Virus record (IMG/VR): IMGVR_UViG_3300015370_001125
Coordinates: 1 to 42,624 of that record
Source: a virus
Taxonomy: Duplodnaviria > Caudoviricetes
DNA length: 42,624 nucleotides
Strand: one strand, 5' to 3'
Below are positions 1-42,624 of this stretch, one piece after another. Every line of letters starts with the position of its first letter. Position 1 is the first letter of the stretch. A program made the translations under genes and the position numbers. Below the pieces are notes generated by a model, which worked only from the letters and a program-made list of their open reading frames with translations, ran no database searches and was not told the origin of the DNA.

Positions 1-852
1 TCACCCAAGTCTTTTCTTATGTACTGCCAAATATCTTCTTAGAAAATAATCAACAAATGCTTCCTGTCCTTTAGGAAAAGCATTATAATATGATCTCCTT
101 TTTTTATATTCAATAATTAGCATAGGATAACCCGCATGCCAAAGAATTTGATTCATTAACAATCTTCCAATTCTTCCATTACCATCTCCGAAAGGATGAA
201 TACTCTCAAATTTATAATGTGCTCTTGCAGCTAATTCAACAGGATTTAATTTTGATTTATTAACAAAATCTATAATTTGGTTCATAGTCAACCTAATTAC
301 ATTCCAATGTGGAGCAATATAACTTCCAACTCTTACAAGATAATTTCTGTATTTTCCTGCAATATCTGATTTAGTTTCTCCAAAAATTTCTTTATGCCAA
401 CCCAAGAATAATCCATTGCTAATATTTTCCTTTTTCTTCAACATTTCTAAAAACACTTTATTGTGAGCTTCTGTTTCCTTTACATCTCTAATTGGTTTGT
501 TTGGAGAAATCTTATCTTGAATAATTTCTCTTACCTCTTGTAAAGTAATAGTAGAACCTTCAATAGCATTAGAGTTGTAAGTAAAAGCTATGGAAATCTC
601 CTCTTTTTCTTTTTCTTGAACACTTTTTGGAAGTCTTTTCCACTCTTTTTGAAAATTTAATTTAATCTTTTCTAATTTTTTGTAGAGGTCTTTTTTTAAT
701 TCTTTACTAAATTCTCCTTTAATTTCATCTATGTTTTTTGGAATCCCTAATCCGAGATATTTCTCTCTGGTTATTACTTTCTTCCCTTTCCTAAAAGAAT
801 GTTGTAAGTAGTAATATTCTTTCTTGCCCTTTTTTTTAGTTATAATCCTCAT
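1..852 (-). CDS. fic: Fic family protein (AMPylase) with N-terminal inhibitory motif
   Basis: Canonical HPFGDGNGRIGR Fic motif and SNAIEG (S/TxxxEG) inhibitory helix. Confidence 0.93.
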   Translation of the reverse strand: MRIITKKKGKKEYYYLQHSFRKGKKVITREKYLGLGIPKNIDEIKGEFSKELKKDLYKKLEKIKLNFQKEWKRLPKSVQEKEKEEISIAFTYNSNAIEGSTITLQEVREIIQDKISPNKPIRDVKETEAHNKVFLEMLKKKENISNGLFLGWHKEIFGETKSDIAGKYRNYLVRVGSYIAPHWNVIRLTMNQIIDFVNKSKLNPVELAARAHYKFESIHPFGDGNGRIGRLLMNQILWHAGYPMLIIEYKKRRSYYNAFPKGQEAFVDYFLRRYLAVHKKRLG

Positions 853-858
853 ATAAAC

Positions 859-913
859 CTTACCATTACAAAGTATATAAATGTTATGTTTTTAGATAAA
901 ATGTAATGGTAAG
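859..913. promoter_or_regulatory. Perfect 12-bp inverted repeat flanking the fic TATA box
   Basis: CTTACCATTACA (859-870) / TGTAATGGTAAG (902-913) with a 31-bp spacer containing TTTATATA on the minus strand (874-881). Confidence 0.7.
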
Positions 914-931
914 AAATACATCACTCGATTA

Positions 932-1059
932 TGCCAAAGGGGTAACACGCCCACGCCGGGTTGTGAAGATGCCCCCGCCGGGTGTTGAGAGTCGTATTCG
1001 ACCTTCTGACGCCCACTCAGGGAATCGAGGAAATGTGACACCCTGAGAGGGAATCGAAC
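932..1059 (-). repeat. Tandem array of distinct tRNA 3'-end fragments (candidate att cores)
   Basis: Minus strand: GTTCGATT-CCCTC-TCAGGGT-G (1059-1039), CTCGATT-CCCTG-AGTGGGC-G (1029-1010), CTCAACA-CCCGG-CGGGGGC-A (989-970), TTCACAA-CCCGG-CGTGGGC-G (967-948); weaker units at 1002-983 and 946-932. Each clear unit has the 7+5+7+1 geometry of a tRNA 3' end. Confidence 0.75.
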
Positions 1060-1081
1060 TGATTTTCTTTTTGAAATGTGA

Positions 1082-2068
1082 ATGAAAGAAAGAAAAAAGA
1101 AAAAAGTTCAAAAAACAATCCATAAGAAAGATTTGAACCTGATAATATATCAGTTAATCAAAAGCGGGTTCAGACCTTCTAAAATATGTGGCATTCTTAA
1201 TGTAAAGAAAACAGCTCTGCAATATCATTTATCTTTGCTGAAAGAGGCTAAATTAATCAAAAAAGTAGGATATGGTGTTTGGGAAGTTGTCGGAAATTAT
1301 AGTGAGAAAAAGTTCAAAAAAACAAGCCGTGTAGCTCGTAACAACTGGGGGAGTAAATTTGAACTTCTTAAGCAAGATCAAGTAAGAGGACATGCATTTC
1401 AGTTCAAGCTTTTAATACCCAAAGGCTTGAGAAATTGGAATAAAAAAGAGGAGATTTTGCTGAAAAAGGGCATTGAATTCAAAAAATTAGATCATCTCTT
1501 TGGAGGAGGTGTTAGTTTAGATTTTAAGGGCCGAAAAGTCCATTTGACCAACAGTTCTGTAATCATTTATGAGAAGGAAAGCTACATAGCTGACCTTGCA
1601 AAAGATGCCAAAAGTGCTGCAATTTATCACTTTATGAAGCTTGTTAGAGCCTTAGAAAAGCATTTGAAAGCTGACTTTAGTGTCAGGGGTCAGTATAAAT
1701 TCAGAGTTACGAGACAACATTATGCATTAGTTAAGAATGCTTTGGCAAAGCAATATGATGAAAAAGGCGACAAATTAGAAGTTTATTCTGCAAATGGATT
1801 GTGGTTTGTGATTGACAATTCTTATAATTTAAAAGAAGCTGAAACAGTCAACCCTAAAGAAGCTGACTTAGACAATGAAAAAGTACAAGATTTCTTCAAT
1901 TCTCTTAAAAATCGACCTATAACAACTAACGAAATTCATTCTAATTTTATAGAATTAAGACAGATGATGAAAACAAGCTCAGAAAATCAAATTATGCTCG
2001 GTCAGGTTCTTCAGCAGATGGAGAAAAATGTTGCAAGAATTATAAAAAAGGTGGGTGAAGATGTATAG
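1082..2068 (+). CDS. N-terminal wHTH protein with a large C-terminal domain; candidate replication initiator
   Basis: HTH-like RPSKICGILNVKKTALQYHLSLLKEAKLIKKVGYGVW; first gene of the early operon; no other replication gene in the window. The Rep function is inferred. Confidence 0.5.
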   Translation: MKERKKKKVQKTIHKKDLNLIIYQLIKSGFRPSKICGILNVKKTALQYHLSLLKEAKLIKKVGYGVWEVVGNYSEKKFKKTSRVARNNWGSKFELLKQDQVRGHAFQFKLLIPKGLRNWNKKEEILLKKGIEFKKLDHLFGGGVSLDFKGRKVHLTNSSVIIYEKESYIADLAKDAKSAAIYHFMKLVRALEKHLKADFSVRGQYKFRVTRQHYALVKNALAKQYDEKGDKLEVYSANGLWFVIDNSYNLKEAETVNPKEADLDNEKVQDFFNSLKNRPITTNEIHSNFIELRQMMKTSSENQIMLGQVLQQMEKNVARIIKKVGEDV

Positions 2069-2381
2069 GTTCATAATTAACAAAAGATATGTCGATCTTC
2101 TCAGAGTTATAGCAAACCCTCAGAAACACAATGTTTTGGATGTCAGCAGAGAAATGAGCCTCGCATATGGACAAGCATCAAGTTATATCTCTCAATTTGC
2201 AAAAGAAGGTCTTCTTATAAAAAAGCGACTCGATACTGGGCCCGGAATTCAAGTAGATGTTCTAATTACTGAAAAAGGTAAGGCAATAATCGCTTGTTTT
2301 GATAAAATTGACGAGATAATGAAGAAAGGGTTTGATGTTCAAATAGAAGATGAAAAGGAGGTGAAAAATGGAAAAAACTGA
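2061..2381 (+). CDS. MarR/ArsR-like winged-helix regulator
   Basis: wHTH pattern (DVSREMSLAYGQASSYISQFAKEGLL...ITEKG); ATG 2061 preceded by GGTGA. Confidence 0.75.
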   Translation: MYRFIINKRYVDLLRVIANPQKHNVLDVSREMSLAYGQASSYISQFAKEGLLIKKRLDTGPGIQVDVLITEKGKAIIACFDKIDEIMKKGFDVQIEDEKEVKNGKN

Positions 2382-2784
2382 CAGCAAAGTTATTTATAAT
2401 GATCGAAGAAAAGAATTGACTCATCAAGTTGACTCTGAGCAAGAAGCTAAGAATAATGATGATGAAACTGTTGGGATTGTGACAACTAAGATGACTGGCG
2501 TCTATAAAGAAAAGGGAATCAGGAAAATGATTGGCGAGATGCAAATCGATATTAAGAAATTGAATGAAGTAATCCTGAAAACAGAAAAATCTCTTGAAAA
2601 AGTCAAAGATATTGAAGAAACTGAAGAGATAAAAAAGTGGAGAGAAATTCAAGAATTAATCCCAAAAATCAGAGAAAAAGAGAATCTTAAGAATCAGTTA
2701 GAAGGATTTAGAGAGCAATTGAAGCAGACAAAGAAAAATCTTGATCAGATTAAAAAAGCAATCGGGAGCAGATTAAAACTCTAA
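2368..2784 (+). CDS. Hypothetical coiled-coil protein
   Basis: GGAGGTGA SD; K/E-rich heptad C-terminal half. Confidence 0.7.
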   Translation: MEKTDSKVIYNDRRKELTHQVDSEQEAKNNDDETVGIVTTKMTGVYKEKGIRKMIGEMQIDIKKLNEVILKTEKSLEKVKDIEETEEIKKWREIQELIPKIREKENLKNQLEGFREQLKQTKKNLDQIKKAIGSRLKL

Positions 2785-2785
2785 A

Positions 2786-3274
2786 ATGGAGCATAAAAAG
2801 CTGACAATTGAATACCTCGGAATAGATGGCATCAAGCCATATGAAAAAAATCCACGTAAAAATAAACAGGCCATAGAGATTGTCATGAAAAGCATTCAGG
2901 AATTTGGATTCAAGAATCCTATAATTTTAGATAAGGAAAATGTGATTGTTGCTGGACATACGAGATTAGAGGCTGCTAAAAGACTTGGTTTAAAAGAAGT
3001 TCCTACAATAAAAGCAGAAGAGCTGACTAAGAACCAAATTAAAGCTTTCAGAATAATGGACAACAAATCCGCTGAATATGCCGATTGGGATTATGACCTA
3101 TTGATGGAAGAGATTGAGGATCTTAAAGAAGATGAAGATTTTAATTTGGAAACAATAGGATTTTCAAAAGCCGACTTAGATAATATAGAAAAACAATCCG
3201 AGAAGGCACTTGAAGAGATTGATGAGGATGTGGAAACTGAATTTGAATGTCCTAAATGTGGATACAAATATTAA
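2786..3274 (+). CDS. ParB/Srx N-terminal domain protein with C-terminal CPKCG zinc-ribbon half
   Basis: PYEKNPRKN...SIQEFGF.NPI...IVAGHTRLEAA motif typical of phage ParB-like proteins found next to methylases. Confidence 0.88.
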   Translation: MEHKKLTIEYLGIDGIKPYEKNPRKNKQAIEIVMKSIQEFGFKNPIILDKENVIVAGHTRLEAAKRLGLKEVPTIKAEELTKNQIKAFRIMDNKSAEYADWDYDLLMEEIEDLKEDEDFNLETIGFSKADLDNIEKQSEKALEEIDEDVETEFECPKCGYKY

Positions 3275-3275
3275 A

Positions 3276-4154
3276 ATGGCTACTGTAATTTCAACATTTG
3301 CAGGTTGTGGAGGCTCAAGTTTGGGTTATAAGCTGGCAGGATATGAAGAATTATTAGCGATAGATTTCGACAAACATGCTGTTGAATCATTTAAACTTAA
3401 TTTTCCTGATGTTCCTGCATGGGAGAAAGATTTAACAAAAGTCAGCCCTGAAGAGATTTTGAACTTTTGTAATCTTAAACCGGGAGAGCTTGATGTGCTT
3501 GATGGATCGCCTCCATGTCAAGGATTCAGTTCAGCAGGAAAAAGAGATGTAAATGATCCCCGCAATACTCTTTTTGAATCATTTGTCAATTTAATCAAAG
3601 GATTAAGGCCTAAAGTGTTTATTATGGAAAATGTTCCCGGAATGGTTCGAGGGAAAATGAAAGGGCATTATATTGAAATAATGAAATCTCTTAAGAACAC
3701 AGGATATAATGTTAAGTCTGCAATCATGGATGCTTCTTTTTATGATGTTCCGCAGGGAAGAAAAAGACTGATTTTTATTGGAGTTAATCCTAAATTGAAA
3801 GAGCCAAGCTTTCCAAAACCAAACAAAAGAAGAATGGCTCTTATTGATGTTCCTGAGTTAAGGCATATAAAGTCGCTTAATTCAGGTCAATACAAAAGGA
3901 TTTGGAGCAATGTAAAAAAACCAGCTCCTACAATAACGAAAACAAGGAGCCTTTATATTTTAGATCGAGAAGGAAAGCAGAGATATCCTACAATTGAAGA
4001 AGTAAAATTAATGTGCAGTTTCCCAAAAGATTTTCAGTTGACAGGTTCAGAATCAAAACAGTGGGCCAGACTTGGAAATGCAGTTATGCCTAATTTTATG
4101 TATCATATCTCAAAGCATGTAAGAGAGGTAATTCTAAATGACAAAGAAAACTAA
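3276..4154 (+). CDS. Orphan DNA (cytosine-5) methyltransferase
   Basis: Motifs FAGCGG, GSPPCQGFS, ENV, QxRxR, GNAV; start reassigned to ATG 3276, directly after the ParB stop. Confidence 0.93.
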   Translation: MATVISTFAGCGGSSLGYKLAGYEELLAIDFDKHAVESFKLNFPDVPAWEKDLTKVSPEEILNFCNLKPGELDVLDGSPPCQGFSSAGKRDVNDPRNTLFESFVNLIKGLRPKVFIMENVPGMVRGKMKGHYIEIMKSLKNTGYNVKSAIMDASFYDVPQGRKRLIFIGVNPKLKEPSFPKPNKRRMALIDVPELRHIKSLNSGQYKRIWSNVKKPAPTITKTRSLYILDREGKQRYPTIEEVKLMCSFPKDFQLTGSESKQWARLGNAVMPNFMYHISKHVREVILNDKEN

Positions 4155-4274
4155 GCCAAAAAGATAACAAAATAACTTAAAATTAAAGATGTAAAGGGGC
4201 ATAAAAGAGAAAAAATGTATTAAAATAACTTAAAACAAGCAATTTTAAGTGGAGAATTCAACAAATTCAACAAA

Positions 4275-4673
4275 ATGACAACATTATCAAAAAAAAAGGT
4301 TAAAAATGCAATACCGGGAAGTTTGGGTATTTATGCAATAATAGCAAAAAAATGTGGAGTTGATAGAAGTACAATAACTAAATTTTTAAAGAAAGAAAGA
4401 AACAAGAATATTCTGCTAGAAATAGAAGAAGAAAGAGAAAAGATCCTTGATATTGGAGAGAAAAAACTTATAGGATTAGTTAATGATGGAGAATTTCCCG
4501 CAATCAAATTCTTATTGTCAACTAAAGGAAAAAATAGGGGGTATATTGAAAAGAAAGAATTAAATGTTCATGATGAAAGAACAAGGATAATCATAGAAAA
4601 AGCTGATAATGATAACAATAAAGTGGAAACCAAGCAGAAGGCAGGAACAAGCACTGGAAGTCCTTCAGGATAA
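4275..4673 (+). CDS. terS: Terminase small subunit
   Basis: HTH (IAKKCGVDRSTI), AIKFLL..KGK.RGY motif, directly upstream of and overlapping terL. Confidence 0.8.
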   Translation: MTTLSKKKVKNAIPGSLGIYAIIAKKCGVDRSTITKFLKKERNKNILLEIEEEREKILDIGEKKLIGLVNDGEFPAIKFLLSTKGKNRGYIEKKELNVHDERTRIIIEKADNDNNKVETKQKAGTSTGSPSG

Positions 4674-5946
4674 AATACACACGGAAATATTTTATGGTGG
4701 AGGAGCAGGTGGAGGTAAGTCTTATTTGGGATGTTTCTGGTTGTTTTATAATTGTATTGAGTATCCGGGATCAAGATGGTTAATGGGCAGAGCAATATTA
4801 AAAAGTCTAAAAGAATCAACACTTTTAACATTCTTTCAAATATGCAAGCAGTTTAATGCCAAACCCAAAATAGATTACATCTATAATTCTATAGAAGGTA
4901 CAATAAAATTTTGGAATGGAAGTTCTATTTATTTAAAAGATTTATTTCATTATCCGAGTGATCCTGAATATGATAGTTTAGGTTCAACAGAATATACTGG
5001 AGCTTTTATAGATGAAGCAAGTCAAATTACTTCCAAAGCAAAGAATATTGTGATGTCGAGAATTAGATACCAACTCGATAAGTTTAAATTGGTACCAAAA
5101 CTTTTAATCGCAAGTAATCCCTCTAAGAATTTTTTATATTTTGAATTTTATAAGCCATCAAAGGAAAAAACAATAAAACCATATAGATCATTTATTCCCG
5201 CATTAGTTGGAGACAATCCTTTTATTTCGAAACATTATATTGATAATCTAAAGAAATTAGATAAGATAAGTAAGGAGAGATTATTGTATGGGAATTTTGA
5301 ATATGATGATGATCCTACAAAACTCTTTGATTATGATTCAATAATGGATATGTTTACAAATGATGCAGAAAGGGGTCAGAAATACTGCACTGTTGATGTT
5401 GCCGGAAGAGGTAGAGATAAAACTATTGTTATAATTTGGGATAATTTCTTCATTAAAAAAATAATTGTAAAAGATAATATTTCAAGTGAAGAGTTAGATA
5501 AGATTTTAATCCAATATAATATTCCAAGAAGTAAATGTGCAATTGATGAAGACGGGGTTGGTTTTGGTTTAGTAAAAGATTTATCAGGAGTTAAGGGATT
5601 TGTCAATAATGCTCAGGCTATTAGAAAAAAGAAAGAAACAGATAGAGATAAAGCCTTAAGAAATTACAAGAATCTTAAAGCACAGTGTTGGTTTGAATTA
5701 GCAAATTATGTCAATTCAGGACAGATAGGAGTTTATAGAGAGATACCTGTTGAAACGAGAGAATTACTTGTTGAAGATTTAGAACAGATAAAACAAAAGG
5801 ATCCGGGAAAGGATGCCCCACTTACTGTTTTGTCAAAAGAAGCTATCAAGGAAAATCTAGGAAGATCAACAGATGTTGGCGATGCTTTAATGATGAGAAT
5901 GTTTTTTGTTGTAAATACAAAAGAGCTTGCATTTGCTTTTGGCTAA
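4609..5946 (+). CDS. terL: Terminase large subunit
   Basis: Walker A GGGAGGGKS, Walker B FIDEASQ, ASNP coupling motif, nuclease DVAGRGRD...DVGDALM. Confidence 0.95.
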   Translation: MITIKWKPSRRQEQALEVLQDKIHTEIFYGGGAGGGKSYLGCFWLFYNCIEYPGSRWLMGRAILKSLKESTLLTFFQICKQFNAKPKIDYIYNSIEGTIKFWNGSSIYLKDLFHYPSDPEYDSLGSTEYTGAFIDEASQITSKAKNIVMSRIRYQLDKFKLVPKLLIASNPSKNFLYFEFYKPSKEKTIKPYRSFIPALVGDNPFISKHYIDNLKKLDKISKERLLYGNFEYDDDPTKLFDYDSIMDMFTNDAERGQKYCTVDVAGRGRDKTIVIIWDNFFIKKIIVKDNISSEELDKILIQYNIPRSKCAIDEDGVGFGLVKDLSGVKGFVNNAQAIRKKKETDRDKALRNYKNLKAQCWFELANYVNSGQIGVYREIPVETRELLVEDLEQIKQKDPGKDAPLTVLSKEAIKENLGRSTDVGDALMMRMFFVVNTKELAFAFG

Positions 5947-5996
5947 CCTTCTATTTTTTAAGAATATTCTCAAATTTTGAAATATTGTTTATAAGT
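5945..5996 (+). promoter_or_regulatory. Conserved late-promoter module, copy 1 (upstream of portal)
   Basis: AGAATATTCT palindrome, then GAAATATTG, then TATA-like TTTATAAG; 47/52 identical to 14499-14550. Confidence 0.8.
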
Positions 5997-6042
5997 TATT
6001 TTGGGTTTTCAAGAACATCCCTGCGCTTTTCCCATCATACTC

Positions 6043-8226
6043 ATGGCAGAAGAAAACTTGAATAAAGGCCTTATCAATACTTTCAAAAGCTGGTTTAAAA
6101 AATCAGAAAAATCAGTGTTGCCTGTAGGCTCAATAACTGAAGAATCAAGAGATGAATTGAATAAAGCTCTTGAACCAAAGTTTTTATTCAAGCCTCCTTT
6201 TGGATATCCTCGAAATGTTAATCTTTTGGAAGTCAGAAGATTGGCAGCAACTCCTTATGTTGAGATGTGTATTTCTACAATTATTGATGAGATTGGTGCT
6301 ATTGAATGGGATATTGTTACAAAAGAATGTGAAGAGGGTGGAGGAAAAGACGAACAAATTGAGCATATTAAAAAATTCTTTGAGAATCCAAATACTAATA
6401 AAGAAAGTTTTGAAAAGATTTTGAGAAAAGTTGTTAGAGACATCTTGGAAGTTGATTCTGGCATAATGATTAAACAGTTTAATATGAAAGAGGAGATGGT
6501 TGGAATTGTTGCCAAAGACGGAGCTACATTTAATAAAAATCCTGATATTTATGGAATGTTTACAGATAGAGAAGAATTAATGATTGGCTCAGAAATTGTC
6601 GGAGATAATAAGCAAAGTCAGAATATGCAACCCGGAATGATTAAGACTTCTGAGGCAAGAGAGAAAGCAGCTTATTTTCAATTTGGATGGGTTACAGGAA
6701 TTAGACCTATACCATTTGGAAAAAGAGAAGTTGTTTGGTTTGAAAGAAACCCCCGAACAGATAATTTTTATGGAAGAAGTCCAATTGAGATTTTAGCAGA
6801 AGCAATTCAAATGTTGATCTATTCTATTGAAGATAATCTGAAATATTACAATGACAATAATGTGCCAAAAGGTGTTTTAGGATTAGAAGAAAGTGATGCT
6901 GATTCTGTAAAAGCATTTGAGGATCAATGGACTCAAAAGATGCGCGAAAGAGATGCTGTCGGCAATTGGAGAAGAAAACCCCACCATATTCCTATAATAA
7001 ATAAGAAGCCCACATTTACAAGGATACAATTCTCAAATGCAGAGCTTGAATTAATTGAACAGCAAAAATGGTTCAGCAAAATGGTTTGGGCTTCTTTTGG
7101 AGTTACAGCAACAGAACTTGGATATACTGAAGACGCGAAGGGGATGGCCAATCAGATTGTTCAAAGTCAAGTGTTTAGAAAGAGGGCAATTAATCCTCTG
7201 TTAAGAATGATTGAATATAATATCAATAAAGAGATTATTTCCGAATTTGAATATGGGGGAATTGAATTTAAATTTAATACCTTTGATGTTGAAGAAGAAA
7301 CAAAAAAGGCGGGTTTATACAAAGCTCAATTAGACACCTTCAAAACAGTTAATGAAATAAGAAGAGAAGAGGGGCTGGATGAAGTTGAAGGAGGCGATGA
7401 AGTAAAAAGAGCCTTTTCGGAGAATACTTTTAATTTTGGAGAAGATAAACCTTTCAATAATCCTGATAAAAATAAAGAACCCGATAAAGAAGAAAAAGCA
7501 TTATCAACTTCTGGAGCAGACGCATTATTTCCAAAAGAAGGTGAGCAATTAGAAGTTTATCTTAAAAAATTAATGAAGAAAAACGAGAGAAAAATAGTCG
7601 AGCTATTGGAGAAGGAAAAAGGAAAAGATCAGATTAGCCAATTAAAAAGTGTTCAGGATGTTGTAAAATTTGTTAATCAATTACTGACTTTTGAAGGAAT
7701 AAAAACATTAAGTGATCCAGCAATAGAAAAATTATTTACAAAGGGTTGGGACAAATCAGAGGATCGACTTCAGAGAAATTTAGAGATGAATAAAGAAGCT
7801 CTTGAGATTTTAAAGAAACATACTTTTGAAAACCTTAAAGGAATGACTGAAGAAATTGCTGAAGATTTAAGACAAGAATTAGAAAGGGGTTTTATCAATG
7901 CTGAAACTATTGAGCAATTGAAAGACCGAGTGAAGAAAGTTTTTGATGTAGGTGAAAACAGATCTATGATGATAGCTCGGACAGAATCTAATAGAGCTGA
8001 AAATCAAGGTCAATTACAAGCTATGAAAAAAAGTGGAGAGAAAATGACTAAAACTTGGCTTTCTGCTAACGATGATCATACTTCTCCTTTATGTAAAAGA
8101 TTGAATGGAAAAACAGTTGGATTAAATGAAAAATTCTTAGATTCACAAACTAAACAGGAGTTCGATTCACCGCCTGCTCATGTAAATTGCAGGAGCACCA
8201 TGGTGTATAATTTTGAAGATGACTGA
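6043..8226 (+). CDS. Portal protein fused to Mu gpF/SPP1 gp7-like head morphogenesis domain
   Basis: Portal motifs (YGRSPIE, NNVPKGVL, SFGVTATELG, TVNEIRREEGLDEVEGGD) followed in frame by RSMMIARTE...WLSAND..TSPLC..LNG...PPAHVNCRS. Confidence 0.9.
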   Translation: MAEENLNKGLINTFKSWFKKSEKSVLPVGSITEESRDELNKALEPKFLFKPPFGYPRNVNLLEVRRLAATPYVEMCISTIIDEIGAIEWDIVTKECEEGGGKDEQIEHIKKFFENPNTNKESFEKILRKVVRDILEVDSGIMIKQFNMKEEMVGIVAKDGATFNKNPDIYGMFTDREELMIGSEIVGDNKQSQNMQPGMIKTSEAREKAAYFQFGWVTGIRPIPFGKREVVWFERNPRTDNFYGRSPIEILAEAIQMLIYSIEDNLKYYNDNNVPKGVLGLEESDADSVKAFEDQWTQKMRERDAVGNWRRKPHHIPIINKKPTFTRIQFSNAELELIEQQKWFSKMVWASFGVTATELGYTEDAKGMANQIVQSQVFRKRAINPLLRMIEYNINKEIISEFEYGGIEFKFNTFDVEEETKKAGLYKAQLDTFKTVNEIRREEGLDEVEGGDEVKRAFSENTFNFGEDKPFNNPDKNKEPDKEEKALSTSGADALFPKEGEQLEVYLKKLMKKNERKIVELLEKEKGKDQISQLKSVQDVVKFVNQLLTFEGIKTLSDPAIEKLFTKGWDKSEDRLQRNLEMNKEALEILKKHTFENLKGMTEEIAEDLRQELERGFINAETIEQLKDRVKKVFDVGENRSMMIARTESNRAENQGQLQAMKKSGEKMTKTWLSANDDHTSPLCKRLNGKTVGLNEKFLDSQTKQEFDSPPAHVNCRSTMVYNFEDD

Positions 8227-8560
8227 AATAAGCGCATATAGGGGGGATGATAAAACATGGAACTTGAATTTTACAGATGCAGATGGAAATGCAATTGACC
8301 TAACAGGATCAACTATATTCTTTACAGTAAAATCGAATAAGACTGATCAAGATTCGGATGCTGTTATATCAAAAGATCAGTCATCTCATGTTGATGCTGT
8401 TAATGGGCAGACCCAAATTGTCTTAACAAATTCGGATACAAACATTAAGATTGGAAATTACTATTATGATTTTCAACTAGTAGATTCAACAGGTTTGGTT
8501 ACAACTGTTTTATCTGGTATATTCAAAATTAAACAGGATATAACTGTGAGAACATCATGA
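8219..8560 (+). CDS. BppU-N-like Ig-fold virion/accessory protein
   Basis: RGD....F.D..G..IDLTG....F.VK...Y.YD.QL pattern typical of BppU N-terminal-like domains. Confidence 0.6.
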   Translation: MTEISAYRGDDKTWNLNFTDADGNAIDLTGSTIFFTVKSNKTDQDSDAVISKDQSSHVDAVNGQTQIVLTNSDTNIKIGNYYYDFQLVDSTGLVTTVLSGIFKIKQDITVRTS

Positions 8561-8760
8561 CAGATCAAACAATAAATGTGGCAATAGGTGAAGATGTGAT
8601 TAATGTTACTTTGGAAGCCGGAGTCAGCTCGATTACATATGTTGCCGAGGATGTTAAGTTTAGATTTGATGGCGAAAGTGGCGATACTTATTTGCTTTAT
8701 AATTCTGCAACTGGAAAATTAGAGTTGTGGGTTGATGGGGTGAAAAGACAACAATGGTGA
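8557..8760 (+). CDS. Small hypothetical protein
   Basis: ATGA overlap with the upstream gene and overlap with the downstream gene. Confidence 0.65.
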   Translation: MTDQTINVAIGEDVINVTLEAGVSSITYVAEDVKFRFDGESGDTYLLYNSATGKLELWVDGVKRQQW

Positions 8761-10400
8761 TAAATAAAATTTTAATAGGAATACTAGCATTAGTTTTATT
8801 AGCTGTGCCTTTTGTGAGTGCAGATATAGACCTTTTTGATAATATTAATATAAGTAATTATAATATTACTGCTGATAAATTTATCGGGGATGGGAGTTTA
8901 TTGACTAACTTAACGGAAAGCCAAATTGATGACTTACAACATACTGCAGATACGAATAGGACTGATGCGGAAATAAATACCTTGATAGATAATCGTGTTA
9001 TTCAGGCTTTTATAGAGGCATTCGGTTTTGTCACAGGAGCCCACACAGTGGATACAAATAGAAGCGACGCTGATATACTTTCAGTTGCAAGTGTTTATAA
9101 TGATACAACTGCAATAAATGCAAAATTGGATGCAACAGATCAACGCTATAATGAAACAAGTTTAATCGAGTCTGTTAACACAACTTCCAATATTGAAGGT
9201 TTGGGCTTTGTCATAGGAGCACACACAATAGACACTAATCGAAGTGATGCAGAAATAATTAATGTATGCTCAATTTATAATGAAACTAATTGGGTAATTG
9301 CTCAAAGTTATTTGACTTCTGAAAGTGATCCTAATTTATGGACAGTATTATTTAATACAACTGGAGATAATAGATGGTTAGATGATACAACAATAGGCAA
9401 CTGTTCTGGAGATGGATCATGCTCGGGGATAATTTATGATTCTGAAACTTCAGGATGGGATAAAAATGAGAGTAATGATTTTGATGGTATTTGGAGTTCC
9501 TTGACAAGTGTTCCATCTGGATTTTCTGATGATGTTGATAATGACACTTTAGATTCTTTAAGTTGCTCTGCTGATAAAATAGCCAAGTGGAACGCAACAT
9601 CAAGTTTATGGTATTGTGCTGATGATGAAACTGGAACTCCCGGAGCAGGAGATATTGAAGGAGTTTTAACACCCGGGAAATATTTAACAGGAGGATGCAC
9701 AACAGGAACATGCAGTCTATATGCTAATGAATCAGAATTAAACAACACTTATGTCCCTTATTCCGGAGCCATTGGAAATGTGAATATTTCTCCCTATACA
9801 CTTTTTATGCAATCTTTTCAAGCATATGGATCAGCCCAAATAGATGGCAGTCTTGATCTTTATGGAACTCTTAACTTTGATGGATTGTGGGCCTTGGAAG
9901 GAGATAACATTGACGTAGGAGCAGGATGGGTTCCAGAAACAGATGATATGTTTCCTCTTGGAAATTCTTCTAGGAGATGGACAGCAGGATGGTTTTCCGG
10001 GAATGTAACTGCTGATTATTTTATTGGAGATGGTAGTTGGTTGACAGGAATTCCATTATATACTCACCTTTCTAATTTTACTGATGATATTGGAGTAAGT
10101 GCTGACTGGGATGAAATAGGTGATGTGCCAATTGCAACTCCAAGTGATGGGGATACAACACATTTGTCAACAGCAGATCAAATTTATGATTGGATTATAG
10201 GATTAGGATATATTACTGATGCAAATGTTGCTTACATAAATGAATCAAATACTTTTTCAGAAGAGCAATTTTTTAGTGCAGGGATAAATATCACACAAGG
10301 AAATAATCTTACGATTGGCGCCTGTCAAGAATCTTGGAATGGTACTTGTTTAAACACTTATTGTGCAGGCACACTTATCCAATCAATAGGATGCGCTTAA
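8754..10400 (+). CDS. Secreted fibre-like glycoprotein (signal peptide, internal repeats)
   Basis: N-terminal KILIGILALVLLAVPFVSA signal peptide; 3x HTxDTNRxDAxI; 2x TAD(K/Y)FIGDGSxLT; many N-x-S/T sequons. Confidence 0.75.
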   Translation: MVINKILIGILALVLLAVPFVSADIDLFDNINISNYNITADKFIGDGSLLTNLTESQIDDLQHTADTNRTDAEINTLIDNRVIQAFIEAFGFVTGAHTVDTNRSDADILSVASVYNDTTAINAKLDATDQRYNETSLIESVNTTSNIEGLGFVIGAHTIDTNRSDAEIINVCSIYNETNWVIAQSYLTSESDPNLWTVLFNTTGDNRWLDDTTIGNCSGDGSCSGIIYDSETSGWDKNESNDFDGIWSSLTSVPSGFSDDVDNDTLDSLSCSADKIAKWNATSSLWYCADDETGTPGAGDIEGVLTPGKYLTGGCTTGTCSLYANESELNNTYVPYSGAIGNVNISPYTLFMQSFQAYGSAQIDGSLDLYGTLNFDGLWALEGDNIDVGAGWVPETDDMFPLGNSSRRWTAGWFSGNVTADYFIGDGSWLTGIPLYTHLSNFTDDIGVSADWDEIGDVPIATPSDGDTTHLSTADQIYDWIIGLGYITDANVAYINESNTFSEEQFFSAGINITQGNNLTIGACQESWNGTCLNTYCAGTLIQSIGCA

Positions 10401-10401
10401 A

Positions 10402-13400
10402 ATGGCAGGCAGAAGATGGTTGAAAATAGGTGGTGGAATAGCAGCAAGTGTTACAACAATCATAGGCCTCTTCCTTCTTTTACAAACTCAATTTGGATTT
10501 GAAATTAATGACTTGACTGGAAATTTTACTTGCCTTGGAACATATGAGAATCCATGTATTTCAGAATTTGAAGTGAGAAATCCTACAATGTATAATGTTG
10601 ATATTTATTCAAAGGATCAAGTAAAACTTAATTTTAGCCCTGAGATAAAAGATTGGGCGTTATTTGTACCTGATGGAAGGTGCAGTGCTACAGGAAAATG
10701 CGCTTGTGAATTAAAGAACGGCCAAAGACTAGGATTTGAAGATTGGAGATGCGTCGATTTTACTAATAAAACAAAACCAAGAGCAGACAGGGTTTATAAT
10801 TTTAGGTTTAAGAGATATTCAACAACGAAATTCAAGCTGGCTGGAATTAAGAAAGATCCTAGAAATACAATTAAGTGGACATTTGGAGCAAAAGGCGGAG
10901 AATTAGATCCTCTTTGGAAAGGATTCTCTGATGAAACAGATATTAATAAAAATGCAAATTATAAAAAAACTTCTTTAAGCAACTTCTCAATAGCCTCCCC
11001 TAATTCAGTTAAATGCACTTGGGGTTTAGACGGAAAAAAACACTGTAATACTATAATTATAATAGAAAATGGGCTTAATCAAACATATAAGTTTGACAAA
11101 GAAAAGATAAATATTCCATTTGATAGAGCAGCTCAGAACCTTAAACTAGAATATTCAACAAATTTTACAAAAGTTCAAAAAGAGATTCTTGATTGGGATT
11201 GCATAGAAAAAGAATCAGAAAAGGAAAGAAATATGACTATTGAAAGGGCAAGGGAAATAGATGATATCTCAAAAGAAGAAGATTATTTTCAAAGTATCTG
11301 CAAAGAAGAAATTATAGATTATGAGTTTACAGATTGGCAACCTTTAATTTTAAGCAATTTGGATCAGGTTTCAGCAAATTCTGTAATTGGTATAAAACTG
11401 CAATTTGATACAGAACTTTGGAGAGGACTTAAAGCAAAGAATAATTTTAATATTAGTTTAATGGGACAGGATTTTGACTTAGTTCTCGATCCAGAAATAG
11501 ATGATTGTATGGATATTACTGCAAGTGGGGCTTATACATTAAACCAAACGATTACTATGGGGACAACACCTTGTTTAAATATTAGTGCAAATAATGTCGT
11601 TCTTGATTGTGATGGTTACAAAATTGATGGAACCTCAACTGGATCTGCTATTTATGTGAGAAGGGCTACGGGCCAAGATGTAAATGTGACAATTTTAGAT
11701 TGTTCTGTCGATGATACAACGTATGCTCTTGATATTAGAAATGCAAATAATCTCAATGTCACAAATTTTTATTCATGGTCTGCAGGAACATATGGAATAT
11801 ATACATATACTTCTGATTTAGGAGTTTATAAAAACATTACAGTAGATGGAGATAATGATCCAACTTACGGAATATATTATTATGAAGGAGATAATGGAAA
11901 GATTACAGATTTGATACTTTATGATGCGACCACACAAAATTTTAGAAGTTATGATTCAGTAGGGCTTAATTTTACAAATGTGTTAAGCTATTCAGGGCCA
12001 AGAGGGATGGTCCTTAGATATCCTTATTCAGGAATAGCCAATATTAATATTATTAATTTAACAACTTATGATAACACTTACACTGGACTTCAATTAGATC
12101 AAATAAGTGATGTTGATGTTTCAAACTCAAAAATTTATAATAATTCTCAGTATGATTTTGATATGTCTCCTTCAGTAGCAAGCCATTGTGACGGCCATTC
12201 ATTTACAAACGTGAATATTACGGATTCAAAAGGGGGTATCACTGGCACAATAACCTACAAAGATTCTGCAAGCCAAACAATTGAAAATGATGATTTTGAA
12301 TTAATTGTTTTTTGCGATGCAGATAATTCTGTTATAAACAATGTGACCATTAAGGGATATTCAGGGGATGCAAAAAATGGACTTCTTATTTATTTAACAG
12401 ATGGGTTAAACATTACAAACAGTATTTTTAATTATACATATGATGGAATTGCCTATGATGGTGGAGATTCATTTAATGGATTAATAAAAAATAATCAATT
12501 TTATAATACACAAAGATATGATCTTACTATAAATTCTTATGGAAATGGAGTTGATGTTATTAATAATTCATTTACTTCAACTATTTATGCAGGAGCCCAA
12601 AATATAATTATTATTAACAATACATTTGTGACTGGAACAGATTATGTTATTTATGAAGGAGCAGATGCAGACAGCACTGTGATCTATAATAATATTTTTA
12701 ATAAAAGTAATGGAGCTCCCTATGTAGATTCATCATCAGGAGCAGATATTCCTTATAATACTTCACAACAAGCAGGTGGAAGAATTGTAGGAAATGGAAC
12801 AGATATAGGGGGAAATGTTTATTATAATTCTACAGGAGGTTATTATCTTGATTGTGCAGATTCAAATATGAATGGAATTTGTGACAACTCTCTTGATATG
12901 GGGGATGTTGTATCTGAAGCAATTGATTATCTTGCTTTAAGTGATGAATACATTGCAGACGCATTTAATCCTTGGTGGATAATTGGTTCAAACTCTACAA
13001 ATGACACAACTGCTAATACAAATATATTATTTAGTCTTAACTGGAAGGATGACATAGTTCTTGACAAATATATTTTTAGTTGGAGAAATGGAGGCAACTG
13101 GACATTAGATAATTCTTCATCAGATCAAGAATCAGGAACTCAATCAGAAGAAGGTCAATCTGGTGAGGGAGGAACCCCTTCAGAATATTATGATGATTTT
13201 GAAAGCGATTTTGGTCATTGGGCAGTACATCAAGGAATAAACTGTCCAGATGCAGACGCATGGGGAGATAGGGGAACAAGTACACCTTCTAGTAGCACAG
13301 GTCCTCAAAGTGGGGGGGTTGGAGGTGCTGGCACTTATTTTATTTTTGTAGAATCATCCTCAGGAAATTGTTATGACACTGGAGATATTGCCTTAGTTTA

Positions 13401-14496
13401 TTTTAATACAACTTTAGATTATGATTCTAGTTCTGGTGAAAAAATAGAATTTTATTTTGATGCATATGGTGCTACTATTGACGATTTATATTTAGAAGAA
13501 AACAGCACTGGCTCTTGGGTAAAATTATGGGAGATGCATGACATAAGTAATGACTATTGGAATTTTACAAGTATTGATTTATCAAGTTTAACAGGCGCAG
13601 GAACTTTAAGATTTAATTATACAAGAACAAGCACAGGCTATACAAGCGATATTGCATTAGATAGAATTAATGTAACTACATCAGGAGGGGGAGTAGAAGA
13701 TAACGAGGCCAACAAAACAGCAATTACTTATTCTAATGTATTGTCTGGAGGATATGATGAAGTTAAAAACATAACAACAACTGTTTATGTTTCTTATTAC
13801 AATAATTCAGGGTCAGAGGAAAATGGAAATAATAATGCAACTTTGTGGCTTGAAATTTATAACGGGAGTGATTGGCTAGATGAAGGAGATTTTTCTGTTA
13901 ATGGAGATAATCAGAATTTCTCAATAACAACTACAACAGCATCAATTCTTACCGGTTGGGAAACTGATGCAAATAGAAATGCGAGAATTTCTGCAAGGTA
14001 TATAGATTATAACTCAACAACAAATGAATCAGATGTAATTAATTGGACAGGAATTTGGGTTAGCATGTTTACAGAGCAAGAATGGTTTAATGAATCAGAA
14101 ATTTCTTTTGTAACAGGAGATTGTACAAATGATTCTAAAACTGATTGTTGGAGCAACAGTAGTCATACAGTTACTTCAGATGTGGGTGCATTGATTGAAT
14201 GGAGATATTATGTTTGGGATGGAGTTGAAAAAACAAATTATAGTGATATATTTTCATTCGTGACGACTGGGGGCGCAGAAGATAGTTGTACTTATACTGG
14301 TGGGAATTGGAATGTTGACTGCTCAGATAATTGTGTAATAAGTTCTGATGTTACGATTGACGGATCAAATATTTATATGACTGGGACTGGAACATTTACA
14401 ATCAACAATGGAGTTAAAATTTCTGGATGGACTTATAGATATACTGACAGAACTTGTTATGTCAAGGCTTTTGGCTCTGGAGGATTTTTCCAATAA
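10402..14496 (+). CDS. Large membrane-anchored/secreted adhesin-like protein (right-handed beta-helix plus MAM-like domain)
   Basis: N-terminal hydrophobic segment; NosD/pectin-lyase-like region (CLNISANNVVLDCDG...IGGNVY); MAM-like DDFE...TPSSSTGP...YFIFVESS...DIALDRI; sequon-rich. Confidence 0.75.
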   Translation: MAGRRWLKIGGGIAASVTTIIGLFLLLQTQFGFEINDLTGNFTCLGTYENPCISEFEVRNPTMYNVDIYSKDQVKLNFSPEIKDWALFVPDGRCSATGKCACELKNGQRLGFEDWRCVDFTNKTKPRADRVYNFRFKRYSTTKFKLAGIKKDPRNTIKWTFGAKGGELDPLWKGFSDETDINKNANYKKTSLSNFSIASPNSVKCTWGLDGKKHCNTIIIIENGLNQTYKFDKEKINIPFDRAAQNLKLEYSTNFTKVQKEILDWDCIEKESEKERNMTIERAREIDDISKEEDYFQSICKEEIIDYEFTDWQPLILSNLDQVSANSVIGIKLQFDTELWRGLKAKNNFNISLMGQDFDLVLDPEIDDCMDITASGAYTLNQTITMGTTPCLNISANNVVLDCDGYKIDGTSTGSAIYVRRATGQDVNVTILDCSVDDTTYALDIRNANNLNVTNFYSWSAGTYGIYTYTSDLGVYKNITVDGDNDPTYGIYYYEGDNGKITDLILYDATTQNFRSYDSVGLNFTNVLSYSGPRGMVLRYPYSGIANINIINLTTYDNTYTGLQLDQISDVDVSNSKIYNNSQYDFDMSPSVASHCDGHSFTNVNITDSKGGITGTITYKDSASQTIENDDFELIVFCDADNSVINNVTIKGYSGDAKNGLLIYLTDGLNITNSIFNYTYDGIAYDGGDSFNGLIKNNQFYNTQRYDLTINSYGNGVDVINNSFTSTIYAGAQNIIIINNTFVTGTDYVIYEGADADSTVIYNNIFNKSNGAPYVDSSSGADIPYNTSQQAGGRIVGNGTDIGGNVYYNSTGGYYLDCADSNMNGICDNSLDMGDVVSEAIDYLALSDEYIADAFNPWWIIGSNSTNDTTANTNILFSLNWKDDIVLDKYIFSWRNGGNWTLDNSSSDQESGTQSEEGQSGEGGTPSEYYDDFESDFGHWAVHQGINCPDADAWGDRGTSTPSSSTGPQSGGVGGAGTYFIFVESSSGNCYDTGDIALVYFNTTLDYDSSSGEKIEFYFDAYGATIDDLYLEENSTGSWVKLWEMHDISNDYWNFTSIDLSSLTGAGTLRFNYTRTSTGYTSDIALDRINVTTSGGGVEDNEANKTAITYSNVLSGGYDEVKNITTTVYVSYYNNSGSEENGNNNATLWLEIYNGSDWLDEGDFSVNGDNQNFSITTTTASILTGWETDANRNARISARYIDYNSTTNESDVINWTGIWVSMFTEQEWFNESEISFVTGDCTNDSKTDCWSNSSHTVTSDVGALIEWRYYVWDGVEKTNYSDIFSFVTTGGAEDSCTYTGGNWNVDCSDNCVISSDVTIDGSNIYMTGTGTFTINNGVKISGWTYRYTDRTCYVKAFGSGGFFQ

Positions 14497-14498
14497 TC

Positions 14499-14550
14499 AA
14501 CCTTCCATTTTTTGAGAATATTCTTAATTTTTGAAATATTGTTTTTAAGT
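14499..14550 (+). promoter_or_regulatory. Conserved late-promoter module, copy 2 (upstream of prohead protease)
   Basis: 52-bp near-identical copy of 5945-5996; TATA-like TTTTTAAG about 20 nt before ATG 14571. Confidence 0.8.
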
Positions 14551-14570
14551 AAAATATAGTTCTTATCTCT

Positions 14571-15479
14571 ATGAAACAAGAGGTATTTACAGTTTATTCA
14601 GACCCTATTGCTTTTGGAGAAATTCAAGAGAAGGGTGAAAAAAAGTTTATTGCCGAAGGGTTTATTTCTACATCCGAGAGAGATTTAGTTGATGATGTTG
14701 TAACTGACAGAGCTCTTGACAGTATGATGAATCAGATGAAATCAAGAGTTATAAAATTAGATTTTGAACATGAAGCTTTTCGAGGGGAAACTGATCTTGA
14801 AATGGAGATTAATAAAACTCGTATGACTTTGGCAAAAGCTGTTGACTTTGCGCGTATTAAGGATGGGGAAAGGAATGGTGTTAAAGTAAGATGGGAATTT
14901 AACGATACTTGGAAAAAATTTGATTCTAAAGGTGATGTTGTTATGAATTTTTTAGACATTAAAAAAAATGTTGAGAAAGGATTTTATGATGCTTTCAGTA
15001 TAGCTTTTGTTCCTACTAAATCTGTTAAAAAAAATATGAAAGATGGTTCTTTGGTGAGATTATTGGATGGTATGAACCTTCTTAATGTGGCCCTTACAGG
15101 AAACCCGATTAATCCGGGGGCTTCAATGACTAATGTTTTTCTGAAATCTTTGAAATCTTTGAATGATTCAGGAGATAAAATAAAATTAAAAAGGAGGATG
15201 AAGGACATGCCAGAGGAAGAAACAAACGACGAGTCTCAAAGCAATGCAGAATCAGAAACTCAGGAAGAAACTGAAGAGCAATCTGAAGAAGGTAGCGCTG
15301 AGAAAAAGGCCAATGAATTGAATGGTGTTGAAGTGAAATCAAGGTTAGATGCATTAGAGAAATCTGTTGCGAACATTGAGAAAGCACTTAACAAGCCTGT
15401 TCAGAAAGCTATCTCAGAACAAAAACCAAAAGATGCTAATGTTGAAGAGAAAGCTGTTGAACCTCTTGACCTTATCTAA
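14571..15479 (+). CDS. HK97-type prohead protease with acidic C-terminal scaffold region
   Basis: EGFIST...DLVDDVV, H in FEHE, AFSIAF, LLNVALTGNPINPGA; located before the MCP; acidic, coiled-coil tail. Confidence 0.85.
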   Translation: MKQEVFTVYSDPIAFGEIQEKGEKKFIAEGFISTSERDLVDDVVTDRALDSMMNQMKSRVIKLDFEHEAFRGETDLEMEINKTRMTLAKAVDFARIKDGERNGVKVRWEFNDTWKKFDSKGDVVMNFLDIKKNVEKGFYDAFSIAFVPTKSVKKNMKDGSLVRLLDGMNLLNVALTGNPINPGASMTNVFLKSLKSLNDSGDKIKLKRRMKDMPEEETNDESQSNAESETQEETEEQSEEGSAEKKANELNGVEVKSRLDALEKSVANIEKALNKPVQKAISEQKPKDANVEEKAVEPLDLI

Positions 15480-15482
15480 AAA

Positions 15483-16625
15483 ATGAGTTATCAAGATTTA
15501 GAAGCGGGCCAAGTAGGGACATATGAGATGCCAAGTATTGATTTAAAATCAACTTACTCACACTCATTTGGTTACTTGCCTGATAAGACGCAATACATTA
15601 ACCACTGGAAAGGTGTTGATGGAAGGGCTAATTTGAAGGGGCTTTTTAGCAAGGGTATGAAAGCTCTTACTACAAGCACTGGTGGAAGTGGAACAGCTGG
15701 TAATGCAATGGTTCCGGTTTTTTTAGACCCAAGAATTGTTGACATAACTAGAAAAGAAACTCCATTAGTTGAGTTAATCCCTCGTGTATCAAACATGGGG
15801 CTTACAGCAGACTTCAATAGGTTAACTGCAAAAGGTGGCGCATTTACTGCGGCAGAAGATGCAGTTATGGCTGAAACAAATGACACTTATGTCAGAGTTA
15901 GCAAAGCTATCAAATTTGTATATGCAGTTGGTAGAGTTACTGGTCCAAGTCAAGCAGCATATCCGTCTTTCATACTTCAAGGTCTTTTGTCAACTGGGTC
16001 TGGTTTAGGAGAGAATCCTTTCTCACCTGCTTCAGCTCCAAATGCAAGACAACTTGAAGTACAAGTCAAAGCTCAGTCTTTGAGGGAAAAGGAAGAGGAC
16101 TTGATAATCAATGGTGATTCATCAAGCGATGCTACTGAATATGATGGTATTGTTGTGCAACAAAGTACAACTAACCAAAATGATCTTAGTAGTGCAGCTC
16201 TAACTTGGGACGATATCGAAACAACCGCAAGAACAGCATTTGATAATGGTGGAAGACCTAAGATCGCTGTTGCTTCTAGTTCTGTTTTACAGGACATAAG
16301 GACAATAATGATTGATACTTTCAGATACAGCCCAGCTGATATGAGAGCAGGTGCAGAACTGCCATTTGGTGTAAGTGCAACTCTTGTATTGCAGACAATG
16401 GTCGGAAATATTCCAGTAATTCCAAGCAGATTCTTATCAAATACCTCAGGTTCTAAGCAGATTTATTTCTTAGACACTGATTGGATTGAGATGAGAGTTC
16501 TTTTGGATATAACTTTTGAAGAATTAGCGAAAACTAATGATAGTCAAAAGTTTATGCTGAAAATTTACGAATGTCTCGTTTTGAGAGCACCCACGTTCAA
16601 TAGTTTTATTGACAACATTGCGTAA
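15483..16625 (+). CDS. Major capsid protein (HK97 fold)
   Basis: 380 aa after the protease; GNAMVP..LDPRI, EEDLIINGD....EYDGI, IPVIPSRFL, IYFLD motifs. Confidence 0.92.
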   Translation: MSYQDLEAGQVGTYEMPSIDLKSTYSHSFGYLPDKTQYINHWKGVDGRANLKGLFSKGMKALTTSTGGSGTAGNAMVPVFLDPRIVDITRKETPLVELIPRVSNMGLTADFNRLTAKGGAFTAAEDAVMAETNDTYVRVSKAIKFVYAVGRVTGPSQAAYPSFILQGLLSTGSGLGENPFSPASAPNARQLEVQVKAQSLREKEEDLIINGDSSSDATEYDGIVVQQSTTNQNDLSSAALTWDDIETTARTAFDNGGRPKIAVASSSVLQDIRTIMIDTFRYSPADMRAGAELPFGVSATLVLQTMVGNIPVIPSRFLSNTSGSKQIYFLDTDWIEMRVLLDITFEELAKTNDSQKFMLKIYECLVLRAPTFNSFIDNIA

Positions 16626-16626
16626 A

Positions 16627-16670
16627 ACTTTTTTGTTATTTTTTAGTTTTCAAAAATTTGTTTTTTGTTT
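16627..16670 (+). terminator. Oligo-T archaeal terminator/attenuator after the MCP gene
   Basis: Several T4-T6 runs immediately after the MCP stop. Confidence 0.45.
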
Positions 16671-16719
16671 TACGAGAAAAAATAACGCAAACAAAAATTA
16701 AAATGGAGGACAAAAAGAC

Positions 16720-16980
16720 ATGGCAGCTATAAGTTTAAACGATTGTACTGTGACCAACACAGATGTCGGGGCATTGAAGCTTGTAAAGATAGTAACCCCT
16801 GCAACTGCTGATAATGGAGATACAATTGATGTTTCTTCACTGTACAAGAACGGATGTTTTGTAATAGCGTCTAGTGCAACTGATACAGCAGCTTTGGGAA
16901 CTGGTGCATATGGAACGACCATAACCTTAGGTGGCGCAACAGCAAATGAAGCTAGAACAATCATCGCGGTTGGTGAATAG
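16720..16980 (+). CDS. Small putative capsid decoration/minor structural protein
   Basis: GGAGG SD; A/T/G-rich beta protein immediately after the MCP. Confidence 0.55.
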   Translation: MAAISLNDCTVTNTDVGALKLVKIVTPATADNGDTIDVSSLYKNGCFVIASSATDTAALGTGAYGTTITLGGATANEARTIIAVGE

Positions 16981-17001
16981 TTGTCTATTTTGAAAATCAA
17001 A

Positions 17002-17457
17002 ATGGGCTTCGATAAAGTGATTAACAATAATATTCACTTTCATAACATTCATCAAGTTGTTACAGCTTCGGGTTGGGTGCATTCTGGAAATGGCACAATT
17101 ACGCTGGCGAATAACCTAAGCACAAAAATCTTTACAATTCCGATCACCGGTCTTAAAAAGGATCAGAAGATTAAGGGATTTAGGATTCTTGGAGCTCTTG
17201 GAGCAACAACAAATGCAACAGTTGTTGACGCTGATTTGAGAAAGGTTACAAAAGGAGCTGGTGCAGTTACAGACAGCTCTATTGGTGCTATTACCCAAGT
17301 TTCTGTTACAACAGATACAGCTCTTGATGCTGAAAAATCAGGATTTGATGAAAGAATACTTGATGACTTTCAGTATTACGTTAAGGTAACTGGTACAACA
17401 GGGCTGAATGTAGCATGTGATATTGCAATCACCGGCGTTGAAGTGGACATTGATTAA
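17002..17457 (+). CDS. Putative structural beta-sandwich protein
   Basis: Lies in the head module; beta-rich; start uncertain (TTG 16981 or ATG 17002). Confidence 0.55.
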   Translation: MGFDKVINNNIHFHNIHQVVTASGWVHSGNGTITLANNLSTKIFTIPITGLKKDQKIKGFRILGALGATTNATVVDADLRKVTKGAGAVTDSSIGAITQVSVTTDTALDAEKSGFDERILDDFQYYVKVTGTTGLNVACDIAITGVEVDID

Positions 17458-17532
17458 TTTATTTTTTTATTTTTTGAATGGGTTTGACTAAACCCTAATT
17501 AGTCATAAATAAATGAAAGGAGAAAAACAGAA

Positions 17533-17907
17533 ATGATACGACAATACAGAATAGAATCGGGCGCATTAGATGGAACTGGCACAGCAACAGCTTACAGCCC
17601 ACTTATAAATGGGAAGATTTTGTCTGTTGAAGTGAATTATCCTTCAAATGCCTGCACTGTTGACATTGACAGCCAAGAAGGTGTAAGTCAAAAAATACTT
17701 GATTTAGCTTCTGCAAGCACTGATGCTGTCGTTTATCCGAGAGTTGCTTTAGAAGATAATACTGGAACTGCTTTGGATTTAAGCGATACTGAGGGCGGAG
17801 ATACTGCTGTTTATGGACATTTTATTGTGCATGGAAGATTGAAGTTGACTATTGCATCAGGAACACAAAATGATGAAGTTGTTGTATTTGTTAATGTAGA
17901 ATCTTGA
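17533..17907 (+). CDS. Putative structural protein
   Basis: AGGAG SD; acidic beta-rich composition; head module. Confidence 0.55.
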   Translation: MIRQYRIESGALDGTGTATAYSPLINGKILSVEVNYPSNACTVDIDSQEGVSQKILDLASASTDAVVYPRVALEDNTGTALDLSDTEGGDTAVYGHFIVHGRLKLTIASGTQNDEVVVFVNVES

Positions 17908-17908
17908 A

Positions 17909-18301
17909 ATGGAATTTGTTAATAAGAACAAAGATGTCAAGGTTAGACAAACAGATCCTAATGGCTATGTTTGGAAGACTGTAAGAACTGGTGAATCTAT
18001 CAAATTGCCTCAATCTGTTGGTCTTGCTTATGGGTTCACGCCTAAGAAAGTGACAAAAGGCAAGGCTGGAGAGAAAGAAGTGGAAACTAAGCAGTTTGAG
18101 GATTCTAAAAAAAAAGAAAAAAGTCAGTTTCGGAAGACACTTCAAAAAATTAAAGGAATCGGTGAAAAAACTGCTGAAGATATTCTTAAAGTCTATCAGA
18201 GCGAGAAAGAATTAGTGGACGCCATAGCTGATAATAAACCCCTTCCATTTAGAGATGATATAGAAAAACTTCTTCGAGATTACTATGGCACCAAAAAATA
18301 A
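17909..18301 (+). CDS. Helix-hairpin-helix DNA-binding domain protein
   Basis: LQKIKGIGEKTAEDIL HhH motif. Confidence 0.75.
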   Translation: MEFVNKNKDVKVRQTDPNGYVWKTVRTGESIKLPQSVGLAYGFTPKKVTKGKAGEKEVETKQFEDSKKKEKSQFRKTLQKIKGIGEKTAEDILKVYQSEKELVDAIADNKPLPFRDDIEKLLRDYYGTKK

Positions 18302-18482
18302 TGTTCTTGCAAGAGAAAATCGAATTATGATTGATGACATAAAAGAAGATATTCGTTGCATTAGAAAAGATGTCAATAATTTAGTAAACCATTATTCTAA
18401 AAGACTGCCCGGATGGGCCACAATTATTATCACAATTCTAGGGAGTTTAGTAACGGGATTAATCGTTGCATCAATAAAATGA
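18285..18482 (+). CDS. Small coiled-coil protein with C-terminal TM segment (holin/XhlA-like)
   Basis: Short coiled coil followed by WATIIITILGSLVTGLIVA. Confidence 0.5.
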   Translation: MAPKNNVLARENRIMIDDIKEDIRCIRKDVNNLVNHYSKRLPGWATIIITILGSLVTGLIVASIK

Positions 18483-19306
18483 GCTTAACAACAGTTGAAG
18501 AGGTTAGGAGAATAAGTGGAGTTACTTCAACTAGTCTAGTATCTGATCCTGATGTTACAGCAACTATTGCTGAGGCAGAAGCAGAAGTAGAAAAATATCT
18601 TAATGCCTCATTTACCCCAAAAGAAAGAATAGATGTCTTAGATGGGAATAATACAAATACGATTATTGTTATGAAAAATCCTATTTTAGCTTTAAGAGAA
18701 TTGAAAATTGACGGAACAGCAATAACTATTGATGGAAATATTTTTATTACAAAACAAAGCGGAAAATTAGAACTTAATTCTGAAGGGTCTCCGGAAGAAA
18801 CAAGGTTTAAAGGAAAACCTCAAGGAATAAGAATTAAATATATTCATGGGTGGTTGGAAGAAGGAAATACTCAAACAACAACCGATGCTGATTCAAGTTC
18901 TGGATCATCTGTTGCTTTAAGTGTAGTAAATGAGCAGGGATTTGCTGTTAATGAATGGATTGAGATTTATGGTATGGATGGGAACAAAGAAGCTACAAAA
19001 ATAACTGCGGTTGCATCTGGAGAGATCACTGTTGATAATTTAAGTTTCAGTCATGAAAGTGGAAGCACTGTTATTAAATTAGACGTAAATGAAATTATTA
19101 AAAAATTAATGAGAATTATTTCAGGCATTGCTCTTGTTGCAAGAGTTGTTGGAGAATCTTTTGATGATATTACTGGATATACTCTTGGAGAATTTCATGT
19201 TCAAAAGGGGGAGCCTTATACTCAGTGGAGAGAAACTGCATTACAATTGCAGAGAGAAGCTCAAGAGATTCTTAAAAAAGTGGGTAAAAGACCGGCTATA
19301 TTCTGA
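18479..19306 (+). CDS. Head-tail adaptor (connector) protein with inserted domain
   Basis: TTVEEVRR...IAEAEAEVEKYL, LDGN, IKYIHGW, C-terminal YTLGEF; start reassigned to ATG 18479. Confidence 0.75.
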   Translation: MSLTTVEEVRRISGVTSTSLVSDPDVTATIAEAEAEVEKYLNASFTPKERIDVLDGNNTNTIIVMKNPILALRELKIDGTAITIDGNIFITKQSGKLELNSEGSPEETRFKGKPQGIRIKYIHGWLEEGNTQTTTDADSSSGSSVALSVVNEQGFAVNEWIEIYGMDGNKEATKITAVASGEITVDNLSFSHESGSTVIKLDVNEIIKKLMRIISGIALVARVVGESFDDITGYTLGEFHVQKGEPYTQWRETALQLQREAQEILKKVGKRPAIF

Positions 19307-19683
19307 TGGCAACAATAACAAGCGCTGATTTTGAGAATGGCCCGTTAACTGATCTTGGCGGAACTTTTAATCTAATTAAGGTAACTGATACCCTCGATAC
19401 TATGGGGGGAAAGACTGCTGTAAGTGAATCCTCAACATCAATTCAAGGTATAATGCAGAAGATCACTGAAAAAGATAGAGATGTAAGAGAAATGGGTTTT
19501 GCAGTTTCAGGAAATGTCAAGTTCTTTGTCAGCGGGAGTGTTAATCTTGATGAAGGAGATATTATTGAAGAGACAAGTACAAGCAAAAGATGGAGGGTTG
19601 AAACAATTCTTGGAAATAGAAAAATAGGAAGTAATGCAATTTTTATATCATCTGTTTTAAAAAATATCGGGTTGGATTCTTAA
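19306..19683 (+). CDS. Head-closure (stopper) protein
   Basis: Position; D.MGG, GD.I...RWRVETI pattern. Confidence 0.65.
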   Translation: MATITSADFENGPLTDLGGTFNLIKVTDTLDTMGGKTAVSESSTSIQGIMQKITEKDRDVREMGFAVSGNVKFFVSGSVNLDEGDIIEETSTSKRWRVETILGNRKIGSNAIFISSVLKNIGLDS

Positions 19684-19684
19684 A

Positions 19685-20119
19685 ATGACTGGAATAACTG
19701 TAAGTTTTAGTTTGAAAGACAAGGATGTAAATGAAAAATTAAAGAAAGTATTATTTAGATCAATGGTTGATATGCAGAAAATAGCAAAACAAGGAGCTCC
19801 TGTTGATACTGGAAGATTAATAAATTCTATAAAATTATTCCCTTCTTCTCCCGGGAGCACTCAATATCTTCTTATTGCAACTGTAAATTATGCCGGCGAT
19901 GTAGAATATGGGACATCTCCTCACTTTGTAAGCGAAAAAGCATTAAAGGGATGGGCTAAAAGAAAACTTGGTGATGAAGATGCAGCAGGTGCAGTATCTC
20001 AAAAGATTCAAAGAGAGGGAACAAATGCTCAACCGTTTATGAGGCCTGCTTTAGAGCAAGTAAAATATAAAAAATTAAAGATTCATTTTGACAGAATTTT
20101 AGGTGAAAGTAGTATTTGA
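19685..20119 (+). CDS. HK97 gp10-like neck/tail-completion protein
   Basis: APVDTGRLINSI, YA..VEYGT, AQPFMRPAL signature. Confidence 0.9.
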   Translation: MTGITVSFSLKDKDVNEKLKKVLFRSMVDMQKIAKQGAPVDTGRLINSIKLFPSSPGSTQYLLIATVNYAGDVEYGTSPHFVSEKALKGWAKRKLGDEDAAGAVSQKIQREGTNAQPFMRPALEQVKYKKLKIHFDRILGESSI

Positions 20120-20121
20120 AA

Positions 20122-20156
20122 AGAATATTTAAAATTTTTGAAATATTGTTTATAAG
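20122..20156 (+). promoter_or_regulatory. Conserved late-promoter module, copy 3 (upstream of tail operon)
   Basis: AGAATATTTAAAATTTTTGAAATATTGTTTATAAG; 31/35 identical to 5961-5995. Confidence 0.8.
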
Positions 20157-20214
20157 CTTCTTAGAATTCTTAGTTCTATTAGGTCAAGAGACCTAGTAAA
20201 ATCCAAGAGGTAAA

Positions 20215-20898
20215 ATGGCGACAATAAGTCCAAAAAATATAATTGTAGACTTTCTAAGAAAAAATTTAACAGATCCACGTTCACGTGCAGAAGATTCAAA
20301 TACAGAAGAATTTGACGGAGGCGGAACAGAATTCTCATTAACTCCTCCTTCCGGAAAAGTATCAGCAATAACAAGCGTGACTGTTGACGGAGCAGATCAA
20401 GTTAAATGGAAAGATTATTATATTGATTTTCAAAATGAAAAAGTCATCTTTTTTTCTGCAACAGCAGGAGGAACAGATAATGTTGATATTTCTTATAAAC
20501 ATGGGACATCAAATTGGATTTATCCAGATAAGCCATTAACAACATTAAGCAAGACTTCTTTTCCTAGATTAAATATTCTAATTATAGATGGAACAGGGGC
20601 AAGAGTAGGCCAGTATAATTCTGATGTTCAAACTATAATTTCATTTCAAATAGATGTTTGGGCAACAGAGGATTATGTTTCAACAATAGATAGCATAAAA
20701 TATGAAGGGGATAAGTTAGCTGAATATATTGGATTAAAAGTCATAGAGGTATTTAGATCAAGTGTTGACGAGTTGCATCCTGCTTTATACAACTATAATC
20801 CGGGTCATTTGCAAGACCTTCCTTTTAATGAAGAATTACAAGTTCATCATAAAATTTTCCAGATGGAAATGAACACAATCAATGTAGGTGAGATATAA
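20215..20898 (+). CDS. Tail terminator-like protein with inserted domain
   Basis: IYPDKP...FPRL.I...FQIDVWA pattern; precedes the tail tube gene; GAGGT SD. Confidence 0.6.
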   Translation: MATISPKNIIVDFLRKNLTDPRSRAEDSNTEEFDGGGTEFSLTPPSGKVSAITSVTVDGADQVKWKDYYIDFQNEKVIFFSATAGGTDNVDISYKHGTSNWIYPDKPLTTLSKTSFPRLNILIIDGTGARVGQYNSDVQTIISFQIDVWATEDYVSTIDSIKYEGDKLAEYIGLKVIEVFRSSVDELHPALYNYNPGHLQDLPFNEELQVHHKIFQMEMNTINVGEI

Positions 20899-21860
20899 TG
20901 GTAGAAATGTATTTAGGAAAAAGAGAACAAATTGCAATGTGTGAAGAAGATAGCTGGGCTAGTTTAGGAGCAAAAACAATGGCAAACGATGGTTTTATCG
21001 TAGGGAAAAATGTGGTGTTTACTCCTGACTTTAATCCTAATTGGCAGGAAGTTTTAACCGCTGGTGCAGATTCAAGGGATGTTGATTCATTAGAAAAAGG
21101 TCCATTAAGTTACAAATTTACTCTTACTTTTAATCCTACAAATTGGAAGTTTTTGAGATATTGCAAACACGGTTCTGTTACAAATACAAATCAGACTACT
21201 TATTATCAACACACTTTTACAAAAACAGATGCAGTGAAATCTTTTACTCTTGAACGAGCTCAAAGAGGAGCAGTAAATGAAGTTCTCACACTGACTGGTT
21301 GTGTCATAACAAATCTTGTAATTAATTTTGCAAATGGAACAGGTGCAACAGATGGATTTATTACAGTTACTGCAGAGTGTTTAGCAAAATCTTTATCAAA
21401 AGGAACAAGCATCACATCTGTATCAGCTGAAACAGATCAAGCTTTCCAGTTTCGTATGGCTAAGTGGACACATAATGGTGTGGAAATTGTGGAGTTGAAT
21501 AATGGTGAATTAACTATTGATAATGGTGTTGATGAAAATGATTCGAGATATTGTAATGCTACACTTGATCAAGAAATTGGTGAACCCGTTCCAAAAACAA
21601 GCAGGCATACTTGCCGATTTAATGTTAATCTTAAAGACAGCACTTTTACAGATGACTGGATTGCCCAAGTTGCTGTTCCCGGAACAAACAAACTAGAATT
21701 TATAAGAGGAACAAATGATACTGTGGTTTTCACATTTACAGACGAATATCTCAATTCAGCGATAAGTTCAACAAATATCGAGGGAATTAATGTAGCAGAT
21801 GTGGCTGGAACAATTAAATCATTATCAATCGTTGCCAAGGATCAACATGATGATTATTAA
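20898..21860 (+). CDS. Major tail tube protein
   Basis: YQHTFT..., SFTLE, GCVITNL.I, ELTIDNG pattern; followed by chaperone and TMP. Confidence 0.8.
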   Translation: MVEMYLGKREQIAMCEEDSWASLGAKTMANDGFIVGKNVVFTPDFNPNWQEVLTAGADSRDVDSLEKGPLSYKFTLTFNPTNWKFLRYCKHGSVTNTNQTTYYQHTFTKTDAVKSFTLERAQRGAVNEVLTLTGCVITNLVINFANGTGATDGFITVTAECLAKSLSKGTSITSVSAETDQAFQFRMAKWTHNGVEIVELNNGELTIDNGVDENDSRYCNATLDQEIGEPVPKTSRHTCRFNVNLKDSTFTDDWIAQVAVPGTNKLEFIRGTNDTVVFTFTDEYLNSAISSTNIEGINVADVAGTIKSLSIVAKDQHDDY

Positions 21861-21862
21861 AA

Positions 21863-22231
21863 ATGGAATTTGAAGAAGATTTTGTGAAAGAAGAACTTAT
21901 TGAGTTTGAAATAGAAGGAAAGAAATTCAAATACAAACCTACAACTGCAAATGATGAGCTTGAATGGGCTGATGATTATTTGGAAATTGTTGATGGCAAA
22001 CCTAAACAGAACCTCAAAAAAGTCACGCAATGCAAAATAAGAAACCTGATTGGAGTTCCTTACAACAAGGAACTTATCAAGAAAATAACAGGACTTGACA
22101 AAGAATGGAAAGACCTAACAAGAGAAGAAAGATGGACTGTTTTTGGTAAATTAAAACCCGGAACTTTTGATGATATTATGAAGAAAATAAATGATATAGA
22201 TTCTCCAGATTCAGAATTAAAAAAAAACTAA
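21863..22231 (+). CDS. Tail assembly chaperone (gpG-like)
   Basis: Between tube and TMP; ends in slippery A-AAA-AAC-TAA. Confidence 0.8.
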   Translation: MEFEEDFVKEELIEFEIEGKKFKYKPTTANDELEWADDYLEIVDGKPKQNLKKVTQCKIRNLIGVPYNKELIKKITGLDKEWKDLTREERWTVFGKLKPGTFDDIMKKINDIDSPDSELKKN

Positions 22232-22461
22232 AACTGAAAATCCAGACAGCTAATTCTAAGATGGGTTTCATAATTGAAAATAGTGCAGAGGGAATGTTAT
22301 GGCTCAAATATAAGTTTTTTGAGCAGGGGATAAGTCCGCATGAATTCAGGAAATGTCAAATGAGAGACATAAAAGATATCATGGACATCAAAGACACCAT
22401 AGACTCAAAAGCGATGAGAGAAGTGGAAGTTAGAGATATGATGGCGAGGATGAGGTATTAA
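22225..22461 (+). CDS. Tail assembly chaperone C-terminal extension (gpT-like), reached by -1 frameshift
   Basis: The -1 frame is open from the A9 run through ATG 22261 to the stop at 22461. Confidence 0.75.
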   Translation, partial: KLKLKIQTANSKMGFIIENSAEGMLWLKYKFFEQGISPHEFRKCQMRDIKDIMDIKDTIDSKAMREVEVRDMMARMRY

Positions 22462-22462
22462 A

Positions 22463-23320
22463 ATGGTTGAAGTAGGAAGCATTCAAATTGGAGGAAGCAT
22501 TCAGACAGCTGAAATAGAAAGAGGTCTTATTAGAATAGAAAAAGGCTTCAAATATGTAGAGAGAACTAGCAAGGGAGTAAGTTCTGATTTTGAAAGAATG
22601 ACCTCGAGGGGAAAGAGGCTAGTTACAATATTTGGTGGTTTAGCAATTGCTGGGACAGGAGCATTGGTTGCACTGGCAAAAGGAGCTCCGGCAGTTGCTG
22701 GCGCAATGGCAAAAATCAAAATTTCTATGATGAACTTGAAATTTGCGGCTGGAGAAGCAATGAAACCAACTTTTGAAGCTGCTTCAAAAGGATTGGAGAG
22801 ATTAGCGAACTGGGTTGATGGACATCCTGATTTATTTAGAGGGATTATTAATTCTATTACAGGATTAGCAATTGCAACAGCAGTAGTCAAAGTAGGGGGA
22901 TGGGTTTTCAAGGCATGGGCTGGGTTTTTTGGATTGATGAAAGGAATAGTAGCTTGGACTGGATGGGATTCATTAGGAAATATATTTAGAGGTGTATGGA
23001 CCAAACTTGGAAGTTTAGCAACAAAAATAGGGGGAGCAGTATCTTCAATTATTTCATGGATTGCAAGATTGGGAAGCAAGATGGGGGGGGTCTTGACAGG
23101 CGGAGGATTAAGTTCAGGAGTTGCTGGTGGATTAGCGGTTGGTGGAACTGCAGCAGGATTGATGATTGGACCATTGATTAATACCTATCAAAGAGAAATT
23201 ACTGGGAAACCCGGATTCTTAGATAAGCAATTACAAGAATATAATGAATGGAAATTTCATCAAAATCTAAAAAAATGGTCTAGGAATAAATCGGAGCTAG
23301 ACATGATGTACACAATATAA
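22463..23320 (+). CDS. Tape measure protein (unusually short, 285 aa)
   Basis: Directly after the chaperone pair; A/G-rich helical sequence with hydrophobic segments; N-terminal VGSIQI. Confidence 0.75.
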   Translation: MVEVGSIQIGGSIQTAEIERGLIRIEKGFKYVERTSKGVSSDFERMTSRGKRLVTIFGGLAIAGTGALVALAKGAPAVAGAMAKIKISMMNLKFAAGEAMKPTFEAASKGLERLANWVDGHPDLFRGIINSITGLAIATAVVKVGGWVFKAWAGFFGLMKGIVAWTGWDSLGNIFRGVWTKLGSLATKIGGAVSSIISWIARLGSKMGGVLTGGGLSSGVAGGLAVGGTAAGLMIGPLINTYQREITGKPGFLDKQLQEYNEWKFHQNLKKWSRNKSELDMMYTI

Positions 23321-24102
23321 TGGTAATGAAAATAGAAAATTATTCAGGAAGTGCAGACACATTCACATTTCCAAATAATCCAAACACTTTTGATGACGAG
23401 TTAGTGCCAAACTATACAGTTACAAATGTAGATTATCAGAGATATCATTATTTTGTAAGTGGAGGGGGGATTGCACCTAAAATGATTATTCTCACAGGAA
23501 ATTTTTATGGAGTAAATAAAAACACAAACTATCAGAGTTTAAGCAAGCATTTTTCTGAAACACAAAAATTAAAAAAATTATATTGGGAATCAGATAAATT
23601 TTATTTAGGAGTTGGAAATAATGTTAAAAAAACTCACACTGGTGGCAGGACAAACTTTATTGATTATGTTGCTAATTTTCAAACAATTGTTGGGGTTTTA
23701 TTTTCAAACACTCAAACAACTTACACAAATGGTGGAAGTCATGAAACAAATGATGGTAATGCAACCACATTTATAGAAGAAATTCAAGGAGTTGTAACAA
23801 ATGGATCCAATCCAGTTATTGTAAGTGATGGACTTGGAAATGAAATTACAATTCCTGCGAGTGTTTTAACAACAGGCCAAACAGTTGTAATTAAATTTGT
23901 TGAGATGGTTGATTCTGGGAGTGGCATTTATGTGACAGAGTATAACTATACAACTATTGCTGGAACACAAACAAGCGCAGTTTCTGTTACAGATGGACTT
24001 GGACTTTTGCAATTATCATCTGGGGCATCAACCTCAACACTTTCATTAAGCAATCTAAATGCAGGTTGGACTGCTAAGTTTAGAGATGCTTATACAGCAT
24101 AA
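23320..24102 (+). CDS. Distal tail (Dit-like) protein
   Basis: Follows the TMP; IILTGNF, NDGNATT pattern. Confidence 0.55.
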   Translation: MVMKIENYSGSADTFTFPNNPNTFDDELVPNYTVTNVDYQRYHYFVSGGGIAPKMIILTGNFYGVNKNTNYQSLSKHFSETQKLKKLYWESDKFYLGVGNNVKKTHTGGRTNFIDYVANFQTIVGVLFSNTQTTYTNGGSHETNDGNATTFIEEIQGVVTNGSNPVIVSDGLGNEITIPASVLTTGQTVVIKFVEMVDSGSGIYVTEYNYTTIAGTQTSAVSVTDGLGLLQLSSGASTSTLSLSNLNAGWTAKFRDAYTA

Positions 24103-25712
24103 TGGGAACCTATATAATAAAAGTAAAAAACACATCAGGGACAGAAGGCACAGTAATAGCAAATGCAGGATTTTCTTATTCTGATAAATTAAACAGTCAT
24201 AACGATGGACAATTAAAAATTTCTGGGACAGGAGAAGTTAAAAGAAGCCTTTTTGAAATTGGATCAGAGGTTTACATTTACAGGAATGGACCCTTAGAAT
24301 TTCATGGAATAATTAATGCTATAAGTTTTTTAGATGCTGGAGGAATTGCAGCAGATCTTTTGGGTAATGAAGTTTGGTTAACAAAAGAAAACGGAGATTA
24401 TGAAAGTTCTCCTTATACAAATACAGCAAGCGCAACAATAGCAGGCCATATAATTGGGGAAAGTACAAAATTTAGTCAGGGAACAATTGAGGCAGGAGAA
24501 AATCTTGATTTTAGAATAGAAAAAACTTCAAGCTTATGGAATGCATTATCAAGTTTGATCAAAAGAACAGCCCAAGACATAGGAATTGATTATGCAAATA
24601 CAGAAGTTGATATTTTAGACCATAAAGGATCTTCAACAAGTGTAGCAACATTAAACGATGGAGTTCAAATTCAAGACCTTACAGTTAGACAAAGTTATCC
24701 TATTGCAAATGACGTTAGAGTTTATGGACAGGGAGAAGGAAATACCAGAATTAAAAGTGATACGGGACATGGTCAAGATGCAACAAGCAAATCAACTTAT
24801 GGAATAATTAGAAAAATTTACAATGATCCATCAGTCACAACAGTAAATGAAGCAAACACTCTGGCTGACAAATTAGTTGCAAAGTGGAAAGACCCTGTGA
24901 AAATTTATGAGTTTGATGTGATTAATCCGACTAAAAATTTGGTTGCAGGAGATGTAGTCACTTTAAATTCTTCAACAAAAGGCCTAAGTGATGAAGAAGT
25001 AAGAATAGTCTCGATGGAGAGAGGAGTTAGAAATAGTCAAGAGTTTTTAACTCTTCAAGTTACAAATAAGGCCTATAGTACAATTGAAAGAGGAATAGAT
25101 CAAATATTGGCAGAGTTAGAGAAAAAGGCAAATGATTTACAGACCTATGACCAGTTTTATGATGAATATGCTAATCAAAATATAAGCACTTCTGTCGCTG
25201 GAGCCGATTGGGATATTTCAGGATGGGATATAGATTTTAAAGGATATTCTTTAAGTTATGTTAGACAAATTGCAACAGATACTGCATTGACAATAGGGAC
25301 AACAGGAGCTTATAATATATATTTATGGCCGGGCATAGGAGGTTTTGTTTCTTTAGGTGCACACATAGATGGCGTTAATAATTATAGACTTAAGAACTGC
25401 CCTAACCCTGTCTCTAATCAAGATGTTGCAACAAAATATTATGTTGACACTCAAGGCGGGGGAGATAATTTAGGCAACCATTCAGCTACACAAGATTTAG
25501 ATATGAATGGTTATGACATCACAGATATTACTTATTTACAAGGTCAAGGTTCTCTTAGTTTATGGTCTCCTGCAGGATATTCTATTAATATCTGGCCTAG
25601 CAACGGGACTCTTGGAGCAGATCTTGAAATAAATGGCAATATCGATATGAATAATTGTCAAATATATGGTATTGGAAAATTTAAATTACCTGTTGGAACA
25701 AACCTTTACTAA
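24102..25712 (+). CDS. Tail tip/baseplate hub protein with C-terminal fibre-like extension
   Basis: IANDVRVYGQGEG, S.STYGI, L..GDVVTL hub motifs; PVSNQDVATKYYVD and GDNLGNHSATQDL fibre motifs. Confidence 0.75.
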   Translation: MGTYIIKVKNTSGTEGTVIANAGFSYSDKLNSHNDGQLKISGTGEVKRSLFEIGSEVYIYRNGPLEFHGIINAISFLDAGGIAADLLGNEVWLTKENGDYESSPYTNTASATIAGHIIGESTKFSQGTIEAGENLDFRIEKTSSLWNALSSLIKRTAQDIGIDYANTEVDILDHKGSSTSVATLNDGVQIQDLTVRQSYPIANDVRVYGQGEGNTRIKSDTGHGQDATSKSTYGIIRKIYNDPSVTTVNEANTLADKLVAKWKDPVKIYEFDVINPTKNLVAGDVVTLNSSTKGLSDEEVRIVSMERGVRNSQEFLTLQVTNKAYSTIERGIDQILAELEKKANDLQTYDQFYDEYANQNISTSVAGADWDISGWDIDFKGYSLSYVRQIATDTALTIGTTGAYNIYLWPGIGGFVSLGAHIDGVNNYRLKNCPNPVSNQDVATKYYVDTQGGGDNLGNHSATQDLDMNGYDITDITYLQGQGSLSLWSPAGYSINIWPSNGTLGADLEINGNIDMNNCQIYGIGKFKLPVGTNLY

Positions 25713-25714
25713 AA

Positions 25715-26608
25715 ATGTCTTATATGTATCATAAAGTTTGCAAGGGAATAGATCAAGATGGCGGTAGTAATAATATTTTCAGTTGGTGGAAAACTAATTT
25801 TAATATGCCTGTGCCAGAAATTTGGGATGGAAATTGGGTTGAAGGAAGGGGGCCTTTTACTTATAATGAATTAGGAACAAGCTTTAGTTTATCAGGATTT
25901 TCTCCCGGATGGGAGCTGGTTGCATTTTTCTGTGGATGGCATTGGGATGGGCCATTATATGGAACTGCTTATATGTATTCTCAATGGAGAGATGAAAATA
26001 ATAATTTAATGTTTACTTGTGCAAATGGAAGCCCAGTTAGTCTTAATTTGGATTCTGGTTATTGGCAAGAATATATGTATGGATGTAATCAAGGGGTTGC
26101 AAGTTGGGAGGTTGATGTGGCTGGAAACTATCGAGTTAGAAGTTGGTCAACAGGAACAGGAGCAATGGGTCAACAAGATACAACAATTACTTTTAGCAAT
26201 GTTCCAAGCACAAGTCAATTATCAACATCAAAAAAAGGATATATCTGGGTTGAAGGAAATAATTTATGTTTTGTTAATGCAAATAGATGGAAGCATACAA
26301 TGGTTGGGAATCAAGAAAGTTATGTTGATACTGCCAAGAAAGGTTATATGTGGATAGATTCGGGCATTGGTTATACTCTTAAATGGATTGGGAATGATGG
26401 ATACAGATATAGGTGCAAATGGAATATTAAACAATTTGCTTCAACTTGGAGTAATGGCCCAACAGGCGAAACATTTGCAGGAACTAGCAAAAAGGGATAC
26501 ATATGGGTTGATGATGAATTTGGTTGGACTCATTTAGGTTATATTGCTTCTGATGGATATAAATATTTGACAGGTTCGGGAAATTACCCCTATCAAGCAC
26601 CTTATTAA
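25715..26608 (+). CDS. Putative receptor-binding/tail-tip protein, W/Y/G-rich with 3 KKGY(I/M)W repeats
   Basis: Last large gene of the tail module; internal repeats. Confidence 0.55.
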   Translation: MSYMYHKVCKGIDQDGGSNNIFSWWKTNFNMPVPEIWDGNWVEGRGPFTYNELGTSFSLSGFSPGWELVAFFCGWHWDGPLYGTAYMYSQWRDENNNLMFTCANGSPVSLNLDSGYWQEYMYGCNQGVASWEVDVAGNYRVRSWSTGTGAMGQQDTTITFSNVPSTSQLSTSKKGYIWVEGNNLCFVNANRWKHTMVGNQESYVDTAKKGYMWIDSGIGYTLKWIGNDGYRYRCKWNIKQFASTWSNGPTGETFAGTSKKGYIWVDDEFGWTHLGYIASDGYKYLTGSGNYPYQAPY

Positions 26609-26609
26609 A

Positions 26610-26840
26610 ATGGAAGAAACACCAGTAAAAATTATTACAAAAGAAGAAATGGAAAAAATACTCGGAGAGGGAGATTTAGGAAAATCTGGGACTCTGTTTG
26701 GTTATGGTGTTATAGGAAACAAAAAGACAGGAAAAATTATTGAGAAATTCAAAGTAAATCGAATGACTGGAGAAAAAACAATTTTGTTTAGAGACCTTAA
26801 TGATGAAATGTTCAAAAAGAAAAAGGGGGGTAAAAAATGA
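26610..26840 (+). CDS. Hypothetical protein
   Basis: Tightly packed in the operon. Confidence 0.6.
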   Translation: MEETPVKIITKEEMEKILGEGDLGKSGTLFGYGVIGNKKTGKIIEKFKVNRMTGEKTILFRDLNDEMFKKKKGGKK

Positions 26841-27040
26841 AAGGACTACAAAAAGAGGATATAAAAAATGTTTCAAAAGAAGGAGAAGTAGTAACTGTCA
26901 AATTTGAAAAAGAGATTGAAATAAGCGTTATGAAATTAAAAATGCAATGGCAAATATTGAAAGAAAGAGAAGATGGACTTGCAAAAGAAAAAAAGAAATT
27001 ACAAGAAATAGCAAAGCAGGCTAACATTCAATTAGAATAA
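26837..27040 (+). CDS. Hypothetical coiled-coil protein
   Basis: ATGA overlap; GGGGGT SD. Confidence 0.6.
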   Translation: MKGLQKEDIKNVSKEGEVVTVKFEKEIEISVMKLKMQWQILKEREDGLAKEKKKLQEIAKQANIQLE

Positions 27041-27055
27041 TAAGGAGGTGAAAAA

Positions 27056-27256
27056 ATGAGTGAAAAACCATGGTATAAATCAAAGACAAAGATAGGTGCA
27101 ACATTAGTTGGACTTTCTGCAATTATTGGAACTGTCGGCGGTTGGCTTCAAGGTTCAATAGAACCCGGAACAGCAGTCACGGCACTAATGGCCCAAGTAG
27201 GAGTTATTTTAGCTATCTTTGGCGTTAGAGATTTGCCTTTTATAAATAAAAAATAG
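27056..27256 (+). CDS. Two-TM small membrane protein (holin-like)
   Basis: KPWYKSKT N-terminus and two hydrophobic helices; GGAGGTGA SD. Confidence 0.65.
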   Translation: MSEKPWYKSKTKIGATLVGLSAIIGTVGGWLQGSIEPGTAVTALMAQVGVILAIFGVRDLPFINKK

Positions 27257-27258
27257 AA

Positions 27259-27390
27259 ATGAAAAAATGTCCTAAATGCAACAGTTCAAGATATAGAGAA
27301 GGGCCTCTCGGAAAAGTCTGTAAAAAGTGTGGATTTAGAAATGATTCTAATTATATTAAAAGGAAAAATGATAAAAATAATAATAGATAA
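27259..27390 (+). CDS. Small zinc-ribbon protein (43 aa, not in the ORF track)
   Basis: MKKCPKCNSSRYREGPLGKVCKKCGFRN...; CxxC-x13-CxxC. Confidence 0.7.
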   Translation: MKKCPKCNSSRYREGPLGKVCKKCGFRNDSNYIKRKNDKNNNR

Positions 27391-27748
27391 AAAGACACCC
27401 TCTGTTAATCATCTCTATGGCCATAATAAATTTGGACATTTTTATCTCAAGAAAGAAGGTCGAGATTTAAGAGAGTATATTTCAGAAAAGATTAAAGGAA
27501 GTATCTCAAAAGATAAACTTAAACAATTTCAAGAGGTCAAACTTATTGTTTCTGTTAATATCTTTGAAAATTGGTTTACAAAAAAAGGAACTGTAAAAAA
27601 GGTAGATATTGCTAACAGAGAAAAATTCTTGATTGATAGTGTGTTTAATGCATTAGGATTAGATGATTGTTTTATTTTTGAACACATTATGAAAAAGATT
27701 CAGAGTGATGAAGAAAAAGCAGAGATTACAATTGCAAATTTATCTTAA
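27368..27748 (+). CDS. rusA: RusA-family Holliday junction resolvase
   Basis: PSVNHLY, DIANREKFLIDSV, DD motif. Confidence 0.85.
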   Translation: MIKIIIDKKTPSVNHLYGHNKFGHFYLKKEGRDLREYISEKIKGSISKDKLKQFQEVKLIVSVNIFENWFTKKGTVKKVDIANREKFLIDSVFNALGLDDCFIFEHIMKKIQSDEEKAEITIANLS

Positions 27749-28024
27749 CTTAGAAATATTGTTAGGATAAGTTTTCTTAAGAAAAGTTAAGATTTCCTTA
27801 CCCTTTTTGGTTAATTGATAAAACCTATAGAATTTGTCTTTTGGATTAATGCATTTAATTAGCCCCCTATCAACTAATTCTCTAAGGGTTTTAGAAATAT
27901 TATGAATGCTAATATTATTTTCTTTTGCCATTTCTTTTGGAATTTTTGGTTTATCGAGGCATAGAAGAATAGTTTTTCTTCTTTCACCACTTAAAACAAA
28001 ACTTAATAATGAATAATTTACCAT
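27740..28024 (-). CDS. Small ArsR/MarR-like wHTH regulator
   Basis: RKTIL..LDKPKIPKEMA...ISKTLRELVDRGLI...YQLTKKG. Confidence 0.88.
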   Translation of the reverse strand: MVNYSLLSFVLSGERRKTILLCLDKPKIPKEMAKENNISIHNISKTLRELVDRGLIKCINPKDKFYRFYQLTKKGKEILTFLKKTYPNNISKLR

Positions 28025-28184
28025 AATAAAGAGTATTATTCTTTATTTAATGGAATAGTCATCATTAAGGTATCGACTAAGTATCTAAAAACTCAGCAAG
28101 TTTTATAAACTAAAAACACTTTTATAAATAACTTTATAAATAAAGATATCTTATTTATAATTATAAAAAAGTGTGTGATAAAAA

Positions 28185-30695
28185 ATGGGTGTGATAAAAA
28201 ATAATCGAATAGCTCTTGCAAGTTTAATATTAGTTTTTGGAATTATCTTAGCTATATCTTTTGTTCTTGCTTCGCATGTAATCACAACTTCATCAGGAGG
28301 AACTTCTTACAGTGTTAATGAAGATGTTGGATTTATTTATAATATCACAGTTAATAATACAGATACAACTGCCCCAGCAAATATAAGCCAAGTTAATATA
28401 ACAATCCCAAACACTCTTTCTTTTTTATCAAGTTCCAATGGAACCGATGCAGGAACCCATACTTTTACAAATACCAGCACTGTTTTAAGCTGGGATAATG
28501 ACGGGCTTGTTATGAATTTAACATGGAAATATTTTTGGTTTAATGCAACTGCATCTACTCCCGGCTCCTATAATCTAACTGTTACAACAACCAATACAAC
28601 CGGATCATATTCTTCAAATATTTCTGTTACAATAAATGATACCACAGACCCTTCATCAATAGAATTTGTTTCACCCACTGAGAGCGATAATTCAAATCTT
28701 TCAAGGTCAAATCTTGCGGTGAATGTAACTGCAACAGACAACGGCGTTATTGATACAATTATCATAAGGTTATTTAATTCGACCAACAACCAGATTAATT
28801 CGAGCAGTTCTTCAACCTCTCCGTTATTTATTAATTTCACTGGACTCTCTGATGGGGTATATTCTTTTAATGCAACTATAAATGATACATATGGAAATAG
28901 TAATTCAACATCTACTAGAACTGTTACCTTAGATACTACAAATCCTTTAGTAAGTTATGGAACAGGAACAGAGGTAAATGCTTATAATATATCACGTACG
29001 TGGGTTTATATAAATATTAGTGTGACTGAAACAAACGAAGACACAATAACTTTCTTATTGTACAACTCAACAGCACAAGTTAATTCAACATCATATACCG
29101 ATGGAACAAGGACTATAAATTGGACTAGTTTACCTGACGAGGTTTATACTTATAATATAACTGTTAATGATTCAGCAGGAAATTCTAACACCACTTCTAC
29201 TAGAACAATAACCCTTGACAATACCTATCCTCTTATATCTTTTGGAACTGGAACAGCTGTGGATAATGCTAACTTATCTCAATCAAACACCTATTTAAAT
29301 GTTAGTGTTACAGAGGCAAATGAAGTTAATATAACCTTTAATTTATATAACTCTACAAACAGCAATATAAATTCTACAACTTATACAGATGCAACAAGAA
29401 CAATAAACTGGACAGGACTTTCAGATGGGAATTACACTTATAATGTTACAATAACAGATTCAGTAAACCAACAAAATTCAACATCTACTAGAACAATTAC
29501 GTTAGATACAGGAGCACCAGCGGTTTCATTTAATAATCCTTCTTCCTATGGAAATTATTCAGGAAGTATTGTTCTAAATGTTACAGTTACAGACGGATCA
29601 GGAGTAGATACAGTATTTTTTAATATTACAAATAGTTCAGGGGTTCAGAATGCAACTTACACAGCATCAAATCCTTCTGGGAATATTTGGAATGCTACTT
29701 TAAATACAAGTAGTTTTCTTGATGGAATTTATAATATAACTGCTTATGCAAATGATTCTAATGGAAACTTAAATAATACTGTTCTTGTTTCTAATGTAAC
29801 TTTTGATAATACTAATCCTACAGTCTCTCACTCTTGCTCTCCGACTTCTGTAACAGCAGGCAATACTATTACATGTTCTTGTTCAGGGACAGATGCCACT
29901 TCAGGTGTTGCTACAACTTCTTACACAGCTAATCCTTCAACATCAAGTACAGGGACCTTCTCAACAGGTTGTACTGTTACAGATTATGCAGGAAATTCAG
30001 CAAGCTCCTCTATTAGTTATACTGTAACAAGTTCTGGGGGAGGGGGGGGAGGTTCATCAACTACAAAACCCAAGCAAAAAGTTCATTCATGGACAAAGAT
30101 AACTCCGGGAGCAGCAACAATAATGAAGAATTTTGATAAGGCAATTGGAATAAAAGAAATTCAAATAGAAGTTAATAATCCTGCCCAGAATGTTAAGATA
30201 ACTGTTATAAAATATGATGCTAAACCTGCAGAAGTAACAAAAGAAAAAACAGGCAGTGTTCATAAATATTTAAAGATAGATGCTAAAAATTTGGAGAATA
30301 AATTAAAAAAAGGAGTTGTAACAATTCAGGTACAAAAATCATGGGTTTTGAATAATAGTCTTGTTAAAGAAGATATTGCTATGTTTAAGTTTAATAATAA
30401 TTCAGAAAACTGGGATGAATTAACAACCACTTACAAAGAAGAAGATACAGATTACTATTATTATGATATTGAATTAACTTCTTTTAGTTACTTTGCTATT
30501 TCAGAGAAGGTAAAAGTTGGAGAGCCCTCTTCTGAGCAAGAAGGAGAGGATGCCCAAAAATCAGAAGAAGAAATTAGCGGGGGTATACCCGGTAAGGAAA
30601 AGAATTTAACATGGTTGTGGGTGGTCATAGGCATAATTATTGTATTAGTCCTTACTGGAGCAGGATATAAAATTAAGAAAAGAAAAGAAGAATAA
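28185..30695 (+). CDS. PGF-pre-PGF domain cell-surface glycoprotein with tandem Ig-like repeats
   Basis: Signal peptide; ~95-aa repeats ending STRT(V/I)TLD; SSGGGGGG linker; ELTSFSYFAI; C-terminal TM plus basic tail; dense sequons. Confidence 0.88.
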   Translation: MGVIKNNRIALASLILVFGIILAISFVLASHVITTSSGGTSYSVNEDVGFIYNITVNNTDTTAPANISQVNITIPNTLSFLSSSNGTDAGTHTFTNTSTVLSWDNDGLVMNLTWKYFWFNATASTPGSYNLTVTTTNTTGSYSSNISVTINDTTDPSSIEFVSPTESDNSNLSRSNLAVNVTATDNGVIDTIIIRLFNSTNNQINSSSSSTSPLFINFTGLSDGVYSFNATINDTYGNSNSTSTRTVTLDTTNPLVSYGTGTEVNAYNISRTWVYINISVTETNEDTITFLLYNSTAQVNSTSYTDGTRTINWTSLPDEVYTYNITVNDSAGNSNTTSTRTITLDNTYPLISFGTGTAVDNANLSQSNTYLNVSVTEANEVNITFNLYNSTNSNINSTTYTDATRTINWTGLSDGNYTYNVTITDSVNQQNSTSTRTITLDTGAPAVSFNNPSSYGNYSGSIVLNVTVTDGSGVDTVFFNITNSSGVQNATYTASNPSGNIWNATLNTSSFLDGIYNITAYANDSNGNLNNTVLVSNVTFDNTNPTVSHSCSPTSVTAGNTITCSCSGTDATSGVATTSYTANPSTSSTGTFSTGCTVTDYAGNSASSSISYTVTSSGGGGGGSSTTKPKQKVHSWTKITPGAATIMKNFDKAIGIKEIQIEVNNPAQNVKITVIKYDAKPAEVTKEKTGSVHKYLKIDAKNLENKLKKGVVTIQVQKSWVLNNSLVKEDIAMFKFNNNSENWDELTTTYKEEDTDYYYYDIELTSFSYFAISEKVKVGEPSSEQEGEDAQKSEEEISGGIPGKEKNLTWLWVVIGIIIVLVLTGAGYKIKKRKEE

Positions 30696-30708
30696 GATTT
30701 TCTAAAAA

Positions 30709-31764
30709 CTACTCTAATAAAGAAAGATATAAGTCAGCAAAAGATTCTTTAATAATGCCTTTTGGAGTAAAGATAAAAATATCTTTTAGTTCAACAAAAT
30801 CCTTATAAATTGTCTTTAGTTTATTATCACAATAACTTTCTAATTCTGATAAATTTCTGAAACCGCTTAACACAATAGATTCATCATCAGATTCACAGCA
30901 TCCAATAAGATTGCAAGATTTATCTATATTCTTGAGTAAATTATCTCTTGCTATTAATGCCTCTGGTTTTATTGTTAAAACAAAAAATGCTAAGATATTC
31001 ACTCCTAATTTTCCATAATCTAAGTTAACATCATATCTTTTTATAACCCCTTGGTTCTCAAGTCTTTTTTCTATTCTATGAACTCCTGTTCGAGTTATTT
31101 TTAATTTATCTATATGAGATGCTATTTTTTTACAAGAGATTCTGCTATTTTTAACTAATTCTTTTAAAACTTCTTTTTCAGAGATAGATAATGAAAGTGA
31201 CTTTTTCTTTTTAAGTTTTTGAATTATTGAAGACGGATATATCCCGGGATTATTTTTAAATCCATTAATTGCATTATAAAAAACATTTTTTGAAGAACAT
31301 TTTAGCATATTCTTTCTTGAAGAGATGCAAGTTTTTATAATTTTCACCCCATTTGAATGTTCTATAAGAGAATGCATATAATCTTGCGCCTTTTCCACAT
31401 TTTGAAAGGCATAAGTTCCTATATGAGTAATCTGATTACCTAAAATTTTATATAAACCTGTCATATTATCAGACATAACCTTCTCTTCATTATTAGGCTC
31501 AAGCTTAAAGAAAATCAAGACAAAAGTATTAATATCTAAAACTTCAGGATCAATTTCAATAGAATAATTTTTTATCACATCATCTCTTTCTAGGCTTCTT
31601 CTGATTCTTCCCGTAACTTGGGAACTGATATTTAATCTTCTAGCGATAGCTGTGTTTGAGATTCTGCCGTTTCTCAAAAGCATATTAAGCATAATTCTAC
31701 CCTTTGCTGATAGATAAACTATCTCCTCTTTTTTCTGATGATTTTTTCGCCTCATCTTAATCAC
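30709..31764 (-). CDS. Tandem (double) Lrp/AsnC family transcriptional regulator
   Basis: Two HTH+RAM units: NGRISNTAIARRL...LERDDVIKNY and NSRISCKKIA...LENQGVIKRY. Confidence 0.85.
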   Translation of the reverse strand: MIKMRRKNHQKKEEIVYLSAKGRIMLNMLLRNGRISNTAIARRLNISSQVTGRIRRSLERDDVIKNYSIEIDPEVLDINTFVLIFFKLEPNNEEKVMSDNMTGLYKILGNQITHIGTYAFQNVEKAQDYMHSLIEHSNGVKIIKTCISSRKNMLKCSSKNVFYNAINGFKNNPGIYPSSIIQKLKKKKSLSLSISEKEVLKELVKNSRISCKKIASHIDKLKITRTGVHRIEKRLENQGVIKRYDVNLDYGKLGVNILAFFVLTIKPEALIARDNLLKNIDKSCNLIGCCESDDESIVLSGFRNLSELESYCDNKLKTIYKDFVELKDIFIFTPKGIIKESFADLYLSLLE

Positions 31765-31883
31765 AATAGCTATTTGTAGTTTTTATTATTAATCAATCAA
31801 GAAGTCAGAATTTCATCATTATGGTCTCTACTGGATAAATATTCTTAAGTTATTATCCCTTTTTTAGAAAACTTACACTTAAA

Positions 31884-32030
31884 TTAGTCATCAATTGTTA
31901 CTTTCACCTTTTTGTGCAATTCAAGCATCAGCTTTGCAATCTTTTCATCGCTAACATTTACAATTATCTTCAGCACTTTTCCGGTTTCCCAAACCTCAAC
32001 AATCTCTCCTTCGTATGTTTTTGATGCCAT
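31884..32030 (-). CDS. Small hypothetical protein (48 aa, not in the ORF track)
   Basis: MASKTYEGEIVEVWETGKVLKIIVNVSDEKIAKLMLELHKKVKVTIDD; protein-like composition. Confidence 0.55.
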   Translation of the reverse strand: MASKTYEGEIVEVWETGKVLKIIVNVSDEKIAKLMLELHKKVKVTIDD

Positions 32031-32157
32031 TATAAGTAGTTTTACATAACCTCTAAAATTTTTATTTATTATGATGATGCAATATATATGCTGTTAAAAC
32101 ACTCCTACTCGTGTATCGCTCGTGAAAGTATTAAATATTATATAAACACTTCTATTT

Positions 32158-32421
32158 ATGAAAAACTGGAAAGATTACAGCTTTGTTGTAAGGTCTGGGC
32201 ATAGAAAAAGGGTCTTTGAATCCTTGAATAAACCTAAAACTCCTACTCAGCTTTCGCAAGAGCTAAGCATTGACTTGGGTTATATGAGCAATATTCTAAT
32301 CTCTCTTTTAGACAGGAAATTAATCCAATGTCTTAATCCTGATGAAAAAAGGCATAGATTGTATGAGAGAAACAAGAAAGGCGAAGTTTTATTCAAGGAT
32401 ATGCAGAATATAAAAGCTTAA
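32158..32421 (+). CDS. Small ArsR/MarR-like wHTH regulator, paralog of 27740-28024
   Basis: SFV..S..RK....L.KPKTP...LLDRKLIQCLNP...Y..NKKG. Confidence 0.88.
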   Translation: MKNWKDYSFVVRSGHRKRVFESLNKPKTPTQLSQELSIDLGYMSNILISLLDRKLIQCLNPDEKRHRLYERNKKGEVLFKDMQNIKA

Positions 32422-32479
32422 AATATCTAAATCTCTGTAAATTGTCATGTATAAATTAATCAATTTCGCTGTAAAGGTA

Positions 32480-32731
32480 ATGGAGAAGCAAAATATGCAA
32501 AATCCAGAGCTAATGCCTTCTCAAAATCCAGAAATTAATCCAACTCAGAATCCAGAAATAAACCCTGATCAAAATCCTAAAATTAATTCTTCACAGAATC
32601 CAGATATTAATTATACGCAAAACCCTAATTGGAAGCAAAATCAATGGGATTTATTTAAAGAAACAGTCTTATGGGATAATTTAGATGATGATCAAAGGGC
32701 TATGTGTAAAAAATACTTAAAATCATTATAA
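32480..32731 (+). CDS. Small protein with 8-aa QNPxxNPx tandem repeats
   Basis: Six degenerate 24-bp units (QNPELMPS QNPEINPT QNPEINPD QNPKINSS QNPDINYT QNPNWKQN); start may be 32447. Confidence 0.7.
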   Translation: MEKQNMQNPELMPSQNPEINPTQNPEINPDQNPKINSSQNPDINYTQNPNWKQNQWDLFKETVLWDNLDDDQRAMCKKYLKSL

Positions 32732-32782
32732 CGTTGACTTTTTAACATTAAATTTATAACAGATCAAATCATTTCTTAACTG

Positions 32783-34243
32783 ATGGCAATATTAACAAAA
32801 TCAAAGTATCTTTTAGGGTTACAATGCCCTAAACTTCTTTGGATGGAAGTCAATAAAAAAACTCCTGAACCTGATGAATCAGCTAAACATAAATTTGAAG
32901 TTGGAAATATAATCGGAGAATTAGCAAAAAAATTATTCCCAGAGGGAATTGATATTCCAACAGATGATTTTAAGGCAAATATAAACAAAACAAAAGAACT
33001 TCTTAAAAAAAGAAAGCCATTATTTGAAGCATCTTTTCTTATTGATAATCTTTTTTCAAGACCTGATATCTTATTTCCTGTTGGAGATGATGAATGGGAT
33101 GTAATTGAAGTAAAAAGCGGAACTAAGGTTAAGGATGTAAATATTCATGATGTTTCATTTCAAAAATATCTTTATGAGAAGTGTGGCCTAAAAATCAGGA
33201 AATGTTTTCTTATGCATATCAATAATCAATATGTAAGAGATGGGGAAATTGAACCTAAAGAATTGTTTGTACAGTCAGAAATTACTCAAGAAGCAAATAG
33301 CGCGATGGATGGGATTACAAAAAGAATTGACAATATGTTAAAAATAGTACATTCAAAACAATGCCCAAAAGTAGATATCGGAAAACATTGTAAAGATCCT
33401 TATGAATGTGGGTTAAAGTGTGATTGTTGGGATAATCTTCCTGAAGAAAATGTGTTTAATCTTTATCTCGGTGGAAAGAAGTCTTACGAATTATATGGTA
33501 GTGGAATTCTAAAAATAAAAGATATTCCAAAGGGTTATAAACTTAATCCAAGGCAGAAAATTCAAGTGGAATGTGCTATAAATGGAAATTGTAACATTAA
33601 CAAAGATAAGATTAAAAAATTCTTAGATGAGTTAAAATATCCTCTTTATTATTTAGATTTTGAAACAATTAATCCTGCCCTTCCAAAATTTGATGGCATG
33701 AAGCCTTATCAAAGAATCGGCTTTCAATATTCACTCCATATTGTTGAAAAACCCGGAGCAAAGCCAAAACATATATCTTTTTTAGCAGATGGTGTCAATG
33801 ATCCGAGACCAAAATTTCTTCAATCATTAAAAGACAATCTAGGAAAGAGGGGAGATATAATTGTTTATAATGAAAGTTTTGAAAAAGGAGTATTTACAGA
33901 ACATTGTGATGCTTTCCCAGAATTCCAAGACTGGTTGAGTAAAAACATAATGCCCAGAATCAAAGACCTTTTGATCCCATTTAGACAATTTCATTATTAT
34001 GATCCTAAACAATGTGGAAGTGCATCAATAAAAAAAGTTCTTCCAGTTATGTCAGATTTAAGTTATAAGGATATGGAAATTAATAACGGCGGGGATGCAA
34101 GCATAGCTTATGAAAATGCAACTTATGGAAATGTTTCGGAAAAAGAAAAGAAGAAAGTAAGAGATGCCTTAGAAAAGTATTGCGAACTTGATACTCTTGC
34201 AGAAATTAAGATTATTGATAGGTTGATGGAAATTATAGGATGA
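32783..34243 (+). CDS. DUF2779-type protein (PD-(D/E)XK nuclease plus RNase H-like exonuclease domain)
   Basis: LTKSKY..GLQCPK.LW, RPDIL, IEVKS, YYLDFET, FQYSLH, YCELDT. Confidence 0.85.
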   Translation: MAILTKSKYLLGLQCPKLLWMEVNKKTPEPDESAKHKFEVGNIIGELAKKLFPEGIDIPTDDFKANINKTKELLKKRKPLFEASFLIDNLFSRPDILFPVGDDEWDVIEVKSGTKVKDVNIHDVSFQKYLYEKCGLKIRKCFLMHINNQYVRDGEIEPKELFVQSEITQEANSAMDGITKRIDNMLKIVHSKQCPKVDIGKHCKDPYECGLKCDCWDNLPEENVFNLYLGGKKSYELYGSGILKIKDIPKGYKLNPRQKIQVECAINGNCNINKDKIKKFLDELKYPLYYLDFETINPALPKFDGMKPYQRIGFQYSLHIVEKPGAKPKHISFLADGVNDPRPKFLQSLKDNLGKRGDIIVYNESFEKGVFTEHCDAFPEFQDWLSKNIMPRIKDLLIPFRQFHYYDPKQCGSASIKKVLPVMSDLSYKDMEINNGGDASIAYENATYGNVSEKEKKKVRDALEKYCELDTLAEIKIIDRLMEIIG

Positions 34244-34318
34244 AAAGACTTAAAAACAGCCCTAAATTAATAAAATTGAGGGTGATAAAAACCTCAGATT
34301 AATTCTGAGTTAACAAAT

Positions 34319-35395
34319 ATGGCAACAGAAATAAAATTATGGCAGATAAAAGAAGGAAAGTTAATTCCTTCAGAAGTTAGCATGGTAGATACTGGAAGAA
34401 AGGAAGTTAATGATTTAGAACAATGGATTAAAAGTAATTCAGCTATTTTAGGGGAAGATATTTCCATTATTGGTGAGCAAGTTATGACAAAGAGGGGGCC
34501 ACTAGACTTTCTTGGAATAGATAAGTCCGGAAACTTAATTATTGTTGAATTAAAAAGAGATAAATTGCACCGAGAGGTTTTGGCTCAAGCGATAGATTAT
34601 GCTTCAGATTTGTCTTCTTGGGATGTTGAGAGATTAAATGCTGAATGCCAGAAATATGCTGGCAAGAAAATTGAAGAAATTATGAAAGAAAGTTTTGATT
34701 TAGATGATGAAGACCTTGAAGATGTTTCAATTAATACATTTCAAAAAATTTTGTTGGTAGGAACAGGAGTTGACGAATCCTTACAAAGAATGGTTGAGTG
34801 GTTGTCTAAGAATTATGATTTGAGTATAAATGTTCTTGTTTTAAAATATACTAAAACTAGCGGAGGAGATGAAATTATTGCTAGAACGACAATAATTCCT
34901 GAAGAAGTTGAACAAGAGAAAAGTCAAAGACATCAGAAAAAGATTTATGCTGAAGGACATAGCTTAAGAAAGGAATTTTGGACACAGCTATTAGAAAAAA
35001 TTAATAAAAAATCTAAACTTTTTTCTAGAATTTCTCCGAGTGCATATCATTGGATTGGGGCCGGTGCTGGAAAAGCAGGTATTGGGTATAACTTTGTTAT
35101 ATTGAATAGTTATGCTGGCTGTGAAATTTATATTGATAAAGGAAAGGAAAATGCTGATTTAAATAAGCAAAGATTTGATCAATTATTAGAGCACAAAAAA
35201 GAAATTGAAGAAAAATTCGGAGAAGAACTTACATGGGAAAGATTAGATGATAAAAGAGCTTCTAGAATTGCAATCAGATTTAAAGAGGATGGATTAAAAG
35301 AAAAAGAGAGATGGGATGAAATTCAAGAAAAGATGGTTGACGCAATGATAAGATTAGAGAAAGCTACTAAAAATCCAATTTCCCATTTGGAATAA
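34319..35395 (+). CDS. NucS-like endonuclease fused to DUF4268
   Basis: E.DLEQWI, LDFLGID..G...IVELKR, Q.IDYA; C-terminal FW..LL...EIEEKFGEELTWERLD..RASRI. Confidence 0.85.
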   Translation: MATEIKLWQIKEGKLIPSEVSMVDTGRKEVNDLEQWIKSNSAILGEDISIIGEQVMTKRGPLDFLGIDKSGNLIIVELKRDKLHREVLAQAIDYASDLSSWDVERLNAECQKYAGKKIEEIMKESFDLDDEDLEDVSINTFQKILLVGTGVDESLQRMVEWLSKNYDLSINVLVLKYTKTSGGDEIIARTTIIPEEVEQEKSQRHQKKIYAEGHSLRKEFWTQLLEKINKKSKLFSRISPSAYHWIGAGAGKAGIGYNFVILNSYAGCEIYIDKGKENADLNKQRFDQLLEHKKEIEEKFGEELTWERLDDKRASRIAIRFKEDGLKEKERWDEIQEKMVDAMIRLEKATKNPISHLE

Positions 35396-35449
35396 ATCTT
35401 TAGTTTTACATTAAACAATAAAATAAGGTAGATTAATGGAAATTGTAAA

Positions 35450-35923
35450 ATGAATATAAGTACATATAAAAGAAATCTAGAAAGGTATGATGTAGATAAT
35501 AAACAATTTGAAAAGGAGAAAAAGAAACTTTCCAAAAGATTCAATAAAGAAGCATCCGATATAGATACATTATGGTCTTTATTTAATTTATTGCTGATAA
35601 AATATGCAGGAGATTATCATACCTCTAAAATGATTTATTATGAAATGGCTTTATTTTTAGATGATGAAGGAAGAAATTCTATCCAAATGGGTGAAGCATC
35701 AAGAAAGATGGAATTAACAGGTTTAAAACAGCAAGGCATTAAGAAAGTAAAAATATGTGCTTCAAAGAATGGTTGCAAAGAATGTCAAAAACAAAATGAA
35801 AAAACCTATCTTATTGATGATGCTTTAGAAAAAATGCCTCTTCCAATAAAGAAGTGCACCCATCATTTACATAATGATAAATTTGGTTTTTGTAGGTGCT
35901 GTTGGCTTGGGGTGATTGATTAA
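35450..35923 (+). CDS. Hypothetical protein with Cys-rich, gpF-like C-terminal domain
   Basis: CKEC...N.K.Y...PLP...C...CRC. Confidence 0.6.
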   Translation: MNISTYKRNLERYDVDNKQFEKEKKKLSKRFNKEASDIDTLWSLFNLLLIKYAGDYHTSKMIYYEMALFLDDEGRNSIQMGEASRKMELTGLKQQGIKKVKICASKNGCKECQKQNEKTYLIDDALEKMPLPIKKCTHHLHNDKFGFCRCCWLGVID

Positions 35924-35924
35924 G

Positions 35925-36242
35925 ATGATTAGTTCAGATGATAAATTTATTTTAATACTCATTGCAATAGTTTTTGTAATAGGTTGGATAGGTTTTCAAT
36001 TAGGAGTTCAAACAACAGAGCAAAGAATAGATAATGAACTTAAGATTTGTTTAGAGGAAAAAGCAAAATTAGAAGTTGAAAAAGAAGACATAAAACAAGA
36101 TGTTGCAAATCTATTAAAAGACTTTTATGGGAAACAATTAGTTTGGGATATTTTTGGGGTTAAAAAATATAAAAGTGCTTTATGTGGGGCTAATATATAT
36201 TTAGATATAGAAATCCCCTATGTAAATGAACTAATTTGTTAA
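35925..36242 (+). CDS. Membrane-anchored coiled-coil hypothetical protein
   Basis: N-terminal TM helix followed by a coiled coil. Confidence 0.6.
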   Translation: MISSDDKFILILIAIVFVIGWIGFQLGVQTTEQRIDNELKICLEEKAKLEVEKEDIKQDVANLLKDFYGKQLVWDIFGVKKYKSALCGANIYLDIEIPYVNELIC

Positions 36243-36279
36243 ACAGAAAATTCTAAATAACTAAAATCTATGTTCTTTT

Positions 36280-36735
36280 ATGGGAATAATAGAATTTTTT
36301 GTTGAAAACTATGTATTACTTTTAGCAATTTACGGAGCAGTTTTATCAACAATTGGCATTATTTGGAAAATCTATTCAGACAGGCCTAAAATTAAAGTAA
36401 AGGCTAGTTTTGGGTTAATAGATTACGGAGGTAGGATTGATGATAAATCTTTTCTAGTTGGAGTAGTAAATAGGGGTAGGAGACCAGTGACTTTGTCTTC
36501 TGTCGGAATTCGTGCAGGAAAAGAGGATATGATCCATCTTAAAACAATTGGTTTGCCTAAAGAACTTGGGGAAGGAAAGTCTCATACCGAATGGTTCAAA
36601 ATAGATAGCTTAAGGGGAAAAGATTGTGACTTTGCATGGTATAGAGATGCAACTGGAAAATTATACAAAAGCAAAAGTATCCGACAAAAGTTAAAGAATT
36701 ACTTTGATTCTGAGAAAAAAGAAAATAAAAAATAG
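36280..36735 (+). CDS. Membrane-anchored hypothetical protein
   Basis: N-terminal TM (LAIYGAVLSTIGIIW); VVN.GRRPVTL.SVG. Confidence 0.7.
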   Translation: MGIIEFFVENYVLLLAIYGAVLSTIGIIWKIYSDRPKIKVKASFGLIDYGGRIDDKSFLVGVVNRGRRPVTLSSVGIRAGKEDMIHLKTIGLPKELGEGKSHTEWFKIDSLRGKDCDFAWYRDATGKLYKSKSIRQKLKNYFDSEKKENKK

Positions 36736-36780
36736 TTGACACCAAACGTTTATAACTTAGACATCTATAATATTGTTAAG

Positions 36781-37833
36781 ATGAAAGATAAATTAAGAGT
36801 GAAGTTTACCGAGAACGATTTAAAGAAACTTATCTATTGGATAACTTTAAAATTTAAAGAAGATGAATTTCACCATCAAGCTGCTTCTGCTAAAAGCGAT
36901 CTAATAGGCGGATTCTTTGACAGATGGTTTAATCGGGCTCCTGAATTTCTTGTTTTTGGAGAATTGCTTAAAGGAAAGAAATATGATGTAGTTATTGATA
37001 ATTTTCTTTATGGACAAGATACAAAGAAAAATGCTCCTGATATTATTGGATTAAAAAAGGATGGAAAAACAATTGCAAGATTTGCAGTTTTCAAAGATGG
37101 TGAATGGAAACAAGTTGATAAAATGCCTTTAATTGAAGTTAAGACTTTTAGGAATACTCAATCCTTGACAGCTGTCGGAGAAACTCAGATGGATAAGGAT
37201 CACTATTATGTTTTTGTGGAATCTAATGTAAAAGGTGATTATCTTTTGAATCTATTTGAAGATTCTGTTTTTACAAAAAGTAATTTTGATTCATTAAAAG
37301 TTGCAGACGGTTTCATAGAATCAGACAAAGATAAGCAAATAATTACTCCTCAACAAATAAAAGTTGATAAGGAATTGGGATATTTCAAGCTAATAGGTAT
37401 TTTTAAGGGAGAAGAATTAAAAAAACATTCTCTACTTGTTGGCATGGATGAATCTGGCAAAATAGAGAAACCAAGATATTTTGATACAATTGAAAAAATT
37501 GAAGAACTTACTCATAAAGTAGAAGAGCCAATCTCGGAAGGAAAATTTATTTATGATGATCTGTACATCCCCTTTTATATTAATTTTACAAGTAAAAAAG
37601 CAAAGGCAACTATTGTAAAAAGATATAAAGGCCATATGATGATCAAGGTTGAAGGAAAAATAGAGATTAATGGACAAGAAGCTGAAGACGGATATTTTAA
37701 AGTTAAATTCAAAAATTTTGATAGAAGTTCCAAGAAAAAAGAGCACATTGGAGATAAATATTTATTTGAACATTTAGCAGAAGATGTTACAGATGATCTT
37801 GTAAAAAGATTTGATAAAATAGCTAAGGCTTAA
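36781..37833 (+). CDS. Putative type II restriction endonuclease (PD-(D/E)XK)
   Basis: APDIIG...IEVKT motif; part of a cluster with a C5-methyltransferase. Confidence 0.6.
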   Translation: MKDKLRVKFTENDLKKLIYWITLKFKEDEFHHQAASAKSDLIGGFFDRWFNRAPEFLVFGELLKGKKYDVVIDNFLYGQDTKKNAPDIIGLKKDGKTIARFAVFKDGEWKQVDKMPLIEVKTFRNTQSLTAVGETQMDKDHYYVFVESNVKGDYLLNLFEDSVFTKSNFDSLKVADGFIESDKDKQIITPQQIKVDKELGYFKLIGIFKGEELKKHSLLVGMDESGKIEKPRYFDTIEKIEELTHKVEEPISEGKFIYDDLYIPFYINFTSKKAKATIVKRYKGHMMIKVEGKIEINGQEAEDGYFKVKFKNFDRSSKKKEHIGDKYLFEHLAEDVTDDLVKRFDKIAKA

Positions 37834-38422
37834 CTTTCTTTAATTCCCTAATAATTTTTTCCCAGTCTTCTTCAGAATTATGTAAATTATCAGAATGTCT
37901 AGCATGATTATCTGCGTCGAGACTTGTTGAAGTATTTGGAATAAATTCTTCTTGTTTTAATAGTAAGGTTTTATCATTTGGTTTTATTATCTCATCTTTA
38001 GAAGCAAAACCCTTGATTACCCCTGCCTTAAAGTCCTTGTCAATTAAAACAAGAATATAATAATCATATAGATCGCCTCTTTTGATATCTTTAGATTCTA
38101 ATAAAAGCCATTTGGCAAACGATTTTGAAGATTTTATTGAAATTTTCTTCTTATTTATTTCAATATCTGTTTCATCCCAAATTCCCCGGTCATACACTCC
38201 AAAATCCAAAGAAATACCTTTAATATTAAATGGGACTTGTTCCAAGAATTTTTTTACAATTACTTCTCCTATCTTTCCCCTAAGGGTGTCTTCTTTAATT
38301 TTTTTAATATCTCTCTGAAGAATTCCACCTGACCTATGTTCCCTTTGGCTTTTAGAAGAATCGTCTGCAAATTTATCACATTGTTGAAATTCTTTTTCTG
38401 TTAATTCAAATTTCCATTCCAT
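37823..38422 (-). CDS. Putative restriction endonuclease (PD-(D/E)XK-like)
   Basis: GKIGE...TD....KISIKS motif; co-oriented immediately downstream of the methyltransferase. Confidence 0.65.
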   Translation of the reverse strand: MEWKFELTEKEFQQCDKFADDSSKSQREHRSGGILQRDIKKIKEDTLRGKIGEVIVKKFLEQVPFNIKGISLDFGVYDRGIWDETDIEINKKKISIKSSKSFAKWLLLESKDIKRGDLYDYYILVLIDKDFKAGVIKGFASKDEIIKPNDKTLLLKQEEFIPNTSTSLDADNHARHSDNLHNSEEDWEKIIRELKKVKP

Positions 38423-38438
38423 TTGTTTTATAATATTT

Positions 38439-39539
38439 TTAGTTGCAAAGAAGTTGATCTTGTTCAGAAAACTGTTGGATGGAAAGTTGCGTAGTCATAG
38501 GAGCTCGAACTGAAACACTTTGTTTTCTTCCAAGATATTTTAAAACACCTTTTTTCTCTAAATGCCTTAAAACAGCTTCTGCAATAATTTTGGCTCCCAT
38601 TGGCGGAACAGCATTTCCTATCTGCCTTCTTATTTGGCCAATTGTTCCTTCAAATATAAAATTATCTGGAAATGATTGAAGTCTTGCTCTTTCTCTATTT
38701 GTCAGACTTCTTGGCTCTGAATAATGATATCCCCAAGTTCCCCCTCCACCATTTGCTATAATTGTAGTGGATGGCTTATCTGGATGCAATCTTTTATATA
38801 TCCCACTCATCAATCCCTTGACAGCAAGCTCTGGCGGAAGATCCTTAAAATTTCCTCCCGGAGGGATGGCTTTAAGCATTTTTATTGTTCTTGGTTGCAT
38901 ATTCTGCATATTATTATTATAAGGAACTTCTTCAACACCTTCTAATGCTTCTTTAGATGAGACATAATTTTCTTTTGTATGTGTGGGTTCAGGCCATTCA
39001 AAATCGCCATCTAAATCTTCTCTTATTCCAATAATAACAACCCTCTCTCTGATTTGAGGGACACCATATTCTGCAAATTTGATAAGTTTATAATGAACAT
39101 GATATCCTATTTTACTGAAGTCATCAATTATTCTTTTTATTGCATCACCTTTATTTGCGCTTAATAATCCTTTGACATTTTCAGCTACAAACATTATAGG
39201 CTTCTTCAGAGTGACGGCTTCAACAAATTTTGTATATAACAATCCTCTTTTTGTATCCAAACCATTTCTCTTACTTAATACAGAAAAATCCTGACATGGA
39301 AAACCGCCTAGGATCACATCGCATTTTGGCATATCATTTAAATCCTGATTCCAAATATCTGCGCAAACAACTTTTGTTTCAGGAAAGTTTTTTTTGTAAG
39401 TCTGGCAAGAAGATTCATCAAAATCGTTGGCCCAACTGGTATGGAATTTAATACTTGGATTTTCTGCCATTTCAAAACCCAAATCTAAACCGCCACATCC
39501 TGCAAATAATGATCCACAAGTTAAAACCTCTTTTTCCAT
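38439..39539 (-). CDS. DNA (cytosine-5) methyltransferase of a type II R-M system
   Basis: FAGCGG, GGFPCQDFS, ENV, QIRER, RERARLQSFP, GNAV. Confidence 0.95.
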   Translation of the reverse strand: MEKEVLTCGSLFAGCGGLDLGFEMAENPSIKFHTSWANDFDESSCQTYKKNFPETKVVCADIWNQDLNDMPKCDVILGGFPCQDFSVLSKRNGLDTKRGLLYTKFVEAVTLKKPIMFVAENVKGLLSANKGDAIKRIIDDFSKIGYHVHYKLIKFAEYGVPQIRERVVIIGIREDLDGDFEWPEPTHTKENYVSSKEALEGVEEVPYNNNMQNMQPRTIKMLKAIPPGGNFKDLPPELAVKGLMSGIYKRLHPDKPSTTIIANGGGGTWGYHYSEPRSLTNRERARLQSFPDNFIFEGTIGQIRRQIGNAVPPMGAKIIAEAVLRHLEKKGVLKYLGRKQSVSVRAPMTTQLSIQQFSEQDQLLCN

Positions 39540-39595
39540 CTTTTTTTACCTCTTATATACATACACACACGCACACACTATATAAATATTTTTGC

Positions 39596-39763
39596 TTATT
39601 CATTTTCTTGTTCTCTAATTTCCCACCCCATTTCTTGAAAAATCCCATATAAAAGAGATAATTGACCCTTCCCTTCCTCAGTCAAATCTCCTTTTTTCTT
39701 CAGCTCTAAACAATCTTTTATCTCTTTTTCAAGATATTCTTTTAATTCTTCTAAAGTCGCCAT
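39596..39763 (-). CDS. Small hypothetical protein (55 aa, not in the ORF track)
   Basis: MATLEELKEYLEKEIKDCLELKKKGDLTEEGKGQL...; GGAG SD. Confidence 0.6.
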   Translation of the reverse strand: MATLEELKEYLEKEIKDCLELKKKGDLTEEGKGQLSLLYGIFQEMGWEIREQENE

Positions 39764-39803
39764 TTTAATCTCCAAATATAAAGATAAGTTAATATATTTA
39801 TTT

Positions 39804-39983
39804 TTATTCTAAACTGCTTGACTCTCTAACTGGAAGATCTTTCAACACCTCAATGATTGTTGATACTCTGATAAAATCTCTCGGTTTTATCGCCTTCTCT
39901 TTGAGCAAGTCAATTATATTATTTAATTCAGATGAATCTATTTGAATATTTTTGAAGATCTCTTTCACTATCTTTTTTCTCAT
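39804..39983 (-). CDS. Small hypothetical protein (59 aa, not in the ORF track)
   Basis: MRKKIVKEIFKNIQIDSSELNN...; ATGA overlap with the upstream gene; GGAGG SD. Confidence 0.6.
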   Translation of the reverse strand: MRKKIVKEIFKNIQIDSSELNNIIDLLKEKAIKPRDFIRVSTIIEVLKDLPVRESSSLE

Positions 39984-40456
39984 TTTTGACGGCCTCCTTT
40001 CACTGATTCTTTAAAAACCTCTTCTAAAGCATCAAAAACAAGATGTCTGATTCTTCCGCCTCTTGCTCTGAAGATTTTACATCTCAATTCTCTCAGAAGT
40101 GATTTTCTATATTCAGACAAGCCGTTTTTTAAAGATTCTTTAAAGTCATTTGGCAGAGCTTCTTCTTTCATTCTTTTGGCTTTTAACATCAATCTTGCAG
40201 ATAAATAAATATAAATTTCAGCATAGTCATTATCGATTGGAGCATTCATTGTGGCAGGCATCAAATAAGCGACTATTTCTGCATCCCCTACCTGTTCATG
40301 ATCTTGAAGCTTCTTTTTTCCTGCGAGATTAATAGCTGCATTAATAGTTCTCTCCATAGAAACTTCATCAAGAATCCATTTGGGAATTGTATCAGCCCAA
40401 GAGGCGTCCCCGACCACAAGCAAATTGGTTTTTTTGGAGCCTCTTTTGGATGTCAT
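39980..40456 (-). CDS. Hypothetical protein
   Basis: 158-aa ORF in the integrase operon. Confidence 0.7.
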   Translation of the reverse strand: MTSKRGSKKTNLLVVGDASWADTIPKWILDEVSMERTINAAINLAGKKKLQDHEQVGDAEIVAYLMPATMNAPIDNDYAEIYIYLSARLMLKAKRMKEEALPNDFKESLKNGLSEYRKSLLRELRCKIFRARGGRIRHLVFDALEEVFKESVKGGRQK

Positions 40457-40459
40457 TTG

Positions 40460-40837
40460 TTACGTTTTAAGATAGGCAAGGGCATCATATAATGGCTTGC
40501 CGGTTGTTTGAAGAGGGAATACTTGAGTGGCTTTGCATCTTCCATCTAATTCATTTAATTTTTTTGCTAATTGAAATATGTCTAATTTTGAGAAGGCTTT
40601 GACACTTTCATTATATTTTTTCTTAGAAACGCCTATTGACTTAATCAAGTTTTCATCTCCTTCAAACTCACAAGGCCCTTTTTTAATATCCCTGAGATTT
40701 ATGCTTCCATCAACAATAATCCAATCCTGAGAGTCTTTATGTGAGCTTAGAATATCGCTTTTCATTAGAACAGTAATATGATCTTTCTTCATCCCCTTGC
40801 CTTTTGGGCTTACAGCTATTATCTCTCCTTTAGGCAT
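40460..40837 (-). CDS. Hypothetical protein
   Basis: Overlaps the integrase stop; GGAGG SD before ATG 40837. Confidence 0.65.
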   Translation of the reverse strand: MPKGEIIAVSPKGKGMKKDHITVLMKSDILSSHKDSQDWIIVDGSINLRDIKKGPCEFEGDENLIKSIGVSKKKYNESVKAFSKLDIFQLAKKLNELDGRCKATQVFPLQTTGKPLYDALAYLKT

Positions 40838-42359
40838 TTGGGACAACCTCCATCTGCGGATTTGCTTTTGACAGCATAATCTGCTTCAACTCTTCAATTC
40901 TCTGGTTATATTCTGTTTTCAATTCAAGCATCATCTGGGCCTGAGTTTGCCTCATATTTTCTTTTTCCTGATTGTGCTTTTCAACTAACTGCAATATCAT
41001 CTCATTCTCAGAATGACCCTTTAATTCTGCTTTGCTTATTCTTCCTTTATAGCCGACAACTTTTGTGTAATAATCAAGCCTTCTCATATCAGTCCATCCG
41101 CCCCTTAATCTTATTTTATCAGTAGAAACACCTGTTTCAAATCTGAAATAACAAGATCCCGAATGCCTTAAACTGTATCCAGTTATATTAGAAAAAGGCT
41201 TTCCACCCTTGCTCATCTTATTTCCAAATGTTGTGATGTATGCATTTTGAAGAGTTTTATTAAAAATTGTATAATTATAATGCGGGAATAATCTTTGTCC
41301 GGGCTTCAATTTATGCCTTTTTATATAAGCCTTTAATTTATCAACACATAAAACCAATTCAAATTTTCTTCCATACGTCTTTGCAATTTCATCTCTAACA
41401 TTCAACTCTACCACACCATCTTCATAAAAAGTTATATCATCAAGACAGATATTTGAAAATTCCAATGGGCTTCTTATAATTGAATCAAATATAAACAAGG
41501 TGACTGTCTGATCATCTTCACTGAGAGCTGGAAGAACTTCTTGTAATTCTTCATATGTTGTATAAACAAAAGTATTTTTCTTTGGAGATCTTGCAAGATA
41601 TTTCACAACATCTATAACATATCTTTTCTCTTTCAATGGTTTTTTCTTGCTTTTAGGGAGTTTGCTATTTTCAACTTCAACACGCTTATTTTCTTCATCA
41701 ATCTCTTCATTCTCTTCATCAATAACTCTAACATTCCAATTCCAGAAAGCTACAAAATCTCTGATAAAATCATCTACACTTTGAAAAGGTTGTCCTTTTT
41801 TAGTCTTGAATACCCCTTTTTTGAAATCTTCAAAGAAATGATGAATCTGCTTTCTATTGTCTAAATCCTCAAGATTCTTCTTATGGCGCTCTTCAATAAG
41901 TCTTGCAATCATCTTTAGATGATATGCCAAAGCAAGTATTCTCGCCTTTGATCTTGGGCCTTTTTTTGACTGTTTGGCGGTATTAAGCCCTTGCTCCATA
42001 TCACTCAAAAACCTCAGAATCATATTAGAATTGGCTTTGCTAATGCCACTAATGCCTTTTTTATTTCGTTCTTTCCAATTAGCATATAATTGATCTTTTT
42101 TCAAAGGATCAAACCTCTCCTTTTTATTATGTGGATCTGATACCATCATACAAACCTCAAAATCACTTCTTTTTGGTGCGCTTCCATTAATACTCTTAAT
42201 ACACCCATCCGTAATATTCTTTCGGTTCAATATGTTACTTTTTGTATCACTTTTGTCATCATTTGAACTAATTAAAGTGTTTTCCACTTCCAACGCATCA
42301 ACAGAAATAGTTTCTTTAGTTCTCTTAATTTTCTTGACTTGTTTAATTTGTTCTTTCAT
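40830..42359 (-). CDS. int: Tyrosine recombinase/integrase
   Basis: R (IIRSPLE), K (AKTYGR), YSLRHSG (HxxR position), GGW, YY nucleophile region. Confidence 0.9.
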   Translation of the reverse strand: MKEQIKQVKKIKRTKETISVDALEVENTLISSNDDKSDTKSNILNRKNITDGCIKSINGSAPKRSDFEVCMMVSDPHNKKERFDPLKKDQLYANWKERNKKGISGISKANSNMILRFLSDMEQGLNTAKQSKKGPRSKARILALAYHLKMIARLIEERHKKNLEDLDNRKQIHHFFEDFKKGVFKTKKGQPFQSVDDFIRDFVAFWNWNVRVIDEENEEIDEENKRVEVENSKLPKSKKKPLKEKRYVIDVVKYLARSPKKNTFVYTTYEELQEVLPALSEDDQTVTLFIFDSIIRSPLEFSNICLDDITFYEDGVVELNVRDEIAKTYGRKFELVLCVDKLKAYIKRHKLKPGQRLFPHYNYTIFNKTLQNAYITTFGNKMSKGGKPFSNITGYSLRHSGSCYFRFETGVSTDKIRLRGGWTDMRRLDYYTKVVGYKGRISKAELKGHSENEMILQLVEKHNQEKENMRQTQAQMMLELKTEYNQRIEELKQIMLSKANPQMEVVPNA

Positions 42360-42453
42360 TTTTGTGTTCTTTCGTTCAAAATAATTAATGCGACCTGCTT
42401 TATAAACTCATCTGTTCTTTCATTCAAGAACAAATGAACGAAACATTTAAATA
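42349..42453. promoter_or_regulatory. Divergent int/RHH promoter region with repeated TGTTCTTTCRTT operator-like boxes
   Basis: Boxes at 42349-42360, 42365-42379 and 42413-42427, plus an inverted degenerate copy at 42428-42445; TATA-like TTTATAAA (~42399) and TTTAAATA (42446). Confidence 0.6.
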
Positions 42454-42477
42454 GTGACGCCCCCTCCTAACTGTATA

Positions 42478-42624
42478 ATGGCAAAAAAGAGTGTAAAAAA
42501 AGAAGGGGATCGAAAAACAATCACTATAAGGAAGAGTACTCATAAAAAACTAATTCTCAGAAAAGCCAACGATGATTATAATAATCTTTCAGATTTAATC
42601 GAGGATTTGTTAAATAAAAAATGA
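42478..42624 (+). CDS. Ribbon-helix-helix regulator/antitoxin-like protein (48 aa, not in the ORF track)
   Basis: KTITIRKSTHKKL......NNLSDLIEDLL beta-helix-helix pattern; TATA box about 25 nt upstream. Confidence 0.75.
   Translation: MAKKSVKKEGDRKTITIRKSTHKKLILRKANDDYNNLSDLIEDLLNKK

Follow-up and report, generated by a model that had tools for sequence, protein, structure and literature searches.

Why should a virus carry a row of different sequences that resemble tRNA 3' ends beside its first gene? The window we analyzed (the whole 42,624 nt of IMG/VR record IMGVR_UViG_3300015370_001125) is a provirus region that ends at two stop codons and comes from an 84.6-kb contig, L001. Positions 932-1059 hold units shaped like tRNA ends, which an earlier note, made from the letters alone, had read as an attP with replacement ends for several tRNA genes, or else as an ordered, CRISPR-like log of past integrations. 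From sequence comparisons, we put the chance at about 65% that the array is instead the attR of a provirus, with U4 as the crossover core, U2 and U1 as accessory integrase sites of the kind that TnpI uses, and U5 as an older, stacked core. We infer which unit is cut, that the integrase binds the units, what they do and how much mismatch the overlap tolerates; for the target tRNA and the crossover unit this is because the cognate tRNA and attL lie beyond base 42624.

The array is the most GC-rich 128-nt stretch in the window (GC 0.58, against about 0.33 overall), so the island in AT-rich DNA is there with the letters first given for it. Its minus strand carries four dyads of the form CCC-N5-GGG-Y-R, with stems that start at 1051 (U1), 1022 (U2), 982 (U4) and 960 (U5) and successive spacings of 29, 40 and 22, and each dyad is centred on the T-stem/acceptor junction. 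The rest of the 42.6 kb has no further dyad of this form, save U4 read on the opposite strand. Three or more never arose when the island was shuffled 20,000 times with its dinucleotides kept (the maximum was two, in 4 shuffles). ARAGORN called no tRNA genes in the window, and an Rfam scan of it returned no family with E below 2.

Six tandem tRNA-end units had been described. Four of them (U1, U2, U4 and U5) are real, while U3 and U6 are spacer DNA. The third unit (GTCGAAT-ACGAC-TCTCAAC-A) was mis-parsed: it is the U2-U4 spacer with its palindrome, its last letters are the left flank of U4, and it holds four of the nine strain changes listed for 961-1060. The last unit (CCC-CTTTGGC-A) is part of a spacer in the attL arm of another integrase family. 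The layout of that arm matches the DNA behind the tRNA-Asp ends of two loci (L073 and L096), where these ends adjoin short-type integrases, and it resembles a third locus (L068). The coordinates of all features are in Table 1.

Table 1. Features of the window, by position on the 42,624-nt stretch.
Feature	Coordinates	Strand	Remarks
Fic-family gene	1..852	-	PF02661, E 1e-20; outside the proposed provirus
12-bp inverted repeat upstream of fic	859..913		Host or older-island side; probably the fic operator
Remnant attL-type arm, second (short) integrase family	916..947	-	16-nt spacer, then TAATCGAG-like motif
9-nt spacer and U5, exact tRNA-Asp 3' end	948..969	-	Presumed older, displaced core; 22-bp step
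U4, site c, exact tRNA-Glu 3' end	970..982	-	Presumed crossover core (attR)
b-c spacer, 4-bp palindrome at 991-1002	983..1009		Spacer length kept across arms, sequence not
U2, middle site b	1010..1029	-	40 bp from U4; likely accessory integrase-binding site
U1, distal site a, with T-loop-like flank	1039..1059 (dyad 1039-1051)	-	69 bp from U4; likely accessory integrase-binding site
wHTH-fused conserved ORF, first viral gene	1082..2068	+	533 homologues; wHTH fold at residues 12-84
Head-tail virus module: terminase, portal, major capsid protein	4609..16625	+	PF03237, PF04860, PF17236
Tyrosine integrase	40830..42359	-	Homologues with PF00589
Small ORF divergent from int	42478..42624	+	Putatively RHH/Xis-like; no family hit

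Comparing the units with archaeal tRNA ends, as had been proposed, gave a split answer. U4 is found exactly behind a T-loop in 7 of 151 genomes, plus L041, and U5 in 14 of 151, as well as in the tRNA-Asp of L073 and L096. These two are true tRNA-Glu and tRNA-Asp 3' ends, and the idea held up that the units belong to the att site of a tyrosine integrase system aimed at tRNA genes. Neither U1 nor U2 has an exact tRNA match in any of 391 genomes; the nearest are tRNA-Ser(GCT)-like ends, one or two changes off (in G295, and in G381, whose tRNA identity is presumptive). The exact U1 21-mer had no match in viral contigs. There is a gradient of T-loop fidelity along the array, but it is not one of age: the worst T-loops, those of U4 and U5, carry the exact tRNA-end stems.

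An arm with site a at -69/70, site b at -39/40 and site c at 0 recurs in 9 of 401 related genomes (G003, G368, G083, G045, G269, G325, G092, G121 and G200), and U1-U2-U4 fits it exactly. Site c of the nine arms is a tRNA-Glu-type end followed by unrelated DNA. The arms stand either beside a homologous integrase or at the close of integrase-less islets at tRNA-Glu. At the G003 integrase locus (43-47% identity), three dyads at spacings of 30 and 40 lie upstream of int, with sequences that differ from those in the window, and this arm comes after the integrase and its small divergent ORF. The N5 of U1 begins with TC, as does that of site a in 6 of the 9 relatives. In four of the nine arms (G269, G325, G092 and G121) site b stands in the reverse orientation about the same centre, which would be impossible for a replacement tRNA end. 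The fixed spacing and the 0 exact matches in 391 genomes also speak against U1 and U2 as such ends for other tRNAs.

The three-dyad pattern occurs in 2 of 401 genomes (control 0) and the two-dyad pattern in 19 of 401 (7 for the reversed control), 16 of them att-like. The other three are unrelated: the one in G054 is coding sequence, and those in G220 and G256 are repeats beside tRNA-Leu (a duplicated tRNA-end flank at L121:1501-1556 and three exact 33-bp tandem units at L122:1501-1581, respectively). Partial arms are present in G104 (a-b with a decayed c) and G314 (two sites only). In viral contigs the strict three-dyad pattern had no match. The arm patterns hit 5 + 2 loci there; six we consider chance (GC 56-71%, and neither tblastn nor blastn gave a match), while the seventh is the L041 locus already mentioned.

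The other side of the element has a mirror arm. After tRNA-Glu, sites at +35 and +69/70 are found in L039, L041, L044, L047 and G083, and the first site, at +34/35, is also found in G104 and G375 and weakly in G045. Three genomes have both ends on one contig (G083, 1,577 bp; G045, 1,834 bp; G368, 1,738 bp), in the order tRNA-Glu, arm, cargo, a-b-c, host, and in each an intact cognate tRNA in matching orientation lies at the other end. Wherever one contig holds both ends the cognate target is tRNA-Glu, which again speaks against U1 and U2 as replacement ends for other genes. The array itself sits at a provirus junction, attR-like, and is not a free attP. In some genomes the tRNA is fused to a different position of the arm, namely b in G093 and a in G368, where six units follow in a row.

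No integrase match was found within the 1.6-1.8-kb islets of G083, G045 and G368. Integrase-less islets of this size at tRNA-Glu, with complete left and right arms, can be seen at L147:583-2175, L145:630-2537 and L107:4750-6656, and they look like cassettes. By eye, their genes are toxin-antitoxin-, nuclease- or phosphoesterase-like.

In G083, G045 and G368, as well as in G003 (where the ends are on two contigs), the N5 of the tRNA is retained and site c differs from it by one or two bases; perfect identity between the tRNA and c covers only 5-11 bp. In four of five further arm-bearing genomes site c differs from every listed Glu/Asp-type end. The centre of the 7-bp overlap is probably mismatch-tolerant. 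An alternative is that the overlap is the terminal GGGGC only, which fits the same data; we favour mismatch tolerance because of the anticodon cases described next and the flipped b. With either one, a single core could serve several tRNA-Glu/Asp genes, which is a route to several targets other than the multi-target cassette of the earlier note.

Some elements with related integrases are aimed at other parts of the tRNA. Those of G001 and G293 interrupt the host tRNA-Glu at its anticodon loop; 12-13 bp around CCC-TTTCG-CGG are common to both ends, and copies of this core dyad lie at -67, -35, +30 and +62. These elements bring a complete second tRNA-Glu. The element of G002 has the 5' end of a tRNA-Leu as its shared core, and core copies are found at -70, -35, +30 and +61, over two contigs. 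The copies in each of these genomes mimic one target, and so the copies follow the target. Crossover in the T-loop, which had been taken from known integrases, does not fit: the shared identity in relatives surrounds the T/acceptor junction or the anticodon loop. As a separate observation, elements that split host tRNA-Glu or -Asp at the anticodon loop hold a complete second tRNA copy inside their left end and leave the host gene unrestored (L049:9770-9972, L150:10210-10442 and L046:9646-9972).

Strain variants show which parts of the array change. For variant X2, 18 of 23 strain differences are listed, and for X3, 5 of 12, on contigs with a depth of 2.7-5.8; we did not count run X1 as support, since the window may come from it. 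None of the nine X2 changes listed for 961-1060 falls within the three dyads, which take up 39 of these 100 positions (P=0.009). The b-c spacer takes five of these nine and three of the five listed for X3. U2 has one C>T change in X3 and none listed in X2. X2 has one extra core, 22 bp beyond U5. X3 retains U1-U2-U4 without U5, is common with the window over 969-1049 and diverges inside U1 and directly after U4; its viral-side flank differs and resembles the int-side arm of G003.

Unit gain and loss among related strains, which had been suggested as something to look for, is thus seen, and it is confined to the host side of U4. Limited stacking of cores at this locus is real, and so the proposal that tRNA ends accrete stands to that extent (U5, the extra core in X2, and scars in G093 and G368). 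A log made of all the units is unlikely, in the CRISPR-like form or any other, as three of them keep a fixed geometry across genomes of differing sequence. A cassette or ordered log would have every unit be a real target and the number of units vary at one end; here only U5 and the extra X2 core vary.

The integrase has what is expected of a tyrosine integrase that targets tRNA genes. Its catalytic residues are intact (R296, K327, R398-H399, W422 and Y430/431 are invariant in a 10-row alignment), and a tRNA 3' fragment is present at the boundary: U4, an exact tRNA-Glu end, lies between the first viral ORF and non-viral genes. With the predicted structure, the best Foldseek matches were Cre and XerA (E 5e-7), and ESM Atlas gave only unnamed clusters, under 0.9. 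The fold is predicted to be two-domain and Cre/XerA-like, with no folded N-terminal arm-binding domain. Residues 1-79 have a pLDDT under 50, are unconserved and are absent in five of nine homologues, in an alignment of 10 rows only. With such a fold, accessory sites would be read by the core-binding domain, and therefore any accessory site that the integrase binds would have to resemble the core. A charged helical insertion between the core-binding and catalytic domains (residues about 210-250) is found in the long type of integrase only (P0121-P0126) and not in the short type; it might link protomers on accessory and core sites.

Long-type integrases, 42-51% identical, were found at three loci only (G001, G002 and G003), among 110 of 401 genomes with any integrase match, and all three loci have multi-site arms. 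A cluster of CCC-N5-GGG-YR, the one pattern searched for there, was found at none of 27 short-integrase loci (L078-L104). Family-level searches (111 genomes each, largely one set) gave no additional long integrase, and viral contigs scanned with the wHTH ORF, the integrase and the integrase alignment gave no match. The eight arm-bearing genomes besides G003 gave no full-length integrase match; there are partial matches only in G269, G368 and G200.

Gene context places the array at one end of the element. Among the 12 closest loci of the wHTH-fused ORF, counting L001, a tRNA lies directly upstream in eight (L039, L041 and L044-L049; in L041 and L047 it was read by eye across an intron), three end too early, and L001 has none. 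Because of these eight we take the ORF to mark one att end; its close homologues abut att junctions at tRNA-Glu, -Asp or -Leu. No such arm was seen in the upstream DNA of roughly 40 more distant loci. The order int, small ORF, att is also found in G001, G002 and G003, and we predict the far att junction just beyond the small ORF, on the side where a unitig extends 2,559 nt past the window. The window has no terminal repeats. Homologues of the wHTH ORF that have names are mostly from Pacearchaeota, Woesearchaeota or Nanoarchaeota, and judging by them the host likely belongs to this DPANN group. We use "Pacearchaeales" as a working order name for G001-G003, after the taxon names of these homologues.

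The ORF itself had no Pfam hit, and a fold search matched only the wHTH part of the model; it has invariant R-x-H, H-Y and DNS-x-N-L-x-E motifs. It is possibly a candidate for a Rep_trans/Rep-Arvir-like replication initiator in a tailed virus. Its coding start (AAAGAAGTTCAAAAA-like, window 1100-1125) is kept at the DNA level, and a AAAGAAGTTCAAAAA-like motif or ACTTCAAG-N6-CTTG also occurs near the int-side arm of G002 and G003 (L066 and L065, upstream of int), where it is a possible operator.

Several other features of the region deserve mention. Left of fic, the parent contig has nadA, a radical SAM gene and an aroB-like gene. Stretches similar to the inverted-repeat region upstream of fic are on other contigs in all four sequencing runs compared, and in X1 and X2 contigs with this repeat run straight into tRNA-Asp-type ends; fic islets may be frequent residents at this site. 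A partly palindromic 52-nt intergenic repeat occurs three times, ahead of the portal, prohead and tail genes (5945-5996, 14499-14550 and 20106-20157), and these copies are possible late promoters. Within the proposed provirus, 28185-39539 carries cargo: an Ig-like surface protein, a double AsnC-type regulator, a DUF2779/Cas4-like nuclease, NucS-DUF4268, and a C5 methylase with flanking ORFs. Part of it is common to the G003 element.

We propose the following mechanism. A Cre-like integrase would cross over at U4, with U2 and U1 as further binding sites of the same protein. Core-like accessory sites would explain why the units all look like the T-stem/acceptor junction and yet differ in their central five bases. 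The full attP, as reconstructed from relatives, would have five dyads (a at -70, b at -40, the core, b' at +35 and c' at +70); we found no free circular genome with all five sites among the viral contigs searched. Its central dyad would recombine with the J site of the tRNA, and attR would retain a-b-c. The accessory dyads would give the synapse its shape and determine direction or strand order, as DR1 and DR2 do for TnpI. U5 likely goes back to an earlier insertion that left its tRNA end behind. Now and then, crossover or deletion would take place at an accessory site, and tRNA ends would become stacked in this way. We believe that accessory copies do sometimes become junctions, by integrase or by repeat-mediated deletion, because the tRNA is fused at b in G093 and at a in G368, and U5 is best read as the leftover of such an event.

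There is evidence against this mechanism. The 30/40 arm lies on the side of the wHTH ORF in the window and on the int side in G003, which has a 35/35 arm on the ORF side, and we must therefore assume an inversion or an exchange of arms. The divergence of X3 begins inside U1, which is what a crossover there would produce, and X3 has one change within U2. U1 and U2 are also only one or two changes from real tRNA-Ser(GCT) ends.

This last point counts in favour of a multi-target cassette, where U1, U2 and U4 would be alternative cores and one virus would enter tRNA-Ser-like as well as tRNA-Glu/Asp genes. U1 differs from Ser(GCT)-like ends by two stem changes and U2 by one, the TTCGATT loop is shared, and the tRNAs joined to position a in G368 and b in G093 show that those sites can come to lie at a junction. 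We think such a cassette unlikely: exact matches to U1 and U2 are absent from 391 genomes, b is flipped in four arms, the arms with both ends visible (G083, G045 and G368) are all at tRNA-Glu and end at c, the junctions at a and b are still of tRNA-Glu with its own acceptor, and in G001, G293 and G002 all copies of an element imitate just one target. Just as unlikely, in our view, is that U1 is the crossover, with U2-U4-U5 left over on the host side as arm and cores from elements that had settled there before. The shared stretch of X3 (969-1049) with its different viral-side flank is in favour of this, the tRNA in G368 is followed directly by b-c, and the best T-loop belongs to U1. Against it, U1 ends in GGGT-G and has no exact tRNA match, its N5 resembles site a of arms that target tRNA-Glu, and the end of a conserved arm would likewise give divergence outside U1.

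Two further explanations give the array no role as accessory integrase sites. If every unit were a displaced or captured tRNA end from successive events, with no present function, then the 22-bp steps of U5 and the extra X2 core would be natural, as would the stacks of up to six units after tRNA-Glu in G368 and the scars that G093 and G293 show; elements are known to accrete in tandem at tRNA ends (PMC4383910, PMC5704250). We rate this as very unlikely, since it accounts for U5 only: the -70/-40 spacing is fixed in 10 arms of different sequence, the X2 changes avoid the dyads, b is flipped, and T-loop fidelity runs opposite to stem fidelity. That the array is a structured RNA, an ssDNA element or an origin bound by the adjacent wHTH protein is quite unlikely. 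The plus strand does fold better than shuffled DNA (z -2.97; 1/200 shuffles), pairing is kept in 7 of 8 strain changes at paired positions, with one compensatory pair (992/1001), and Rep-Arvir initiators combine a wHTH with a hairpin origin, according to part of the source (PMC13107129). However, the kept pairs are mostly C/T changes opposite G, and folds differ among arms (z -0.15 to -4.35). RNAalifold over the ten arms returned a covariation term that was positive, and 1/16 and 0/10 pairs had both partners altered, so the conserved fold that had been named as a possible refutation of tRNA-derived units did not appear: the arms have no shared structure or covariation. Arms are also present on islets without the wHTH ORF, close ORF homologues (L045, L046 and L049) have no dyads between the tRNA and the ORF, and a Rep-Arvir origin lies downstream of its gene while the array is upstream of the ORF.

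Returning to the attR reading, a wider proposal can be built on it that is possible, although we would not bet on it. Viruses of Pacearchaeales may have an undescribed system in which a Cre-like integrase without an arm domain binds five copies of its target dyad, tolerates mismatches in the overlap and enters several tRNA-Glu/Asp genes with one core. Its target would have shifted between three subsites of the tRNA, each time with a joint change of all five copies. It would also move integrase-less defence or toxin-antitoxin islets in trans, like gene cassettes, and would sometimes cross over at an accessory copy, so that tRNA ends pile up in order as a record of earlier insertions. A five-site att made of core copies would get its directionality from DNA architecture alone, and would extend the TnpI principle to a viral integrase. 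With the arms as a marker, proviruses and cargo islets of DPANN genomes can be mapped precisely. The J site, the anticodon loop and the 5' end form a natural series on how an integrase changes its target when five sites must change together. The array is also a warning that clusters of tRNA-end fragments are not to be read as lists of targets.

Known systems have several of these properties, and for each of the papers cited here the comparison covers part of its text. Islander (PMC4383910) provides cases where integrases cross over at subsite J, the T/acceptor junction, and where islands lie in tandem at one tRNA. Islander-type islands resemble our array in having a displaced tRNA 3' fragment at the island end, a dyad centred on subsite J, and tandem arrays. 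They have one fragment each, however, whereas here the core has two more core-like copies to its left and two to its right, all at set distances, and its central bases are often not the same at both ends of an element. The E. coli TLRs (PMC8144298) are repeats that also end in a copy of a tRNA 3' end, but they come directly after the gene and have 18-19 identical bases; in our case there is no upstream tRNA, in the window or in L001, and the 13-nt dyads have different centres and an integrase context.

Tn916-type integrases are mismatch-tolerant. The IntDOT integrase likewise tolerates mismatches inside the overlap (PMC2817482), and our elements would resemble both in the tolerance suggested by tRNAs that keep their own N5 beside a site c one or two bases off. 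CIMEs and site-specific accretion are known for bacterial conjugative elements (PMC5704250). Our islets are similar in that CIMEs lack an integrase, keep attL and attR and are stacked with later elements at a tRNA end, but ours are archaeal, 1.6-1.8 kb long, have multi-site arms and are presumably moved by a viral integrase. The accessory sites of a lambda-type attP are unlike the core, while ours are copies of the core dyad.

The available part of a review on archaea (PMC8371274) does not describe such arms, and the words "provirus" and "integrase" are absent from the portion of a Nanobdellota preprint that we could cover. We found no description in the open-access literature, which was the extent of our search; subscription papers are mostly, and supplements wholly, outside this coverage. 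Another known system is TnpI/IRS of Tn4430, in which the recombinase binds a core and two accessory motifs that set the synapse geometry and the strand order (PMC2847244). The accessory motifs are core-like and at fixed distances in both cases, with binding putative in ours. The task of TnpI is cointegrate resolution for a Tn3-family transposon, and its accessory motifs are all on one side; here there are a viral integrase, dyads on both sides (G001 and G293) and tRNA mimics. By analogy, we think that the array works like TnpI/IRS without being a member, given its provirus context. Crossover at subsite J, tandem islands, recombinase-bound accessory motifs and accretion are thus all known, and what is most likely new is the multi-site arm made of core copies at a viral tRNA att junction.
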